Source: an uncultured Pelolinea sp. (GTDB lineage Bacteria; Chloroflexota; Anaerolineae; Anaerolineales; Anaerolineaceae). Taken from it: 64,000 nt of DNA. Location: NCBI GenBank assembly GCA_964612815.1, contig CAZTCV010000001.1, positions 392,885 through 456,884 of the forward strand. Direction: 5' to 3'. Shown here in pieces: positions 1-64,000 of the stretch (positions are counted from its first letter, which is position 1; each line of letters starts with the position of its first letter). Below the pieces are notes generated by a model that ran no database searches, was not told the origin of the DNA, and saw only the letters and a program-made list of their open reading frames with translations. The position numbers and the translations under genes are program-made.

Positions 1-1
1 G

Positions 2-592
2 GGGGATACACTGGTATCTCAGGCAACCATTATCGCACGGGAAGAGGCGTTAGCAGAGAAGATCCAGAGAGATTTAGCAGGTATGCACCCGATCTTTTTG
101 TGCGTGAAGGAAGGGGCGCGCTTTTTCTTTGATGATCTGTGCGCGCTGCTGGAAGCGGCGGAATATCCATTCCAGCGGGCGTATGTGAAAACGAGCAGTT
201 ACGCCGGCAACCTGAGCAGCGGCAAGGTGATGATTGACGGGTATCGCGGGCCAAGTGTGTACGGGCGCACGGTGGTGATCGTGGAGGATATTATCGACAC
301 CGCACTGACGGTGACAGCACTGGCGAATCATCTGCGGGAACAGGGCGCGGTGCGGGTGGAGACATGCGTGCTGCTTTTCAAGAAGCGGCCGATGAACCTG
401 TTGTGGCGCATGACCGGGCTGCGAAAGCGGTTTGGTTACCCACGCATCCGTTATGTGGGGAGTTTTATCGATAACCATTTTGTGGTGGGCAAGGGGCTGG
501 ATTATGATGATTATGGGCGGACGCATGAGGCGGTGTATAAACTGTTGACACAAGGCCAGGAATGGGTTGACCAGCAGAACAAGAAGGCGTAG
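2..592 (+). CDS. hpt: hypoxanthine/guanine phosphoribosyltransferase (5' end runs off the window)
   Basis: PRPP-binding motif VVIVEDIIDTALT. The frame stays open upstream of the listed Met back to nt 2 (…LVSQATIIAREEALAEKIQRDLAG-MHPIFLCVKEGARFF), matching the HPRT N-terminal region. Confidence 0.85.
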   Translation, partial: GDTLVSQATIIAREEALAEKIQRDLAGMHPIFLCVKEGARFFFDDLCALLEAAEYPFQRAYVKTSSYAGNLSSGKVMIDGYRGPSVYGRTVVIVEDIIDTALTVTALANHLREQGAVRVETCVLLFKKRPMNLLWRMTGLRKRFGYPRIRYVGSFIDNHFVVGKGLDYDDYGRTHEAVYKLLTQGQEWVDQQNKKA

Positions 593-593
593 A

Positions 594-1940
594 TCAGCTT
601 AATTGATCGGCAAGACCGATGTAATTGATGGGGGTTAAGGCGAGGAGTTCCTCTTTCACATCCTGATGGATGTCTAAACCATGAATGAACTGCATGATAT
701 CCTGGCTGGTGATCTGTTTTCCGCGGGAGAGCGCGAGCAGCTGTTCGTAAGCGTCGGGGATGCCTTCGCGGCGCAGGATGGTCTGGATGGCTTCTGTGAC
801 AACCTGCGGGTGCTGACTGAGGATGTGCGCGCACTTTTCTGAGTCCAATTGAATGATCGAAAGCCCTTTTTGCAGTGATTGAAATGCCAGCAGGGTATGA
901 CCCAGGGCAACGCCGATGTTGCGCATGAGGGTGCTGCCGGAGAGATCGCGCTGCAGGCGGGAAATGGGCAGGGTTTGCGAGAAGTGCATCAGGAGCGCGC
1001 TGGCGAGGCCAAGGTTGCCTTCGGCGTTCTCGAAGTGGATGGGGTTGACCTTATGGGGCATGGTGGAGGAGCCGATCTCGCCGGATTGCGCCGACTGCAC
1101 CAGCCAGCCATCGCTGATGTAACGCCAGATGTCACGGCAGAGATCAAGCAGGATGTTGTTCACTCCACGCAGATCATCGAAGAGATCCACGAGGGATTCG
1201 GGCGGATTGATCTGGGTGGTGAGAAGACTGGCGCGGAGGGGGATGGGGCGGTTGTGGTTGAAAGATGTGATGAAATCCTGTGAGAAGCGCACCCAATCCA
1301 CATGCGGATACGCAGTAGCAAGCGCACTGTAATTCCCCGTGGCTCCATTGAGTTTGGCGGTGAGCGAAGAGCGCTGCAGGGATTCGATGCGGTGCTGCAG
1401 GCGGGCATGAAAGACGCGCATTTCCTTGCCAAAGGTGGTGGGGGACGCGGGCTGGCCATGCGTGCGGGCGAGGATGGGCGCGGCACGGTATTGGCCAGAT
1501 AAATTTAACAATCGCTCATGGATGGCGTTTAGCGCGGGGAGAATGACCTGGGTGAGGGCATCCGAGAGCATGAGGGCATAGGCGATGTTGCTGGTGTCTT
1601 CTGAGGTGAGGCCAAAATGAATGAAAGGCGTGAGGCGGGAATCATTCAATTTTTCAATCAGGAAATATTCAAGCGCTTTGAGATCGTGGCTGGTTTTCTG
1701 CTCGATGGTTTTGATGCGCAAATAATCCTGCTGCGAGAGAAGGGCGGCGCTGTGGATGGTTTGCACTTCCCGGGCAGTGAGGGTGAAAGGTTTGACCGTT
1801 TCGATCAGCGCTGTGAGGTAACGCAGTTCAACTTCGGCGCGGTAGCTGAAGAAAGCGTGTTCGGAAAAGTAAGGCAGCAAGCCGCGGGTGGCATGGCGGT
1901 AGCGGTCATCCAGGGGGGAGAGCGCGTCTAAATATTCCAT
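594..1940 (-). CDS. purB: adenylosuccinate lyase
   Basis: 448 aa with the fumarate-lyase superfamily signature GSSTMPHKVNPIHFENAEGN. Length and N-terminus (LSPLDDRY) are typical of PurB. Confidence 0.95.
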   Translation of the reverse strand: MEYLDALSPLDDRYRHATRGLLPYFSEHAFFSYRAEVELRYLTALIETVKPFTLTAREVQTIHSAALLSQQDYLRIKTIEQKTSHDLKALEYFLIEKLNDSRLTPFIHFGLTSEDTSNIAYALMLSDALTQVILPALNAIHERLLNLSGQYRAAPILARTHGQPASPTTFGKEMRVFHARLQHRIESLQRSSLTAKLNGATGNYSALATAYPHVDWVRFSQDFITSFNHNRPIPLRASLLTTQINPPESLVDLFDDLRGVNNILLDLCRDIWRYISDGWLVQSAQSGEIGSSTMPHKVNPIHFENAEGNLGLASALLMHFSQTLPISRLQRDLSGSTLMRNIGVALGHTLLAFQSLQKGLSIIQLDSEKCAHILSQHPQVVTEAIQTILRREGIPDAYEQLLALSRGKQITSQDIMQFIHGLDIHQDVKEELLALTPINYIGLADQLS

Positions 1941-3394
1941 TTGATGTAATCCTCAATATCCGGGCCGGTGGTGACCATAACGAGCGGGGCGATGGCGTGA
2001 GAGAGGAATTGGATATAGCGCTGCGCCGCTTGCGGCAGGTCATCGATATTTTTGATGGATTTGACAGCCTGACCATCCCAGCCATCAAAGGCATGGGCAT
2101 GGGCGGATAAGCGGTCGAGATGGTCCTGATAGGGCATATAGGGCAGCTCTTCACCGGAAGCATGGTCGGTATAACGGGTGATGACGGAGATGGGCGTATC
2201 TGTGCGGGAGGCATCGAGGTGGGTGGCGACGGCAAAGCGATAGCCGGCGGCGCGGCGTAGGTATTGCGCGATGGGAATGGAGATGGGATAGATATCGCGC
2301 ACACGGCCGGTGGAGCGGCCCTTCTCATCGAAGGCCTGCTGAATCCATTGTTCTGTTTCGGCATCCTGATCGGCGGGGAGGCGGCGGGTGCCAACGCTGG
2401 ACATATAGGTGGCTTTGAGGACGGCAACACGGTAGTAGATATCTTCCGCGCGAATGATGTTATAAGTGGCATCGTTGATGTTATGCGACATGGGGCGGCT
2501 GGCGGTGACATCGGGATAGACGCCGTGGTACGGATCGAGGCCGGCACCCTGGGCGCCTTCGAAGGTGATGGGGACGGCAGGGTCATTCCAGGCGTCCTGC
2601 AGCAGCTGATAGACATGCGAAGAGGCGAAAGGGCGGATGCGCTCGCGCACACGCGCCAGGCGCTGGATGAAGGTGTTGACATCACCCACCGGCCGGGTCT
2701 TGCCCATTTCGGCGGATAAGGTGGTGACGTGCGTGGATGCGAGGGAGCGATCGGGAAAGCCGGCGATGAGGGCGTCGAAGAGGCGGTAGTGGTCGCGCAG
2801 AATATTTTCCCAATCATCGCTCAGCAAGTCACGCAGCATGATGGGGATACGCAGATAGTAACTGGCATAGGCGGTGGCAATGCCGCGTTTGGTCGCGCCA
2901 TGTCCGCCGGTTGAAAGGTCGTTGAGGGCGGATTCAAGCGCGCGGTGGGTATCGAGGGAGAGAACGACACGGTCATCGATCATGAGACGCGCAGGAAGCG
3001 CATCGTTGAATTGCGATTGGATGGTGTCGAGTTCAAAGAGGAGGTCTTCGGGATGGATGACCATGGCGCGGGAGATGAGGGCGGTGGCACCCGGGCAGAT
3101 GATGCCGGTGGGGACCTGGTGGGTGACGATGAGCTTGCCATGGAGATAGGTCTCGTGGCCCGCGTTGGCGCCGCCGTTGAAGCGGATCGAAAGCAGGTTG
3201 CGGTCCTGATTGAGAAGAACGTTGAATTTGGCAGTAACAGCACCTTTGCCGCTATCGCCGAAAAACGCGTCTTCGACCGCGATGACATTGGGGCGGAAGT
3301 TGTCGGGTGGATTGGAGAGAGCGTATTTTTGTGCATCGATTCGCCCGGCGGGCGCGGTTTGCGCTAAGATGTGTTGCAGCTGGTGTTCGTCCAT
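1928..3394 (-). CDS. purA: adenylosuccinate synthetase family protein, divergent long form (488 aa)
   Basis: P-loop-like FGDSGKGA (canonical GDEGKGK), GGANAGHE (GGxNAGHT), TKRGIATAY (TGRGIGPAY) and FEGAQGAGLDPYHGVYPDVTAS (FEGAQGxLLDxDxGTYPFVTSS). AAGGAG RBS before the ATG. Overlaps the purB start by 13 nt. Confidence 0.75.
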   Translation of the reverse strand: MDEHQLQHILAQTAPAGRIDAQKYALSNPPDNFRPNVIAVEDAFFGDSGKGAVTAKFNVLLNQDRNLLSIRFNGGANAGHETYLHGKLIVTHQVPTGIICPGATALISRAMVIHPEDLLFELDTIQSQFNDALPARLMIDDRVVLSLDTHRALESALNDLSTGGHGATKRGIATAYASYYLRIPIMLRDLLSDDWENILRDHYRLFDALIAGFPDRSLASTHVTTLSAEMGKTRPVGDVNTFIQRLARVRERIRPFASSHVYQLLQDAWNDPAVPITFEGAQGAGLDPYHGVYPDVTASRPMSHNINDATYNIIRAEDIYYRVAVLKATYMSSVGTRRLPADQDAETEQWIQQAFDEKGRSTGRVRDIYPISIPIAQYLRRAAGYRFAVATHLDASRTDTPISVITRYTDHASGEELPYMPYQDHLDRLSAHAHAFDGWDGQAVKSIKNIDDLPQAAQRYIQFLSHAIAPLVMVTTGPDIEDYIKWNI

Positions 3395-3445
3395 GGGTTC
3401 TCCTTGCTGATTGAATTGTACGATAAATCGCGTGAGTATTGGGAA

Positions 3446-3588
3446 GAAGGTGTTTAGATGATGGCTATTGTTGGGTTTCGTGCCTCAACCCAACCTACGA
3501 TAATGCGGTTGATAATCGTGGAGGGAGGAAGGTGTTTAGTTGATGGGTTGTTGTTGGGTTTCGTGTCTCAACCCAACCCAAGATAGTG
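3446..3588. repeat. two copies of a ~60 bp unit (3446-3505 and 3528-3588), each with a perfect 8-bp-stem hairpin GTTGGGTT-N9-AACCCAAC
   Basis: Direct comparison of GGAAGGTGTTTAG(A/T)TGATGG…TTGTTGGGTTTCGTG(C/T)CTCAACCCAACC…GATA(A/G)TG. Hairpins lie at 3470-3494 and 3553-3577. The element sits in the divergent intergenic region between the purA-like gene and a lipoprotein gene. Confidence 0.8.
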
Positions 3589-3747
3589 ATGGTACTGTCT
3601 GGAAAAACGGTGTTGTAAAAGAAAAAATTTATGCGATAATGGAAATTATTCAGCATCAATATCGTCAAATCAGATAGTAATTGTCAGATATATAACATTG
3701 ACGAAGGCATGCATAAAAAAAGAATTGTAGAAAAAAGAGGAGAAAAC

Positions 3748-4848
3748 ATGAAAGAGAAACGTAATTTGATTATCACCATTGTTGGCATTCTCTTAATGGT
3801 CACTGTCGCGTGCAATTTCAGTGCCAGCACTGCCAACGTCAAGAGCGCGTACACTGCCCGCATGGATAATGGCGAGGTGCAGCAGACCACTGTCTTTACA
3901 CAGGAAGATGTGTTCCTGAGTATCGTGGATGTTGCCAACGCGCCGGATGACACTATTACCAAAGCGATGTGGTACGCGGTGGACGCGGAAGGCGTTGAAC
4001 CCAACTTTTTCCTGGCTGAGGCACAGGTAGAGGGCGGGGGAGAACTAACCTTTGATCTATCCAATAATGATTTACTCTGGCCAGCTGGAAAATATAAAGT
4101 TGAGATCTACCTGAATGACGAACTCAACCAGACATTGCAATTCACTGTCGTTGGCAGCGTCAGCGCGGCACCAGTCGTTGACATGGCTGTTGCGGAAGAG
4201 ACGGATCCTGAAGTTATGGAAGACGATTATGATTTTTATTGCGGGGTTGAATCAGAATTTAAACCAGAATGGTCAACCATCGTGTGTGAGACATTTGATG
4301 ATAATTTCTACGGCTGGTACGAGGGTTATGACGATTCAGATCTTGCATCGGTAGAAGTTGGTCTACAGGATGGCAGATATGTTGTGGATGTGGTTGGCAA
4401 GGCAACCTCGGGTTATACCGGCGGGGTAATCAATTGGTTTGACCTGGCATACGCCACAAATTTTGTCGCGTCGGTTGATGGGCGCATTGTCAGCAAGAAC
4501 CGCGACGTGACCTGGGGATTCAATTTCTGGGGTGATGGGGATAATTTTTACTCATTCACGATCGGGAAAGAAGGACAGTATTTTATGGATGTCCTCCAGG
4601 ATGGCAGCTGGAAGCGGGTGATGAACGTGAAGACCAACAAGGCCATCGATTGGGATGACGCGACCAATAATCTAAGCATTGTGGCTGAAGATGGAGCCCT
4701 GACCTTCTATGTCAATGGAACGCGCGTTGATACCTATAAAAGCGAGCAGCAATATGGAAATTTGGTCTCCCTCTTTTTCAATGTGGCTGAGGGCGCCAGC
4801 GCGAAGTTCTATTTTGACAACGTACTGGTAAGGACGAACGACTTTTAG
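3748..4848 (+). CDS. putative secreted lipoprotein with a possible ConA/DUF1080-like C-terminal domain
   Basis: GGAG RBS then ATG at 3748, in frame with the listed 3709 start. Signal peptide plus lipobox (LLMVTVAC). The C-terminal part (…FYFDNVLVRTNDF) resembles lectin/glucanase-fold domains. Function unknown. Confidence 0.6.
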   Translation: MKEKRNLIITIVGILLMVTVACNFSASTANVKSAYTARMDNGEVQQTTVFTQEDVFLSIVDVANAPDDTITKAMWYAVDAEGVEPNFFLAEAQVEGGGELTFDLSNNDLLWPAGKYKVEIYLNDELNQTLQFTVVGSVSAAPVVDMAVAEETDPEVMEDDYDFYCGVESEFKPEWSTIVCETFDDNFYGWYEGYDDSDLASVEVGLQDGRYVVDVVGKATSGYTGGVINWFDLAYATNFVASVDGRIVSKNRDVTWGFNFWGDGDNFYSFTIGKEGQYFMDVLQDGSWKRVMNVKTNKAIDWDDATNNLSIVAEDGALTFYVNGTRVDTYKSEQQYGNLVSLFFNVAEGASAKFYFDNVLVRTNDF

Positions 4849-4957
4849 ATTCGGGTGAAAAATCAAGGAAAAAAAGCAACTGACCTTCAAGTCAGGATAT
4901 GATTGTATTTAAACGCGCTTGTCATGCCGCGCGGAATAAAAAAATCAGGAGAAGAAG

Positions 4958-5893
4958 ATGCAACCAAAACCTGTGATCATCGACTGTGATACCGGCACGG
5001 ATGACGCGATCGCGATCATCGCGGCGCTGTACAGCCCGGAACTGGACGTGCGCGCGTTCACGACTGTGGCGGGCAACGTGGATTTGGAATTCACCAGCCG
5101 CAACACGCTCAACCTGGTGCGTGAGCTGGGATTTGAGACGCCAGTGGCGGTAGGCGCAGAACGGCCGATCATCCGCGAAACGATCATCCATTCGGGTGAT
5201 CACACGCATGGAGATGAGGGGATGGGATGGCTGACGCTGAAAAAGACTGACGCGCCTTTTGACAGCCGGAACGCGGTGGAAACGATCTATGCCGAGGCGG
5301 TGGCGTGCGGAGGCGCGCTGGAACTGATACCGATCGGACCGCTGACGAATATCGCGCAGGCGATCATGGTCTATCCACAGCTAAAACAGCTGATCAAGCA
5401 GATCACATTCATGGGCGGGGCGATGTGGGGCGGGAACCTGACGACGACGGCGGAATTCAACATCTGGGCGGATCCGGAAGCGGCCAGGGTGGTGCTGGCG
5501 GCAGGGATCCCGCTGACGATGGTGGGGCTGGATGTGACGCTGAAGGCGGCGCTGAATCGCGAAGATACGGATGAGATCCGCGCGATGGGGACACGGGCGA
5601 GCGAGATCACAGCGGATATCCTGGAATTTATGCTGGAGCGCGTAAGCAAAGGGGGAGAGGACCTGCTGATGCATGACGCGCTGGCAGTGGGGGTGGCCAT
5701 CAACCCGGCGCTGGTGACGATGAATAAGTATTTCGTGGACTGTGAGATCCATGGGGAATATACATGCGGGCATACGTTTGTAGCGAACCGAAAATTATTC
5801 CGCAAGGAACCCAACTGCTGGGTGTGTGAAGAAATAGACCTACCGGCGTTCAAGGATTGGCTGAAGGGAGTGATCGGGCGCAGCAGGCGATAA
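4958..5893 (+). CDS. inosine/uridine-preferring nucleoside hydrolase family protein
   Basis: N-terminal signature IIDCDTGTDDAIAI (DxDxxxDD) and 311 aa length. AGGAG RBS. Confidence 0.9.
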   Translation: MQPKPVIIDCDTGTDDAIAIIAALYSPELDVRAFTTVAGNVDLEFTSRNTLNLVRELGFETPVAVGAERPIIRETIIHSGDHTHGDEGMGWLTLKKTDAPFDSRNAVETIYAEAVACGGALELIPIGPLTNIAQAIMVYPQLKQLIKQITFMGGAMWGGNLTTTAEFNIWADPEAARVVLAAGIPLTMVGLDVTLKAALNREDTDEIRAMGTRASEITADILEFMLERVSKGGEDLLMHDALAVGVAINPALVTMNKYFVDCEIHGEYTCGHTFVANRKLFRKEPNCWVCEEIDLPAFKDWLKGVIGRSRR

Positions 5894-5944
5894 ATATTAG
5901 TTTCACCTTGCGTGATGGATAGTGAGAGATTTTTGGAGGACGAG

Positions 5945-6649
5945 ATGGCCGATAAGGTTCCAACTTTCAACCGAAAAATGATCGTTTTCCGTTTTATATT
6001 TACCCTGGTTCTGATGGGGGTGGTATTGTTCCTATCCGCCGGCACGATTAACTGGTGGGAGGGCTGGGTATATATGGTCATCAGCCTTGCGATGCTTCTG
6101 GGGAGCCGACTTTTATTAATCATAAAGTTTCCTGAGGTCGCTGCGGAGAGAATGGAAGCCGGGCAGAAGGAAGACACGAAAGCATGGGACAAGGTGCTGG
6201 TGCCGCTGGTAGCGATCTACCTGCCGATGGCGGTGTGGGTTGTGGCTGGATTGGAAAAGCGTTTCGGGGTGCGGACGGGATTGCCGATATGGGCGCAAAT
6301 TCTTGCGTTTGCGGCGGCAGTGGCAGGCAGCATGTTCAGCAACTGGGCGATGTTCCATAATAAATTCTTTTCCTCGCATGTGCGCATCCAAAAAGACAGG
6401 GGGCACGCAGTGGTGAAGGATGGCCCATACGCTATCGTGCGGCACCCGGGTTATGCTGGAGGATTCGTGCATTTCCTCGCAACACCACTGGCGTTCAATT
6501 CTGTGTGGACATGGATCCCGATCGTCATTCTGATCACTGCATATGTGATCCGCATCATCAAAGAAGAAGCAACGCTGGTGGCAGAGTTGCCCGGTTATGA
6601 AGCATACACTGAGGAAGTCAAATACCGGTTGGTTCCAGGGGTGTGGTAG
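5945..6649 (+). CDS. isoprenylcysteine carboxyl methyltransferase (ICMT/PEMT-like) family membrane protein
   Basis: Multi-TM protein with VKDGPYAIVRHPGYAGGF, the characteristic ICMT-family motif. Start placed at the ATG behind GGAGG; the listed ORF starts at GTG 5912. Confidence 0.8.
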   Translation: MADKVPTFNRKMIVFRFIFTLVLMGVVLFLSAGTINWWEGWVYMVISLAMLLGSRLLLIIKFPEVAAERMEAGQKEDTKAWDKVLVPLVAIYLPMAVWVVAGLEKRFGVRTGLPIWAQILAFAAAVAGSMFSNWAMFHNKFFSSHVRIQKDRGHAVVKDGPYAIVRHPGYAGGFVHFLATPLAFNSVWTWIPIVILITAYVIRIIKEEATLVAELPGYEAYTEEVKYRLVPGVW

Positions 6650-6683
6650 ACGGAACACAACATCAGAATCTAAAGGAAAATAG

Positions 6684-6712
6684 AACGCGGCAGATTTCTC
6701 TGCCGCGTTTTT
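6684..6712. terminator. bidirectional intrinsic terminator between convergent genes
   Basis: AACGCGGCAGA-tttc-TCTGCCGCGTT: perfect 11 bp stem followed by a T-run. Confidence 0.75.
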
Positions 6713-6776
6713 GAACCATTGCGCCTCCTGCCGCATTACGCGTCCGCAATCCGGGGACCAGCGCGTTAGATGTATG

Positions 6777-8201
6777 CTATTTTTGCACGAGAACGAAGAG
6801 GGCACCTTCCGCGATGATGGTGGAGATGACGCCGTCTTCAACAACCACCTGTTGCTCGATCCACTGCCCATTCTGCCAGACGAGGATGGCGAGGTTCGCG
6901 GTATCCTGGTCTGCATCGAGATAGAAACCAACTTCGATCTCCTCACCAGCGGCAACATAAGTCTCGAAGGTCAGGCCATCGACAATATTGAGGGTGGATG
7001 CTTTGAGCAAGGTGGCGCCATCCGGAAGCGCGAAAGGAATTGTTTCCAGCGCTTCGAGGACGAGTGATGCCTCCTGGCCGCACAGGGCGGGGATGATGGC
7101 ATAGACTTCGCCTTCGATATTCAGTTTGGACTGTACTTCGCAGCTGAGGGGATAGAGCACGGAACCGGTGACGGGGATGATGGTGATGGTATCGCCAGTT
7201 TGAACGGCGGTCACAGGAATTGCCACAGCAGCGCTGCTGGAAGAAGATTTTTTGGCCTGATCGATGACATCGTCGACGACCGCTTTGTCGATCACAAGGT
7301 TGCGGATCTCGTGGATGTTGGTGGCGCTGGCAGTGGAAGCGGTGAAGCCAAATTTGACGGTCGCGGGGATGATGCCGGGGAGAAGAAGGTCTTTGAAGAG
7401 CTGTTCCGGTTCGGTATCCGCGCCAAACTGCATGGTGAGCGTGAGCGAGAATTGCTGCTCAACGGGGGTGAACATGATGGAGACGTTGCGATAATCTGAT
7501 CCAGTCTGATCCGGGCGTTCATTGGCATTGCGAATGTCGATCCCTTGCAGCAGCCGATTCGTTCCATCGATAAACTCGTATCCATCAAAACCATCGCCTG
7601 CGCCGCGGATAGAGACTGAATCCTGGGTGCGGCCATGTCCGCCATTGCGGCCTTCGCCTGCGTTAGAGAAATTTCCAAATTCGTCCAGTCCAATCCCGAC
7701 GACAGCATTGCTGAGGCCTTTGGTCACTTTGTGGCGGGGAGCGTAGCCAAGGGAGCCGCCATAACCACCGGGGTTGAATTCATCCATGGTGGTTTCGCCA
7801 TCCATGAGGAAGAAAGTGATGCCATCGGCACCGGACCCGCCCCATGAGGTGTAATCAAATGTAAAGGCGAGTCCATTGGCCGTATCGAGAGCTTTATCAT
7901 AGACCGCATAGCCGATCTCGTAGCTTTCATTATCTGTCAGGCGCAGCCAGCCATCGCCTTCGGGATCGGTCTGGCCATCGCCGGTCATTTCAGCATCACC
8001 GCCGAGGACCCAATCTTCGGGCGCCTGCGGGCCACTGAAATCCACTGTTTCGGTGTTTTCGTTATTCTGGAAGAGCTCGATCTGCGGTTCAGCAGGTGTG
8101 CCACCGGGAGCGTCATCCGCGAAAACGGCGGACAAGTTTGAGACCAATAATGCCAGGGTGATGATGAGGGTAAAAATTGTGTTCTTTTTCATTTTATTCA
8201 T
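6777..8201 (-). CDS. secreted protein with an N-terminal L-type (legume-like) lectin domain
   Basis: Signal peptide (TLIITLALLVSNLSAVFA). GLAFTFDYTSWGGSGADGITFFLMDG and GGSLGYA are typical of bacterial L-type lectin domains. The C-terminal ~170 aa are uncharacterised. Confidence 0.65.
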   Translation of the reverse strand: MNKMKKNTIFTLIITLALLVSNLSAVFADDAPGGTPAEPQIELFQNNENTETVDFSGPQAPEDWVLGGDAEMTGDGQTDPEGDGWLRLTDNESYEIGYAVYDKALDTANGLAFTFDYTSWGGSGADGITFFLMDGETTMDEFNPGGYGGSLGYAPRHKVTKGLSNAVVGIGLDEFGNFSNAGEGRNGGHGRTQDSVSIRGAGDGFDGYEFIDGTNRLLQGIDIRNANERPDQTGSDYRNVSIMFTPVEQQFSLTLTMQFGADTEPEQLFKDLLLPGIIPATVKFGFTASTASATNIHEIRNLVIDKAVVDDVIDQAKKSSSSSAAVAIPVTAVQTGDTITIIPVTGSVLYPLSCEVQSKLNIEGEVYAIIPALCGQEASLVLEALETIPFALPDGATLLKASTLNIVDGLTFETYVAAGEEIEVGFYLDADQDTANLAILVWQNGQWIEQQVVVEDGVISTIIAEGALFVLVQK

Positions 8202-8312
8202 ATTTCCTTTGGTTATTTGTATTTTTCTCCATCAGTTTATGAAATGAGCGTTAATTCATCGTTAAAAAAATCACTCCGTATGTATAATTATTGGCATTGA
8301 CAGGAGGAAGAG

Positions 8313-11171
8313 ATGGCTGCTGATTATTCAATCCAGGTATTAGGCGGGCTTTCAATCATTGACAGCAGCGGTGAGCTGATCGAACTTTCATCACGCAAGG
8401 CGGAAGCGATCATTGTCTATTTGCTATACTCAGACAAGCCATCGGTAGAACGCGAAGAGCTGGCGACCCTATTCTGGGCGGATATGCCGGAATCCAACGC
8501 GCTGACGAACCTGCGGGTAACACTGGCAGGCATCAAAAAGCAATGCGGGGATGTATTGATGGTGACGCGGCGGCGGATATCAATCCACCCGGATATTGTG
8601 ATCACAAGTGACCGGAAAGCACTGGAAGAGCGGATGGATGCCGCGCTGGCAGACGGGCAGGATAAGAAAGAAATGCCACTGGACCAAGCGCAGGCATTAT
8701 CCAGAAAGATGGAATTGTATCGCGGAGATTTTCTGCAAGGATTTTTCATCCGTAATGCCATCGCTTTTGAGGATTGGGCTGCTTATGAAAGGGAATCACT
8801 GCGAAGGCGGATCATTGACGTTAGCCAGATGCTGATCCATACCTATAAGAAGAACCGCATGCTGCGCGAGGGAATTGAAGCGGCAAACCAGCTGCTGTAT
8901 ATCGACTCTTTCAATGACGCTGCATACCAGTGGCTGATCGAGCTATACGCCCTGAATGGAGAACGGGACAAGGCGCTGGAGAAATATACGGATTATTGTC
9001 AATTCCTGGACGAGGAAATTGGCGTTGAACCCACGGAGGAGGTGGCGGCGCTGGCAGAAGCGATACGCGACGGGAGCCTGGCGCCAGAAACGCCAACGGT
9101 CATCAGCGTGGAAAAAAGCGCGCTGCCGGTGCCGAATAATATCCCAATGGAATTATCTCCTTTCTTTGGGCGGCGGGCAGAGCTGGCGCAGCTGCGGGAT
9201 TATTTACATAACCCGCACCTGCGGCTGGTGACGATGATTGGGCAAGGCGGCACGGGAAAAACGCGGCTGGCGATTGAAGCAGCACGGCAAAACCTGCGGC
9301 TATTTCCGGATGGCGTGTGGTTTGTGAAACTTGAAGGGGTGGTCTCGGCGGACCTGGTGCTGCCGGAGATCTATAAGGTGCTTGGGATCACCTATCCGCA
9401 GCGCGAGAAAGCGCAGGATGGGCTGGTTGAATATATGAACGGGCACCATATTCTGATGGTGCTGGATAATTTTGAGCAACTGCTGGATGCGAGCGCGATC
9501 ATCGCAGATGTGATCCAGCGCACAGAGAACTCCAAAGTGATCGTTACCTCGCGCGAGATGACGGGACTGCCAGAAGAGACGAACATGTACCTGGATGGTC
9601 TGGATGGGGGGCGTGAAACGATCCAAAAAGAAAAGCGCAGCGCGGAAAACCTTTCTGACGCAGGAAGGATGTTTGTGGAACGGGCAAAGCGGATCTTGCC
9701 GGAGTTCCAACCCAAGGAGAAAGATGTGACGCTGATCGAAGCGATCTGCGACCTGGTGGCTCGGCTGCCGCTAGGGATCGAGCTGGCAGCGGGGGGAATC
9801 AAGAATAAATCCCTGCAGGCCCTGCATGACCACATCGCGCAGGACATTATGACACTTGAGAGTGACCAACCCGAACTGCCAGAACGGCAGCGCAGCCTGA
9901 TGTCGGTGTTTAACACCTTCTGGGCGCAGCTGGCAGAGGACGAGCAGATGATGATCTGCCGCCTATCGGCATTTTGCGGGGTGGTGACACAGGACGCAGC
10001 CAGACAGGTGGCGGGCGTATCAGTGTTCTTCCTGAGCAGCCTGGTATCGCGCGGGTTCCTGAAGCGGGTGGGATCGTATGGCTACCGGGCACACTCAATG
10101 CACCGCCAGTATGTCCGCAAGCAATTGAAAGAGAATCCGAAAGAGTATCAAGAGGTCTCAAGCAAACACCGCGATTATTATTTTGATATGTTGCAGCGGA
10201 TCGTGCGTTCACTGCGCGACAGTCCGCAGAAGGGGATGCTGGATGAGCTGGAAGAAGAATTGTGCAATCTGCGATTGGCATTACATTTCACGATCGAGAG
10301 CGGTGAGAAACAGAAAGCGCTGACATTGTGTGAATTGCTGATGCCATTTTGGAAGATACGCGGATATTACCAGGAAGGGTATCACTGGCTGGACCTGGTG
10401 TTCGCGATGGAGGGAGAGGCAAACCCGGTGATGGAATCTTCTGCATTATGCGCTGCAGCAAAGCTGGTGAGCGTATTGGGCGACCACGCGACGGCCGAAG
10501 CATACAGCCGGAAGAGCTTGCAGATCGCCACTGAGACTGGCGACCAGCACGGCATCGCGCGGGCGCTGAATTCGCTGGGAGCCGCGCTGGCAGAAAAGGG
10601 AGAACCAAAGCAAGCAGAAGAGATCTATGGTGAAAGCCTGGAAATTTACCGCAACCTGCGGGTGCAGCAGGCGATCGCCGGGACGCTGGTGAACCTGGCA
10701 CATATGGAAATTAAAAGCGGGAAAACCAATAATGCGAGCGCGATGCTGGATGAAGCAATGCAATCATTTAAGTTGGTTGGTGATTCTGTGGGGGTGACGC
10801 ATGTGCTGCTGGTGGCAGCGCGAATCGCATTAATGCAGGATGACCACGAAAAAGCAATGGTGACGCTGCGGGAAGCGCTGGAGAAGGCATGGAATCTATC
10901 GGCGCGTGAAGAATTGATGCGCGCGTATGTTCTGCTGGCACAGGCGTATGCCCAGAAGGGGTCATGGCCTGAGAGCACACAGCTGCTGGCGGTGGTACGG
11001 CTGGCGGTCAGGCGGCATAAATTGCCGCTGCCGGCGAGTGAGGAGCGGATCGAAAAAGCGACTGAAGAACAGGTGAAAAAAGCGATGGGAGAGAAGGCGT
11101 TCCTGGCTGCCTGGCGGAGCGGTGAACTGGCGGGGGAAGCGGGGATTGTCAATCAAATTTTACAAAAATGA
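8313..11171 (+). CDS. SARP/BTAD-family transcriptional regulator with NB-ARC-type ATPase and TPR repeats (AfsR-like)
   Basis: Winged-helix plus BTAD N-terminus (LYRGDFLQGF), Walker A GQGGTGKTRLA, and C-terminal TPR-like repeats (ALNSLGAALAEKGEPKQAEEIY…). 952 aa. Confidence 0.85.
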   Translation: MAADYSIQVLGGLSIIDSSGELIELSSRKAEAIIVYLLYSDKPSVEREELATLFWADMPESNALTNLRVTLAGIKKQCGDVLMVTRRRISIHPDIVITSDRKALEERMDAALADGQDKKEMPLDQAQALSRKMELYRGDFLQGFFIRNAIAFEDWAAYERESLRRRIIDVSQMLIHTYKKNRMLREGIEAANQLLYIDSFNDAAYQWLIELYALNGERDKALEKYTDYCQFLDEEIGVEPTEEVAALAEAIRDGSLAPETPTVISVEKSALPVPNNIPMELSPFFGRRAELAQLRDYLHNPHLRLVTMIGQGGTGKTRLAIEAARQNLRLFPDGVWFVKLEGVVSADLVLPEIYKVLGITYPQREKAQDGLVEYMNGHHILMVLDNFEQLLDASAIIADVIQRTENSKVIVTSREMTGLPEETNMYLDGLDGGRETIQKEKRSAENLSDAGRMFVERAKRILPEFQPKEKDVTLIEAICDLVARLPLGIELAAGGIKNKSLQALHDHIAQDIMTLESDQPELPERQRSLMSVFNTFWAQLAEDEQMMICRLSAFCGVVTQDAARQVAGVSVFFLSSLVSRGFLKRVGSYGYRAHSMHRQYVRKQLKENPKEYQEVSSKHRDYYFDMLQRIVRSLRDSPQKGMLDELEEELCNLRLALHFTIESGEKQKALTLCELLMPFWKIRGYYQEGYHWLDLVFAMEGEANPVMESSALCAAAKLVSVLGDHATAEAYSRKSLQIATETGDQHGIARALNSLGAALAEKGEPKQAEEIYGESLEIYRNLRVQQAIAGTLVNLAHMEIKSGKTNNASAMLDEAMQSFKLVGDSVGVTHVLLVAARIALMQDDHEKAMVTLREALEKAWNLSAREELMRAYVLLAQAYAQKGSWPESTQLLAVVRLAVRRHKLPLPASEERIEKATEEQVKKAMGEKAFLAAWRSGELAGEAGIVNQILQK

Positions 11172-11305
11172 ATTTATTTTTAAGAACCTCACAGCGCGGT
11201 TGTGATATCCAGCGGTGTTTATTCATTTACGTTATATATAAAGCTCTAATAAAAATCAGAGTGATGAAAAGGTACCATCATTAGCAACAATATCAATAAA
11301 ATAAG

Positions 11306-11758
11306 ATGAATGCTAAACAAAAGACAAGAACATGGATCGTGATCGCTTCTGCGGTTACGATCGTCATAGCTGGCGTGGTATATCTGGCATTGACGACAGA
11401 CCCGAACGCGATATCGCCTGTGAATGACGGATATGACCAATACCGCGATTCACTGGCAAACGCGAAGGGAGCGTTTGACCTGGGAGAAGCGTTATTCCTG
11501 GATGTTCGCACGAGCGAGGAATATGCAGACGCGCATATCAGCGGTGCGGTATCGATTCCGCTGGGGGAGCTCGCTGAAAACGCGCCGAACGTGGATAAGG
11601 GCGCGCTGATCTACACATACTGCACCTGACCAAGCGAAGCCACAAGCGCCCGTGCGGCGGAAATATTGAGTTCGATGGGATATACGAATGTGTACGCGAT
11701 CGTGGGCGGTTTTCGCGCCTGGATTGATGCGGGATATCCGGTGGTAAGCGGGAATTAG
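11306..11758 (+). CDS. membrane-anchored rhodanese-domain protein interrupted by an in-frame TGA (11627-11629) at the catalytic-Cys position; candidate selenoprotein or disrupted gene
   Basis: The 107 aa ORF ends …LIYTYCT-TGA. The same frame continues PSEATSARAAEILSSMGYTNVYAIVGGFRAWIDAGYPVVSGN-TAG, which is the missing C-terminal half of a rhodanese domain. A strong terminator follows 11758, not 11629. Confidence 0.7.
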
Positions 11759-11781
11759 GCGAAAACCAAGAATAGATGGTC

Positions 11782-11816
11782 AATAGAACGGCCTAATGAC
11801 CGTTCTATTTTATTTT
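11782..11816 (+). terminator. intrinsic terminator after the full-length rhodanese reading frame
   Basis: AATAGAACGG-cctaatga-CCGTTCTATT followed by TTATTTT. Confidence 0.75.
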
Positions 11817-11893
11817 AAGGACAGATAAAGGGGAGTTTTTCAGGAGTTGTTTTTAATACTCAGCCGCTGTATGATTAAAATAAAGAGAACGAT

Positions 11894-12367
11894 ATGCGTA
11901 AAAATACCCTGATTATTTTAATCGTTTCTATGGTAATAAGTGGATGCGCCGGGTTTTTGCCAGTGATGGCGACTGAAACTGCGCTGATCCCGGAGCCTGA
12001 AATACCCGCAAGAGCGACGATGATTGAAGCAGCGACCGCAATCGCGGCACAAGCGCCGGAAGGTTGGCTGACGTATGACAACGATGCATACGGTTTTTAT
12101 TTTCACTATCCGCCACAATATGAAGTGTTGACTGATGAGACCAACCTGTATGGTTGGGAAAACGGGATCGTACTGCTTTATAACGGCGGGCAGTCGTATG
12201 ACATTGCGGTGCAGGTGTGGGAATCAGCAGAGGAGATGGGCGCGTTCTATGGCGGGGAGGATGAGCGCTTACATGTCTATCCGGTCGGGGTGCAGATCAT
12301 TTCTGTAATGAACATCACCAACGAAGCGGAAAGTGATGCGATCATTGAGAGCTTTACGATCTATTAA
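11894..12367 (+). CDS. hypothetical lipoprotein
   Basis: Signal peptide with lipobox (VSMVISGC). No recognisable catalytic motif. Confidence 0.55.
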   Translation: MRKNTLIILIVSMVISGCAGFLPVMATETALIPEPEIPARATMIEAATAIAAQAPEGWLTYDNDAYGFYFHYPPQYEVLTDETNLYGWENGIVLLYNGGQSYDIAVQVWESAEEMGAFYGGEDERLHVYPVGVQIISVMNITNEAESDAIIESFTIY

Positions 12368-12524
12368 TCCTTTCTTTCCACGCAAGTGATGACAGCGATG
12401 TGATTGCTGTAATGCCGCAATCGATTTTCGTGAACGCATCCCATCCAAAAAAGAAAAAATAAAGTAAGATATAGACGGTCGCCCTGGACGGCGATTAATT
12501 TCAATTTTTTCAAAAGGAGACGGC

Positions 12525-13286
12525 ATGAATAAAGAAGCAGTACACCGCATGCATCACATCGATCTGTTGCCCGGTGAAATAGCACCAACCGTGCTGGTCC
12601 CGGGAGATCCGGGGCGGGTTGAGCTGTTCGCGGAGATGATGGATGATGCCAAAAAGATCGCGCACAAACGCGAATACCTGACATATAGCGGCACAAAGGA
12701 CGGGGTGGAGATCAGCTGCACCAGTTCCGGCATTGGCCCATCGCCGACGGCGATCGGTGTCGAAGAAATGATCCGCGCAGGGGCAAAAAACATTATCCGC
12801 ATGGGAACATGCGGTGCATTACAACCGAATATGAAAGCGGGCGATATGATCATCGCCACCGCGGCAGTACGGGGCGAACGCTGCACTGAAGAATTTATCT
12901 CGATCGATTATCCGGCCATCGCGGATTACCGCATTGTGCGGGCAGCGATTGACGCCTGTGAACGGCTGGGGATGACCTATCACCTGGGCATCATCCGCAC
13001 GCATGACGCGTTCTACCTGGAATCACCATGGGCATTTGGCGACTACAAAGCGCGATTGCAGAAGTGGATCGATCTGGGTGTACTGGCTGTTGAAAATGAA
13101 TCATCGACAATGTTTGTGATCGCCAGCATGCAGGGTGTGAGAGCGGGAACGATTTTGCTGAGCGGCGATCCGATCTTTGGAGAGGGTGAAGACGACCCGA
13201 AACTGGAAGAGCACAAACGCGACCTGGTGCGGGTTGGCATCGAGACGGCGAAGATCCTGCACGAGATGGGATTGGACAAGGAGTAA
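12525..13286 (+). CDS. nucleoside phosphorylase, PNP/UDP family 1 (uridine/purine nucleoside phosphorylase-like)
   Basis: HHIDLLPGEIAPTVLVPGDPGRV…SSGIGPSPTAIGVEEMIRAGAKNIIRMGTCGAL is the typical PNP_UDP_1 core. AAGGAG RBS. Confidence 0.85.
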   Translation: MNKEAVHRMHHIDLLPGEIAPTVLVPGDPGRVELFAEMMDDAKKIAHKREYLTYSGTKDGVEISCTSSGIGPSPTAIGVEEMIRAGAKNIIRMGTCGALQPNMKAGDMIIATAAVRGERCTEEFISIDYPAIADYRIVRAAIDACERLGMTYHLGIIRTHDAFYLESPWAFGDYKARLQKWIDLGVLAVENESSTMFVIASMQGVRAGTILLSGDPIFGEGEDDPKLEEHKRDLVRVGIETAKILHEMGLDKE

Positions 13287-13290
13287 GGAG

Positions 13291-14046
13291 ATGGCAATGG
13301 AAAAACAACATCATATACAACTGGTGCCGGGAGATATCGGCGAGACGGTTTTCCTGCCAGGCGACGTGAGCAGGGCGGAGGTGATCGCCAAGCATTTTGA
13401 CGACTATGAACTGGTTGCCAGCAACCGGCAATACAACACATTTACCGGCACTTATAAGGGTGTGAAAGTCAGCACGACCTCAACCGGTGTCGGCGGCGCG
13501 GCAGCAGCGATCGCGATGGAAGAATTGATCAAAGTGGGCGCGAAGAACCTGATCCGCATTGGCACGGGCGGGATGATGCAGACCTGGCTGCCAAGGCCAT
13601 CAGTGCTGATCATCACCGGCGCAGTGCGCGGTGACGGCACAACACGGGAATATTTCCCACCCGAGTTTCCCGCAGTCGCTGATTTTTATGTGGTTGAAAA
13701 TATGCTGAAATCCGCTGAAGAGCTGGGGATCGAAGTGAACGCCGGGTATGAATGGTCGCATGACGCATTTTATGCCGGATCGGTGTTCTCCAAGCTGGAT
13801 ATCCTTGAGATCGAAAAGCCGTGGATCGATGCGGGTGTGCTGATCGCCTCACAGGAAGCATCGACGATTTTCACGATCGCCACAGCACGCAAGGTGCGGG
13901 GCGGGGTGATCCTGTGTTCTGCTGGATGCCACCAATATCCGGACAAGATGGCGAGCGAAGAAGAGATGGTGACAGCGATCTCGAACGCAACCAAGATAGG
14001 GTTGGAGACCGCGCGCAAACTGCACGCGATGGACCACGAAAAATAG
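13291..14046 (+). CDS. nucleoside phosphorylase, PNP/UDP family 1 (paralog of the upstream gene)
   Basis: Same fold motifs (HHIQLVPGDIGETVFLPGDVSRA…STGVGGAAAAIAMEELIKVGAKNLIRIGTGG). Start moved to ATG 13291 behind AAGGAG; the listed 13177 start overlaps the upstream gene. Confidence 0.85.
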   Translation: MAMEKQHHIQLVPGDIGETVFLPGDVSRAEVIAKHFDDYELVASNRQYNTFTGTYKGVKVSTTSTGVGGAAAAIAMEELIKVGAKNLIRIGTGGMMQTWLPRPSVLIITGAVRGDGTTREYFPPEFPAVADFYVVENMLKSAEELGIEVNAGYEWSHDAFYAGSVFSKLDILEIEKPWIDAGVLIASQEASTIFTIATARKVRGGVILCSAGCHQYPDKMASEEEMVTAISNATKIGLETARKLHAMDHEK

Positions 14047-14066
14047 ATTAGATCCGCACTGGAAAC

Positions 14067-14104
14067 AAGCACTGATGGCTGTGTTTGCCGTCAGCGCTTG
14101 TTTT
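14067..14104 (+). terminator. intrinsic terminator after the phosphorylase pair
   Basis: AAGCACTGATGGC-tgtgtt-GCCGTCAGCGCTT (13 bp stem with G-U pairs) followed by GTTTT. Confidence 0.7.
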
Positions 14105-14170
14105 GGTTAAATCTGACAATACAGTGGTTTTTTTACATGGATTCAAGTTATATAAATCAATGAATTGTTG

Positions 14171-14554
14171 TTATCTTTTCTTCCGGTTTCTTGTTTGATG
14201 ATTTGCATCAAGAGCAAGTATATAACAACGCCTAGTAGAATTATCAAGCCCAAATAATAGCCTATATGGAATATTTCCATAATCAACTCGGTAAACTTTG
14301 CTTTCTACCCATCCAAGTTTTTGACAAAGTTCTTTATCACTTTTATTCCCATTAGGATCAATTTGTTGTATTCCACCTTTTGCCTGAATGGCTTTATTCA
14401 ATTCACGAATATTTGGAGATTCAATAATTTCATATAAAAATTTCTTTAATTTACTAACAAAAGCTTTATTACCGTAAAAGGCATTTGGGTCAAATTCTTT
14501 ATCTTTATGTTTTGAAAAGCAAGGAAGATACCCTTTCGTTTCCTTACCACTCAT
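14171..14554 (-). CDS. RelE/ParE-superfamily-like toxin (putative)
   Basis: C-terminal …VYRVDYGNIPYRLLFGLDNSTRRCYILALDANHQT fits the RelE/HigB/Gp49-type pattern (YRxxF…x-ILxxxxH). The ATG at 14552-14554 overlaps the upstream stop by 11 nt; the listed ORF starts at TTG 14590. Confidence 0.5.
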   Translation of the reverse strand: MSGKETKGYLPCFSKHKDKEFDPNAFYGNKAFVSKLKKFLYEIIESPNIRELNKAIQAKGGIQQIDPNGNKSDKELCQKLGWVESKVYRVDYGNIPYRLLFGLDNSTRRCYILALDANHQTRNRKKR

Positions 14555-15020
14555 CGTGTAATTTAACAGATCCAAGATTAGAAGGGTCAATTACTGTATT
14601 TGGGCGGTTGATGTATGCTTCATGCCAAGGCCCATTGGGATCATGTGTCTTTTCAACAAGGTATGAAGCAGAATATTTTGAATATTTTTCCCATATTTCA
14701 TCAAGAAATTTCTGAATTTTATCTGTAATGCCGCTATAGTCAATTTCAACATCAAAAGATGAGATTGTATAAGCACCACAACCTCTTAACCATTGATAAA
14801 CATTATAAACAACCGGGCCTAATTCCCACGCTTCAATTGAATCAATGAATAAAGGCTCATTGTTTTTCTTATAGAATTCAGCTTGGGCAAAATACAACAT
14901 CTTCTGAATTTTTAAATTTGTTAGGTCATTTTCAGATTCAGAATCCGATTTCTTGATAAAGTAAGAAGCTATTTGTTTTGCTTGATAAGATTTCATAAGA
15001 CCTCCAAGATGATTACACAT
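14544..15020 (-). CDS. Panacea (DUF4065, SocA/GepA-like) domain protein, putative antitoxin
   Basis: KIQKMLYFAQAEFYKKNNEPLFIDSIEAWELGPVVYNVY matches the DUF4065 core (KLQKLLYxAQ…AWxxGPV). Confidence 0.7.
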   Translation of the reverse strand: MCNHLGGLMKSYQAKQIASYFIKKSDSESENDLTNLKIQKMLYFAQAEFYKKNNEPLFIDSIEAWELGPVVYNVYQWLRGCGAYTISSFDVEIDYSGITDKIQKFLDEIWEKYSKYSASYLVEKTHDPNGPWHEAYINRPNTVIDPSNLGSVKLHDEW

Positions 15021-15073
15021 CTCAAGCGTTTATTATAACAACTGTCAATGCAATTATCAAGTTATTTATAGTA

Positions 15074-15973
15074 TTAATGTTCTATCAGAATGTTTTCATC
15101 ATCATAGAATTCAAAAGATCGTTGTTTGCTTTCCATCCGATTAAAATTGTCTTTGAACCTTCTTCTACTAGGGCTAATTTGTAGTAATGCTGTTATTTTG
15201 CCTATTCGATTTCTCAGTATCTGAATCCCCTTTTCCTCATTTAGAAATTGATGTAGCCTCATCTTTCTTGCCCCTTTTTCATCCGCAGGATTTAATTCGT
15301 TTAATTTTTCTAATACAAATCCATCTTCAATTGGTTTATAAATATACTGGTTTATAAACCTCCCGTAATATTTTGGCCGTTTTTGTGGTGTAGTTGTTGG
15401 GTTGTTGTAAATTCGATCTAATTCCTCAAAAAACTCGTCTGGGAATTCTTTCATCCATTGTCTTGCTTCTTCAATGATATAACTCTGAACCAATAAGCGG
15501 AGCGCATCTTTTTTACGATATTTTTGATAGCCTGTTGCCTCGTCAATAACTGCGATCACACCTGTTTTAGCAAAGGCATTGACGATTATTTGCGCTTTTT
15601 TGGCAAGAGGTAATTGTGATTTTAGAAGAACATCTCCGGCATTATTTGCTTCTATATACATATTACATATATCAATAAGATCTTCTGCCTCGAATCCGTG
15701 TGCTTCTCTGGCATTGTACTGAAATTTGATAATACCTTGGTCCCATATTTCGCCTTTATACTTTTCTGGTACGAAAGGCTGAAGGTTTGGGGCACTTAAA
15801 TATCGTTCTAAACCACCTTTTTTGTTGCCCGTTAATGCACCGACCACTTCTCTTTGAAAAAATACCCGCCTTTCATCACTTAGAACCGCACATTTAATTG
15901 TGATTTCCCCAATTTTTATTTCTCCAACATATTTTGCTTCAAGGCCACTCCGTGATACAGATATATTTTTCAC
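15074..15973 (-). CDS. P63C domain-containing phage-derived protein
   Basis: IGEITIKCAVLSDERRVFFQREV…, GVIAVIDEATGYQKYRKKDAL and FPDEFFEEL are hallmark P63C (phage Mx8 p63 C-terminal) motifs. Confidence 0.7.
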   Translation of the reverse strand: MKNISVSRSGLEAKYVGEIKIGEITIKCAVLSDERRVFFQREVVGALTGNKKGGLERYLSAPNLQPFVPEKYKGEIWDQGIIKFQYNAREAHGFEAEDLIDICNMYIEANNAGDVLLKSQLPLAKKAQIIVNAFAKTGVIAVIDEATGYQKYRKKDALRLLVQSYIIEEARQWMKEFPDEFFEELDRIYNNPTTTPQKRPKYYGRFINQYIYKPIEDGFVLEKLNELNPADEKGARKMRLHQFLNEEKGIQILRNRIGKITALLQISPSRRRFKDNFNRMESKQRSFEFYDDENILIEH

Positions 15974-16203
15974 AATTAACTCCTAATCCAATACTAATTA
16001 CTAATCCAAATACTTTTTTTATCACCCCAATAGATATATTAATAAAAAACCTCAATTTTGTATAAATTACCAATTTGATGTGCGATCACCTCAATTTTCT
16101 CTTATCGTCCCACTCTATTGAATTGTTTCAAGATTGGTTTGCTTATCATCTCCAGCTATGTCTTGAATACCTCAAGTTTTCTTCATTTTGAGGATTGTTG
16201 TTT

Positions 16204-16596
16204 TTATACCAACGTAGTTTCATCAGATTCAACATTGCTAAATTCGTGGATAGCTTGTCTAATCTGTGTTGAAATTCTCAATGCAGTATCTTTTGTTACT
16301 TGGATTTCTTTACCAAGTTGGCGGGCAGAAATTCCCTTTTCAGCCTTTAGAATAATCGAGATGGCTAAAAACCACTTTTGTAGAGGAATTTTCGTGCCAT
16401 GAAAGATTGTGCCAACCGTTACTCTAAAGGAAGTGTTACAGGTATTGCAATGATAGCGATTCTCTTTCTGCATTAAGGTGCAACTTTTAGAATAGCAATA
16501 AGGACAAATAGGTTTGTTTCCCCACTTTACTGCTTCGAGGTGATTTAAGCAATCTTTTTGTGTCGGGTATTTCTCAAAGACTTCATTGATATTCAT
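16204..16596 (-). pseudogene. IS1595-family transposase N-terminal fragment (Zn-ribbon plus HTH only; DDE domain missing)
   Basis: CPYCYS…YHCNTCNTSFRVTVGTIFHGTKIPLQKWFLAISI is the IS1595 Zn-ribbon/HTH. The ORF stops at …VESDETTLV, exactly where the DDE domain (VExDETYIGG) normally begins. Only 230 nt of AT-rich DNA follow. Confidence 0.7.
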
Positions 16597-16617
16597 TTAG
16601 CACTTTCATGATCTACG

Positions 16618-16643
16618 ATTAAAGTATATCACGATACTTTAAT
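16618..16643. promoter_or_regulatory. perfect 10-bp inverted repeat just upstream of the IS1595-fragment gene (possible operator or IS end remnant)
   Basis: ATTAAAGTAT-atcacg-ATACTTTAAT, 22 nt upstream of the start codon at 16596. Confidence 0.35.
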
Positions 16644-16695
16644 ATTTGCGACTACCAATAACTATGACAAAACTCTTTCTATATCTTTTCTGTGT

Positions 16696-16725
16696 TTGGG
16701 AAAATATCTCGGAATACCGTATAAT
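16696..16725 (+). promoter_or_regulatory. candidate sigma-70-type promoter for the EamA transporter gene
   Basis: TTGGGA, 18 nt spacer, TATAAT, about 35 nt upstream of the TTG start. Confidence 0.35.
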
Positions 16726-16760
16726 GCGTGACGATAAAACGCTAAAGGAGAATTCATTCA

Positions 16761-17669
16761 TTGGTCACAATTGCAGGGGCATCGGCGGCACTCACTGCCG
16801 CAGTTTTTTGGGCATTTTCTGCGATCTTGTTTGAGGACATCTCGCTGAGATTGCAACCGGCACGATTGAATTTATATAAAGGCGCGGTCGCGATCGTTTT
16901 GCTGGCGGCGACATCGGTTGTGCTGGGCGAAAGTATCCCGGCTGTGACGCAAACCGAGATGATCGTCCTGATGGTGAGCGGCGTGATCGGGATCGCGCTG
17001 GGTGACACCGCCTACTTCCAATCGGTGCAGAAGCTGGGGGCAAGGCGGGCGTTGATGCTGTTCACACTGGCACCGCCGATGGCGGCGCTGATCGCGCTGG
17101 TGTTTCTGGGGGAACGGCTGGACCTGATCACATGGGTGGGCATCCTGCTGACAGCGGGGGGTGTGATGTGGGTTGTGACGGAAAACGCACAGGGCGGGGA
17201 AAAGGTGCAGATCAAAAAAGAGGACCTGATCCCGGGTATTTTATTCGGCGCATTCGCGGCGCTGTGCCAGGCGAGCGGGGTGGTGATGACACGTTCGGTG
17301 TTGACGAACACCGCATTGACAACGCTGCAAAGCACGATCGTGCGGCTGGCACCGGCCCTGCTGGCGCTGGTGGTGATCATCCGCATATCGGGAAACCGCA
17401 CGGACCGGCTGGCGGTTATCATACAAGATAAAAAGCTGACGCGATTGGTGTTCCTGTCATCCTTCATTGGCGCGTATATCTGCCTGTGGCTGCAGCAGAT
17501 CGCGATCGAGAATGCCCCAGCAGGGATCGCGCAAACGATGCTTTCGACCAGCCCGATCTTCATTCTGCCGATGATGGCGCTGAGGGGCGAGAAGGTGAGC
17601 CTGCGGGCGGCGACCGGCGCAGCCGCGGCCATATTCGGGATCACACTGGTGTTTGGCCTGATCGGATAA
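16761..17669 (+). CDS. EamA/DMT-family transporter
   Basis: 302 aa, about 10 TM segments, two EamA-like halves. TTG start 9 nt after AAAGGAG. Confidence 0.8.
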   Translation: MVTIAGASAALTAAVFWAFSAILFEDISLRLQPARLNLYKGAVAIVLLAATSVVLGESIPAVTQTEMIVLMVSGVIGIALGDTAYFQSVQKLGARRALMLFTLAPPMAALIALVFLGERLDLITWVGILLTAGGVMWVVTENAQGGEKVQIKKEDLIPGILFGAFAALCQASGVVMTRSVLTNTALTTLQSTIVRLAPALLALVVIIRISGNRTDRLAVIIQDKKLTRLVFLSSFIGAYICLWLQQIAIENAPAGIAQTMLSTSPIFILPMMALRGEKVSLRAATGAAAAIFGITLVFGLIG

Positions 17670-17708
17670 TCATTCGCTGATTCCATCATGATGTTATAGA
17701 ATCAGCGT

Positions 17709-18482
17709 ATGGGCAAAAAGTCATTCTTATTCATCTCACCGCATCTGGATGATGCGGTGTTTTCGTGCGGGGGGTACATTGGCAAATTGTGCGCCCTGGG
17801 TCACCCGGTCATGGTTTTGACGCTATTCAGCGGATCGCCGGCAGGTAAGCTCTCTCTGCTAGCACGCGCGTTGCATGTGGATTGGAACCTGCCAAAGGAC
17901 GCAGCGGCCATCCGGCGCGAGGAAGACAAGCAGGCGCTTGGCGCGCTGGGGGCTGAAGCGCTGCACGCTGGTTTTTTGGACTGTATCTACCGCAGGGACA
18001 GGATGAGCGGCAAGCCAGTATACTCCCGGCTGGGGCAGATCCTGAGACAGGAATCGGTTGAAGAAACGCAGCTAATCGAAGAAGTTGCGGAATATTTAGG
18101 AGACGTTCTGCAAGAGGGAAGATATCAGCACACCTTTGCACCGTTGGGGCTGGGCGGGCACGTGGACCATTTGATCACGCATGCTGCTGCGCGGCTGGCG
18201 CAAAGCAAATGTCCGCGAACGCGCTTCTTTTTCTATGAAGACCTGCCCTACGCGATCAGCGATGCACCGGGTGATGAGCGGACGCGGGGGATGCGCAGTT
18301 TTAGCTGTATCCGCAGAGATGGCAGTGCGCAAAAATGCGCCGCGATGAATCAGTACGTTTCGCAGGTGAAGAGTCCGCACTATTCAGGCGGTATCGATAT
18401 TGCGGCGATCGCGCGGTATGGCATGGATTTCAAAAATAAGCCAGGAGCCCTGACAGAACGTGTTTGGTATTCAATACACTGA
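17709..18482 (+). CDS. PIG-L/LmbE-family N-acetylglucosaminyl deacetylase
   Basis: N-terminal FISPHLDDAVFSCGG (PHxDD motif) and a later HVDH motif. Confidence 0.8.
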   Translation: MGKKSFLFISPHLDDAVFSCGGYIGKLCALGHPVMVLTLFSGSPAGKLSLLARALHVDWNLPKDAAAIRREEDKQALGALGAEALHAGFLDCIYRRDRMSGKPVYSRLGQILRQESVEETQLIEEVAEYLGDVLQEGRYQHTFAPLGLGGHVDHLITHAAARLAQSKCPRTRFFFYEDLPYAISDAPGDERTRGMRSFSCIRRDGSAQKCAAMNQYVSQVKSPHYSGGIDIAAIARYGMDFKNKPGALTERVWYSIH

Positions 18483-18545
18483 AAAGAACTGGCGCGGAAG
18501 GTGGGTTATGATAGAATCGCGCGAGGCAACAACAGGAGAATTTTT

Positions 18546-20036
18546 GTGAAACGAATAATCTGGTTCTTATCCATTTGTTTACTTGTCATCACATCTTTGC
18601 AAACCGTATCGGCCGCACCCAACCCCGATGCGCCATTTGCGGCAGAAGCGTTGGACACATTTATTGAAGCACAGATGCGGCGGCACAACCTGCCCGGGGT
18701 GGCGGTGGCAGTGACAGAGGGGGATGAGATCGTGTATATGAAGGGATTTGGAATGGCGGCCAAAGGGCAGGCAATGACAGCGGACACACCGATGTATATT
18801 GGCTCGCTGAGCAAATCATTCACCGCGCTGGCAATCATGCAGCTGCACGAGCAAGGGAAGCTGGATATCGATAAGCCGGTAAAAACCTACCTGCCGGAAT
18901 TTGTGATCGCAGACGAAGCGGCGATGCGCAGCATCACGATCCGCAACCTGTTGAACCACGCCAGCGGACTTTCTGATTTTAGTTACATCCCGCAGCACGG
19001 GAATGATGTCAGCATCATGGACGGCATCAAAGAAATGGGCGGGGCAGAATTAACTACTCCAATCGGAAGCACATTCCAATATTTCAACAGCAATTACGCA
19101 ATCCTGGGGGCGGTGATCGAAAAAGTGAGCGGAATGCCGTACGGGGAATTCATTCAGGAGAGTATCTACGCACCGCTGGGAATGGAAAACAGTTACACGG
19201 ACCAGTCTGAAGCGGAAAGCGCAGGGCTGCCGAGCGGGTACACAAATGTGTTCGGATTTTCGCTGGCGCGCAAGCAGCCATTCCGGCGATACGACCTGCC
19301 GGGCGGATACCTGATGATGAGCGTGCGTGACCTGAGCAAATACCTGCGGATGCAGGTGAACAATGGAACTTTCAATGGCGTGTCGATTCTGGCACCAGAA
19401 TGGGTTGAGGAGATGCATACGCCGCAAGCGGGGTTGGACGTGCCGTACGGGATGGGGTGGTTCAGTTATGATGATTTTGGGACGCGGCTGATCGAGCACG
19501 GGGGGACGAATGAGAACTTTCATACGTCGGGCATGATATTCCCTGAAAAGGAGATGACGATCGCGATCCTGGTGAACAAGAACAACATCCTGCATGCTTT
19601 ATTCAGCCACCAGAACCTGAATTACGGGGTGAAGGGGATCGCGACCGGGCTGCCGATGCCGAGGGAGGCCATTCCTTTGCGGCTGGTGGGGTATGTGATG
19701 CTGGCGGGGTTCCTGATCAATATAGCAACCTCGGTACGCGTGTTTTTCAAGATGGATGGCTGGATGCAGTCTTTCAAAAAGAAGAAAACGATCGGCCAGG
19801 TGTGGGATATCGGATCGCATTTCATTATCCCCGCGGCCCTGGTTGTGCTTTTGCCAAAGGGCATTGAATTATTCCTGAATCGCGGGTTCACCTGGCAGGC
19901 GGCGTGGTCGCAAGCCCCGGACGGGATGCTGTGGTTGTGGACAGGCATTGTGCTTGACCTTGTGACCGGCACATTAAAGATGATAACGACCACGCGAAAC
20001 AAGCAAGACCTGCCTGATGTGATTGTTGAAAACTGA
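18546..20036 (+). CDS. serine hydrolase (class C beta-lactamase / PBP-like) with C-terminal membrane segments
   Basis: SxxK motif GSLSKSF and YSN-like FNSNYA. Signal peptide after GTG 18546 behind AGGAG. TM helices near the C-terminus. Confidence 0.8.
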   Translation: MKRIIWFLSICLLVITSLQTVSAAPNPDAPFAAEALDTFIEAQMRRHNLPGVAVAVTEGDEIVYMKGFGMAAKGQAMTADTPMYIGSLSKSFTALAIMQLHEQGKLDIDKPVKTYLPEFVIADEAAMRSITIRNLLNHASGLSDFSYIPQHGNDVSIMDGIKEMGGAELTTPIGSTFQYFNSNYAILGAVIEKVSGMPYGEFIQESIYAPLGMENSYTDQSEAESAGLPSGYTNVFGFSLARKQPFRRYDLPGGYLMMSVRDLSKYLRMQVNNGTFNGVSILAPEWVEEMHTPQAGLDVPYGMGWFSYDDFGTRLIEHGGTNENFHTSGMIFPEKEMTIAILVNKNNILHALFSHQNLNYGVKGIATGLPMPREAIPLRLVGYVMLAGFLINIATSVRVFFKMDGWMQSFKKKKTIGQVWDIGSHFIIPAALVVLLPKGIELFLNRGFTWQAAWSQAPDGMLWLWTGIVLDLVTGTLKMITTTRNKQDLPDVIVEN

Positions 20037-20063
20037 AAAAGAAGTGATGATCGAGGAGATGTG

Positions 20064-20705
20064 ATGATGAATAAAGAGAATAATATTTTTACAGCCACAG
20101 CCCAGCATGTTTTGCAGGATGAGATCGCGTCAATGCAAAACCTTGCAGGGGCGATCGGTGATGATTTTGCAGCTGCGTGTGAAGCCGTGATGGGCTGCGG
20201 GGGACGGGTGGTATTCAGCGGTGTGGGACATTCCGGGCATGTGGGCAACAAATCCGCCGCCAGCATGTCGAGCCTGTGCAAGCCGGCCTATTTCCTGCAC
20301 GCCGGCGAAGCGACGCATGGCGACCTGGGGCTGGTGCAGGCGGATGATGTGGTGATATTGATCTCGAACAGCGGGGAGACGAGCGAGGTGCTGCAGATAT
20401 TACCGCGTTTGGAAGCACTGGGCGTGACCATGATCGCGGTGGTTGGCAAAACAGATTCGACGCTGGCAAAACGCTGCCAGATCGTACTGCCGATCGCCGC
20501 GGGCGAGGAAGCGGGTCCATTTAAATTCGCGGGGTCCAGCTCGGCGCTGAACACAATGGCGCTGTGTGACGCGCTGATCATGGCTGTGGCGGCCGCTCAG
20601 GGGCTGACGGAGGAGCAATACCTGCAAGGGCATCCGGGCGGGGCGGTTGGGAAGAAGTTAAAAGATCACATTGAAAGAAAAGGCAACCAGAATTCTATCC
20701 ATTAG
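20064..20705 (+). CDS. SIS-domain sugar-phosphate isomerase (KpsF/KdsD-like, SIS-only, no CBS pair)
   Basis: GVGHSGHVGNKSAASMSSLCKPAYFLHAGEATHGDLGLV, ISNSGETSE and HPGGAVGKKL are typical of arabinose-5-phosphate isomerase SIS domains. Confidence 0.75.
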   Translation: MMNKENNIFTATAQHVLQDEIASMQNLAGAIGDDFAAACEAVMGCGGRVVFSGVGHSGHVGNKSAASMSSLCKPAYFLHAGEATHGDLGLVQADDVVILISNSGETSEVLQILPRLEALGVTMIAVVGKTDSTLAKRCQIVLPIAAGEEAGPFKFAGSSSALNTMALCDALIMAVAAAQGLTEEQYLQGHPGGAVGKKLKDHIERKGNQNSIH

Positions 20706-20728
20706 ATCTAACTACAGGGTGGCCCAAA

Positions 20729-23700
20729 TCAGGGGTTGACAACGCGGGTTTGGACCGCCCTGACAGCGACGCGCCATTGATATTGATCGGTTGATTCCTG
20801 ATATCCTTTGCAGGTGATCAAGGTGAGATTGGCGTAGGGCTGGTCATCAAGGACTGACAGATCGGCAGGGTCAACCCAATGATCGACATCTCGCACCTCA
20901 TAGATATAATCCTGACCCCAGGCATGCAGGATGATGAGATCACCCCAGCGCAAGTTTTCGAGGTTGACAAATGGGCCTGGCTGGCCGTTGGCATCATACA
21001 CATGCGCGGTGATGGCCGTGTTACCCACCCAGGTAGGAAAGGCCGTGCCCTCGAGCCATCCGGCCTGGCCAAACAGCCAGGAAATATCCCATGATCCGCG
21101 ACCATCAGAGGGAATCCCAACGACAGGAAGCTGGACACCCAGAGAAGGGATCTCCAATGACAGATTGGAAAAGTCTGAATACTGATAATTGAATGGCTGC
21201 ACAGGCAGGACGGTGGTTTTACCGGGCGCGAAACCTGTTTCTGGCAGATCGGACGGACGGATATCCCAGGCCATACGCGCCTGTTGGACATTCAACTCGC
21301 CCGGATCATCCACATCCCCATCCCCATTGCGGTCTATGCTGATCGAGGCGATATTGTTTGCGTAGCGTGTACCATCATCAAGCAGAACATTGAAAGTGAT
21401 CAGCATGGCATTCAGCGCAAGATCGGGATCGGTCACGCCAAAATCCGGACCGATCGAGCCTTCCCAAACGATGCGCCCGAGCGGATAATCGATGGTTGGA
21501 CCCTCGTAATAACAGTAAGTGGTTGAAGACGCTGGAGACGATGTGCAGCTAACGCCCCGGGAGGTTGAGCCGATGGGAGCACCAGCAGGCAGGGGGTAGC
21601 CGCTATCAATGCCGTTATCATAGAAGGTTGTGTTATTGGGTATCGGGTCGGACACAACCGCATTGACGCCGACGATATTGGTATCGTTGATCCAAACCAT
21701 GTTCCATTCCAGAATTGGGCGGCCAGCCGCGTCAAAATATTTTTCACCATATGGCGGGTCAAATATTTCAGCGCCAAAATTGGATGGGGTCGGGTCCTGA
21801 TTGTCCGCAGGACTGCCGTTGCCATCGGGATCAGGATCATCACCATTTTGTGAGAGATCGCTCACCGGCCCTTCAATGGGATGGACCGCACTAGCGAGGA
21901 CAGAATTTTCATGCGGGCCGCTGGATGTGGGAATCACACGCACAACGATCGTGAGTGATTTTTCTTCAAACGCGGCCAATGTGTTCCCGGCTGCAAGTAA
22001 ATCCTGGTCCAAATTCCCATCGAAAGAATCATTGACGGAGAGATCCAAACTTTCGATCGATTCAACGGTGAAAGCTGCTGGTGATGGATAGGCCGCATTG
22101 AGATCGTCCTGGGCCTGTAGGTCCTGCAGGGTAACATTGCCATAGTTCTTTAGCCGAATGGTGTAGGTGACATCATAGGTACCAGCACTGACCTTTTCGA
22201 TGCGCATCATTTCTTTCGCGGCGCCGATAACCGGCACCTGGTCAGCAAAAATGGTTTCTTCTGCTGTGTTTGAGGTGGTAGTATCGCCATCGGGATCTCT
22301 TGCAGTCAGGCTGGCACGGTTGGTGATACTTCCATAATCGAGATCTTCCAGGGTGACATTATCAGTTCCGGTACAGGTGAATTGCGCAGATGGCGCGAGC
22401 GATGCCGGATAGGAACAGGATACAGAAGCACGATCATCAGAGAGGACAAAAGGCGCAGTGAGGGTGGATGTGCCGGTATTGGTGATGGTATAGGTGTAAT
22501 TGACAACCTGATCAAACGTGTCATAAATCTCGGACGCAGCAGATTTCTCGATGGTGAGCAGATTGAGGAGGTCTGTGTCGGTTGCGATGTTATTATCGTA
22601 ATCCGGATCGATCAGTCCGGCTGGCGGAACAACGGTCGCTGAATTGATGATGCTGGTCTGCGCGTCCATTGCGATGGCGGCCGTGATGGTGTATGTCACA
22701 TTGACACCAGCGGGAATTGATACAGTGTCGGCAATGTTACCTGTGCCGGAGGCAGTACAGGAAGCGCCAGCGCCCGGGGTGCAGGCCCAGGAGGCGTCTG
22801 TGAGGGATGAAGGCAGGTTGTCATACACTGACGCGTTGATGACGTTTGCCGGGCCATTGTTTGATACAACAACAGTGTAAGTAACCGTTTCACCACGATC
22901 TACTGCTGATACGCCATCATCTTTTGTGACTGAAAGGTCTGCTGCCATATTGACGGTGAGGGTGGCTGTATTGGATGCGACCCCCGTACCGCCATTGGTT
23001 GAAGAAACCGGATCTGTGGTGTTATTAAACACACCGGCATCGGCGGTAACTGGTACAGTGATGACGCAAGCGCCACCGACAGGGATCGTGCCACCGCTGA
23101 ATGAGAGCGTTGTGTCTGCCGGTGACGGGGCAAAAGCCGGAGATCCGCAACCGGAGATTGAAACAGAACCCGCATCCGATACGCGCATACCGGCAGGGAA
23201 AGAATCTGAAAATGCCACACCGACCAGCTCGGTTGTGTTCGCGAGCGGATTTCGAATAGTGATGGTGAGGGTTGTGCTCTCACCCTGGGTCAATGTGGCG
23301 GGAGAAAATGATTTGGTGATGGTGGGGGCGGAAACGACATTAAGTGTATCCTGCGCTGTGTTACCCGTACCGGCATTGCTTGAGGTGACCGCATTGCTGG
23401 TGTTGAGATGGCTTCCGGGCGTTGAGGACGTTACAACCAGGGAAACTGTACAACTGCCTTCAGGAATGATGGACCCATTGGCCAAGGTGAGGCGGTTATT
23501 ACCACTATCATAAGTTACCTGCCCGCCGCACTGGTTTGGCTGAGGCGCATAGGCCGGGGTGACAGCAGCCGGAAGGTTATCTACAAACCCGACACCGGTC
23601 AGTGAAACCACATTGGGATTGGTGATCGTGAATGTGAGGGTTGAGAGCCCGCCGGTTTGGATGGTGTCCGCTGAAAACTCCTTTGCGATGACAGGCGCAA

Positions 23701-26700
23701 TCACTTTATAAACCGTGACGCTATCCTGATTCGAAGTAACAAGATCTCCACCTGAAGCCGCATCCGAGGCCGTGGCGGTGGCGAGGTTGGTGACCAAACC
23801 AGCTGTTACATCGCCCGCAGTGACGGTGTAATTCTGGCTGCATTCAACCACGCCGCCGGGCTGGATGGAGGTAGCAGATCCACAATTCAAAGGATTAAGG
23901 AAATGATCATCGGTGACGGAGAATGGCGCAAATAATGGAACGCTGCCGGCATTGGTCAGTGTATAGGTGTAGCGGATGGTGTTTCCCGCATTGAGGAAGG
24001 ACAGGGTGGTTGTGGATTTTCTTAAGTTCAAAGCCGCCAGTTTTACTGTCACGCTGCTTTCATTTGAAGTGACCAGGTTACTGGATTCATCCCGGGCAGA
24101 AGCGGTGGCAAGGTTGGTGACTGATTTTGCTGTGAAGTCTGCAGCGGTTACTGTGTAATCGGCAGAGCACGCGATGGAGGCCCCTGGATTGAGGTCTGCA
24201 GCAGCGCTACAGGTAATATCTGCGGGGAAGCGGTTATCTGAGACAAGGAAAGGTGCATACAGGACGGCGTCACCGGTGTTGGTGAGCTGGTAATTGTATG
24301 TGATCAGATCGCCAACTTGCTTGTAGTTAGGCGTATTTGTTGATTTAAGCAGCGATAATCCGACGCCATTTACTTCCAGTGTACTTGTTGCTGATCCACC
24401 GCTGCCGCCATTGGAGGAGGTGACCGCATTGGAGGTATTCAAGTAGGACCCAGCATTTGGCGCTGTGACTTCTATTTCCACTGTACAAGACGCACCGACC
24501 GCGATCGTTCCGCCAGAAAGTGACACAGAATTGAGTGTGCTTGATACTGTACCACCGCATTGGGAGGGGAGTGGTTCGGAAGCCCGCAGAACCCCGGTGG
24601 GAAAAATATCACTGAACGCAACGCCAGCCAAAGCAAGCGTGTTCTCAGCCGGGTTAGTCAGTGTAAAAGTCAGGACAGACACACCACCGGCTGTGATGGG
24701 ATTGGGAGTGAATGATTTTTCGATCAGAGGCGGGGCAATTGCCCTTAGAGTCGCTGAAGCTGTATTGCCTGTTCCGCCATTTGTTGAAGACACAGAATCA
24801 CTGGTGTTTTCGAAATCGCCCCCTGCATCTGTTTTAACCGAGATAGTCACCTGGCATGAACTGTTGGCAGCGATCGTGCCGGCTGTGAGGGAGACTGAGT
24901 CCACAGTACTTGAAACGCTGCCACCGCATTGTGAAACGTTTGGAATACTGGCGCGCGTCATGCCTGATGGGAAGGTATCGGTGAAAGCGACACCGGAGAG
25001 GGGCGCATTATTAGGGTTGGTGATCGTAAAGGTTAGCGCAGATGACTGCCCAAGCCGGACCGGGTTAGGTGAAAAAGCTTTGGTGATCTGAGGAGGGTTG
25101 AGGGATTCCTCGACGATGAGCGTATCACAGGTGGGGTCTGCGTTGGTGGCATCCTGCTCGCTATGCAGCTCTCCGGCAGCGATACAGTTCTGATAACTGC
25201 CTGCCGCGGCGGCAACGACATCGACAAGGATGGTGCACTCCTGGCCCGCAGGCAGAACACCATCAGCGAGCGTAAATGTGGCCTCAGTATAAGTTACTGT
25301 GCCTCCGCACTGCACTGATTCTGGCGGGGTTGGGATGGTCAGGCCGGCAGGGAGGGTATCTATAAACCCTAACCCGCTCAGATCGACATTGCCCGTGTTT
25401 TTTATCACAACGGCGACCTGTGAGGTGTTTCCCCCGCCTGATTCGACAGGATTGGTGGTGAAATATTTTGTGAGACTGGCACCGGCTAAATTGGTGAGGG
25501 TGGCGGAAGCGCTTTGCGGATTGTAGGCACCGTTGGCAGATGTAATTCCTGAGGCAGGGATCGTATTCGTCAGGTTTCCGCTGACATCCATTGTGACTTT
25601 AATGGATAATTCGCAATTACTGTTGGCGCTGATGCTGCCACCGCTAAAGGAGAAGGAATTCTGCCCCGCGACTGCGGTGATCGTACCGCCACAGGTGCCG
25701 GTTGATGCCTGGGCGGGCGAAGCAATATGCATGCCTCCCAAGTTTTCCGGATCTGTACTTTGCGGCAGATCGTCGGTAAACGCGATACCATTAATCGCGG
25801 AATTATTCGGATTTGTGAGGCGAATGGTCATGGTGGATGCGGCTCCACCAAATACTGTGAGAGGATTGAATGTTTTCACGACTTGAATGAGTAATTCGTT
25901 TACGGATAAGGTCGCATCGGCACGGGCAGGATTGGTGATAGTAATACCCAAACCCTGTAGAACACCAGAAACCTGACCGATGTTAATACGGTTGAGATGA
26001 TTTCCAACCGTGATCCCTTTGACATCCACATTTACAGTGCAAATACCCGGGACACTACCGATCTGTGAAGGAATTTTTGCATCTGTCATTGAGATGGATG
26101 TGCCGAGCGATGGCGCAGTGATGATGCCATCGACGCAGGTGGTGGAGATGTTGGGAGTATCCGCGATGACGATTCCGGCCGGGAGATTATCGGTCAGAGA
26201 AACATTTTCCAGCTGGCGGTCATTGGTATTCTGCAACACGATTGAAAGGGTGGAAATGCCCTGAATATTGACAGATCCGGGGAAGAAAGATTTGCTGACG
26301 GAGATACCGCTGACGGTTAATGTACGGGAAAAGCTTGAAGATGTGGTCTGGTTCTGGTCGTTGGTGATGTTGGCAGGGGAAATGATGTTGTTATAGGTTC
26401 CTGCCGTGTCGGATGTGACGTATACATACAATATGCATTGCCTGCCAGCAGCAATCGAACCGCCCGAATAGGTTACGATCGTGTCTCCCGCAGAAGGCGC
26501 GAAAGTACCACCGAGACAATTCGCATTCTTTGTGGCTGCAGGAGGAGAAGCGACCCTGACACCGGCCGGCAGCGCGTCGGTGATGCTGAAGTTGGTGAGG
26601 TTTTGATCGGCAGGCGCTGTAATATTGATGGAAAGACGCGACTCCCCTTCCACAGGAATTGTGCTGGGACTGAAATTCTTCGAGGCAGAAACGCCTTTGC

Positions 26701-28042
26701 CCTGACCGTAGACAGCGAGATTGCTTGTTACGGCGGTGACATTGGTCGCGCCCTGAACGGTTTCCAGAGCACCTGCAGGAATGGTGTTGGTAAAACTACC
26801 GGGGATGGACCCGGTTACGGTGGCAGTGATGGTGCATGTTCCCGGACTTGTAGGGCTGCCGGAAGGGACGGTGCCTCCTACGAGGGTAAGGGAGGTGGCT
26901 GTGTATGAAACAGTCCCGCCGCACTGGGCCAATTCGGGCGGAGAAAAAATTGACAACCCAGCCGGGAGGTTATCAGTGAATCCTACGCCGGTATAATCGG
27001 AGGCGGATGGGTTCTGCAATGTGATGGTGAGCGTGGTGGTGCCGCCGGCCTCGATCGAAGTGGGTGAAAAGGCTTTCATCATCCCGATCGATTGAAAATT
27101 GATGGGGGCTGAAGCTGCTGCCTGATTGGTAACCCCCTGATTGGATGTGATCGCGAGGGCGGGGATGGTGTTCACATATACGCCTGTTGTCAGCGATGTA
27201 ATGTTCAGGTTGACCACGCAGGTCGTATTGGCGGGCACATTGGCCTGGTTGATGGTGACCGCATTTTGGCCCGCGGCGAGCGGGGCTCCGCCCGGGCCGG
27301 TGATGGTTGCACTCGGGCCACAATTCGAGAAAGTGACCGTATTATTTGCAACGGTAATCCCGGAAGGCAGATTATCAGTCACCGAGACGCCAGAAAGTGG
27401 GTAATTAAGGTCATTGTTGCGGATGCGAATCGATAACACCGAATTCAGCCCAACCCACTGGGTATTTGGCGAAAAAGTTTTACTGAGGGATGGCGGCTGA
27501 ATCGCGTTGACCTGCAGTGTGTGCGTTGCGGGCGTGGTGTTTGTGATCGAGAGCGTTCCGGAAGGGTCGGTCGATTTGAGATTATTGGCCGGGATGACGT
27601 TATCATGATTGCCGGGTGTGACAGAAGTAACATTGACCGTCACCGTACACACACCAGGATTATCCCCGACCTGTGCCGGCACTAATCCACCGATGAGGGA
27701 GAGGGTCTGGCCGATCATTGATACCGTACCTCCGCATGTGGAGACGGCGTTGGCGGGATTTGCAAATACTACACCTGCCGGAAGATTATCAACCCAGGCG
27801 GCTGGAACGGTTGAGAGGGTTAATGGAAAGACATTTGGGTTGTAGATATTGACACTTAAGACAGAGACGCCGCCAGCAGGAATGATATCTGGCGAGAATT
27901 GTTTATTCATCTGTGCCGGGAGACTTATTCCCTCATCAGCGCGCGCCGGAAGAGTTATGTTCGTAATCAAAGAAAGCGTTGCCAGAACGACAACGCAAAC
28001 CCGGTAAAGATGAAATTTCAATGAATTATCCTCTCTTCCCAC
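20729..28042 (-). CDS. giant (2437 aa) secreted surface protein: ~16 DUF11/TIGR01451-type Ig-like repeats, an LPETG motif and a C-terminal sortase catalytic domain
   Basis: Signal peptide, then repeated ~95 aa units (K-FSPNPI…LTFTITNP…GVAFTDxLPxG…QCGGTVS…C-V). LPETG is encoded at 21233-21247. The sortase motifs follow: LEIPSLGVQLPVVG, GNTAITAHV, NLTLITCKGY, WRVAVRAV. The start may instead be TTG 28021 behind GGAAGAGAGG. Confidence 0.9.
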   Translation of the reverse strand: MGREDNSLKFHLYRVCVVVLATLSLITNITLPARADEGISLPAQMNKQFSPDIIPAGGVSVLSVNIYNPNVFPLTLSTVPAAWVDNLPAGVVFANPANAVSTCGGTVSMIGQTLSLIGGLVPAQVGDNPGVCTVTVNVTSVTPGNHDNVIPANNLKSTDPSGTLSITNTTPATHTLQVNAIQPPSLSKTFSPNTQWVGLNSVLSIRIRNNDLNYPLSGVSVTDNLPSGITVANNTVTFSNCGPSATITGPGGAPLAAGQNAVTINQANVPANTTCVVNLNITSLTTGVYVNTIPALAITSNQGVTNQAAASAPINFQSIGMMKAFSPTSIEAGGTTTLTITLQNPSASDYTGVGFTDNLPAGLSIFSPPELAQCGGTVSYTATSLTLVGGTVPSGSPTSPGTCTITATVTGSIPGSFTNTIPAGALETVQGATNVTAVTSNLAVYGQGKGVSASKNFSPSTIPVEGESRLSINITAPADQNLTNFSITDALPAGVRVASPPAATKNANCLGGTFAPSAGDTIVTYSGGSIAAGRQCILYVYVTSDTAGTYNNIISPANITNDQNQTTSSSFSRTLTVSGISVSKSFFPGSVNIQGISTLSIVLQNTNDRQLENVSLTDNLPAGIVIADTPNISTTCVDGIITAPSLGTSISMTDAKIPSQIGSVPGICTVNVDVKGITVGNHLNRINIGQVSGVLQGLGITITNPARADATLSVNELLIQVVKTFNPLTVFGGAASTMTIRLTNPNNSAINGIAFTDDLPQSTDPENLGGMHIASPAQASTGTCGGTITAVAGQNSFSFSGGSISANSNCELSIKVTMDVSGNLTNTIPASGITSANGAYNPQSASATLTNLAGASLTKYFTTNPVESGGGNTSQVAVVIKNTGNVDLSGLGFIDTLPAGLTIPTPPESVQCGGTVTYTEATFTLADGVLPAGQECTILVDVVAAAAGSYQNCIAAGELHSEQDATNADPTCDTLIVEESLNPPQITKAFSPNPVRLGQSSALTFTITNPNNAPLSGVAFTDTFPSGMTRASIPNVSQCGGSVSSTVDSVSLTAGTIAANSSCQVTISVKTDAGGDFENTSDSVSSTNGGTGNTASATLRAIAPPLIEKSFTPNPITAGGVSVLTFTLTNPAENTLALAGVAFSDIFPTGVLRASEPLPSQCGGTVSSTLNSVSLSGGTIAVGASCTVEIEVTAPNAGSYLNTSNAVTSSNGGSGGSATSTLEVNGVGLSLLKSTNTPNYKQVGDLITYNYQLTNTGDAVLYAPFLVSDNRFPADITCSAAADLNPGASIACSADYTVTAADFTAKSVTNLATASARDESSNLVTSNESSVTVKLAALNLRKSTTTLSFLNAGNTIRYTYTLTNAGSVPLFAPFSVTDDHFLNPLNCGSATSIQPGGVVECSQNYTVTAGDVTAGLVTNLATATASDAASGGDLVTSNQDSVTVYKVIAPVIAKEFSADTIQTGGLSTLTFTITNPNVVSLTGVGFVDNLPAAVTPAYAPQPNQCGGQVTYDSGNNRLTLANGSIIPEGSCTVSLVVTSSTPGSHLNTSNAVTSSNAGTGNTAQDTLNVVSAPTITKSFSPATLTQGESTTLTITIRNPLANTTELVGVAFSDSFPAGMRVSDAGSVSISGCGSPAFAPSPADTTLSFSGGTIPVGGACVITVPVTADAGVFNNTTDPVSSTNGGTGVASNTATLTVNMAADLSVTKDDGVSAVDRGETVTYTVVVSNNGPANVINASVYDNLPSSLTDASWACTPGAGASCTASGTGNIADTVSIPAGVNVTYTITAAIAMDAQTSIINSATVVPPAGLIDPDYDNNIATDTDLLNLLTIEKSAASEIYDTFDQVVNYTYTITNTGTSTLTAPFVLSDDRASVSCSYPASLAPSAQFTCTGTDNVTLEDLDYGSITNRASLTARDPDGDTTTSNTAEETIFADQVPVIGAAKEMMRIEKVSAGTYDVTYTIRLKNYGNVTLQDLQAQDDLNAAYPSPAAFTVESIESLDLSVNDSFDGNLDQDLLAAGNTLAAFEEKSLTIVVRVIPTSSGPHENSVLASAVHPIEGPVSDLSQNGDDPDPDGNGSPADNQDPTPSNFGAEIFDPPYGEKYFDAAGRPILEWNMVWINDTNIVGVNAVVSDPIPNNTTFYDNGIDSGYPLPAGAPIGSTSRGVSCTSSPASSTTYCYYEGPTIDYPLGRIVWEGSIGPDFGVTDPDLALNAMLITFNVLLDDGTRYANNIASISIDRNGDGDVDDPGELNVQQARMAWDIRPSDLPETGFAPGKTTVLPVQPFNYQYSDFSNLSLEIPSLGVQLPVVGIPSDGRGSWDISWLFGQAGWLEGTAFPTWVGNTAITAHVYDANGQPGPFVNLENLRWGDLIILHAWGQDYIYEVRDVDHWVDPADLSVLDDQPYANLTLITCKGYQESTDQYQWRVAVRAVQTRVVNP

Positions 28043-28181
28043 AGCAATGATTTTCCTCTATATTAAAGAGATAATTATTTCTTTTTACATTATAGATTAT
28101 ATATGAACAAATTACGGATTTTTCTAATTGGAGTTGATGGGCAAGTACAATATAAAAAAACTCGATCAAGGAGCTTTATAT

Positions 28182-29972
28182 ATGACGCATTTATTGGTAA
28201 TCGGAAGCCCGTCACTGGATAAGATCCATATTGACGGCAAGACCCACCACGCGATGGGGGGCGCGGGGATGTACATGAGCATGGCAGCCAGACGGGCCGG
28301 GGTGGATGTGAGCATGTTTGGGCCAAAGCCTGACCCGATGCCTGACGCGCTGCAAGCGCTGGACCAACGGCTGGCGGAGTGGATCGGGCCGGCAATTGAC
28401 CCGGCGCTGGTGCCGCGCTTTGAGATATCGCATGATGGTGATATTGCTGATTACCTGGTGGCGAACATCGAAAGTGAACAGGAGATCGATCCGGACGGGT
28501 TCCCACAGTATCTTTCGAAATATGATGGTATTCACATTACCGCGATGGGCGACGCAGAAGTGCAGAAGGTGTTCCTGGATATGTGCCTGGCGCGGGGCGC
28601 GAAATTCATCTCGATCGGCACGTGGCGGCACAATGTGGAAGAACAGGCGGAGACAACGCGCTATCTGATCCGACATTCACAGGCATCTTTTATGAATGAG
28701 GAAGAAGCGATCACGCTGTTCGGGTCGATTGACGCGGCGGAGGTACATGCCGGACATACGCTATTCATCACGCTGGCGGACAAAGGCGCGCTGGTGATCC
28801 AGGGCAGCCACCGCAACCGCATAGCAGCAAAGGAGATAGCCGCCAAAGACCCGACCGGCGCAGGTGAAGCATTCTGCGGATCGGTTGTTGCCAACTTGCT
28901 GCTGGAAGAACACCCGGTGAAAGCAGCAATGCGCGCGGTGTTGCTGGCAGCGGAGAAGATCGAGGGGATCGGACCTGAGGCGCTGCTGCTGGATGCAGCC
29001 CCACCTGTGATCCCGCTGGACGCGCGCATCAGCCTGGACGCGGCGCAAATCGAGAAGATCGCCGCTGTGGTGAAGGATCTTTCCGATGCGGATCCATTTG
29101 GATTTGTGAGTGATTATCTACCGCCGGAGGGACACCCGGCCGCACTGAATTTCCTGTTTGCTGTGACGTTCCAGCAGTTCAGTTTCTGGACGGATAAGGA
29201 CGGAAAATATGAGGCACCGCTGATCGCGGAGATCGAAGGGGTAAGCCGTAAAGGATCGGCATATATGTATGCCGCATATAACCGCCTGATCGACCGTGAC
29301 CCGGATTTTTTCCTGCCAGCGCGGCAGGCGAAGGTGACGGCCGCGGAAATGAAGCATGTATTTCGCGCAGATGACGGCAGCGATCCGATGCCGGCATTGG
29401 ACCTGCATGTGGAGATGGCGAACGCGTATGGCCGAGATATGCTGGCGCTGGGGCTGACCCCGGCCATGTTTGTGGCAAAGGCAATGGGCGCAGAGAAACC
29501 GCTGAAGACATTTGTGGAGATGCTGGATCATGTGGGCGGGTACAAGGAAGACCCGATCCGCAAGAAAAGCAACCTGTTAGCGCTGAGCGTGAGCCAGCGG
29601 CCGGAGAAATTTTTGCGCTTTGGAGATGACGAGATAGTGGCGCCGGTGGTGGATTATCACTGTATGCGGGCGATCCTGCGCCAGGGGCTGGTGAATGTGC
29701 TGGATGAGGACCTGAAGAACAAGCTGGCACAGCGCATGCTACTGAGCGAGGATGAGGAATGGGCGATCCGTTTTGCGGGCTACCGCATCCAGGAGAAGGT
29801 TGAAGCGCTTTCCGGAAAACCGATCGGGGCGGTGGACTGGTTCTTTTTCAATTACACGCGCAGCCACTGCCCGGAGATGACGGACCCGGTGTGCGCGCAA
29901 TGCGCGGTGGATAAGGTGTGCATGAAACGCAAGGAAATGTTCCAGCCGGTGCTGAGAACGACGTATTATTAG
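28182..29972 (+). CDS. fusion protein: PfkB-family carbohydrate/nucleoside kinase (N-terminal) plus DUF2419/QNG1 queuosine-salvage domain (C-terminal)
   Basis: N-terminal LLVIGSPSLD and DPTGAGEAFCG (PfkB signatures). C-terminal FLFAVTFQQFSFWT, VVDYHCMRAILRQGLV, VDWFFFNYT and the ending …LRTTYY parallel human QNG1 (TLNFSFWS, FADYRLPQVL, LDYYLWDY, …RCIYY). Start set at ATG 28182 behind AAGGAG. Confidence 0.8.
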   Translation: MTHLLVIGSPSLDKIHIDGKTHHAMGGAGMYMSMAARRAGVDVSMFGPKPDPMPDALQALDQRLAEWIGPAIDPALVPRFEISHDGDIADYLVANIESEQEIDPDGFPQYLSKYDGIHITAMGDAEVQKVFLDMCLARGAKFISIGTWRHNVEEQAETTRYLIRHSQASFMNEEEAITLFGSIDAAEVHAGHTLFITLADKGALVIQGSHRNRIAAKEIAAKDPTGAGEAFCGSVVANLLLEEHPVKAAMRAVLLAAEKIEGIGPEALLLDAAPPVIPLDARISLDAAQIEKIAAVVKDLSDADPFGFVSDYLPPEGHPAALNFLFAVTFQQFSFWTDKDGKYEAPLIAEIEGVSRKGSAYMYAAYNRLIDRDPDFFLPARQAKVTAAEMKHVFRADDGSDPMPALDLHVEMANAYGRDMLALGLTPAMFVAKAMGAEKPLKTFVEMLDHVGGYKEDPIRKKSNLLALSVSQRPEKFLRFGDDEIVAPVVDYHCMRAILRQGLVNVLDEDLKNKLAQRMLLSEDEEWAIRFAGYRIQEKVEALSGKPIGAVDWFFFNYTRSHCPEMTDPVCAQCAVDKVCMKRKEMFQPVLRTTYY

Positions 29973-29983
29973 ATGAAAGCAAG

Positions 29984-30013
29984 GAGGCTGTCCAAAAAGG
30001 GCAGTCTCGTTTT
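29984..30013. terminator. bidirectional intrinsic terminator between convergent genes
   Basis: GAGGCTGTCC-aaaaa-GGGCAGTCTC (10 bp, two G-U pairs) followed by GTTTT. Confidence 0.65.
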
Positions 30014-30019
30014 GACCAA

Positions 30020-31747
30020 CTATTCAGGAGAAATAGTCAGGCGGATGTGTGAAGGATGCCCGGTATCCATAAAGATGGATTGATGGGCAATCACCGTCTG
30101 TGATGAATCCCCGTTATTGTTGAGGTTGCGGTCCCAGCGCGGAAAATTGGAGCTGGTGATACGCACTGCAAGGCGATGGCCAGGCAGAAATGCATAGCCA
30201 GCGGACCAAAGGTCGATCGAGACGCAAACCGGTTCGCCGGGCGTTAAGTTCTGGGACGGTACACCGTCGCGATAGCGAGCACGAATGATGCCATCGGTGA
30301 TGTTATAGGACTTTCCATCGGGATGGATGTCGAGCAAAGTAGCGACAAAATCGGTATCGATCGCGGAGGAGGCAGCAAAGAGACTTACTGAAACGGGTCC
30401 AGTGATAGTGAGCGGATGTGAGAGTGGTTCGCTTGAAAAAACAAGACAATCTTCGCGTGTGTTAAATAGTTGTTGATCCCGTGGACCGGGAATGAAATAA
30501 GGGTGCATGAGGATGGAACCACCGTGGGTTGGGAAGGGATGAGCGGGATCAAAAGAGAATTGCATACTATGATGCAATTGATCCGGTTTCTTCTGAGACA
30601 ATCCTTTTTCGGAATCTAAATACCATTCAACCAGCTTTGAATCATGCGGGGGCCATTGATCCGCAGTAATCCAACGATTCTTGCCTCCGATAAAGACCTT
30701 AACTGGCGGCTCATCCATGATGCCATTTTGCCCATCACTGAGCCAATGACTGAACCATTTCAGCAGGAGCGCAACATGGTCGTATTCTTTATTGATTAAG
30801 GCGGTGTTGGCGGCCATGCCGTAATCCAATTCTCCGATGGTGTTGGTGTAGTTGAGATGTGACCAGGGACCGATGAGTAATTTGGCCGGGTTGCCGCGCG
30901 ATTGCTGGATGGTGAAAGCATCGATCGTATCCTGCAGGAAGATATCATTCCAACCGGCGATGTTTAAAGAGGGGATTTTTACCTGGGCGATGCGGTCTTT
31001 TAGACCGAGCGGAAAATTGGTCAGGGTGGGGAGGAGATAATTATTCAGCACCTTGTTAAGATAATCGATACCAACACCAGTGTTGTTGAATGTATCCAAC
31101 TGATGGAGATTGAAAGCATCCAAACCACCAAAGGGGATTCGGTCAACCTCATGAATAAAAGTACTCAAGGCTGGCCCAAGCTTTTCGGGATGTGAGGAAA
31201 ATTTTCTAAAGATGTCTTCCATTCCAAGTGAGTTGATGAGTAAATGTGTCATAATACCCAGCTCAAGTGCGCCGCCACGCCAGAAAACACCGTTGGTGAA
31301 ATCGAGGGGCGTGAAGGTGGGCGCGATGGCTTTGAGCGCAGGTGGCTGCGTGATGGCGGCAGCCCACTGGGTGTAAGCGAGATAGGAAAAACCCCACATG
31401 CCGACGTTGCCGTTGGAGCCCGGCAAATCTGCCGCCCACTGGACAGCATCGAACCCATCTTCAGTCTCATTGACAAAAAGATCCCACTCACCTTGCGATG
31501 CTCCACGACCACGGACATCCTGCAAAACCACGATAAAGCCAGATTTGGCAAGGCGGACGACATCCATATAGGGAAATCCGGTCATATAGTCTTTACCGTA
31601 TGGGGTGCGTGTGAGAAGAACCGGGTATTCCCCGTTTGTGTCAGGGCGGAAGACATTGGCCATCAGCGTCGTGCCATCCCGTAATTGGCAGGGAACGTTG
31701 TATGCGATTTTGAGCGCATTGATCATAAGTTTATCCTTCACTGTCAT
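30020..31747 (-). CDS. CocE/NonD-family hydrolase (X-Pro dipeptidyl-peptidase S15 / alpha-amino-acid ester hydrolase family)
   Basis: YPVLLTRTPYGK N-terminal motif, 575 aa and a C-terminal jelly-roll region typical of the family. The start overlaps the upstream permease stop by 17 nt. Confidence 0.85.
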   Translation of the reverse strand: MTVKDKLMINALKIAYNVPCQLRDGTTLMANVFRPDTNGEYPVLLTRTPYGKDYMTGFPYMDVVRLAKSGFIVVLQDVRGRGASQGEWDLFVNETEDGFDAVQWAADLPGSNGNVGMWGFSYLAYTQWAAAITQPPALKAIAPTFTPLDFTNGVFWRGGALELGIMTHLLINSLGMEDIFRKFSSHPEKLGPALSTFIHEVDRIPFGGLDAFNLHQLDTFNNTGVGIDYLNKVLNNYLLPTLTNFPLGLKDRIAQVKIPSLNIAGWNDIFLQDTIDAFTIQQSRGNPAKLLIGPWSHLNYTNTIGELDYGMAANTALINKEYDHVALLLKWFSHWLSDGQNGIMDEPPVKVFIGGKNRWITADQWPPHDSKLVEWYLDSEKGLSQKKPDQLHHSMQFSFDPAHPFPTHGGSILMHPYFIPGPRDQQLFNTREDCLVFSSEPLSHPLTITGPVSVSLFAASSAIDTDFVATLLDIHPDGKSYNITDGIIRARYRDGVPSQNLTPGEPVCVSIDLWSAGYAFLPGHRLAVRITSSNFPRWDRNLNNNGDSSQTVIAHQSIFMDTGHPSHIRLTISPE

Positions 31748-33032
31748 AGGGTTGGCCGTCGGCAGCCGGCGCGGTCACTTTGCCGATCACACCGACAAGA
31801 ATGATGATAGTGGCGAGGTATGGAGCCATACCGAGGATCTGGGACGGGATGGGCGCTTGAAGAATTGAGATCTTGCTTTCCAACGAACTGGAGAAGCCAA
31901 AGATGAGACTGGCGCCGAGCGCGCCAAAGGGTTTCCAGTTACCGAAGATCATAGCTGCCAACCCGATATAACCGCGTCCCGCTGTCATGAGACGATTGAA
32001 TCGGCCGACAGCACCGAGAGTGAGATAAGCACCACCGAAACCAGCAAGGATACCGCTGAGGATGACCGCAACATAGCGTTTACGGTGTACATTGATGCCA
32101 AGCGTATCTGCTGCACGCGGGTGTTCGCCCACCATGCGTGTGCGCAATCCCCAGGGAGTACGGAAGAGGACAAATTGCATTAAGACGAGCATAAAGAAGG
32201 CGAGATAGAAGAAGATATTCTGATTGAAAAAGATCGGGCCGAGGATCGGGATCTGTGAGAGAACGGGTATCGCGAAATTGGGATAAAGCGCTGATAGATT
32301 GAGATTGGGAAAATCGATCAGAAATTTAATGCCGATGTAACTGGTGATACCAGTGGCAAAAATGTTGATAACCATACCGGAAATGATCTGGTCGACCTTA
32401 TAGTGAATGGAGAGAATAGCATGCAACAAGGCGGTGAGACCGCTTGCGACCAGAGCAGCCAGAAGCCCGAGATGAATATTCCCAGTCGCGCTGGAAACGA
32501 TCACACCGACCATGGCGGAGATAAGCATGAGACCCTCAATGGCAATATTGACCACCCCGGCACGTTCGCTCATGATGCCTGAAAGCGCGCCGAAGATGAG
32601 CGGAATTGCCTGGACAACAGAGAGGCGCAGCATACCGGTGAGATTGGTGCTTTTCCCGGCTGTTGCCCAGATCATGAATGAAAAAACCCACATGAGGATG
32701 GAGAGGCCAAGTACCATATTAGACCGTTTACCAAAGCTCTTAACGAGTTGGTAGATACCCAAGAGCGTATTAACTGATGAAAGTACGATGATGGATAGGT
32801 GTGACGGAAGTACAAGATCGGCAATCTCGGTCTCAACAAGGCCGGGAGACTTGAGAGCAAAAGTGCTGACGAGCTGTGGATCCATGCCGCGTGCAAAGAG
32901 AACAACCGAGAGGATCGCCATCAGAATCATGACCGAGCCAATTGTGCGGTACCGCCTGCGCTCAGCGAGGAAAACCAGATCAGATTTGGTCATAGATGAA
33001 TGTGGTTGATTTGTCATTGTTGTGTCTCCCAT
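31731..33032 (-). CDS. ABC transporter permease (BMP/nucleoside-type, NupQ/RnsD-like)
   Basis: Polytopic membrane protein of the branched-chain/ribose permease fold. Translationally coupled (ATG/TAA overlap) to the upstream permease within a BMP operon. Confidence 0.85.
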   Translation of the reverse strand: MGDTTMTNQPHSSMTKSDLVFLAERRRYRTIGSVMILMAILSVVLFARGMDPQLVSTFALKSPGLVETEIADLVLPSHLSIIVLSSVNTLLGIYQLVKSFGKRSNMVLGLSILMWVFSFMIWATAGKSTNLTGMLRLSVVQAIPLIFGALSGIMSERAGVVNIAIEGLMLISAMVGVIVSSATGNIHLGLLAALVASGLTALLHAILSIHYKVDQIISGMVINIFATGITSYIGIKFLIDFPNLNLSALYPNFAIPVLSQIPILGPIFFNQNIFFYLAFFMLVLMQFVLFRTPWGLRTRMVGEHPRAADTLGINVHRKRYVAVILSGILAGFGGAYLTLGAVGRFNRLMTAGRGYIGLAAMIFGNWKPFGALGASLIFGFSSSLESKISILQAPIPSQILGMAPYLATIIILVGVIGKVTAPAADGQPYDSEG

Positions 33033-34459
33033 TATTTACCCCATCCGCGTGTGACGACCATGCGCTCGTTTTTTTCCTGTTTTAGCTTAAAGAGTTTCTG
33101 AATGATAGTTGGGGCAGCGATGAAACCGATGATGAGCGCCTGCATGATGGTGATGATCTCGATCGGGACACGCGCGAGATTCTGCATGCGGGTGCTGCCA
33201 TTGCGCAGGAATCCGAACATGAGCGAGGTGAAGATGACCCCGATGGGATGATTATTGCCAAGGATAGAGAGTGAGATGGAGTCCCAACCATAACCAGGTG
33301 AGATAGTGCCAGAGAGATAATGATTGACTCCGAGAACTTCATTTGCGCCAGCGAGCCCGGCCATAGCACCGGAAATCAGGAATGCCAGGATGTATTTATT
33401 CTTGATATTGATACCGGCATATTTAGAGGCATTAGGATTGCGACCTACCAGGCGGATCTCCAACCCTGTGGGTGTTTTGAAGAGCAGCCAGAACATGAAG
33501 ATGGCGACTGCGATTGCGACGAAAAAGCCGATATGGAAACGGTTAGGATAAGGCAAGAAACGCGGAAGTACCGCCGTGGGTTGGATGTAAGAGCTGAAGG
33601 GTTCGGGCGCATTCGGGCGCCGGATAGGCCCGATCAACATCCATTCGACAAATTTAAAGGCAATGTAGTTAAGCATGATGGTGTTGATGACCTCGTTGGA
33701 ATCAAAGCGGGTTTTAAGGATGGCGGGGATGCCAGCCCAGAATGCGCCAGCCAGGGCACCAGCACCCATGGAAAGGGTGATATGGAGCCATGCGGGTAAT
33801 CCGACGAGATAGACACCAACGATGGTGGAAGCCAGCGCGCCGATGTAGATCTGACCTTCAGTACCGATATTGAAGATGCCACATCGCAGGGCGACAGCGA
33901 CGGAAAGCGCACCAAAAATATAGGGCGTGGCAGCTACGAGACTTTCAGAGAAGGGATTAATCGCTTCTGTGATGAGCGTAATATCACCACTATTGAAAGC
34001 TGCAGCAATCCGCTGCAGGTTACCGATAGACCCCTCGAAGAGAGCGTAGTACGCTGTATAACCGATCTTGACAGCGGCGGCCAAGAAAGGGCCAAAACCA
34101 GCAGCTATGATGAGGACCAGCGCGGTTGCAATGCTGACGACAATGGCAGCCACATGAATAAAGTGAGCCAAAAACGGATTCAGATCCTTTCTTTGAAGAA
34201 GATCCTTTAATAGCCGTGATTTAATGAACCAGGCAGCTAACGGAATAGACGCCAGTCCAAAGACGAGAGCGACTATCCTGGGAGCGTTAAGACGAGCAAA
34301 GGCTTCGTCTAAAGTGGCATAGATACTCAGATCAGTGATGATGATGAGAATGGCGCCGGCAACAAACGCAGCCAAAAAAGCCAGGACAGGCAGACGAATA
34401 GACTTCCAAAAAGTAAGTAAGTGTTTGTGATTATTGTGGTTCAATGTTTCTTTTCGCAT
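33032..34459 (-). CDS. ABC transporter permease (BMP/nucleoside-type, NupP/RnsC-like)
   Basis: Polytopic membrane protein coupled to the ATPase gene by a start/stop overlap. Confidence 0.85.
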   Translation of the reverse strand: MRKETLNHNNHKHLLTFWKSIRLPVLAFLAAFVAGAILIIITDLSIYATLDEAFARLNAPRIVALVFGLASIPLAAWFIKSRLLKDLLQRKDLNPFLAHFIHVAAIVVSIATALVLIIAAGFGPFLAAAVKIGYTAYYALFEGSIGNLQRIAAAFNSGDITLITEAINPFSESLVAATPYIFGALSVAVALRCGIFNIGTEGQIYIGALASTIVGVYLVGLPAWLHITLSMGAGALAGAFWAGIPAILKTRFDSNEVINTIMLNYIAFKFVEWMLIGPIRRPNAPEPFSSYIQPTAVLPRFLPYPNRFHIGFFVAIAVAIFMFWLLFKTPTGLEIRLVGRNPNASKYAGINIKNKYILAFLISGAMAGLAGANEVLGVNHYLSGTISPGYGWDSISLSILGNNHPIGVIFTSLMFGFLRNGSTRMQNLARVPIEIITIMQALIIGFIAAPTIIQKLFKLKQEKNERMVVTRGWGK

Positions 34460-36009
34460 TAGATAGCCTCGTTGACGATATACTTCTGATCCAAATTCTC
34501 TGGAATGACCCCTGCCATCAACAGCCCAATTTGTTCACGCAGCGCATGTTGCGCATCGATGATAGCCACGATCTTACCGCGGAAGATAACCGCGATGCGG
34601 TCTGACATGGACATAATCTCGTCCAATTCAGTCGACACGAGTAATACGGCTGCGCCATCGTCGCGTTTATTGATGATCTGTTTATGGACATATTCAATCG
34701 AGCCGACATCCAGGCCGCGCGTAGGTTGAGAGGCGACCAATAATTTAAGGTCGCGGGAGAACTCACGTGCGATGATGACCTTTTGCTGGTTGCCGCCGGA
34801 GAGTGACTCGACAGAATTACGCACATCGGGTGTACGCACATCAAAATCGCCTGCCCGCTTTTGGGAGTATTCAAGAATGGCCTGCTCCTGTAGTTCCAAC
34901 CCTTTTGTGAATGGGGGTTTGTAATAGGAGCAAAGGACGAGATTGGTTGAAATGGGTGAAGAGAGGATGAGCCCATCCCGCTGACGATCTTCAGGGATAT
35001 GGCCAACGCCGCGTTCGATGATGCGGCGGCGGGGGAGGTTGGTGGTTTCGATGCCGTCAATGAAGACCTGCCCGAGAAGTGGAGGGCGCAATCCGGTGAC
35101 GGATTCGACCAACTCGGTCTGACCATTACCCTGGACGCCAGCGATACCGAGGATCTCACCACAGTGAACATCGAAGGAAACACCGTCGACTACAAGGTTG
35201 AGTAAATCATCGAGGATTTCAAGGTTTCGTACGCTGAGCATCACGCTATCGGCTTTGGCTGGAGATTTTTGGGCGGTGAGAGAGACACCACGCCCGACCA
35301 TCAATGCTGCCAGCTTGTTCTCGTCGACTTGTGATGGTGTGCGGGTGGCGACAAGTTCACCATTACGCAAGACGGAGATATCATCCGCGATTTCCATGAC
35401 TTCTTTTAGTTTGTGGGTGATGAAAATAATAGTATGCCCTCTGGAGGCAAGCGATTTGAGCACTTTAAAGAGGTTGGTAGTCTCCTGCGGGGTGAGGACA
35501 GCGGTGGGTTCGTCCATGATGAGGATGTCTGCGCTACGGTAGAGTAGCTTAAGAATCTCAACGCGTTGCTGGACTCCCACCGGTAGGTCCTTAATAATGG
35601 CATCTGGATCGACTTCAAGCCCGAACTGATCAGAAATATTCAATATTTTCTCTCGTGCGGCAGCGCGGTCGGTAATGAAACCGAATCTGGTAGGTTCAAG
35701 ACCGGTGATAACATTCTCGAGTACTGATAGTTCACCAGCCAGCATAAAGTGCTGGTGGACCATACCGATACCGTGTTGAATGGCGATACGCGGATTGGTG
35801 ATCTCGATTGGTTTTCCATCAAGATGGATCTCGCCGCTATCCGGACGAACGAGGCCGTAGAGGATGTTCATAAGGGTGGATTTTCCCGCGCCGTTTTCGC
35901 CAAGGATTGCGTGGATATTTCCTTTTTCAAATGTAAGAGAGAGATTTTGATTGGCCTGGACCGGGCCAAAGGATTTGGAAATATTGAATACTGCTAATTT
36001 TGCTGGCAT
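34459..36009 (-). CDS. ABC transporter ATP-binding protein with duplicated ATPase domains
   Basis: Walker A GENGAGKST, signature LSGGNQQK, and a second degenerate NBD (GVQGNGQTEL). 516 aa is typical of RnsB/NupO/MglA-type ATPases. Confidence 0.9.
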   Translation of the reverse strand: MPAKLAVFNISKSFGPVQANQNLSLTFEKGNIHAILGENGAGKSTLMNILYGLVRPDSGEIHLDGKPIEITNPRIAIQHGIGMVHQHFMLAGELSVLENVITGLEPTRFGFITDRAAAREKILNISDQFGLEVDPDAIIKDLPVGVQQRVEILKLLYRSADILIMDEPTAVLTPQETTNLFKVLKSLASRGHTIIFITHKLKEVMEIADDISVLRNGELVATRTPSQVDENKLAALMVGRGVSLTAQKSPAKADSVMLSVRNLEILDDLLNLVVDGVSFDVHCGEILGIAGVQGNGQTELVESVTGLRPPLLGQVFIDGIETTNLPRRRIIERGVGHIPEDRQRDGLILSSPISTNLVLCSYYKPPFTKGLELQEQAILEYSQKRAGDFDVRTPDVRNSVESLSGGNQQKVIIAREFSRDLKLLVASQPTRGLDVGSIEYVHKQIINKRDDGAAVLLVSTELDEIMSMSDRIAVIFRGKIVAIIDAQHALREQIGLLMAGVIPENLDQKYIVNEAI

Positions 36010-36032
36010 ACTGATCCTTATTTTATAAGAAA

Positions 36033-36071
36033 AGCCCTCGCCGAGTTACCATTGCGGCACTGGAGAGGGCT
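36033..36071 (-). other. intercistronic stem-loop between the binding-protein and ATPase genes
   Basis: AGCCCTC…GAGGGCT with inner GCCG/CGGC pairing. A common arrangement for differential expression of SBP versus membrane components. Confidence 0.4.
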
Positions 36072-36102
36072 CTTATTAAACTGGAATGCGACGAATGCCT
36101 TC

Positions 36103-37215
36103 CTACTGGGAGGAAAGGGCGAACCAGTTATTGACAACAATTTCGCCGTCAACAATCATCCGTTGCACTTCTGCAAGTTCTGCTTTGAGGTCTGCGGGGA
36201 CTGCACCATCATAATCGTGGAAAGGCGCTAAACCGAGGCCACCACTGGCGAGATCGGCTACGTAGATCCCCGATTTAAAAGTGCCATTGGCTACGGAATT
36301 AGCTGCGTCGATAATAGCCAAGCCGAGGTTTTTCATGATGGTGGTGAGGTAAACTTCACCGCTGGCCTCGTCCGCCAGGAACTGATCAGCATCCGCACCA
36401 ATAGCCATGACACCACCGCGCTGTTTCATGGCAGCGGCTGCGGCGAGGGCTTCCACGCCGGATTGCGGGAGGATGATATCCGCACCTTCATCCATCATGG
36501 ATTCGGTGAAGCGGCGGGCGCCTTCGGTATCGATAAAGGAACCGACAAAATTACCATCGAGCGTTTCATTGCTCCAACCGAGCATCTTGACATCGGTGCC
36601 TTTCTGGGCGTTAAAGTAATCTACACCCTCGAGGAAACCAACAAAGAAATCTGCAACTGGCGGGATGTTCATACCACCAAAACCACCAACGATACCGGTT
36701 TTTGTCATACCAGCCGCGAGATAACCAGCAAGGAAGGACCCCTCTTCCATTTTGTAGAGCTGGGCCCAAACATTCTCAGGGAGGGGATCAACAACTGAGT
36801 CGATCAGCTGGAAGTACTGGTCAGGATTTGATTCCGCGGCAACTTTGAGGGCATCACCACCAACGAAACCAACAGCAACGATAAGCGAGCAATCGGAATC
36901 GAGGAATTCATTGATATTCTTTTCCCAATCGGTTTGCTGGTTAGCTACGAGGTAGACTGCATCCCAACCGAGATCCGCAGCAGCCTGCTGACCGCCATCC
37001 CAGGCGGACTGGTTATAGCCTTTGTCATCAACGCCACCGCTATCGAGACCGATGCAGATTTTCCCGGTCGGTTCTGCTACCGGTTCTTCAGCCGCTGTTT
37101 CATCAGCGGGGGCTGCTACTTCTTCGGCAGGTGCTGCTTCCGGGGCGCTGCATGCGGTCAGCAAAAGCGCGAACACCAGAAGGAAGGCAAATGCGAATTT
37201 TGTGTATCTTTTCAT
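36103..37215 (-). CDS. BMP-family (Med/PnrA-like) ABC substrate-binding lipoprotein, probably nucleoside-binding
   Basis: Lipobox LLLTAC after ATG 37213-37215 behind GGAG. BMP-type periplasmic binding fold (GLDSGGVDDKGYNQSAWDG…). Confidence 0.85.
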   Translation of the reverse strand: MKRYTKFAFAFLLVFALLLTACSAPEAAPAEEVAAPADETAAEEPVAEPTGKICIGLDSGGVDDKGYNQSAWDGGQQAAADLGWDAVYLVANQQTDWEKNINEFLDSDCSLIVAVGFVGGDALKVAAESNPDQYFQLIDSVVDPLPENVWAQLYKMEEGSFLAGYLAAGMTKTGIVGGFGGMNIPPVADFFVGFLEGVDYFNAQKGTDVKMLGWSNETLDGNFVGSFIDTEGARRFTESMMDEGADIILPQSGVEALAAAAAMKQRGGVMAIGADADQFLADEASGEVYLTTIMKNLGLAIIDAANSVANGTFKSGIYVADLASGGLGLAPFHDYDGAVPADLKAELAEVQRMIVDGEIVVNNWFALSSQ

Positions 37216-37230
37216 CTCAATTTCTCCTAT

Positions 37231-37260
37231 TTGATATTTTTGTTTGATCGTTAATGTCAA
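37231..37260 (-). promoter_or_regulatory. candidate sigma-70-type promoter of the BMP ABC operon
   Basis: On the minus strand: TTGACA, 18 nt spacer, TATCAA, just upstream of the RBS. Confidence 0.35.
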
Positions 37261-37410
37261 AAACAATTTTTCCTATATGCACCTCCTCGACCAGGATTAA
37301 TGAGTCCATCACTAAAGAAGAATAATAGAGATAATCCATTGATTCGGCAACCGTTTAACGCTGGAAAAACCAGTAAAAAACCCAACATAATGTGAGGTTT
37401 TGATGATGGA

Positions 37411-38079
37411 TTAGTCCGGTTGATCCAAATCTGCCAGGCCGGTGCGCAAAGCATACAACGCAACCTGTGTTCGGTTTTGCAATCCTAACTTGGAATATAT
37501 GTTGGAAAGATGGAAGCGGACGGTGCTTTCATTGATGCCCTGACTTGCGGCGATATCTGGGTTTGATAAGCCCCGCGCGACGAGGGCAACAACCTGGCGT
37601 TCCCTTTTCGTGAGTATATCCAATTCGGAAGCACGATTTTCTGGGTGAATTAGTGATGCAAGAAGATCTGTCATCAGGTTGGGATAAATCCACATTTCAC
37701 CGCGCATGACGGCGTTTATCGCCTGGATCAATTCTTCGGGAGAGGTTTCTTTGAGAATATAACCGTTTGCGCCGGAACGCATGGTTTTCATGACCATAGA
37801 TTCCTCGGAATAGCTGGTGAGAACAAGGATCTTGATATCCGGAAATTGGCTTCTGATGATACGGATGGCTTCAGCTCCATCCATCAAAGGCATCAGCATA
37901 TCGAGAATGATGAGGTCGGGTTGTTGATTGGCAACCAACTCGAGCAACTCTTTTCCATTCCTGGCCTCACCGATGAGGCGATATTCAGGTTTGGGCTCAA
38001 GCATGATACGCAATCCCTGGCGCACTACGGTATGGTCATCCGCGATAATGATTCGGATCGTTCCTGTCATGGTTTGCAC
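37411..38079 (-). CDS. response regulator, NarL/LuxR family
   Basis: REC domain (IIADDH…DLIILDMLMP) plus a C-terminal LuxR HTH (LTKRERQVVALVARGLSNPDIA). Confidence 0.9.
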   Translation of the reverse strand: MQTMTGTIRIIIADDHTVVRQGLRIMLEPKPEYRLIGEARNGKELLELVANQQPDLIILDMLMPLMDGAEAIRIIRSQFPDIKILVLTSYSEESMVMKTMRSGANGYILKETSPEELIQAINAVMRGEMWIYPNLMTDLLASLIHPENRASELDILTKRERQVVALVARGLSNPDIAASQGINESTVRFHLSNIYSKLGLQNRTQVALYALRTGLADLDQPD

Positions 38080-39911
38080 CTATCAGGATTGATTGGAAGC
38101 GGGATAGCTACATGAACGTTGGTTCCGTGGTCAGGGGATGAGCGAATAGAAAGAAAGCCGCCAATTTTCTGCGCGCGTTCGCTCATACTTGCCAATCCAA
38201 ATCCTGCCAAAGCAGGGTCGGCAGGATGATCAAACCCGGTACCATCGTCGGCCACTTCCATGATGATTTTATCCTCCTGATTTTTGACTGTCAAAGATAC
38301 AGTGCCAGCATGGGAGTGTTTGAGGACATTATTAAGCGCTTCGCGCGCGATGCCAAACAGTTCTGTTTCAAGATCTGCTGGCAGCCGAAAATCCAGCGTG
38401 TATTGGATCGATGTTTTTATCCCCGCTCTTTTTTCAACCGTATTGAGGCGATGGCGCAAAGCGCCTTCGAGCCCCGCATTGGAAAGGATGGATGGGCGCA
38501 GTTCGTAGATCAACAAGCGCATCTCTTTTAACGATTGCCGGATGGTGCTTTTGATACTAGCGAAAATCTCACGTGTTTTTTCGATATCCCCCTGGCGGGC
38601 ATAGTCCTGACCACCATCCGCGGTGAGTAAAACGCTATAAAGCGATTGTGAGAGTGAGTCATGTAACTCGCGGGCGAGGCGCTGGCGTTCACGGTCCACC
38701 TCCGCCACTCGGGCGATCTCTCGCAGGCGTTCGCGTTCAATCATCTCAGAAAGCTGGTTAGTCGCCGCGGCGGCAATTTCCAGTTCAAGATCAGGTATCG
38801 GTTGTTCTTTTTCCCAGAGGATCAGTATTGCACCAAAATCAGCTCCCCTGGCTTTGAGCGGAAAAGCCAGCGCAACCGTAGAGTTGCATTGTGCGATCAG
38901 GCGCGGCAGCGTACCTTTCTCGCTGCTATGAATCACGGTTGCAGACCGCGTCATTTCCAATTCAAGCGAATAGGGAAACTGATCAAGAAGGATACCAGTC
39001 GATGGATCTGACACAAAAGATACAGTAAGGCGATCATCATCCTGACCACCACCATAGCGCAGGATAACACCTGCATCGGCGAATAGACCTGTGACGATCT
39101 CGCGCAATCCATTCTCGAGTTTGGTGGTGAGCGGGGAGAATTCGTTGGAGATGGCTGTGATGGCATAAAGCACCTGCAACTGACGCTGGGCCTGTTTCTG
39201 ATCAGTTACATCCTGGTGCGACCCAATGAAGTGCAAGGGATTTCCGTTCTCATCGGAATCCTTAACCAATCCACGCGCGCGAATCCATTTCCAGCGATCA
39301 GTTTTGGTTCTTATACGGTAATCAACCGCATAAAAGGGGACTTCACCAGCGATATGTTTATTCCATACATCCCAGAGATTTTGAATATCCACCGGATGCA
39401 CGAGGTTGATCCAGCTGCCAGTTTCAAACTCCTCGAAAGTGTAATCGAGCATGGTGGCATAGTAACTATTGATGGAGGTGGTATTGGTCTTGAACTGGTG
39501 ATCCCAGAGACCCAGCTGTGTGGCTTCAATGGCCAGGTTCAGACGGTTAATGATATCAAACTGGCGGGTGACATCCTGCAGAATAGCGAGGATGTAGGTT
39601 TTACTGGAAATCCTGATCGGGCTGGTGCGAAGCTCAATGATCTTCTGGGTTTGGTCAATATCGAGGGCGTGGATGAGATTAGCGTTTTCGTTGAGGCCCT
39701 CGATATCGATGACGGCACCAATCAGATTAACCTCCTGCTGGCCCAAGATCTTTCCTGCCTGGGCATTGGCAAAGACGACGGTGAAATCCGGCTGGAGAAT
39801 GAGAATGCCATCTGGAAAGCGCTCCTTTTCGACGGTCATAGCTGCCGGCCCTTCAAAGGGCAGGATCTTTTCTGAAAGCAGCTTGATGAAAGGGATCTCA
39901 GGTGTTGGCAT
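38067..39911 (-). CDS. sensor histidine kinase (PAS-PAS-GAF-HisKA_3-HATPase), cytoplasmic
   Basis: HisKA_3 H-box RLARELHDSLSQ, an HATPase_c C-terminus and PAS/GAF-like N-terminal regions. Overlaps the cognate RR by 13 nt. Confidence 0.85.
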   Translation of the reverse strand: MPTPEIPFIKLLSEKILPFEGPAAMTVEKERFPDGILILQPDFTVVFANAQAGKILGQQEVNLIGAVIDIEGLNENANLIHALDIDQTQKIIELRTSPIRISSKTYILAILQDVTRQFDIINRLNLAIEATQLGLWDHQFKTNTTSINSYYATMLDYTFEEFETGSWINLVHPVDIQNLWDVWNKHIAGEVPFYAVDYRIRTKTDRWKWIRARGLVKDSDENGNPLHFIGSHQDVTDQKQAQRQLQVLYAITAISNEFSPLTTKLENGLREIVTGLFADAGVILRYGGGQDDDRLTVSFVSDPSTGILLDQFPYSLELEMTRSATVIHSSEKGTLPRLIAQCNSTVALAFPLKARGADFGAILILWEKEQPIPDLELEIAAAATNQLSEMIERERLREIARVAEVDRERQRLARELHDSLSQSLYSVLLTADGGQDYARQGDIEKTREIFASIKSTIRQSLKEMRLLIYELRPSILSNAGLEGALRHRLNTVEKRAGIKTSIQYTLDFRLPADLETELFGIAREALNNVLKHSHAGTVSLTVKNQEDKIIMEVADDGTGFDHPADPALAGFGLASMSERAQKIGGFLSIRSSPDHGTNVHVAIPLPINPDRCKP

Positions 39912-40109
39912 AATTATCTTTGAGTAGAATACTTTTCCCTCGAAATCGGAGGTTCATTTTGATTGTAAAAGATGTAAAGAGTCTTACTAGATTTTATATC
40001 ATGATAACAGTTCATTTAATCGATTTATGTTTTGATTATGTGAAATATTTAAAGAGATTGAACTGTTAACGAAAACATGCGGTGCTGAGAACTACGTATT
40101 ACTAAACAG

Positions 40110-40136
40110 AAAAGCGCTGGCATTGCCAGCGCTTTT
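40110..40136. terminator. bidirectional intrinsic terminator downstream of the fasciclin gene
   Basis: AAAAGCGCTGGCA-tt-GCCAGCGCTTTT. Confidence 0.75.
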
Positions 40137-40165
40137 GCTATCTGTGAATATTGATTATATGTTTA

Positions 40166-41509
40166 TTATGCTGGCGGCAGGATCACGGTGTCAATGACAT
40201 GGATCACGCCATTGGAAGCCCGGATATCTGTCGCGGTGATGAGCGCGCCGTTGATGGCGGGGACGCCATTGCTGTGGATAGCGAAGGAGACGGTGGAACC
40301 CTGGAGGGTTGCCGCTTCGAGACCATCGCTCACGTCGGCTGCCATCACTTTGCCATCGATGACATGGTAGAGCAGAATATTTGCCAGCGCTTCGGGGTCA
40401 GCCAGTAACGCTTCCACGGTGCCCGCGGGCAGTTTTGCGAACGCTGCATCGGTGGGGGCGAAGACCGTGAATGGTCCCTCGCCACGCAATGCTTCTTCCA
40501 GCCCTGCTGCCTGGACAGCGGCAACCAGTGTCTCGAAGCTGCCGGCCGCGATCGCGGTATCGACGATGTCAGCGGGGGGCAGGATCACCGTGTCGATGAC
40601 GTGGATGACACCATTGAACGCTTCGATGTCGGTGGCGGTGATGAGCGCGTCGTTGATGGCGGGCGCACCGTCACTGTGAATGGCGAAGGAAACTGTGGAA
40701 CCCTGAGCGGTTTCCGCTTCCAATCCATCGGATACATCCGCTGCCATGACCTTACCGGGAACGACATGGTAGAGGAGAATGTCAGCTAATGCTTCCGGAT
40801 CTGCCAAGAGCGCTTCCACGGTGCCTTCCGGCAACTTGGCAAATGCTTCGTCGGTGGGGGCGAAGACCGTGAAGGGGCCCTTGCCGCGCAGTGTTTCTTC
40901 CAGGCCGGCGGCCTGTACGGCTGCGACGAGGGTATTGAACGAACCTGCGCCAACTGCTACGTCAACGATATCTGCCGGAGGCAGAATGACAGAATCAATG
41001 ACATGGATCACGCCATTGGACGTCTCGATATCGGTTGCGACGATCTCTGCATCGTTGATCATGACCTTGCCATCAGACACGGAGAAGGACACTTCCGCGC
41101 CGCGCAGGGTCTCGGCGACCAAACCGTCAGACACGTCGGCAGCCATAACCTTGCCTGGTACCACATGGTAGAGCAGGATGCGGGCTAACTGACCGGTTGG
41201 ATCTTCGAGCAGTGATTCAACGGTTCCTTCGGGAAGTTTCGCGAACGCTTCGTCAGAAGGCGCGAATACCGTGAAGGGGCCTTCGCCTTTGAGGGCTTCG
41301 GCTAATTCTGCTGCCGTGACAGCGGCGACGAGGGTTTCAAAAGAACCCGCCGCGATGGCTGTATCCACGATATCGGGCAGCACTTCCTCCATAACCTCTT
41401 CTTCCATTTCAGGCATGGGGGTTGGTACAACTTCCTGCTCTGCGGCGGGGGCCGCGCAGGCTGTGATGAGTAGAGCTAAAACTACTGATGCGACTATAAC
41501 CTTTTTCAT
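40166..41509 (-). CDS. lipoprotein with three tandem fasciclin (FAS1) domains
   Basis: Lipobox LLITAC. Three ~134 aa units carry [38 protein letters not shown] and [14 protein letters not shown]. Confidence 0.9.
40169..41374 (-). repeat. three tandem ~403 bp intragenic repeats encoding the FAS1 domains
   Basis: Near-identical DNA blocks recur at 40176, 40578 and 40981 (ggcaggatcac(g/c)gtgtc(a/g)atgac(a/g)tggat…). Confidence 0.85.
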
Positions 41510-41636
41510 GATTTACTCCTTTTTTTATTATTAATTTGGTTATGCACATATGATAGAAGAGCAATCACCATGAAAAAGACGGGATACGATAGAAACAGGT
41601 TGGGAATGGATTGAAACGGTTGGAAATTGGTTGGGG

Positions 41637-42362
41637 TCAGCTGGTTTCGGCAGGCGGGATGAAGCGGTAGCCGCCTTCACGGATGTTTTGGACGAGAGTT
41701 GGATCGGAGGGATCTTCTTCGATCTTCTGGCGCAACTGGTGGATGTACCATTTAATGTAGTTGCGCGCTTCGTGGCTGCTTTCGGGCGAAAAGCCGCCCA
41801 CCTCTCTGGCAAGTTCTTTGGGCGGGACAACGCGGTGGGTGTTTTGCATCAGGTAAACAAGGAGGCCAAACTCGCGACTGGTTAGATCCACTTCCTGATC
41901 ATTCTTTTTAACAATCAGTTTATCCTTATGCACGTAGACCGGGCCGACACGCAACTCAATCTGCTCGGCTTGCTCCTGTTTGAGGGAGAAATACTGTTTG
42001 CGCTTTTCGATCGCTTCCTGGGCAGCATCACGGATCTGATCCGGCCCGACTGGCTTGAGCAGATAAATATCGACACCCTCGCGGATGGCCTGCATGGCGG
42101 ATTCGAGCGAGCCATGCCCGGTAAGAATGATGACGGCCGTATCCGGCCAACGCCAGCGGATGGCTTCGAGGACGCGCAAGCCATCGACCTTGCCGCCCAG
42201 ATTGAGATCCAGAAAAACTAGATCGTAATGTTTATCGCGGATCAGATCGAGCGCCTGTTTGCCATCTGCTGCCAGCTCGATTTCATACCCGACCAATTCG
42301 AGGGCGCGCCCAATGAAAGTGCGGATATTTTGTTCATCATCGACAATGAGTGTTTGATACAT
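41637..42362 (-). CDS. response regulator, OmpR/PhoB family
   Basis: REC domain (DLVFLDLNLGG) plus a winged-helix output domain (LTSREFGLLVYLMQN…GGYRF). Confidence 0.9.
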   Translation of the reverse strand: MYQTLIVDDEQNIRTFIGRALELVGYEIELAADGKQALDLIRDKHYDLVFLDLNLGGKVDGLRVLEAIRWRWPDTAVIILTGHGSLESAMQAIREGVDIYLLKPVGPDQIRDAAQEAIEKRKQYFSLKQEQAEQIELRVGPVYVHKDKLIVKKNDQEVDLTSREFGLLVYLMQNTHRVVPPKELAREVGGFSPESSHEARNYIKWYIHQLRQKIEEDPSDPTLVQNIREGGYRFIPPAETS

Positions 42363-42401
42363 GATTGACCTATATTGATTGTATAGTAATCGATGAAAAA
42401 A

Positions 42402-44012
42402 TCAAGCGATGGGTAACGCGACTGTGAAGACCGCACCACCGTTTTGCCTGTTTTCGGCGCTGATCTGCCCGTGATGGGCATCGATGATGGCCTTGCTGAG
42501 ATGCAGGCCAAGACCAAGCCCTTCCTTTTTGGTGGTGAAGAATGGCTGAAAAAGGTTATTGATCTGTTCCGGCTTGATGCCAGGGCCATCGTCAGCGACA
42601 ATGATGTTGACCATTTTTTTGTCCTGTGATTGCGTTACGGAAAGATCGACCTGGCCATGCTCGCAAATCGCCTCGATGCTGTTGATGACCAGATTGAGGA
42701 TGACCTGGTGAATTTGTTCGGTATCCATGAGGACGAGCGGCAGTTTGTCCGCCGGGTGATAGACCAGGCCGATATGTTTCTCATCTGCTTTTTTGCGGGT
42801 GAGATTGATGACGCGATGAATAACATGATCCAAATCAGCGGGCTTTTTTTCTTTTAACTGGGGCTTTCGGCTGGCAGCCCGTAATTCGGCAACGATATTC
42901 TTGATGCGGTCTAATTCCTGGGCGGCAATATCGAGGTATTCGTTGAGCGGGCTGCCTGGATCGAGCGATTCAGATGCCAACCCGAGATAACCGATGATCG
43001 ATTGGAGCGGATTATTGATCTCATGAGCGAGAGAGGCAGCCACTTTCCCTACCGCAGAGAGTTTTTCTGACTGCAGAAGCGCTTGCTCGTTCAATTTGCG
43101 ATCGGTTATATCTTCAATGATATAGATAATGTTGGGCTGGTCCGCATCAGGCAATTGCAGTAGATAGATATTGATATTGACCCAGCTGTTTTGATTACCG
43201 GATTGGCTGATCGTCTTTTCCATTTCTTTTGTGGTGAATTTTTTCTGCAAAAAATCCGCCATGATTTTTGAAAAAGAAGCGAGATCTTCCTTAAAGAACA
43301 ATTCCGGCATTGAGAACTGGCAGATCTTTTCTTTGCTCAACCCGATGATATTCATAAGAGCATTGTTGCAGGTGATGATGCTGCCGCCGGTATCCGTGAT
43401 CGCGATACCAAGGGACGAATTTTCAAAAATACCTCTGAATTTTGCCTCGCTGGCGCTCAGTTCTCTCGTTTTTTCCCGCACCATATCTTCCAGGTTGGCA
43501 GCATAATCATTGATGATTTGATTGGATTTCTCCAGCTCGACCTGTTTTTTGGTCAATTCGCGCTGGAGGGTGGCCATCTCGGCGTAAAGCACACCGATAT
43601 CATCAAACAATTCCTGATCGGGGTGTGAAACTGGCGCTGATTCTGGAAGGGCCTGTTCTTCTGCTGTGCGGGAAATGCTTGTTGTTTGATCAGGGGCACC
43701 ACAAAATTTCTCCGTGAGCAGTTGGAGGTCCTCTTGATTTTGAGCAGCGACGATACACAGGGCGTCACCCAGGAGAACGCCATTCAGAATGAAATAATGC
43801 GCCTCGTCATTCAGCTCGAAGAAAATTTCCCAATTCTTTGCCTGCCCCTCCTGCCAGCCTGACTGGATGAAACGCGTGAATTTTTCACGGCTGCCTTTCT
43901 CCAGCAGGCCAAATAGATCGATGCCTGGTTGAAGCATTTCGGCCCATTCGCGTGAGGCGTGGGAGATGGAAAGCAGGTGGGCGCTTGCATCTGAATTGAT
44001 AACGAAGTCCAT
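42402..44012 (-). CDS. soluble sensor histidine kinase (unknown N-terminal domain, coiled coil, PAS, HisKA, HATPase)
   Basis: H-box AASLAHEINNPLQ, N/G boxes (NLVINSIEA, DDGPGI, GLGLGL) and no TM segments. Confidence 0.85.
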   Translation of the reverse strand: MDFVINSDASAHLLSISHASREWAEMLQPGIDLFGLLEKGSREKFTRFIQSGWQEGQAKNWEIFFELNDEAHYFILNGVLLGDALCIVAAQNQEDLQLLTEKFCGAPDQTTSISRTAEEQALPESAPVSHPDQELFDDIGVLYAEMATLQRELTKKQVELEKSNQIINDYAANLEDMVREKTRELSASEAKFRGIFENSSLGIAITDTGGSIITCNNALMNIIGLSKEKICQFSMPELFFKEDLASFSKIMADFLQKKFTTKEMEKTISQSGNQNSWVNINIYLLQLPDADQPNIIYIIEDITDRKLNEQALLQSEKLSAVGKVAASLAHEINNPLQSIIGYLGLASESLDPGSPLNEYLDIAAQELDRIKNIVAELRAASRKPQLKEKKPADLDHVIHRVINLTRKKADEKHIGLVYHPADKLPLVLMDTEQIHQVILNLVINSIEAICEHGQVDLSVTQSQDKKMVNIIVADDGPGIKPEQINNLFQPFFTTKKEGLGLGLHLSKAIIDAHHGQISAENRQNGGAVFTVALPIA

Positions 44013-44017
44013 TACGG

Positions 44018-44980
44018 CTATCCACCCAAACCGAATAAACGATTGGCAAGGGAAACAGCTTCATCGGCTGATGTGGCAAACCCGTCGCTGCCCACTTTTT
44101 TCCACAAATTATCAGAGATATTAAAAGGCGGACCGCCCACGATCACTTTGACCCGATTGGCCTGATCGCGTTCCCGTACGCCCTGGATGACCTGCTCGAT
44201 AATCGGGATCTGTTTGGATATGGTGGCTGACAGCGCGAGGAGATGGGGGCTGGTTTCATCTAAGGCCTGCAGGATGGCCTGTGACGGCGCATTGCCGCCG
44301 AGATAATATGTATCCCACCCGTCCATCTCGAAAAAGTCCGCCACCATGCGGATGCCGATGTCGTGCATATTAGAGTCGACACTGGCGGCGATCATGCGCA
44401 AGCCATTCTTTTGATTCGCGAAGATATAGGGGTAAAGCTGAGACATGATCATCTGGGTGGCGGCGGTGAAAAAATGTTCCTGGGCGATGGTGATCTGATT
44501 GGTCTGCCAGAGGCGGCCAATTTCATAGAGACTATTCTGGAACACATGCAGGTAGATATCGCGGACAGGGACGCCGGAAGCGGCGCTATCCAGAATCAAT
44601 GTTGAGGCTTGTTTGCGATCGCCGCCCAACAAGAGGGCGCGATAATTCGCAGAGAGCTCTGAAAGAGGATCATCGGTTGAATCCGGACTTTGATTTTTAC
44701 AATCCAGGCTGCAGATAGCGTCATCAATGAATTGGGTGACCTTTTCACCTGCGGCATGGTCCATTCCATCTGAAAAGGTGGCGCGGATAGTATCGAAAAG
44801 GTCAGCCACATCCTGCTCGGTATAGCCCTGGCTCAGGAAGCGGGTGCGTTTCCAGCAGAGGAAATCCTGCAGGATGGCTATGTCGTTGGCGTTCAAAGCG
44901 ACTTCCACCTGCTCAACGAGGGAGATGCCGAGCGCGGAGGTTAATTGGTTAATTTGTGCGGATCTATCCATAGGGTTCAC
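44018..44980 (-). CDS. cobalamin (B12)-binding protein of the CarH/AerR photoreceptor type, without a DNA-binding domain
   Basis: B12-binding_2 helical bundle with W158-x9-E168-H169 (RLWQTNQITIAQEHF). Rossmann B12-binding domain with lower-ligand motif SNMHDIG (H206). The stop lies 5 nt before the HK start. Confidence 0.8.
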   Translation of the reverse strand: MNPMDRSAQINQLTSALGISLVEQVEVALNANDIAILQDFLCWKRTRFLSQGYTEQDVADLFDTIRATFSDGMDHAAGEKVTQFIDDAICSLDCKNQSPDSTDDPLSELSANYRALLLGGDRKQASTLILDSAASGVPVRDIYLHVFQNSLYEIGRLWQTNQITIAQEHFFTAATQMIMSQLYPYIFANQKNGLRMIAASVDSNMHDIGIRMVADFFEMDGWDTYYLGGNAPSQAILQALDETSPHLLALSATISKQIPIIEQVIQGVRERDQANRVKVIVGGPPFNISDNLWKKVGSDGFATSADEAVSLANRLFGLGG

Positions 44981-45126
44981 CTTGAAAATAATTGTATCAA
45001 TATCAAGCTAAAGCTTCAAACGCACGAACGATGATCACAGCCAACCATTTACCAACTAAACCCCGAATGAGGACATCATTTAATGGTGATTGGCCGGGAT
45101 ATAGTTAGATAAAAAATGGAGTCACA

Positions 45127-45762
45127 ATGAAAACTATCATGGTATATGGCGCCGCAGGCGGGATTGGCAGCGCCATCGGAAAATATTTTAAGGACAGGGG
45201 ATCCGCGGTTGTCGCGGGCGTGCGGCACGCCAATGGGAACGGACTTGTTTTCGCGGATGTGATCGTTGAAGGAGATTTTTCATCTGAACAGGATGCGGCC
45301 GCGATGGCCAGGGCTGTGGCGGAAGAGGTGGATCAGATCGATCTATGGGTCTACGCCGCAGGCGATATTCACTATGAAACAGCGCAAAACCAAAACGCAA
45401 ATGATTGGATGCGCATGTTTAATGCAAACCTGTTCGGGGCCCAACAAACACTGAAGCAGAGCCTGCCGTTATTAGCGGCGGAAGCGCACATTATGATGGT
45501 TGGCGCGTATACAGACCGGCTGACGATGCCAGGGCTTTCCGCATATACAGCGTCAAAAGCCGCGCTGGCGGCATATTCTGCTGTGATCGAAAAGGAATTG
45601 CGCGGGATGAAAGTGTCACTGATCCGCCCGTCTGCAGTAGACACACCTTTCTGGAAAAAAGTTCCGTTCAAACTGCCAGCAAACGCGCTGCTGCCTGAAG
45701 ATGTGGCCGAGAAAGTTTTTAGTGTTTATGTGCAGGGATTATCCGGGCTGGTGGACCTGTAA
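45127..45762 (+). CDS. short-chain dehydrogenase/reductase (SDR) family protein
   Basis: GAAGGIGSAIG cofactor motif and catalytic YTASK (YxxxK). Confidence 0.85.
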   Translation: MKTIMVYGAAGGIGSAIGKYFKDRGSAVVAGVRHANGNGLVFADVIVEGDFSSEQDAAAMARAVAEEVDQIDLWVYAAGDIHYETAQNQNANDWMRMFNANLFGAQQTLKQSLPLLAAEAHIMMVGAYTDRLTMPGLSAYTASKAALAAYSAVIEKELRGMKVSLIRPSAVDTPFWKKVPFKLPANALLPEDVAEKVFSVYVQGLSGLVDL

Positions 45763-46006
45763 TTCACTAAGCAAATCGAGAAAACGCATAGAAAAATCAT
45801 TGGATCGCACCTGCATATTAGTTCTCAAATTAGAGAAATCAAACGACCATATATTTATTTTCTGTTGTTAAGCGGGGTTGGAAAAGAAAAGGCCGGGCTT
45901 TTTACGCTTGCGGGGTTAACACGCATAATTAAAGTTGTCAATGATTCATCATCGCAATGGATATTGGGGTAAACTTGTCCGATATTATATTGAGCCTGAA
46001 ATCCGA

Positions 46007-47221
46007 ATGAAATTATCTGAATCACTAAAGAAATCCTTTCTTAATCCGTTAACCCCTTTGTGGGTTTGTGTATTTGTGGACATTCTGGGCTATTCGATGC
46101 TGACCCCCTATATGCCGCAGATCATGCTCGCGATGGACGTGCCAATCGGGGTGATCGGGCTGGTTCTATCGATCCCGCCATTTATCGGCTTTTTCACCAA
46201 CATCCTGTGGGGCTCGCTCTCGGATCGCATTGGGCGAAAACCAGTGATCATGATGCTGCGGATTGGGACGCTGGTCAGCTATCTGCTGCTTGTATTCGCC
46301 AAGGATATGACAATGATCATCCTGTCGCGGGTGGTCGCGGGGATTTTCAACTCGGTGGTGACGGTATCACTGACGGTTGTGAATGATGTGGTCGCTCCGG
46401 AAAGACGTTCGCTGGAACTCAGTAACGTGGGGGCTGGGTGGCTGGTGGGGAGTATCCTGGGGCCATTCCTGGGTGCGCTGGTGGCAGGGAGCGGGGCATT
46501 CGGACTGGGGATGATCAACTTCATCCTGATCGGGGCGACGATATTGATCACGCTGCTCATGCTGAAAGAAACGCACGCGGATTTCGTAGAAGGGCAGATG
46601 AAATCAATGGAAGACGAGAAAAAAGCGATCATCTCGGTCGGGCTGCTGAAGAAACCGCTACCGCGCTACTTGCTGCTGCAGAGCCTGTTCAACCGCATCC
46701 CCTATTTCATGTTCGTGACGACGACCTCGCTATTTGTAACGATCCGATATGGCTTCGGCGTAGCACAGATCGGCGCGTTCTTTACTCTGATCAGCGTGGT
46801 CAACCTGGTGATCCGCATCATCCTATTCCCGTATGTGTTACGAAAGCTGGGGGATGAGATGACGGTACGGCTGGGTTTTATCCTGTATTTGATCGCTTTT
46901 ACCTGGCTGATCTTCGCCAATAGCGTGTGGGAGTTTGCGGTGATCAACATGGTGATGAGCTTTGCCACTTCGACCGCCATTGATGTGATGACGGGGGTGA
47001 TGAGCCACGCGGTTGAGAAGCGGGAAATGGGCGAGATGATGGGACTGGCATCTGCCGCAGAAAGCCTGACGATGGTGATAGGGCCGATCATCGGAAGCAA
47101 TTTGCTGGGATTATCGAATCCTTACCTGTTTGGACTGTTTGGGACCGTATTTGCGATCATTCCTTTAGCGATGGATTTTCATCCGATCAGAAATCGGAAA
47201 ACTGAGAAAGAAAACGGCTGA
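46007..47221 (+). CDS. MFS transporter
   Basis: 12-TM pattern with GSLSDRIGRKP (MFS motif A). Start placed at MKLSESLKK; the listed ORF starts at 45935. Confidence 0.85.
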   Translation: MKLSESLKKSFLNPLTPLWVCVFVDILGYSMLTPYMPQIMLAMDVPIGVIGLVLSIPPFIGFFTNILWGSLSDRIGRKPVIMMLRIGTLVSYLLLVFAKDMTMIILSRVVAGIFNSVVTVSLTVVNDVVAPERRSLELSNVGAGWLVGSILGPFLGALVAGSGAFGLGMINFILIGATILITLLMLKETHADFVEGQMKSMEDEKKAIISVGLLKKPLPRYLLLQSLFNRIPYFMFVTTTSLFVTIRYGFGVAQIGAFFTLISVVNLVIRIILFPYVLRKLGDEMTVRLGFILYLIAFTWLIFANSVWEFAVINMVMSFATSTAIDVMTGVMSHAVEKREMGEMMGLASAAESLTMVIGPIIGSNLLGLSNPYLFGLFGTVFAIIPLAMDFHPIRNRKTEKENG

Positions 47222-47356
47222 AGTGGACGTTGCAATTTGAAATAATTGACCAGTGTGTTTCTTAGCAAATAATGGCCAATATCCATAGCTATCCCATCAC
47301 CAATTAATCCCCCATGCTGTGCCGTGAACCCAATCGAATAAATTTATAATTAGTTT

Positions 47357-47854
47357 ATGGCACGACCAAATACAAGAAAAGACCTGATAGATTTGAGCAG
47401 AACCAATTACGAAAAGATATTGAAGATGGTTGATGAGGTCACGGTCGACGTGTTATCTGAAGCGGGCGCATGTGAGCATTGGAGCATCAAAGATATCCTG
47501 GCGCACCTGCACGGTTGGCACCTGATGTACCTGCGCTGGTATGAAGAGGGGATGGCGGGCGAGAAGCCTGAGATGCCCGCGTCGGGATATACATGGGCAA
47601 ATACACCCGCGCTGAACGCGGAAATCTATGCACGCTATAAGGATGAGGCGCTTGGAGAGATTTTGATTCTACTGGATGAGACCCATCACAAAGTGATGAA
47701 AATCATCGAGAACCATTCGGATGAAGAGCTGTTCACGAAGAAAAAATATACCTGGACAGGGACGACCTCGCTCGGATCCTATACGGTGTCCGCGATGTCG
47801 AGCCATTATGATTGGGCGATCAAGCAGATCAAGACATTTTTGAAAAGCAAGTAA
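47357..47854 (+). CDS. ClbS/DfsB-family (DUF1706) four-helix-bundle protein
   Basis: MARPNTRKDL…, ILAHLHGWHLMYLRWYEEG and WTGTTSLGSYTVSAMSSHYDWAIKQIK match the ClbS/DfsB family end to end. Confidence 0.85.
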   Translation: MARPNTRKDLIDLSRTNYEKILKMVDEVTVDVLSEAGACEHWSIKDILAHLHGWHLMYLRWYEEGMAGEKPEMPASGYTWANTPALNAEIYARYKDEALGEILILLDETHHKVMKIIENHSDEELFTKKKYTWTGTTSLGSYTVSAMSSHYDWAIKQIKTFLKSK

Positions 47855-47952
47855 ACGCTTCTCATTTATTAACTCAAAATTCATCTTATTGATAATGCTT
47901 GCTGATGTATTATCATTGACTGTGCCAGGTTAGATTATCTGACAGAAGAAAA

Positions 47953-48795
47953 ATGACCAAAAAGGAACTCATCAACCTACGTGATTATGCCCTGATCGTA
48001 TTCGATATTGACGGGACGATATCCGGGCAGGATCACATCATCCATCCTTTTACACTGGAGACGTTGTCGCGATTACGGGAGGCGGGTTTCCCGTTCACGC
48101 TGGCAACCGGTAAGAGCCTGCCGGGCACAATCGCGCAGGCGGACCTGCTGCAAGCAGACCTGCCGCTGGTACTAATCAACGGGGCGATGCTGCAGACGCG
48201 GCAAGGCGAAGTGCTGGACGCGGTCACGCTGCCGGAGGCAGTTGTGCGCGAAGTGATCGCATTGTGTGAGCAGGAAGGGCGTGACCTGGTGATGTATGAC
48301 GGTGACGTGATCTATTTTAAAGAAATGACCGAAAATATGCGGCCGGTGTACGGGCACCTGACCGACGGGATGCACCCGGTTGGTGCATGGGAGAGCATCG
48401 CCGGGCGGATGGGGGATATCAATAAATGCCTGGTGGTGGATACAACCCAGCGCGCGCATTTGCTGCAGATGGGAGAGATGTTTGAAGCTGCATTTGGGGA
48501 CGCGGTTGATGTTCTGCATACCAGCGCGGTGCTGGTTGAGGTGATGCCGCGGGGGATCAATAAATTAATTGGATTGAAAAAGTTGACAGAACGAATGGGA
48601 ATCACGATGTCGAGTGTGATGGCGTTTGGGGATTTTGATAATGACGTGGAGATGTTGTTAGCCGCTGGCCTGGGCATCGCTGTCGCCAATGCATCAGCAC
48701 GCGCGAAAAAAGCAGCCGACCTGGTGATTGGCGGGGTTGACGAACAAGGTCCGGCGCGATTCCTGTCTGAACTTTTGGACCGCTTACCCGGTTAA
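47953..48795 (+). CDS. Cof-type HAD-IIB phosphatase
   Basis: IVFDIDGTI (motif I) and AFGDFDNDVEML (motif IV). Confidence 0.85.
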   Translation: MTKKELINLRDYALIVFDIDGTISGQDHIIHPFTLETLSRLREAGFPFTLATGKSLPGTIAQADLLQADLPLVLINGAMLQTRQGEVLDAVTLPEAVVREVIALCEQEGRDLVMYDGDVIYFKEMTENMRPVYGHLTDGMHPVGAWESIAGRMGDINKCLVVDTTQRAHLLQMGEMFEAAFGDAVDVLHTSAVLVEVMPRGINKLIGLKKLTERMGITMSSVMAFGDFDNDVEMLLAAGLGIAVANASARAKKAADLVIGGVDEQGPARFLSELLDRLPG

Positions 48796-48826
48796 CCAGC
48801 GCGGATAAGCGGCCCGAATTACACGT

Positions 48827-49003
48827 TTATTCGAACAATTTTAAATCGTCTTTGGATAAGAATTTATAAAGCTTTGTGCCTGTTTCAGGGTCAACCGCGC
48901 GAGCGGCTTTGCGGCCGTTCTTGAGCGTTTCGATGGTTACTTTGCTGGTATCCACAAAGACGTCTTTCTTATCCTTCAATGAATAAAATTTTAACTGCGC
49001 CAT
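48827..49003 (-). CDS. small (58 aa) lysine-rich hypothetical protein, below the ORF-track cutoff
   Basis: Manual translation: MAQLKFYSLKDKKDVFVDTSKVTIETLKNGRKAARAVDPETGTKLYKFLSKDDLKLFE. AAGGAG RBS 7 nt upstream of ATG 49001-49003. Confidence 0.55.
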   Translation of the reverse strand: MAQLKFYSLKDKKDVFVDTSKVTIETLKNGRKAARAVDPETGTKLYKFLSKDDLKLFE

Positions 49004-49193
49004 TCGTACTCCTTTCTGTTAGGTTGATGAATAATGAAGCGGTGATGAACCCCCGTTGAATGAATCATTGTTCAGTAATCATATTATACAAAGATAAAAA
49101 GGGTTTAATTCTTAAAAAACCCACGCTTGTATCTGCTGGTCATTTGAATGAAAACCCCTATAATTAGGTTTTATTTTTCAAAGGCAGCTTGAT

Positions 49194-50162
49194 TTGAGAT
49201 CCAATATTGATGAAAAGAATAAGGGGTTTGCGCTGGCGTTTGGCAGCGCGCTGGTGCTTTCGCTGACAGCGATCTTCATCCGTCATCTGACGCAAGCCTA
49301 TGCATTGCCGGCGCTGGTGCTGGCGTATTGGCGTGAAGTTTTCACGGCAGCTGGTTTATTCCTGTTTTTTCTGGTTCGAAATCCGAAACTGATCGGCGGG
49401 ATAAAAGGCCATGGCAGGCTGCTGACAGGGTATGGTCTGGTGCTGGCTGTGTTTAACGCGCTGTGGACGCTTTCCGTTTCACTGAATGGAGCTGCCGTTG
49501 CCACGGTGCTGGCTTATTCATCAGCCGGTTTCGCGGTACTTTTGGGGTGGCTGATCCTGGGTGAACTCTTAACCACAAAAAAGATCATCGCCACCGTGAT
49601 GAGCCTGGCCGGATGCGCGCTGGTGGTAGACGCGCTTAACCCAGATGTATGGGAGATCAACTTGGTGGGCATGGCGGCGGGCATTGCTGCCGGCATATTT
49701 TACGCACTTTACAGCATTATGGGACGCGCGGCGAGTGAAAAAGGCCTGAACACATGGACTACGCTGATGGTCATCTTCGCGATCGCATCGGTGTTTATGT
49801 TGTCGTTCAACGTATTCTCTTTTGGGATGATCCCGGGCGCAGCGGATACTCCCGCTGATATTTTTTGGCCGGGCGGTGACAGGACAGGCTGGTTGATCCT
49901 GATCACGCTGGCTATCGGGCCAACCCTGATAGGATATGGATTGTATAATGCGGCGCTGCAACACCTTGAATCGAGCATCACCAACCTGATCGTGACGATT
50001 GAACCGGTGTTCACTGCCGTGATCGCTTATTTTCTGTTTGGCGAACTGTTCTCCGCGACACAGATCGGCGGAGCGGTGCTGATCATGAGCGCGGTTTTGG
50101 TTTTACGGATAAAAGGAAAAGGGAAGTCGCCATTGGTTGGCGCTCATCAAAAAAGGCGCTGA
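49194..50162 (+). CDS. EamA/DMT-family transporter
   Basis: 322 aa, 10 TM segments, duplicated EamA halves, TTG start. Confidence 0.8.
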   Translation: MRSNIDEKNKGFALAFGSALVLSLTAIFIRHLTQAYALPALVLAYWREVFTAAGLFLFFLVRNPKLIGGIKGHGRLLTGYGLVLAVFNALWTLSVSLNGAAVATVLAYSSAGFAVLLGWLILGELLTTKKIIATVMSLAGCALVVDALNPDVWEINLVGMAAGIAAGIFYALYSIMGRAASEKGLNTWTTLMVIFAIASVFMLSFNVFSFGMIPGAADTPADIFWPGGDRTGWLILITLAIGPTLIGYGLYNAALQHLESSITNLIVTIEPVFTAVIAYFLFGELFSATQIGGAVLIMSAVLVLRIKGKGKSPLVGAHQKRR

Positions 50163-50174
50163 AGAGCGCCTTTT
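50151..50174. terminator. bidirectional intrinsic terminator between convergent genes
   Basis: AAAAGGCGCT-gaag-AGCGCCTTTT, overlapping the EamA stop codon. Confidence 0.75.
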
Positions 50175-50192
50175 GATAAGGAAATATTGTGA

Positions 50193-51434
50193 TCAATCCT
50201 CAAATTTCCAGATCTCGTTGAGAATGCCTTTTGCAGTGTCGAGATCAGGAACGAGATGGTTGAGCATCATTGCCCGCAAGGCTTTGTTGTAATCCCTTTC
50301 CACGATTGCTTCCACCCATAAGATTTCAAAGGTGGCGTTAAGGCGGACCATGGCTTGCAGGTCGAGCGGGGTTTCGCCTGGCTGGAGCGGAGTGAAACCA
50401 TGCGCGCTGACGAGGGTGGGTGTTTCGATGATGGCATTGGGCGGCATCCAATCGACGGTATCAGCGTTGACGACATTGATGGTGAAGACCTGGTTGGTAT
50501 TATTGGCGTGGGCGAGCATGACCGGCACAACGATATCGCGGTACCAATGGGCGCCGCGTTCTCCCAGCTTATCAGGTACTTTGCCATCGGCGTCGCGGTA
50601 GGCCTGCATGACTTCATTTTCAAACGCAAGCAGCTGTTCGGCGCGCACCTGTTCCTGCTGTGCCTGCTTTTCGTAAATGCGGTTGGCATGGTAATAGTAT
50701 TTGAAGTAGGAGGTGGGGATGCCGCCAATCGCCCTGGCGATCTCGGGATCGACCGGCAGACCGGGGACCTGGTCCAGTTTTTCAAGGATTGTGGGCATGA
50801 GGTTTTTACCCTGATAATGCACCTCGGTGATCCATCCAAAATGGTGCATGCCGACATACTGGAACCAGAGCGACTGATAGGGAATACCAAGCATGGCGGC
50901 GATGCCCTGGCCGATGCCAACAGGCGAATCACAGACACCGATCATGTTGACCTTAGAGTAGGTCACTGCCGCGTATTGGATGAAGCTATTGGGGTTGGTC
51001 AGGTTCAATACAAGCGCATGCGGCGCGTATTTTTCGATCGCCTGACAGTAATCCAGGACGACCGGGATGGTGCGCTTGGCGTTGTTCATGCCGCCCGGCC
51101 CGAAAGTTTCCTCGCCCGGGATGCCGAACTGTTTGGGGAAGCGTTCGTCATAGGCACGGGCATTGTATCCACCCACACGTATCTGATTGAGAATGTAGTC
51201 CGCTCCATCCAGGCCTTTGGACAGATCTGTCTCGTGGGTGATGGTGAGCTGAGGCTGAGCGCCCTGCACAAGCGCCGCACAGGCAGCCGCTACCTGTTCC
51301 AGTTTGGGTTTGGTGCGGCCAATCAGACAGATCTCCAATGGCGGGCGGTCTGGCCGGGCAAGCAGATCCTGCACCAACACCGGAGAGGCAATGGAACTGC
51401 CGCCCAGCACTGCTAGTTTCTTTTTTTCCTGCAT
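50193..51434 (-). CDS. glycoside hydrolase family 4 protein (paralog c)
   Basis: N-terminal Rossmann KLAVLGGSSIASP and Mn/NAD-site motifs MIGVCDSP and VGMHHFGW. Confidence 0.8.
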   Translation of the reverse strand: MQEKKKLAVLGGSSIASPVLVQDLLARPDRPPLEICLIGRTKPKLEQVAAACAALVQGAQPQLTITHETDLSKGLDGADYILNQIRVGGYNARAYDERFPKQFGIPGEETFGPGGMNNAKRTIPVVLDYCQAIEKYAPHALVLNLTNPNSFIQYAAVTYSKVNMIGVCDSPVGIGQGIAAMLGIPYQSLWFQYVGMHHFGWITEVHYQGKNLMPTILEKLDQVPGLPVDPEIARAIGGIPTSYFKYYYHANRIYEKQAQQEQVRAEQLLAFENEVMQAYRDADGKVPDKLGERGAHWYRDIVVPVMLAHANNTNQVFTINVVNADTVDWMPPNAIIETPTLVSAHGFTPLQPGETPLDLQAMVRLNATFEILWVEAIVERDYNKALRAMMLNHLVPDLDTAKGILNEIWKFED

Positions 51435-51457
51435 CAGAACCTTTCTGCTTCCTGCGA

Positions 51458-52639
51458 TCAGGCGCGGTCGTAGAAGGCGAGGATCGCTTCAGCCGTAATG
51501 ACCGCTTCTTCCTCGCTCATGGTTTCAAAGACGGGGATATTGAAAACGCGGCGCGCATACGGGCCGCCGACCGGGAAGTCGCTTTCTTTGTAACCGAGAT
51601 GTTCATAAGCTCCCTGCATGGGAACCATGATGGGATACATGGCAAAACCGCCGATATCATGGTCTGCCAAATAGATGAGCAGCTGCTTGCGCTCTTCCTC
51701 GGTAGGAGCGATGGTGGCGTAGGAATAATAGACGTGATGGCAGTAATCCTCAACATGCGGCAACTGGAGGGGCGTATCCGCGAGCATTTTGTCATAGATC
51801 GCGGCAATGTTGCGGCGGCGGTTATTCCAATCATCCAGATATTTCAGTTTGACGCTGAGCATGGCACCCTGGAGCTCATCTAGGCGGTCTTGAAAACCGA
51901 CCACTTCATGGATGAATTTGACCCGCTGGCCGACATAGCGCAACATGCGGATCTTTTCATTGAGCTCGTCGTCGCTGGTGGTGATGATGCCGCCATCGCC
52001 GTAGGCACCCATGTTCTTGCTGGGGTAGAAGGAAAAGGCGGCTGCATGGCCAAGGGAACCGGTGCGGCGGCCCTTGTAATAGGCACCATGGGCATGAGAC
52101 GCGTCTTCCATGACCCACAGGTTATGCTTTTTGGCCAATTCCATGAGCGGGTCCATATCGACGACGTGGCCATAGAGATGAACAGGGATGATGGCTTTGG
52201 TCTTCTCGGTGATGAGCGGTTCAACCAGCTCCGCGGTCATGTTGTAGGTTTTTGGATCCACATCACAGAAAACGACTTTTGCGCCGCAATATGAGGCGGC
52301 GAAAGCGGTGGCGACATAGGTGTTACAAACAGTGATGACTTCGTCACCGGGCCCGACTTCCATCGCTTCGAGGATGATATGCAGCGCTTTGGTGCCGCTG
52401 GAGACACCGATCGCGTATTTACTATCGCTATACTTAGCAAATTCCTCTTCAAATTTGCTTAGATATGGTCCGAGGGTGTATTTACCGGTCGGAAGCACTT
52501 TCTTGACGGCTTCCATCACCTCGTCACCGATCTCTTCCCACTGACGTTCCAGATGGCCGCTGCCGATCTTGGTCGGTTTTGTGAGCGCTTCCACCCAATC
52601 GGGAATTTCAATCTTTCTGCTCAGGTCAATCTTGGTCAT
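51458..52639 (-). CDS. DegT/DnrJ/EryC1/StrS-family PLP-dependent (keto-sugar) aminotransferase
   Basis: FSFYPSKNMGAYGDGG carries the PLP lysine. 393 aa, with family-typical DASHAHGA. Confidence 0.9.
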   Translation of the reverse strand: MTKIDLSRKIEIPDWVEALTKPTKIGSGHLERQWEEIGDEVMEAVKKVLPTGKYTLGPYLSKFEEEFAKYSDSKYAIGVSSGTKALHIILEAMEVGPGDEVITVCNTYVATAFAASYCGAKVVFCDVDPKTYNMTAELVEPLITEKTKAIIPVHLYGHVVDMDPLMELAKKHNLWVMEDASHAHGAYYKGRRTGSLGHAAAFSFYPSKNMGAYGDGGIITTSDDELNEKIRMLRYVGQRVKFIHEVVGFQDRLDELQGAMLSVKLKYLDDWNNRRRNIAAIYDKMLADTPLQLPHVEDYCHHVYYSYATIAPTEEERKQLLIYLADHDIGGFAMYPIMVPMQGAYEHLGYKESDFPVGGPYARRVFNIPVFETMSEEEAVITAEAILAFYDRA

Positions 52640-52654
52640 GTTCTACTCCTGTTT

Positions 52655-53947
52655 TTATTTTTTAAAAAATTGCGGAAGGAATTCTTTATGCGCTTCGAGC
52701 ATCTCATCCACCAGCGCGACGGCGGTGGGGTAATCAGGCACGAGCGGGTTTTGCAGCATTGCCAGGATGGCATCTTTGCGGGAGCCGCTGACGGCCGCTT
52801 TGACAGTGGCGGATTCCCAGGCCTTGGCCTGCTGGCAGAGTGTGCGGATGGAATCCGGCAGCTTGCCCATCACCAGCGGCGTGACGCCATGGGCGCCAAC
52901 CACGCAGGGGACTTCAACGGACGCATCCGGCGGGAGATCGGAAATGGCGTCGCCGTTACGGGCAACAACGATCTGGACATCGCGGCGGTCGAGCATGAGC
53001 GAGAGGATGAGGTTGACGGCTGCCTCTGAATAACGGGCGCCGCCACGCTGGGCAAGCTCTTCCGGTTTGACCAACACATGGGGATCCGCGTATTTTTTGA
53101 GCAGATCCTGTTCCACCGCGAGCACAGTTTCGCCGCGAGATTTTTCCGCCGCTTTGGCTTCAGCCAGGCGGGCAGGGTGGTAATAGTAGTACTGCAGATA
53201 ATAGGTGGGAATCACACCCAGCGTGCGGATCAATTCCGGCTCCAGATGGGGCATCTCCTCATTTTCCGCAAATTTCTCGAGATTATCCATCAGGCTTTGG
53301 GTCATATCCTGGCCCTTGATGAATACTTTACGGACCCAGTTGACATGGTTCAAGCCAACCCATTCCAGGAACACATCGCGCGGTTCAACATGGAAGGCTT
53401 GCGCCATACCCGCGATCATGTTGATGGGATTGTTGCAGAGACCGACCACATTCAGATCGGTGTGTTTGAGAATGGCTTCGGTCATGATGCCGGACGGGTT
53501 GGTGAAATTGATGAACCACGCGTCCGGGGCGTATTTGTGCATATCTTTGGCGATATCGAGTGTGACGGGGATGGTGCGGAAGGCCTTGAATGTGCCGCCC
53601 GGCCCGGTGGTCTCCTGGCCGATGACGTTGTATTTGAGCGGGATCTTTTCATCAAGGATGCGAGCCGCCATTTTTCCGACACGCATGGAGGAAAGGACAA
53701 ATTTTGCCCCTTCGACCGCCTGCGGTCGGTTGGTGGTGAGGGTGACTTTGGTGTCCATCTCCGCATATCGCACCATGCGCTGGGCCATGCCACCGACGAT
53801 ATCGAGGCGTTCCTGATCGATATCATACAAAGTGATCTCGCCTACCTGCAGGTTGGATTCATTCTGGATGAAGCCATCGATCAGTTCCGGGGTATAGGAA
53901 CTACCGCCCCCGATGACTGCTATTTTTTCGATGCCTGGTCTTTCCAT
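52655..53947 (-). CDS. glycoside hydrolase family 4 protein, 6-phospho-beta-glucosidase-like (paralog b)
   Basis: KIAVIGGGSSYTPELIDG, VVGLCNNP and VGLNHVNW closely resemble ChbF/CelF-type enzymes. Confidence 0.85.
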   Translation of the reverse strand: MERPGIEKIAVIGGGSSYTPELIDGFIQNESNLQVGEITLYDIDQERLDIVGGMAQRMVRYAEMDTKVTLTTNRPQAVEGAKFVLSSMRVGKMAARILDEKIPLKYNVIGQETTGPGGTFKAFRTIPVTLDIAKDMHKYAPDAWFINFTNPSGIMTEAILKHTDLNVVGLCNNPINMIAGMAQAFHVEPRDVFLEWVGLNHVNWVRKVFIKGQDMTQSLMDNLEKFAENEEMPHLEPELIRTLGVIPTYYLQYYYYHPARLAEAKAAEKSRGETVLAVEQDLLKKYADPHVLVKPEELAQRGGARYSEAAVNLILSLMLDRRDVQIVVARNGDAISDLPPDASVEVPCVVGAHGVTPLVMGKLPDSIRTLCQQAKAWESATVKAAVSGSRKDAILAMLQNPLVPDYPTAVALVDEMLEAHKEFLPQFFKK

Positions 53948-54285
53948 TCTTGTACCTCCGTTTCAAGCTGCTTTACCCGTTTTAATACCTGAATATACTG
54001 CTCGCCATAATCGATCTCGCTCCAGGCGAGCATGAGCAGATCCAGCGCGTGGATGAGCAGCACGGAGAGTTCCACATCTTCCCCGCGGGCCGCTTTGGTG
54101 ATGATGGTGGTGTTGATCTTATGCGCCTGATTTTGTTCTGCATTGGCGTCCGCAAGCGCTTTTTCAGCCGCATCCCAGTCGCCTTCTTCGGCATACTGCC
54201 CCGCTTCTTTCGCGAAACTGCGGGCGCTGCCCGCGTGGAGGATGAGTTGAAAAAGTACCTGCTCCATTTCCTGTGAGATTGCCAT
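53920..54285 (-). CDS. PTS lactose/cellobiose-family EIIA component
   Basis: 121 aa helical protein. EQVLFQLILHAGSARS and HAQD-like QNQAHKI are typical of ChbA/CelC. Confidence 0.85.
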   Translation of the reverse strand: MAISQEMEQVLFQLILHAGSARSFAKEAGQYAEEGDWDAAEKALADANAEQNQAHKINTTIITKAARGEDVELSVLLIHALDLLMLAWSEIDYGEQYIQVLKRVKQLETEVQEWKDQASKK

Positions 54286-54309
54286 TAATGCTCCTTGTAT
54301 AATTCCATT

Positions 54310-54927
54310 TTATTGTAAATGTTGTCCATTATCAAATTGAATCGGTTTCCAGGTGCCGTTGTTGTTGTGGTGATATTCGGAGATGCCGCAGGCGATCCAG
54401 GGGCCGACAGCGCGCCAAACTGAGAGGTCTTTTTCCTGCAGATGCTGGGTGAGCACGCTGAGCAGTCCCCAATGGAGGACGATGAGCACGCGTTCACCGT
54501 GATGTTTTTCAGCGATAGCGTCAAAGGTGGTGGTGACGCGGTTGACAAAATTATCAGCGCTTTCACCGGAAGCCCAAAGGGCAAATTTGACCAGCGGCAG
54601 GGTGAGCTTTGGACCGGAAAGGTCCGGCTCAAACCATTTCATTGACTGCCCTTCGAGCCAGCCATAATAACGCTCTTTCAAACCATCAACCGGAACGGGT
54701 TCCATATTGATGGCATTACCGATGATGCTGGCTGTGGTCATGGCGCGCCCAAGGGGTGAGCAGTAGAAAGCATCAAAAGATTGACCGCGAAAGTGCTGCG
54801 CTGTTTTGTGCGCGTCCTGTAAACCCCTTTCAGAAAGGGGGCCATCGGTCTGGCCGTGGATCTTCTGGCTGGTGATGGTCTGCGTTTCGGCGTGGCGAAC
54901 TAACACCACCTGTGTTGATTGTTTCAT
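54310..54927 (-). CDS. histidine phosphatase (phosphoglycerate-mutase-like) family protein
   Basis: VVLVRHAETQ (RHG-type motif) and a later H in VLIVLHWG. Start set at MKQSTQ (ATG 54925-54927); the listed Arg/Ala-rich extension overlaps the upstream gene. Confidence 0.8.
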   Translation of the reverse strand: MKQSTQVVLVRHAETQTITSQKIHGQTDGPLSERGLQDAHKTAQHFRGQSFDAFYCSPLGRAMTTASIIGNAINMEPVPVDGLKERYYGWLEGQSMKWFEPDLSGPKLTLPLVKFALWASGESADNFVNRVTTTFDAIAEKHHGERVLIVLHWGLLSVLTQHLQEKDLSVWRAVGPWIACGISEYHHNNNGTWKPIQFDNGQHLQ

Positions 54928-54941
54928 TGAAAAAACCGTTC

Positions 54942-55595
54942 TTAATTTAGCGGTTGTGCTGAATCTGCCACGCAGCGGAACCCGACGAAGGGATTCTTTC
55001 TGCGGGGGGTGTGCATGCGGATGTGAAAAGTTTGCGCTTCCTCCGGACCATCGAGCCAATCTCCGCCGCGCAGCGGCGCGCGCAGCTGGGAGGGCTGGCC
55101 GCCGCCGATCCATTCCCACACGTTGCCGGCCATATCCTGACAGCCGTAAGGGCTATCGCCCTGCGGGGAGTATTTCCCGATAGGAGTGGTATCGCCGGAA
55201 AAGACGTTGGCGTTGTCAATGCTCCACTCGTTACCCCAGGGCCAGGTGCGGCCATCGCTGCCGCGGGCGGCTTTTTCCCACTCTTCATTGGTGGGAAGGC
55301 GCTTTCCGGCCCATTCGGCGTATGCGGTAGCGCTAAACCAGTTCACTTCCACGACCGGGTGATCGGCTTTCCCTTCGGGATAGGTCACTCCGCGCCAGTG
55401 TGATGGCTGGTCATGCCCGGTGGCATCGACAAAGAGTTTGTATTCCGCGTTGGTGACCGGGGTAAGGTCAATGAAGTATTCCGCTGTCTGCTGTTTTTCC
55501 TGATCTTCGCCAAAAAGGAATTCTCCGGCGGGGATCTTAACCATTGCTTTTTCGATTTTTCCTGCCTTAAAGAGCGGGAGTTTTTTCTCTGCCAT
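54942..55595 (-). CDS. formylglycine-generating-enzyme (SUMF1/EgtB/PvdO) family protein, short cytoplasmic form
   Basis: VTNAEYKLFV, YAEWAGKRLPTNEEWEKAARG, GNVWEW and RGGDW are FGE-sulfatase domain hallmarks. No signal peptide. Confidence 0.8.
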   Translation of the reverse strand: MAEKKLPLFKAGKIEKAMVKIPAGEFLFGEDQEKQQTAEYFIDLTPVTNAEYKLFVDATGHDQPSHWRGVTYPEGKADHPVVEVNWFSATAYAEWAGKRLPTNEEWEKAARGSDGRTWPWGNEWSIDNANVFSGDTTPIGKYSPQGDSPYGCQDMAGNVWEWIGGGQPSQLRAPLRGGDWLDGPEEAQTFHIRMHTPRRKNPFVGFRCVADSAQPLN

Positions 55596-55623
55596 TTTTT
55601 TACTCCTAAGAAATCATTTCTTC

Positions 55624-56418
55624 TTAATCTTTAAACGTATTGATAAGCCAATAATAGGCAGCGATAAACGCTGCAAGATAATAAATTGCGGTAGCGATGG
55701 AGATAGGCGCGGGGGTGATACCGACTGATACCTGTCCGGCTTCGGCTCCGCCCAGAATAAGTTGGATGGAGATAACCAGCGCCATGAAGAGTGTCATGGC
55801 AAGCACAGCGATCCAAAAACGTCCTTTCTTGTGGCCAATGGATTGGGCTGTGAGGACGCCCTGGACGGCGCTGACAGCCAGAAAGGCGACGCGGAACAGA
55901 ATGAGGGCGATGATACTGGCTGAAAGGAGCAAGGCATTACTGGTAGAGATCGCTTCGACCGTGATGTTGGATGCGGTGTTGCCAAACAACACCTGGAAGC
56001 CAGCGCCAACAAGGATGATACCGGTAAAAACCTGCGCTACGAGCCCTGCGCCAAAACCAAGCGCCAAGCCGTCCGCCATGAGGGCGGGGGCAGGCTGGTC
56101 TTTACTTTTGATCCTGAGCACGATCAGCATGCCAAGCCCGATGAAAAGGGCGGCTATGAGGGCGCTGAAAAAGATAAATGAAAAATCGAGCGGCTGTCCG
56201 GTAAAACCAACTGATGCAGCGCCTTGATACATGACCTGGCGCAGAATACTGCTAAAAAATTGATTAATGAGATTGGTGACGAGCCAAAGGCCAATGCCCC
56301 AATAGACCAGGTCGCGCTTGTAGTCCGGGCTATAGCGGCTGATGAGCCCCATCGGCAGCCCGGGTGAAAAGATGAAGATAAAACCGCTGGCGATCACCAG
56401 CAAGGCACGCAAAAACAT
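55624..56418 (-). CDS. polytopic membrane protein of unknown function
   Basis: 264 aa with about 7-8 hydrophobic segments and no catalytic motif recognised. Confidence 0.6.
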   Translation of the reverse strand: MFLRALLVIASGFIFIFSPGLPMGLISRYSPDYKRDLVYWGIGLWLVTNLINQFFSSILRQVMYQGAASVGFTGQPLDFSFIFFSALIAALFIGLGMLIVLRIKSKDQPAPALMADGLALGFGAGLVAQVFTGIILVGAGFQVLFGNTASNITVEAISTSNALLLSASIIALILFRVAFLAVSAVQGVLTAQSIGHKKGRFWIAVLAMTLFMALVISIQLILGGAEAGQVSVGITPAPISIATAIYYLAAFIAAYYWLINTFKD

Positions 56419-56458
56419 AGGAGACCCTTTGTATTTAAATTGTAGTTGAGCTTAAAAT

Positions 56459-56800
56459 CTATTGTTCCTGTCCTTTGAGGGCGGTCATGATCTGTTCAAA
56501 GATCTTTTCGCCATCGATCATGCCATAAGCAACGGAATCGATATTTTCAACGACGATACCGAGCGGTTCAGCGACCTGATCGATACTGCGTTTCTTGAAA
56601 CGCGCCTGGGGGGCGATGAGGACGATATCGACCGGGTCTTCCGCGAAATTCCAGCGGCCAATCTCTGGTACGTCAATCGCTTTGATCTCAAAAGGAACGC
56701 CTGCTTCTTCGGCCACTTTGGTGGTTTTTTGCTCGATCAAGCTGGATGACATGCCAATCGCGCAAACCATTAGAACTCTGATTTTCTTTTTTTCTGCCAT
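56459..56800 (-). CDS. PTS lactose/cellobiose-family EIIB component
   Basis: KIRVLMVCAIGMSSSL carries the phospho-Cys loop. 113 aa. Confidence 0.85.
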   Translation of the reverse strand: MAEKKKIRVLMVCAIGMSSSLIEQKTTKVAEEAGVPFEIKAIDVPEIGRWNFAEDPVDIVLIAPQARFKKRSIDQVAEPLGIVVENIDSVAYGMIDGEKIFEQIMTALKGQEQ

Positions 56801-56844
56801 TTCTTCTCCGAAAATGAAAATATTTTGACTTGATGGTTAGTATA

Positions 56845-58233
56845 TCATCTAAGTTTTGGAAAATAATCACCATGCTGGTCGAGATAATCATCAAGGATCG
56901 CGCGGGCGATCTCGAATGAAGGTACGAGCGGATGGATGGTGAGCGCTTTGAGGGCCAGATCGTATGAGCGCTCAACCGCAGCCTGGATGGTGAGCTGTTC
57001 GTACGCTTTGACCGCGTTCAGCAACGCCAAATTTTCAGCGGGGATAGTTCCAACCGCAAAGGGGCGCACAACGCCATTGGAAACGAGGCAGGTCGCTTCA
57101 ACGACAGCGTCGTGATCCATGCCCGGGATAGCACCGCGGTTGGGAACGTTGAGGATCATCAGTTTAGACGCATCGGTGAGCGCTTTGATGACGTTTAAGG
57201 CAACTGCGGAATATCCTTCAGCGGATTCATCCATCGCCTGTTCCACATCCAGCTCATTGGCCGATTCCATTTTTACCTGTTCAAATGTTTTACCGGTTTC
57301 AAGCGACATGTAGGTGCCGTGGCGCTGATCGAGGTAACGCAGGTAGATGGCGTGGATCTTGGCGGGGTCGTCTTCCTCATCGCGGATGCGGGCGAGACTG
57401 CTGTAGAGCTCGTCATTAAAGGGCTGGATCTGCAAGGCGCGGCTGATACCGGATTTGACCAGATTCTCCACTGATTCGCGCGGGTGATAATAGAAGTAAT
57501 TGTATTCATTCGGCAGCGCGCCGCGCGCCGCGATTTCCGCCCGGGTGACATGGATGTGATCGAGGTATTCATCCACGGCGGGATCATCGCTGAAGATCTT
57601 TGGCAGCATATCAACGCCATCCAGATAGAGCGCGCGCATCCAGCCGAGGTGGTTGATGCCGTAATAATCGGGGAAAAGACGGTCGTAATCCACATTGAGC
57701 AGCTGGGACGCACCGCGCATCATGTTGGCGGGGTTGTCACAAATGCCGACCGTATGTTCGAAACCAGCGACGCGGGTGATGGCTTCGGTGACGATACCGG
57801 CGGGGTTGGTGAAATTGATCAGCCAGGCATGCGGCGCAAGTTCTTTGATGAGATGGACATAATCGAGAATGACCGGGATGGTGCGCAGCGCCATGGCGAA
57901 ACCGCCGGGACCGGTCGTTTCCTGGCCAAGGACACCATATTTGAGCGGCACCTGCTCATCGATGACCCGTGAGGCAATTGACCCTTCACGGAAGGTGGTG
58001 ACGATATAGTCCGCGCCCTTAATAGCTGCGCGCGCATCGGTGGTCCATTGCAAGTCGAATTTGGGCTGCTTGACCAGGCGCGGTTTACAGGCGAGCTTGA
58101 TCAGCTCGAGGCGTTCGGGGTCGATATCCATCATGCAGACTGTATCGAGTGGGAGCTGATCCTGAAAATTGAGAATACTTTGAATGACGAGCGGGGTGCG
58201 CACACCCCCTGCACCAATAAATGTTAGTTTCAT
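56845..58233 (-). CDS. glycoside hydrolase family 4 protein (paralog a)
   Basis: MKLTFIGAGGVRTP, TVGICDNP and YGINHLGW. Confidence 0.8.
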   Translation of the reverse strand: MKLTFIGAGGVRTPLVIQSILNFQDQLPLDTVCMMDIDPERLELIKLACKPRLVKQPKFDLQWTTDARAAIKGADYIVTTFREGSIASRVIDEQVPLKYGVLGQETTGPGGFAMALRTIPVILDYVHLIKELAPHAWLINFTNPAGIVTEAITRVAGFEHTVGICDNPANMMRGASQLLNVDYDRLFPDYYGINHLGWMRALYLDGVDMLPKIFSDDPAVDEYLDHIHVTRAEIAARGALPNEYNYFYYHPRESVENLVKSGISRALQIQPFNDELYSSLARIRDEEDDPAKIHAIYLRYLDQRHGTYMSLETGKTFEQVKMESANELDVEQAMDESAEGYSAVALNVIKALTDASKLMILNVPNRGAIPGMDHDAVVEATCLVSNGVVRPFAVGTIPAENLALLNAVKAYEQLTIQAAVERSYDLALKALTIHPLVPSFEIARAILDDYLDQHGDYFPKLR

Positions 58234-58300
58234 AATTCCCTTCTATAAAAAAGGGGACGCGGCACGCCGCATCCCCTGATCGAACGATGAAAAAGCGGGC

Positions 58301-59578
58301 CTAGTGCTTGACGGCTGCTTCTTCTTTTTCCATCACCTGTTTCTCCCAGGCCTTGAAGGCGGGGAACCAGATGATGCCTGGAATGACGAATTCAACAAGC
58401 AATGCAAGAATGATCGCGCGCCAGTCGTAGCCGGTGGCGAGGAACATCAGGATCGGTGTTGGCAGCGTCCAAGGCGCTGCAATGTAGGTCGGGTTGACCA
58501 ACCCAGCCGCGGTGGCGAGGTATGCAACCGTGGTGTTGAGGAAGGTGATGACGATGAAGGGGATGGCCAAAACGGGGTTGAAGATGACCGGGGCACCGAA
58601 GGTGATCGGTTCATTGATATTGAAGATACCGGGCCAAACACCCAACCAGCCGACTCTGCGGAGCCGCTCAGATTTGGAGCGGGTGAAGTAGATGGCGAGC
58701 GGCAGGGTTGCGCCGGAGCCGCCGGGAACTACGAAGGAGCGGAAGAGCTCGGTGTAGATCGCTGTTGGTTTCATACCAGCTGCCACTGCCTGCGCGTTGG
58801 CGGCGATGTTTGCCTGCCAGACGGGTTGGAGGGCGATACCGATGGTGAGGTCACCATGGATACCCATGGTCCACAGGAATGCGTGGAAGGTTTCCGCAAT
58901 GGCTGCCGCGACATAGGTGGAAGCAGCGGGAACGACCGCGCTGAGGACCTGGAACAGGCCGGCCGCGAGATCGAAGTTGAGCACGAAGCGGATCAGCCAC
59001 CAGCCGAATGCCAAAACGGCACCGGGGACGAGGGCTGCGAACGCAGCGGTGATTGCCGGGGGAACGCCATCGGGCATCTTGATGACCATGTTGCGTTTCA
59101 TGAAGAAGTTGAACACCTCAACAGAGATAACAGCAACCACGATCGCGGTAAACATACCGGAATTGTCCAGGAATGTGCCGGCTTCGCCATCCGGAAGTCC
59201 GGGGCTGGCGACGAGGATAAAGGACATGAAAGCAAAGAATACCGGCATGAGGGCATCCAAGCCACGGCGGCGGGCCAATGAATAGGACACTGAAAGAACA
59301 ACATACAGTGACAGCAGCCCGAAGGTGACGCTGAAAACGCTCCATAGTGAACCGGAGATATTCTCTGGCAGGACACTCTCAAAATAGCATGCTGCTTCAT
59401 CCCGGAAGCAAAGCGGGAATTGCAGGACGACCAATACGAGCGCGCCGACAATGATCAGCGGCATGAGGGCGACAAAACCATCACGGATGGAGGCAAGGAT
59501 TGGCTGATCGAACACGGGAGCCAATTTCTCCATAAAGCCGGTCATGGCATCTGCCCAGTTTTTCTTTTTTTCTGGCAT
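58301..59578 (-). CDS. PTS lactose/cellobiose-family EIIC permease
   Basis: 425 aa, about 10 TM segments, N-terminal MEKLAPVFDQPILASIRDGF typical of ChbC/CelB-type EIIC. Confidence 0.85.
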   Translation of the reverse strand: MPEKKKNWADAMTGFMEKLAPVFDQPILASIRDGFVALMPLIIVGALVLVVLQFPLCFRDEAACYFESVLPENISGSLWSVFSVTFGLLSLYVVLSVSYSLARRRGLDALMPVFFAFMSFILVASPGLPDGEAGTFLDNSGMFTAIVVAVISVEVFNFFMKRNMVIKMPDGVPPAITAAFAALVPGAVLAFGWWLIRFVLNFDLAAGLFQVLSAVVPAASTYVAAAIAETFHAFLWTMGIHGDLTIGIALQPVWQANIAANAQAVAAGMKPTAIYTELFRSFVVPGGSGATLPLAIYFTRSKSERLRRVGWLGVWPGIFNINEPITFGAPVIFNPVLAIPFIVITFLNTTVAYLATAAGLVNPTYIAAPWTLPTPILMFLATGYDWRAIILALLVEFVIPGIIWFPAFKAWEKQVMEKEEAAVKH

Positions 59579-59721
59579 TTGACTTACTCCTTTTTAATTA
59601 ATAAGATTGATAAGAATTGATTGGTCTACAACACGTTTATATATCGCGTCCCGAGGCACCTCCTTTTTCAGATGAATTTTTATAAAGTGTGATTATGAAA
59701 CGATAAGTGCAAACTCCCTGG

Positions 59722-59753
59722 AAAATAAAACACCCTGCTGTTGAAGCAAGGTG
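59722..59753 (-). terminator. intrinsic terminator inside the long leader upstream of the PTS operon (candidate attenuator)
   Basis: On the minus strand: CACCTTGC-ttcaaca-GCAGGGTG followed by TTTTATTTT, about 145 nt upstream of the EIIC start codon. Confidence 0.5.
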
Positions 59754-60053
59754 CTGGCATGTTGAACGGAAAGGATTCGGCGAATCCAAATAAAAGCAAA
59801 TAGAGCTGAAAGGGTTCCAGAGTATTGATCCATGTTAATCTTCCCTTTTTGTTATTATCATTATACAAGAAACCACCGAATTTTTGACCATGAAATTTGG
59901 CTTAACTTCAGTGACGGTCATCATGTACTTTTAATAAACACACTTTACGCATGGTGGTTACGACTTAACCATATCAAATTTATCGTGTGTTTTCAAGTAT
60001 TTCCAGATAAGAAAACACCCCGTGATTTCTTATTCCGGATTCGAAATTTGAAC

Positions 60054-60079
60054 AAAAAAACCCTCACAGGAGGGTTTTT
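60054..60079. terminator. intrinsic terminator immediately 3' of tRNA-Leu
   Basis: A7-CCCTC-acag-GAGGG-T5. On the minus strand the T7 run follows the stem. Confidence 0.7.
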
Positions 60080-60081
60080 GA

Positions 60082-60163
60082 TGCCGAAGGTGGGAATCGA
60101 ACCCACAATCCCAAGGGAACACGAGTTTGAGTCGTGCGCGTATGCCAGTTCCGCCACTTCGGC
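60082..60163 (-). tRNA. tRNA-Leu (anticodon CAA)
   Basis: Reverse complement GCCGAAGTGGCGGAACTGGCATACGCGCACGACTCAAACTCGTGTTCCCTTGGGATTGTGGGTTCGATTCCCACCTTCGGCA. It shows a 7-bp acceptor stem, anticodon stem CACGA/TCGTG with loop CTCAAAC, a long variable arm and T-loop TTCGATT. Confidence 0.9.
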
Positions 60164-60262
60164 TAGTGTGATGGAAGTATATCCAAGAAAATTAACGCGG
60201 TCAAGACGTGGAAAAGGCGAGATGGGCATATAATTGTTTCAAAAAACAGGAAAAATGAAATT

Positions 60263-61333
60263 ATGCGATTAGGGATCATCGGTTTGCCCCAGGCAGGAAA
60301 AACGACCATATTTAACGCGCTCACCGGCGGAGACCAACCAGTCGGCGCGTCGATCGGGCGGATGGAGGTGACCACCGCGGTGATCGATGTGCCTGACCAG
60401 CGGGTAGATGATCTTTCGGCGATGTTCAATCCGAAGAAAACGATCTATGCCAAAGTGAATTATGCTGACGTGGCCGGGCTGGGCGGGGGACAGGATAAGG
60501 GTGAGATCAGCGGCCAGCTGCTGAACCAATTGACGCAGATGGACGGATTCATTGAGGTGGTGCGCTGTTTTGAAAGCACGATGGTGCCGCATGTGCATGG
60601 CAGTGTGGACCCACTGCGCGATATCGCGCAGATGGATACAGAATTCCTGCTGAATGACCAGATCATGGTGGAACGCAAGCTGGAACGGCTGGCGGAAGAG
60701 CGCAAGAAAGGCGCGGGGCGCGACAAGGGATTGATCGAACGTGAGATCGCGTTATTTGAGCGCCTGCAGGCGTTCCTGGGAGAGGGAAAACCATTACGTG
60801 ATATCACACTGACGGATGAGGATGAGAAGATCATCTCTGGTTTTGGTTTCTTGAGCCGCAAGCCGCTGATGATCCTTTTAAATCTGGGTGACGGACAAGC
60901 GCAGCCGGATATCGTTTACGCGCACCAGCGCAGCAGCACTCTCGGATTGCAAGGGAAATTGGAGATGGAGCTGGGACGGTTATCCCGCGAAGATGCGGAG
61001 ATGTTCATGGCGGAATATGGGATCGAGGAGCTGGGGCTGAGCCGGATGATCCGTGCTTCCTATGAGCTGCTGGGATTGCTCTCGTTCTTCACTGTGGGTG
61101 AAGATGAGGTGCGGGCATGGACAGTGCGCCGAGGGGCGCTGGCACCGGAAGCAGCAGGAGAGATACACACCGACCTGGAAAAAGGATTCATCCGGGCGGA
61201 AGTGATCACGTATGATGACCTGATGGCGTGCGGCTCGATGGCAGAGGGACGGGCGAAGGGGAAGCTGCGCCTGGAGGGAAAGCAATACCCCGTTCAGGAC
61301 GGGGATATCATTTCTGTTCGTTTTAGCGCTTAG
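60263..61333 (+). CDS. ychF: redox-regulated/ribosome-binding ATPase YchF
   Basis: GIIGLPQAGKTTIFNALT P-loop and a C-terminal TGS-like end (…GKQYPVQDGDIISVRF). Confidence 0.85.
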   Translation: MRLGIIGLPQAGKTTIFNALTGGDQPVGASIGRMEVTTAVIDVPDQRVDDLSAMFNPKKTIYAKVNYADVAGLGGGQDKGEISGQLLNQLTQMDGFIEVVRCFESTMVPHVHGSVDPLRDIAQMDTEFLLNDQIMVERKLERLAEERKKGAGRDKGLIEREIALFERLQAFLGEGKPLRDITLTDEDEKIISGFGFLSRKPLMILLNLGDGQAQPDIVYAHQRSSTLGLQGKLEMELGRLSREDAEMFMAEYGIEELGLSRMIRASYELLGLLSFFTVGEDEVRAWTVRRGALAPEAAGEIHTDLEKGFIRAEVITYDDLMACGSMAEGRAKGKLRLEGKQYPVQDGDIISVRFSA

Positions 61334-61336
61334 ACA

Positions 61337-62143
61337 CTAGCTTCTTAAATATTCTTCCAGCGCGGGCAGGTCTGTCCGAGAGGTGAGGTTGATGCTGAGC
61401 GGAGTCACAGCGACCTTTTTCTCAATGCGGACGGTGTATACATCGTTGCCGGGCGTCATATCACTTTCATCCAAAATAAGGGATGGTTTTTTGTCTTTCT
61501 CTTTCTTTTGCTTAGGAATACCAAGGGAAGGGTGAAAATAGCGGACATCGGCCAGCGGGGTCACCTGCCAGGGGGTGTCGACTGTCGCGCCAACCGGCAC
61601 AACGACATTGAGGATATGCACATCATCCGGCATGCGTTTTGCAAGCATCAATTCCGCAAACAGCCTGGTGAAGTGGGCAGCGATGGTGAAATCAACCTCG
61701 TCATGGTATTCGTCCCAGGTTTCAAAAAGAATCTGCTGGGACATTGCCAATCCCGGGATTCCAAGTGAAGCCGCTTCGATGGTAGCACCGACAGTGCCGG
61801 AATAGGTAATATCGGTTGCGAAGTTTTCGCCAAAGTTGATGCCGCTGACAACCAGATCGGGTTTTTGCGGCGCGATCTCAAAAATGCCATGGGCGACAGA
61901 CTGGGAGGGAGAGCCGCCGACGGCGTAAATATCCCACTCTTTACCGTTGACGGTGAGTTTTTTCGGGGTGATGACACGGTCTGCGTTCTTTAATACGCCG
62001 CGGCCGGTGGCTGACATGTGGTCGCGCGGGGCGGCAACGGTGACATAGCCGAGATCATCGAGCGCTTCGGCGGCGGCCCACAGGCCGGGAGAATCGATTC
62101 CATCGTCATTGGATAAGAGAATGTGGATGTCTGAGTTTTTCAT
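61337..62143 (-). CDS. surE: 5'/3'-nucleotidase SurE
   Basis: ILLSNDDGIDSPG N-terminal signature and GINFGEN. Confidence 0.9.
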   Translation of the reverse strand: MKNSDIHILLSNDDGIDSPGLWAAAEALDDLGYVTVAAPRDHMSATGRGVLKNADRVITPKKLTVNGKEWDIYAVGGSPSQSVAHGIFEIAPQKPDLVVSGINFGENFATDITYSGTVGATIEAASLGIPGLAMSQQILFETWDEYHDEVDFTIAAHFTRLFAELMLAKRMPDDVHILNVVVPVGATVDTPWQVTPLADVRYFHPSLGIPKQKKEKDKKPSLILDESDMTPGNDVYTVRIEKKVAVTPLSINLTSRTDLPALEEYLRS

Positions 62144-62159
62144 GATTTACCTTTTCTAT

Positions 62160-62187
62160 AAAGAACACGGAGCGGTTGATCCGCTCC
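62160..62187 (-). terminator. stem-loop 3' of tRNA-Arg (possible partial terminator)
   Basis: GGAGCGG-atcaa-CCGCTCC followed by GTGTTCTTT on the minus strand. It lies only ~17 nt before the surE start, so read-through is likely. Confidence 0.35.
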
Positions 62188-62198
62188 GGATTGATGAG

Positions 62199-62272
62199 TG
62201 CCCCCGGCAGAATTCGAATCTGCAGCCTTTTGCTCCGCAAGCAAACGCTCTATCCAATTGAGCTACGAGGGC
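62199..62272 (-). tRNA. tRNA-Arg (anticodon GCG)
   Basis: Reverse complement GCCCTCGTAGCTCAATTGGATAGAGCGTTTGCTTGCGGAGCAAAAGGCTGCAGATTCGAATTCTGCCGGGGGCA. It folds as a cloverleaf with anticodon stem TTTGC/GCAAA and loop TTGCGGA. Confidence 0.85.
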
Positions 62273-62361
62273 ATGGGAACCATTCAACCATACTATACCG
62301 CAGGGGCCAAAAACCGTCAAGCAAGAGAAGAAAAGCCAGGCCAGGCGGCTGTTTTTGCGGC

Positions 62362-63915
62362 TTATTCCTGCGGGAGGGTGATGTTTTGCAGGGAACGGTA
62401 GAATGGGCGCAAGCGCTTGTACATTTTCAGATAGACCTCACGATAGAGTTGGTCGTAGACGGCATGGGCGTTTGGCTGGGGCTGGAAGGTATCTCCTAGG
62501 CGGGTCATAGCCGCAATGGCGCTGGGATAATCGGGATGCAGCCCGACCCCAACCGCGGCATTGATAGCCGCGCCCAAGCCAGACGCTTCATAGATATGAG
62601 GGCGTGAGACCGGCAGGCCAAACACATCCGCGGTGAGCTGCATGGCGGCATCGCTCTGGCTGCCGCCGCCAGCCACGCGCAGCTGATCGATGGGGACTTT
62701 TGATCGTTTTTCAGTGCGTTCCTTGCCATCGCGCAGGGCATAGGCAAGCCCCTCCAGAATGGCGCGGTAGACGTGGGCGCGGGTGTGGGAATCGTTGAAA
62801 CCGATGATGGCGCCGCGCGCTTCCGGGCCGGGATAGCGCAAACCGGGCGACCAGAACGGCTGCAGGACGAGCCCCTGAGAACCGGGCGGCACCTGCTTGA
62901 CAAGATCTTCAAATAGATTTTCCGGTTCCACGCCGCTCTCTTCCGCCATGCTGCGCTCGCGCAAGCCAAACTCCTGTTTGAACCAGCTGACCATCCAGTA
63001 GCCGCGGTAGATCTGCAATTCCATGTTATAGGCGTGCGGCACGGCGGCGGGATAGGGCGGGATGAGAGGGATGATCTCGATATAGTTCTTGTGGGTGGTG
63101 TTGATGGTGGCGGTGGTGCCATAGCTGAGGCAGGCCACATTTGGTTCGAGACTGCCGGCACCAAGCACCTCGCAGGCTTTATCGGCAGCGGAGGCGATCA
63201 ACGGTAGGCCAGCCGGCAACCCTGTTTCCTGCGCTGCTGCGCGGGTGATCTCGCCCAGGGTCTGACCGACCGGAACGATGGTGACCAGTTTTTCGGGTTC
63301 GATGGCAAGCGCCTGCCAATACCAATGCGATGGGGCGGCCCAGGCCTGTTTCTTATAATCGAGCGGCATGTACCCGACCTGGCTGCCAACCGAATCGATG
63401 AACTGGCTGGTGAGCTGATGGATCAGGTATCCGGAGAGATAGGTGAATTTATGGGTTTGCTTCCAGATATCAGGCTGGTTCTTGGCGAGCCAATTGACTT
63501 CCGCTTCCGCCTGAAGGTAATTGACGGTGGGGCGCATTCCGATCAGATCGAATGCCAACCCCCATAAACCGCGCACAGGTTTGAAACCTTCCTCCCGGCG
63601 CTGGTCGAGCCAGACAATGGCGGGGCGCAGGGGTTTGCCGTTTTTATCCAGATTGACCACTGTCGCGCGCTGGGCGGTGAGGGAGACGGCAGCGATCTGT
63701 TTGCTATCGACACCATCTTTGGCGAGCAAGCCGCGGCAGGCCTGGCAGAGCGCGTCCCAATAGACCCGCGGATCCTGCTCAGCCAAACCTGGCCGAGTAG
63801 AGTAATAAGGCTCGATTGGAACGCGCTGCTTGGCGATCAGGTCGCCGCGCAGGTTGAAAAGAAGCGCACGAACGGATTGGGTTCCGCAGTCGATCGCCAG
63901 TAAGTGTTCTGCCAT
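62362..63915 (-). CDS. FGGY-family carbohydrate kinase
   Basis: LAIDCGTQSVRALLF (phosphate-1 motif), GGGSQSDAAMQ (FGGY signature 2 region), 517 aa, GGAGG RBS. Confidence 0.85.
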   Translation of the reverse strand: MAEHLLAIDCGTQSVRALLFNLRGDLIAKQRVPIEPYYSTRPGLAEQDPRVYWDALCQACRGLLAKDGVDSKQIAAVSLTAQRATVVNLDKNGKPLRPAIVWLDQRREEGFKPVRGLWGLAFDLIGMRPTVNYLQAEAEVNWLAKNQPDIWKQTHKFTYLSGYLIHQLTSQFIDSVGSQVGYMPLDYKKQAWAAPSHWYWQALAIEPEKLVTIVPVGQTLGEITRAAAQETGLPAGLPLIASAADKACEVLGAGSLEPNVACLSYGTTATINTTHKNYIEIIPLIPPYPAAVPHAYNMELQIYRGYWMVSWFKQEFGLRERSMAEESGVEPENLFEDLVKQVPPGSQGLVLQPFWSPGLRYPGPEARGAIIGFNDSHTRAHVYRAILEGLAYALRDGKERTEKRSKVPIDQLRVAGGGSQSDAAMQLTADVFGLPVSRPHIYEASGLGAAINAAVGVGLHPDYPSAIAAMTRLGDTFQPQPNAHAVYDQLYREVYLKMYKRLRPFYRSLQNITLPQE

Positions 63916-63933
63916 AGGTCCTCCGATATTATT

Positions 63934-64000
63934 CTATTTGATGAAACCCCAGCGTTTCGATTTTTGCACACGGTCCATATCGAGAGCGAGTGTTCCGCCT
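63934..64000 (-). CDS. 3' end of an upstream minus-strand gene (partial, function unknown)
   Basis: The open frame to the window edge ends …GGTLALDMDRVQKSKRWGFIK-TAG, 18 nt before the FGGY start. Too short to identify. Confidence 0.3.
   Translation of the reverse strand, partial: GGTLALDMDRVQKSKRWGFIK

Follow-up and report, generated by a model that had tools for sequence, protein, structure and literature searches.

A conserved ten-gene PTS operon of the Pelolinea group combines two older modules and may serve the use of amino-sugar glycosides

What a lactose/cellobiose-type PTS does when it is encoded together with three GH4 enzymes, an aminotransferase and several further proteins is the question raised by a locus of a Pelolinea-group bacterium from sediment. 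The window, meaning the whole 64,000-nt stretch of DNA that was analysed, contains ten co-directional genes on the minus strand between positions 50193 and 59578. The gene content and order given by the first-pass annotation were borne out, and the stated domains were all found using Pfam and NCBIfam. The intergenic spacing is 14-67 nt, with a 28-nt overlap between the EIIA and GH4b genes, and the ten genes therefore appear to form one unit. In operon order, followed by the downstream neighbour, they are:

58301..59578, minus: PTS EIIC, lactose/cellobiose/chitobiose family (PF02378, 163 bits, 9.5e-48; TIGR00410)
56845..58233, minus: GH4a, with CDNP motif, GAGGVRTP loop and an insert of 25-35 aa (Pfam, motifs, tree)
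56459..56800, minus: PTS EIIB, Lac/Cel type (PF02302, 6e-10)
55624..56418, minus: YhfC-fold membrane protein (no Pfam match; structure and feature comparison)
54942..55595, minus: cytoplasmic FGE-fold protein, FGE-sulfatase domain (PF03781, 8.9e-43)
54310..54927, minus: histidine phosphatase, branch 1 (His_Phos_1; PF00300, 1e-36; probable start)
53920..54285, minus: PTS EIIA, Lac/Cel type (PF02255, 4.2e-25)
52655..53947, minus: GH4b, ChbF/CelF-like 6-phospho-beta-glycosidase candidate, CNNP motif (PDB match, motifs, tree)
51458..52639, minus: DegT-family PLP aminotransferase of the subfamily accompanying GH4c (PF01041, 3.2e-115)
50193..51434, minus: GH4c, divergent GH4 and partner of DegT (motifs CDSP, MHH, GE-ET and RGAHWY; tree)
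49194..50162, plus: EamA/DMT transporter, convergent with the operon (PF00892)

The longest ORF of the histidine phosphatase spans 54310-55119, yet the domain begins at residue 71; translation from the Met at 54927 would yield 205 aa and leave 14 nt between this gene and the preceding one. We place about half of our confidence in the reading that the locus is one transcription unit of two older modules, most likely for PTS-imported amino-sugar glycosides, with the DegT-GH4c pair performing C3 amino/keto chemistry.

EIIC scored 312 bits against TIGR00410 (cut-off 236), and this model and TIGR00359, both for cellobiose IIC, were its best matches; the E. coli ChbC model reached only 155 bits. As in the Lac/Cel systems of E. 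coli chbBCARFG and the Bacillus IIB-IIC-IIA-celF-chbG operon, the phospho-accepting residues are conserved, the alignments showing Cys13 of EIIB also in E. coli ChbB and His79 of EIIA also in E. coli ChbA. EI and two copies of HPr are encoded next to each other on contig C2, away from the operon, so the objection that the genome might lack EI and HPr falls away. The PTS had also been called uncommon in the lineage, which was not supported: of 401 genomes sampled from the class, 184 have the EI N-terminal domain. Phosphate would pass from EI to HPr, then through His79 of EIIA and Cys13 of EIIB to O6 of a di- or oligosaccharide of beta-linked amino sugars during its passage through EIIC; chitin, chitosan or cell walls are the likely sources of this substrate.

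The three GH4 enzymes of the operon are the only ones in the genome. They are mutually 29-32% identical and fall into three separate clades, which identifies them as old, differentiated paralogues and not recent identical duplicates, as had been considered. The Cys and His metal-ligand motifs were rightly described as kept in all three copies, and the Tyr motif is kept too; the sequences are GICDNP and INHLGW in GH4a, GLCNNP and LNHVNW in GH4b, and GVCDSP and MHHFGW in GH4c, in which His replaces the Asn preceding the motif His. A single GH4 in canonical chb operons, also stated earlier, is seen in E. coli chbBCARFG and in the B. thuringiensis plasmid operon, and the present locus differs from them by two additional paralogues. 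The best PDB matches of GH4b are 6-phospho-beta-glucosidases (5c3m, 5.8e-120, full length). Like the GH4 enzymes of chb and celF-chbG operons, it has a C-N-x-P motif (CNNP, versus CNIP in ChbF and CNVP in CelF), and it is 48% identical to CelF, which is encoded beside chbG in the B. thuringiensis IIB-IIC-IIA-celF-chbG operon; in the GH4 tree its link to ChbF/CelF is an unresolved fork. GH4b is nearest to ChbF/CelF and is a candidate 6-phospho-beta-glycosidase. E. coli ChbF is described as working on glucosamine-6-phosphate glycosides once ChbG has deacetylated them (PMC12791066). In the present system, GH4b and GH4a would split the 6-phospho-glycoside by NAD+/Mn2+-dependent oxidation, elimination, hydration and reduction.

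Twelve Pelolinea-type loci, among them that of the isolate P. submarina, have all ten genes in unchanged order, at protein identities of 36-95%; EIIC is interrupted by a contig end in two of the 12, and three shorter contigs reveal only the 3' genes of the operon. Outside this group, at least five further families of the Anaerolineae (f20, f25, f28 and f53; f57 in part) have a core that comprises EIIC, GH4a, EIIB, the YhfC-fold membrane protein, the FGE-like protein, EIIA and GH4b, with DegT-GH4c absent or located elsewhere; seven of eight genomes with this core also carry the GH4c module. Comparative genomics thus resolves the operon into two older modules, the PTS core and DegT-GH4c. The core loci in other families hold genes for a ChbG/YdjC deacetylase (sister operon G023; PF04794, 2.4e-70; NF002559, 212.6 bits versus a cut-off of 227), a GlmU-like protein of the sugar-1-phosphate nucleotidyl/acetyltransferase type, a MupG/GH170 protein (G026, between GH4b and DegT) and a NagC-like ROK regulator (G065). 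These amino-sugar genes mark the core as a chb-like system, and the first module would be a chitobiose (chb) system in its Anaerolineae form. The window operon lacks the genes for the deacetylase, the GlmU-like protein and MupG, and tblastn of the genome at 1e-8 detected none; unlike chb operons, the window has neither ChbG nor ChbR.

An ordinary PTS operon for cellobiose or beta-glucosides, in which the additional genes are unrelated neighbours without a common function, would agree with the preference of EIIC for the cellobiose IIC models over ChbC and with the source annotations, which name relatives of GH4a and GH4c "6-phospho-beta-glucosidase". We regard it as highly improbable, since the ten-gene order persists even where the proteins are 36-80% identical, the genes for the FGE-like and membrane proteins remain with the PTS across families, the short gaps and the overlap point to one unit, and the sister operons contain amino-sugar enzymes.

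The chitosan-oligosaccharide locus csnR-K of Streptomyces comprises a ROK regulator, an ABC importer, the GH4 enzyme CsnH and a sugar kinase. It likewise has a ROK regulator and a GH4, compared by description only, that is linked to glucosamine oligosaccharides; in parallel, the GH4a clade (support 100/99) takes in the rhizobial GH4 of S. meliloti pSymB that adjoins a sugar kinase, and G065 has its ROK gene. Import in csnR-K is by ABC transporter and kinase, whereas a PTS serves here. For S. aureus MurP-MupG and the chb cluster of L. paracasei, which includes the GH170 enzyme ChbE, uptake of an amino-sugar disaccharide by a PTS and the subsequent action of a 6-phospho-glycosidase in the cytoplasm are also described (PMC12791066). 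A MupG/GH170 gene is shared with G026; the genome under study, in contrast, has no MupG relative (tblastn, 1e-8), cleavage would be performed by GH4 enzymes, and import relies on a Lac/Cel-type PTS.

Several genes had been listed as non-canonical passengers, and the YhfC-fold, FGE-fold, histidine phosphatase and DegT proteins do set the locus apart from chb operons. However, the membrane and FGE-like proteins are the most constant companions of the PTS across the Anaerolineae families, and DegT-GH4c is a coupled module of its own. A Pfam search of the membrane protein gave no match; orthologues in other families match PF10086 weakly, down to 2.7e-6, and comparison with YhfC clusters gave an Atlas feature score of 0.92 and a structural TM of 0.73. 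The invariant columns of its alignment (A3) include no conserved Glu or His, and the protein is probably non-catalytic. The FGE-like protein, with CalU17 and SUMF2 as its best solved relatives, lacks the catalytic Cys pair of FGE, the region being RGGDWLDGPEEAQT with zero Cys. Without the catalytic residues of their families, both proteins would act as accessories. The histidine phosphatase, for which PhoE (1ebb, 2e-12) is the best solved relative, would dephosphorylate some sugar phosphate of the pathway.

In a sample of 400 genomes of the class, DegT was adjacent to and co-directional with GH4c in nine of 13 GH4c-like loci; no DegT was found within 1.5 kb at the other four, and the GH4c-like gene L096 stands alone. 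The pair also occurs in two further genera of the family, with genes overlapping by 4-7 nt. The 13 GH4c-linked DegTs form one clade (support 100/100) that excludes the genome's own second DegT; taxonomy may account for part of this monophyly, as all but one of the 18 unlinked rows (17) come from other phyla. Neighbours of the pair include GntR/UTRA regulators, ROK and FGGY kinases, a cupin phosphoglucose isomerase (three loci) and a double-SIS protein (two loci), and HPr-EI lies directly downstream of it in G065. The adjoining isomerases and kinases suit either direction of a pathway.

In the PDB comparison, the characterised relatives of DegT were led by QdtB (6e-96), DesV (1e-82) and WbpE (3.5e-69), which we take to be C3 aminotransferases from the C3/C4 labels of the solved enzymes; the top match 7b0d and the fourth match 7n63 are uncharacterised proteins. 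Perosamine synthases (6e-66), ArnB-type enzymes (about 1e-47 to 1e-51) and NtdA (7e-45, much weaker) followed. NtdC is of the Gfo/Idh/MocA type and NtdB of the HAD type. In Bacillus NtdCAB/KabCAB, the kanosamine route is described as a glucose-6-phosphate 3-dehydrogenase, a DegT-type 3-oxo-glucose-6-phosphate aminotransferase and a phosphatase (PMC8788734), and GH4 enzymes are described as oxidising C3 with bound NAD+ (PMC10628242). Because DegT is closest to C3 aminotransferases and GH4 oxidises C3, we infer that DegT and GH4c perform kanosamine-type 3-keto/3-amino chemistry on a 6-phospho-sugar. A hexose 6-phosphate, or a 6-phospho-glycoside, would be converted between its 3-amino and 3-hydroxy forms by way of the 3-keto intermediate, with DegT responsible for PLP transamination and GH4c for NAD(H) redox at C3. 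DegT and this unusual GH4 would form an undescribed enzyme pair, probably removing or adding the amino group of a sugar phosphate.

The likeness to NtdCAB/KabCAB consists of NAD-dependent C3 oxidation (GH4c), DegT and a phosphatase being encoded together. Unlike in those systems, the dehydrogenase and phosphatase roles would be filled here by unrelated families (GH4 and histidine phosphatase), DegT is nearer to the C3 aminotransferases of NDP-sugars than to NtdA, and the setting is one of uptake and catabolism; the resemblance may indicate a mode of working, not membership. A biosynthetic route, in which GH4c oxidises C3 of hexose 6-phosphate (PTS-delivered or glycolytic), DegT adds the amino group, the histidine phosphatase takes off the phosphate and EamA exports the product, a kanosamine-like antibiotic or envelope precursor, would follow these parallel roles (PMC8788734). 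It would also account for the phosphatase in the operon and the conserved exporter-type EamA, and the phosphoglucose isomerase and kinases near the pair elsewhere could supply glucose-6-phosphate. Nevertheless, such a route is unlikely: DegT-GH4c lies behind GntR/UTRA regulators and within uptake operons, as is typical of catabolism, the regions inspected around the pair outside PTS operons showed no phosphatase and no EamA, the phosphatase of G065 belongs to the PTS core and not to the pair, and a PTS with two more glycosidases is an odd setting.

GH4c may also be simply a third glycosidase, because every motif expected of a hydrolase is kept. It would then act on another linkage, DegT on an NDP-3-keto sugar, and the imported amino sugar would be salvaged for wall or glycan synthesis by the cell itself, in keeping with the closest characterised DegT relatives, which use nucleotide sugars (dTDP- or UDP-keto) and not sugar phosphates, and with the GlmU-like gene of sister operons. 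We consider this rather unlikely. Pfam and NCBIfam revealed no nucleotidyltransferase or NDP-sugar dehydratase/dehydrogenase in the window operon, tblastn found no relative of the GlmU-like gene in the genome, the GH4c-linked DegT clade is separate from the genome's other DegT, and the strict coupling of DegT and GH4c with overlapping genes would be left unexplained. Under the preferred reading, use of PTS-imported amino-sugar glycosides, the kanosamine-type chemistry would most likely run catabolically and deliver an ordinary hexose 6-phosphate to glycolysis.

EamA adjoins GH4c in eight of ten Pelolinea-type loci (51-67% identity), is in pieces in L108 and is separated from GH4c by a DegV gene in P. 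submarina; a functional tie to the operon is possible. The phosphatase and this conserved exporter-type neighbour suit synthesis and export better than catabolism.

The statement that no PTS regulator is visible was not supported. A conserved leader precedes the operon in the window, and a small ORF in it runs into a terminator-like hairpin; a LacI gene occupies the leader position in P. submarina and three other loci, as opposed to the AraC-type ChbR of chb. The elements outside the coding regions are:

60082..60163, minus: tRNA-Leu(CAA) and its terminator, upstream boundary of the operon
59860..59867, minus: candidate extended -10-like box TGTATAAT of the operon leader (consensus match only)
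59693..59833, minus: small leader ORF, 46 aa, its 3' part passing through the leader hairpin (translation)
59729..59755, minus: terminator-like leader hairpin, CACCTTGC-N7-GCAGGGTG then TTTTATTTT, 11 pairs (fold search)
58252..58277, minus: strong intercistronic hairpin EIIC/GH4a, GGGGATG.GG...CC.CATCCCC, 11 pairs, 8 GC

A 133-aa ORF upstream of the operon (59832-60233, plus strand) was rejected as spurious, the tRNA gene being located there. Alignment showed that the -10-like box is kept in the six loci without upstream LacI (WIN, L089, L090, L095, L100 and L108). The leader hairpin, a candidate attenuator, is near-identical in all six (fold energy -24.1 kcal/mol, z-score -1.95), and an Rfam search of it returned no matching family. 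Leader ORFs of similar length ending in ...NTLLxxQGVLFS were aligned at the same site in L089, L090 and L095, a conservation that may be at the level of either the RNA or the peptide. A hairpin was present at the EIIC/GH4a site in 13 of 13 Pelolinea-type loci, with a variable T-run after it, and may be a partial terminator or an mRNA-stability element.

The gene families of the operon were assigned using Pfam and NCBIfam profile searches. Together with the gene coordinates, these assignments bore out the ten-gene co-directional operon proposed in the first-pass annotation, which encodes, in order, EIIC, GH4a, EIIB, a membrane protein, an FGE-like protein, a histidine phosphatase, EIIA, GH4b, a DegT aminotransferase, and GH4c. 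The operon and the features around it are located in the window as follows.

Positions and strands of the operon and its associated features
49194-50162, plus strand: EamA/DMT transporter gene, convergent with GH4c
50193-59578, minus strand: operon of ten genes, separated by gaps of 14-67 nt except for one 28-nt overlap (EIIA/GH4b)
58252-58277, minus strand: GC-rich hairpin between EIIC and GH4a
59693-59833, minus strand: leader ORF (46 aa in the window), upstream of EIIC
59729-59755, minus strand: terminator-like hairpin, inside the end of the leader ORF
60082-60163, minus strand: tRNA-Leu(CAA) gene and terminator, upstream of the operon on the same strand

The encoded proteins include GH4a (462 aa), the membrane protein (264 aa), the FGE-like protein (217 aa, with an FGE-sulfatase domain), GH4b (430 aa), DegT (393 aa), and GH4c (413 aa). 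For the histidine phosphatase, the Met at 54927 is the most likely start, in preference to that of the longest ORF. The host genome (2.72 Mb, 17 contigs, 95% complete) has close relatives labelled Pelolinea (Anaerolineae, Chloroflexota). The tRNA was the sole match in an Rfam scan of positions 49000-60400. A 133-aa ORF on the plus strand (59832-60233) was considered as an upstream gene and rejected as spurious, because the tRNA-Leu(CAA) gene and its terminator occupy the site on the strand of the operon.

The ten-gene operon is real and conserved. All ten genes were found in identical order in 12 Pelolinea-type loci (EIIC being cut by the contig end in two of them), one of which is that of the isolate Pelolinea submarina MO-CFX1, whose genome is complete, and three shorter contigs showed the 3' genes only. 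The amino acid identities to P. submarina were 79% (EIIC), 73% (GH4a), 69% (EIIB), 36% (membrane protein), 78% (FGE-like protein), 50% (histidine phosphatase), 67% (EIIA), 83% (GH4b), 81% (DegT), and 71% (GH4c). Since this cultured species has the same ten genes, the leads described below are testable there. The operon is a previously unrecorded variant of the chb-type PTS operon, and includes a module of an aminotransferase and a GH4 enzyme that has not been described before, along with two fixed partners, the membrane and FGE-like proteins. A literature search, largely confined to open-access papers and judged in part by title, turned up nothing on this operon, on a PTS of Pelolinea, on a GH4-DegT pair, or on an Anaerolineae chitobiose PTS, nor any paper linking GH4, 3-keto chemistry, an aminotransferase, and PTS; PMC12983305, retrieved in connection with GH4 and DegT, deals with a GH42-like enzyme. 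The convergent EamA/DMT gene was kept in 8 of 10 related loci, and the other flanking genes varied. As minor observations, the histidine phosphatase gene was tandemly duplicated in one related locus (L097, 3639-4875), and several genes (GH4a, EIIB, or DegT) appeared in two pieces in the related loci L090/L104 and L095/L102, through frameshifts or assembly errors.

The PTS components belong to the lactose/cellobiose/chitobiose (Lac/Cel) family. EIIC matched PF02378 above its cut-off (163 bits) and TIGR00410 with 312 bits (cut-off, 236), and EIIB (PF02302, 40 bits) and EIIA (PF02255, 88 bits) were also above their cut-offs. The phospho-accepting residues, Cys13 of EIIB and His79 of EIIA, did not vary when the proteins were aligned with E. 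coli ChbB and ChbA, respectively. EI and HPr had not been visible near the operon, and the search of the host genome revealed two HPr genes (C2:256814-257071 and C12:8517-8765, on contigs C2 and C12) and a single copy of EI, the N-terminal domain of which lies in a 582-aa frame adjoining the HPr gene on C2; all are on contigs other than that of the window. Because HPr and EI are present in the genome, the PTS can be complete. PTS had been described as uncommon in the lineage, which proved incorrect: the EI N-terminal domain was detected in 184 of the 401 sampled class genomes, a count that takes in two genomes flagged unpublished, and in 126 of the 274 high-quality ones. The second HPr-like gene on C12 (approximately 6900-8765) is located just downstream of a gene for a 697-aa PRD-domain protein, which is likely a PTS-controlled regulator.

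Next, the three GH4 proteins, which are the only ones encoded in the host genome, were compared. Both GH4 domains (PF02056 and PF11975) were above the cut-offs in all three. The pairwise identity among them was only 29-32%, and thus they are old paralogues and not recent identical duplicates. Alignment to solved 6-phospho-glucosidases confirmed that the Cys and His motifs noticed earlier (C-[DN]-x-P and [NH]-H) are kept in all three, as is the Tyr-rich motif (Y-x-x-Y-Y); in GH4 enzymes, Cys and His bind the metal, and the base is provided by the Tyr-rich motif. The NAD-binding loop was canonical in GH4b (GGGS(S/T)YTP), and was GAGGVRTP in GH4a and GGSSIASP, one Gly shorter, in GH4c, each of these two variants being conserved within its own clade. 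The nearest solved structures for all three were the 6-phospho-beta-glucosidases 1s6y and 5c3m (GH4b over its full length, 5.8e-120; GH4a in two stretches, one on either side of an insert; GH4c, 1.1e-62), followed by BglT and 6-phospho-alpha-glucosidases, with non-phospho enzymes far behind. In a 25-row maximum-likelihood tree including E. coli ChbF, MelA, and six annotated plasmid GH4s, all three were placed on the phospho-glycosidase side, separate from MelA (100/100). The GH4b clade stood beside ChbF/CelF, the joining fork being unsupported either way, GH4a belonged to a 10-row clade (100/99) with a rhizobial GH4 encoded beside a sugar kinase, and GH4c formed its own long-branch clade.

Sequence motifs of the GH4 clades and of reference enzymes
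GH4b clade: CNNP (CNIP in ChbF, CNVP in CelF); canonical NAD loop
GH4a clade: CD[NASG][PA]; insert of 25-35 aa; GAGGVRTP loop
GH4c clade: CDSP; MHH, GE-ET, and RGAHWY
Annotated and solved 6-phospho-alpha-glucosidases: CDMP

The basis of the motif rule (CDMP for alpha, CNVP for beta) is limited to the present alignments with solved and annotated sequences. GH4b did not reach the equivalog cut-off of any NCBIfam model, and was 48% identical to CelF of the B. thuringiensis IIB-IIC-IIA-celF-chbG operon.

A GH4a search of 400 class genomes led to 16 fetched regions, seven with EIIC next to a GH4a-like gene and nine with a solitary GH4a-like gene. Five of these PTS loci, from other Anaerolineae families and not cut by contig ends (sampled genomes G065, G110, G145, G023, and G227), also carried the membrane protein, the FGE-like protein, EIIA, and GH4b, with no DegT or GH4c; the region of a further sister operon (G026) was completed later by further retrieval. 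Variable genes, several of them for amino-sugar metabolism, were found within the sister operons, namely a GlmU-like sugar-1-phosphate nucleotidyl/acetyltransferase gene (G110, G145, G023, and G227), a YdjC/ChbG chitin-disaccharide deacetylase gene together with a second EIIC (G023; PF04794, 2.4e-70; NF002559, 212.6 bits, below its cut-off of 227), a histidine phosphatase gene and a NagC-like ROK regulator gene (G065), and a MupG/GH170 gene (G026). According to PMC12791066, the E. coli GH4 enzyme ChbF cleaves glucosamine-6P-glycosides once ChbG has deacetylated them, and the chb cluster of L. paracasei employs a MupG-family GH170 enzyme. On the basis of these neighbours and precedents and of the GH4b-CelF identity, we infer that the core is a chb-like system for amino-sugar beta-glycosides. 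Anaerolineae are abundant fermenters of sediments and digesters, of which very few have been cultured, and the existence of this operon family suggests that they have a dedicated route for amino-sugar glycosides from chitin, chitosan, or dead-cell walls.

The chb operon has the ChbG/YdjC monodeacetylase beside its GH4 enzyme, as does the sister operon of G023, whereas ChbG/YdjC was absent from the operon of the window by profile search; tblastn at 1e-8 detected no YdjC relative in the 95% complete genome, and no match there to the GlmU-like, MupG, or DUF7916 relatives. The DUF7916 protein (approximately 315 aa; PF25509, E approximately 1e-121) is encoded after GH4b in three sister operons (L208, L209, and L263), once together with MupG/GH170, and was recorded in G026, G110, and G145; this placement is a lead on the role of that uncharacterised family. 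The host genome has two copies of nagA, while a search of it for a classical nagB gave nothing. A double-SIS protein encoded on contig C3 (169416-171747), 57% identical to the one near the DegT-GH4c pair of G065, adjoins an EPSP-synthase/MurA-family gene. DegT was considered as a stand-in for the missing NagB; this was dropped in view of the double-SIS protein, a candidate deaminase, and of the C3-type appearance of DegT.

The membrane and FGE-like proteins had been regarded as passengers of the operon, a view contradicted by the sister operons, in which both are core members kept with the PTS. The membrane protein resembles YhfC in its fold (atlas comparison to YhfC: feature score of 0.92 for 29 of 30 matches, structural TM of 0.73); it gave no family match itself, and its orthologues matched PF10086 weakly. 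Neither Glu nor His occupies any of the 24 columns that are invariant among eight orthologues, and hence the conserved catalytic Glu/His of a YhfC-type intramembrane protease is lacking. The FGE-like protein lacks a signal peptide, and the solved proteins closest to it are CalU17 and SUMF2. The catalytic cysteine pair, which in FGE lies near the C-terminus, is missing: no Cys occurs in RGGDWLDGPEEAQT, and one Cys at most is found at this place in the orthologues from other families. The FGE-like family is broad, and the subfamily of the operon was reached through PTS genes only; among 78 loci of FGE-like relatives examined by tblastn, no GH4 or PTS gene was nearby and one weak phosphatase match was seen. 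As judged from their sequences, both proteins appear to have kept an enzyme fold without its catalytic function and to be fixed partners of the PTS, and two such 'dead' folds fixed to a PTS constitute a testable lead.

DegT matched PF01041 with 385.6 bits. Its FSFYPSK(208)N segment (S-x-x-x-x-K), including the presumed PLP-binding Lys208, was invariant in eight orthologues and aligned to fsfyptkn of 7b0d. In two other genera of the same bacterial family, a DegT gene (55% and 49% identical) was followed by a GH4c-like gene (45% and 43%) with an overlap of 4-7 nt, and each pair was preceded by a GntR/UTRA regulator gene. The class sample contained 13 GH4c-like loci in 12 genomes, with DegT directly upstream on the same strand in nine and not within 1.5 kb in four; a solitary GH4c-like gene (locus L096) had an uninformative context. 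The 13 GH4c-linked DegT proteins formed one clade (100/100) excluding the 18 unlinked rows, which were mostly from other phyla and included the second DegT of the host genome. The module was also present in 7 of the 8 genomes with the PTS core, beside the core in G026 and G204 and elsewhere in G065, G110, G145, G317, and G023, and was not found in G227. General DegT relatives (38-52% identical) had GH4 or PTS genes in 0 of 67 non-Pelolinea loci, in a scan that used patterns from the Pelolinea alignment and did not retrieve the DegTs linked to GH4c in other genera, which were found later via GH4c and the family sample. The wider contexts of the module contained a cupin phosphoglucose isomerase (three loci), a double-SIS protein (two loci), ROK or FGGY kinases, and ECF or ABC transporter parts. 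In one locus (L264, G065:C438, approximately 7127-11580), DegT, GH4c, HPr, EI, the double-SIS protein, and transketolase are encoded in this order on one strand, with the general PTS proteins immediately following the pair. GH4c was fused to a C-terminal glycerol-1-phosphate/glycerol-dehydrogenase-like domain (5fb3, 8.8e-28) in G145, G110, G317, and G414, in frames of 762-798 aa directly after DegT (L253, G145:C12, 1498-3783; also L254, L255, and L244), giving two NAD-dependent domains in a single chain.

The best characterised solved relatives of DegT were QdtB (6e-96), DesV (1e-82), a Campylobacter-type enzyme, and WbpE (3.5e-69), which we take to be C3 aminotransferases of nucleotide sugars, followed by perosamine synthases (6e-66), ArnB-type enzymes (approximately 1e-47 to 1e-51), and NtdA (7e-45); the top structural match, 7b0d, is to our knowledge uncharacterised. 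In the GH4 mechanism, bound NAD+ oxidises C3, after which elimination, the addition of water, and reduction follow (PMC10628242). The enzymes of the kanosamine route are a glucose-6-P 3-dehydrogenase, an aminotransferase of the DegT type, and a phosphatase (PMC8788734). Given the C3-type relatives of DegT, the 3-keto intermediate of GH4, and the precedent of the kanosamine route, the most economical reading of the pair is a 3-keto/3-amino interconversion on a 6-phospho-sugar. By sequence comparison, the operon is not a member of the kanosamine NtdCAB/KabCAB type and is alike in logic alone: NtdC (dehydrogenase) and NtdB (phosphatase) homologues are not in the operon, no oxidoreductase or HAD domain is encoded, and DegT matches NtdA less than NDP-sugar enzymes. 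The catabolic direction is likelier because regulators, kinases, PTS proteins, and isomerases surround the pair, whereas the histidine phosphatase in the operon and the EamA neighbour, conserved in 8 of 10 loci, keep the biosynthetic direction alive. Equally, GH4c may be a plain third glycosidase. It is possible, though we consider it rather improbable, that GH4c is not a glycosidase and has been recruited as a hexose-6-phosphate C3 dehydrogenase/3-ketoreductase with a dedicated DegT, in a previously undescribed 'reverse kanosamine' route, widespread in Anaerolineae, by which 3-amino sugars or their 6-phospho-glycosides would lose the amino group; a normal GH4 could not open such 3-amino glycosides, since their C3 is without a hydroxyl. 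Under the 3-keto/3-amino reading, the conserved aminotransferase-GH4 pair could stretch GH4 chemistry beyond hydrolysis to keto/amino interconversion.

A leader common to six loci, including the window, comprises the TGTATAAT box, the small ORF, and the near-invariant terminator-like hairpin. The ORF and the hairpin suggest a translation-coupled attenuation of the PTS operon. The leader matched no Rfam family, and the CAT_RBD domain of BglG-type antiterminators was not found in the host genome; PRD proteins were present on its other contigs. The leader ORF and terminator may represent control of a PTS operon without a BglG-type antiterminator. At the same place, a LacI gene replaces the leader in four loci, including that of P. 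submarina (L093). The GC-rich hairpin between EIIC and GH4a was present in all 13 related loci, with a variable T-run, and may set the ratio of EIIC to the enzymes, either as a partial terminator or through mRNA stability.
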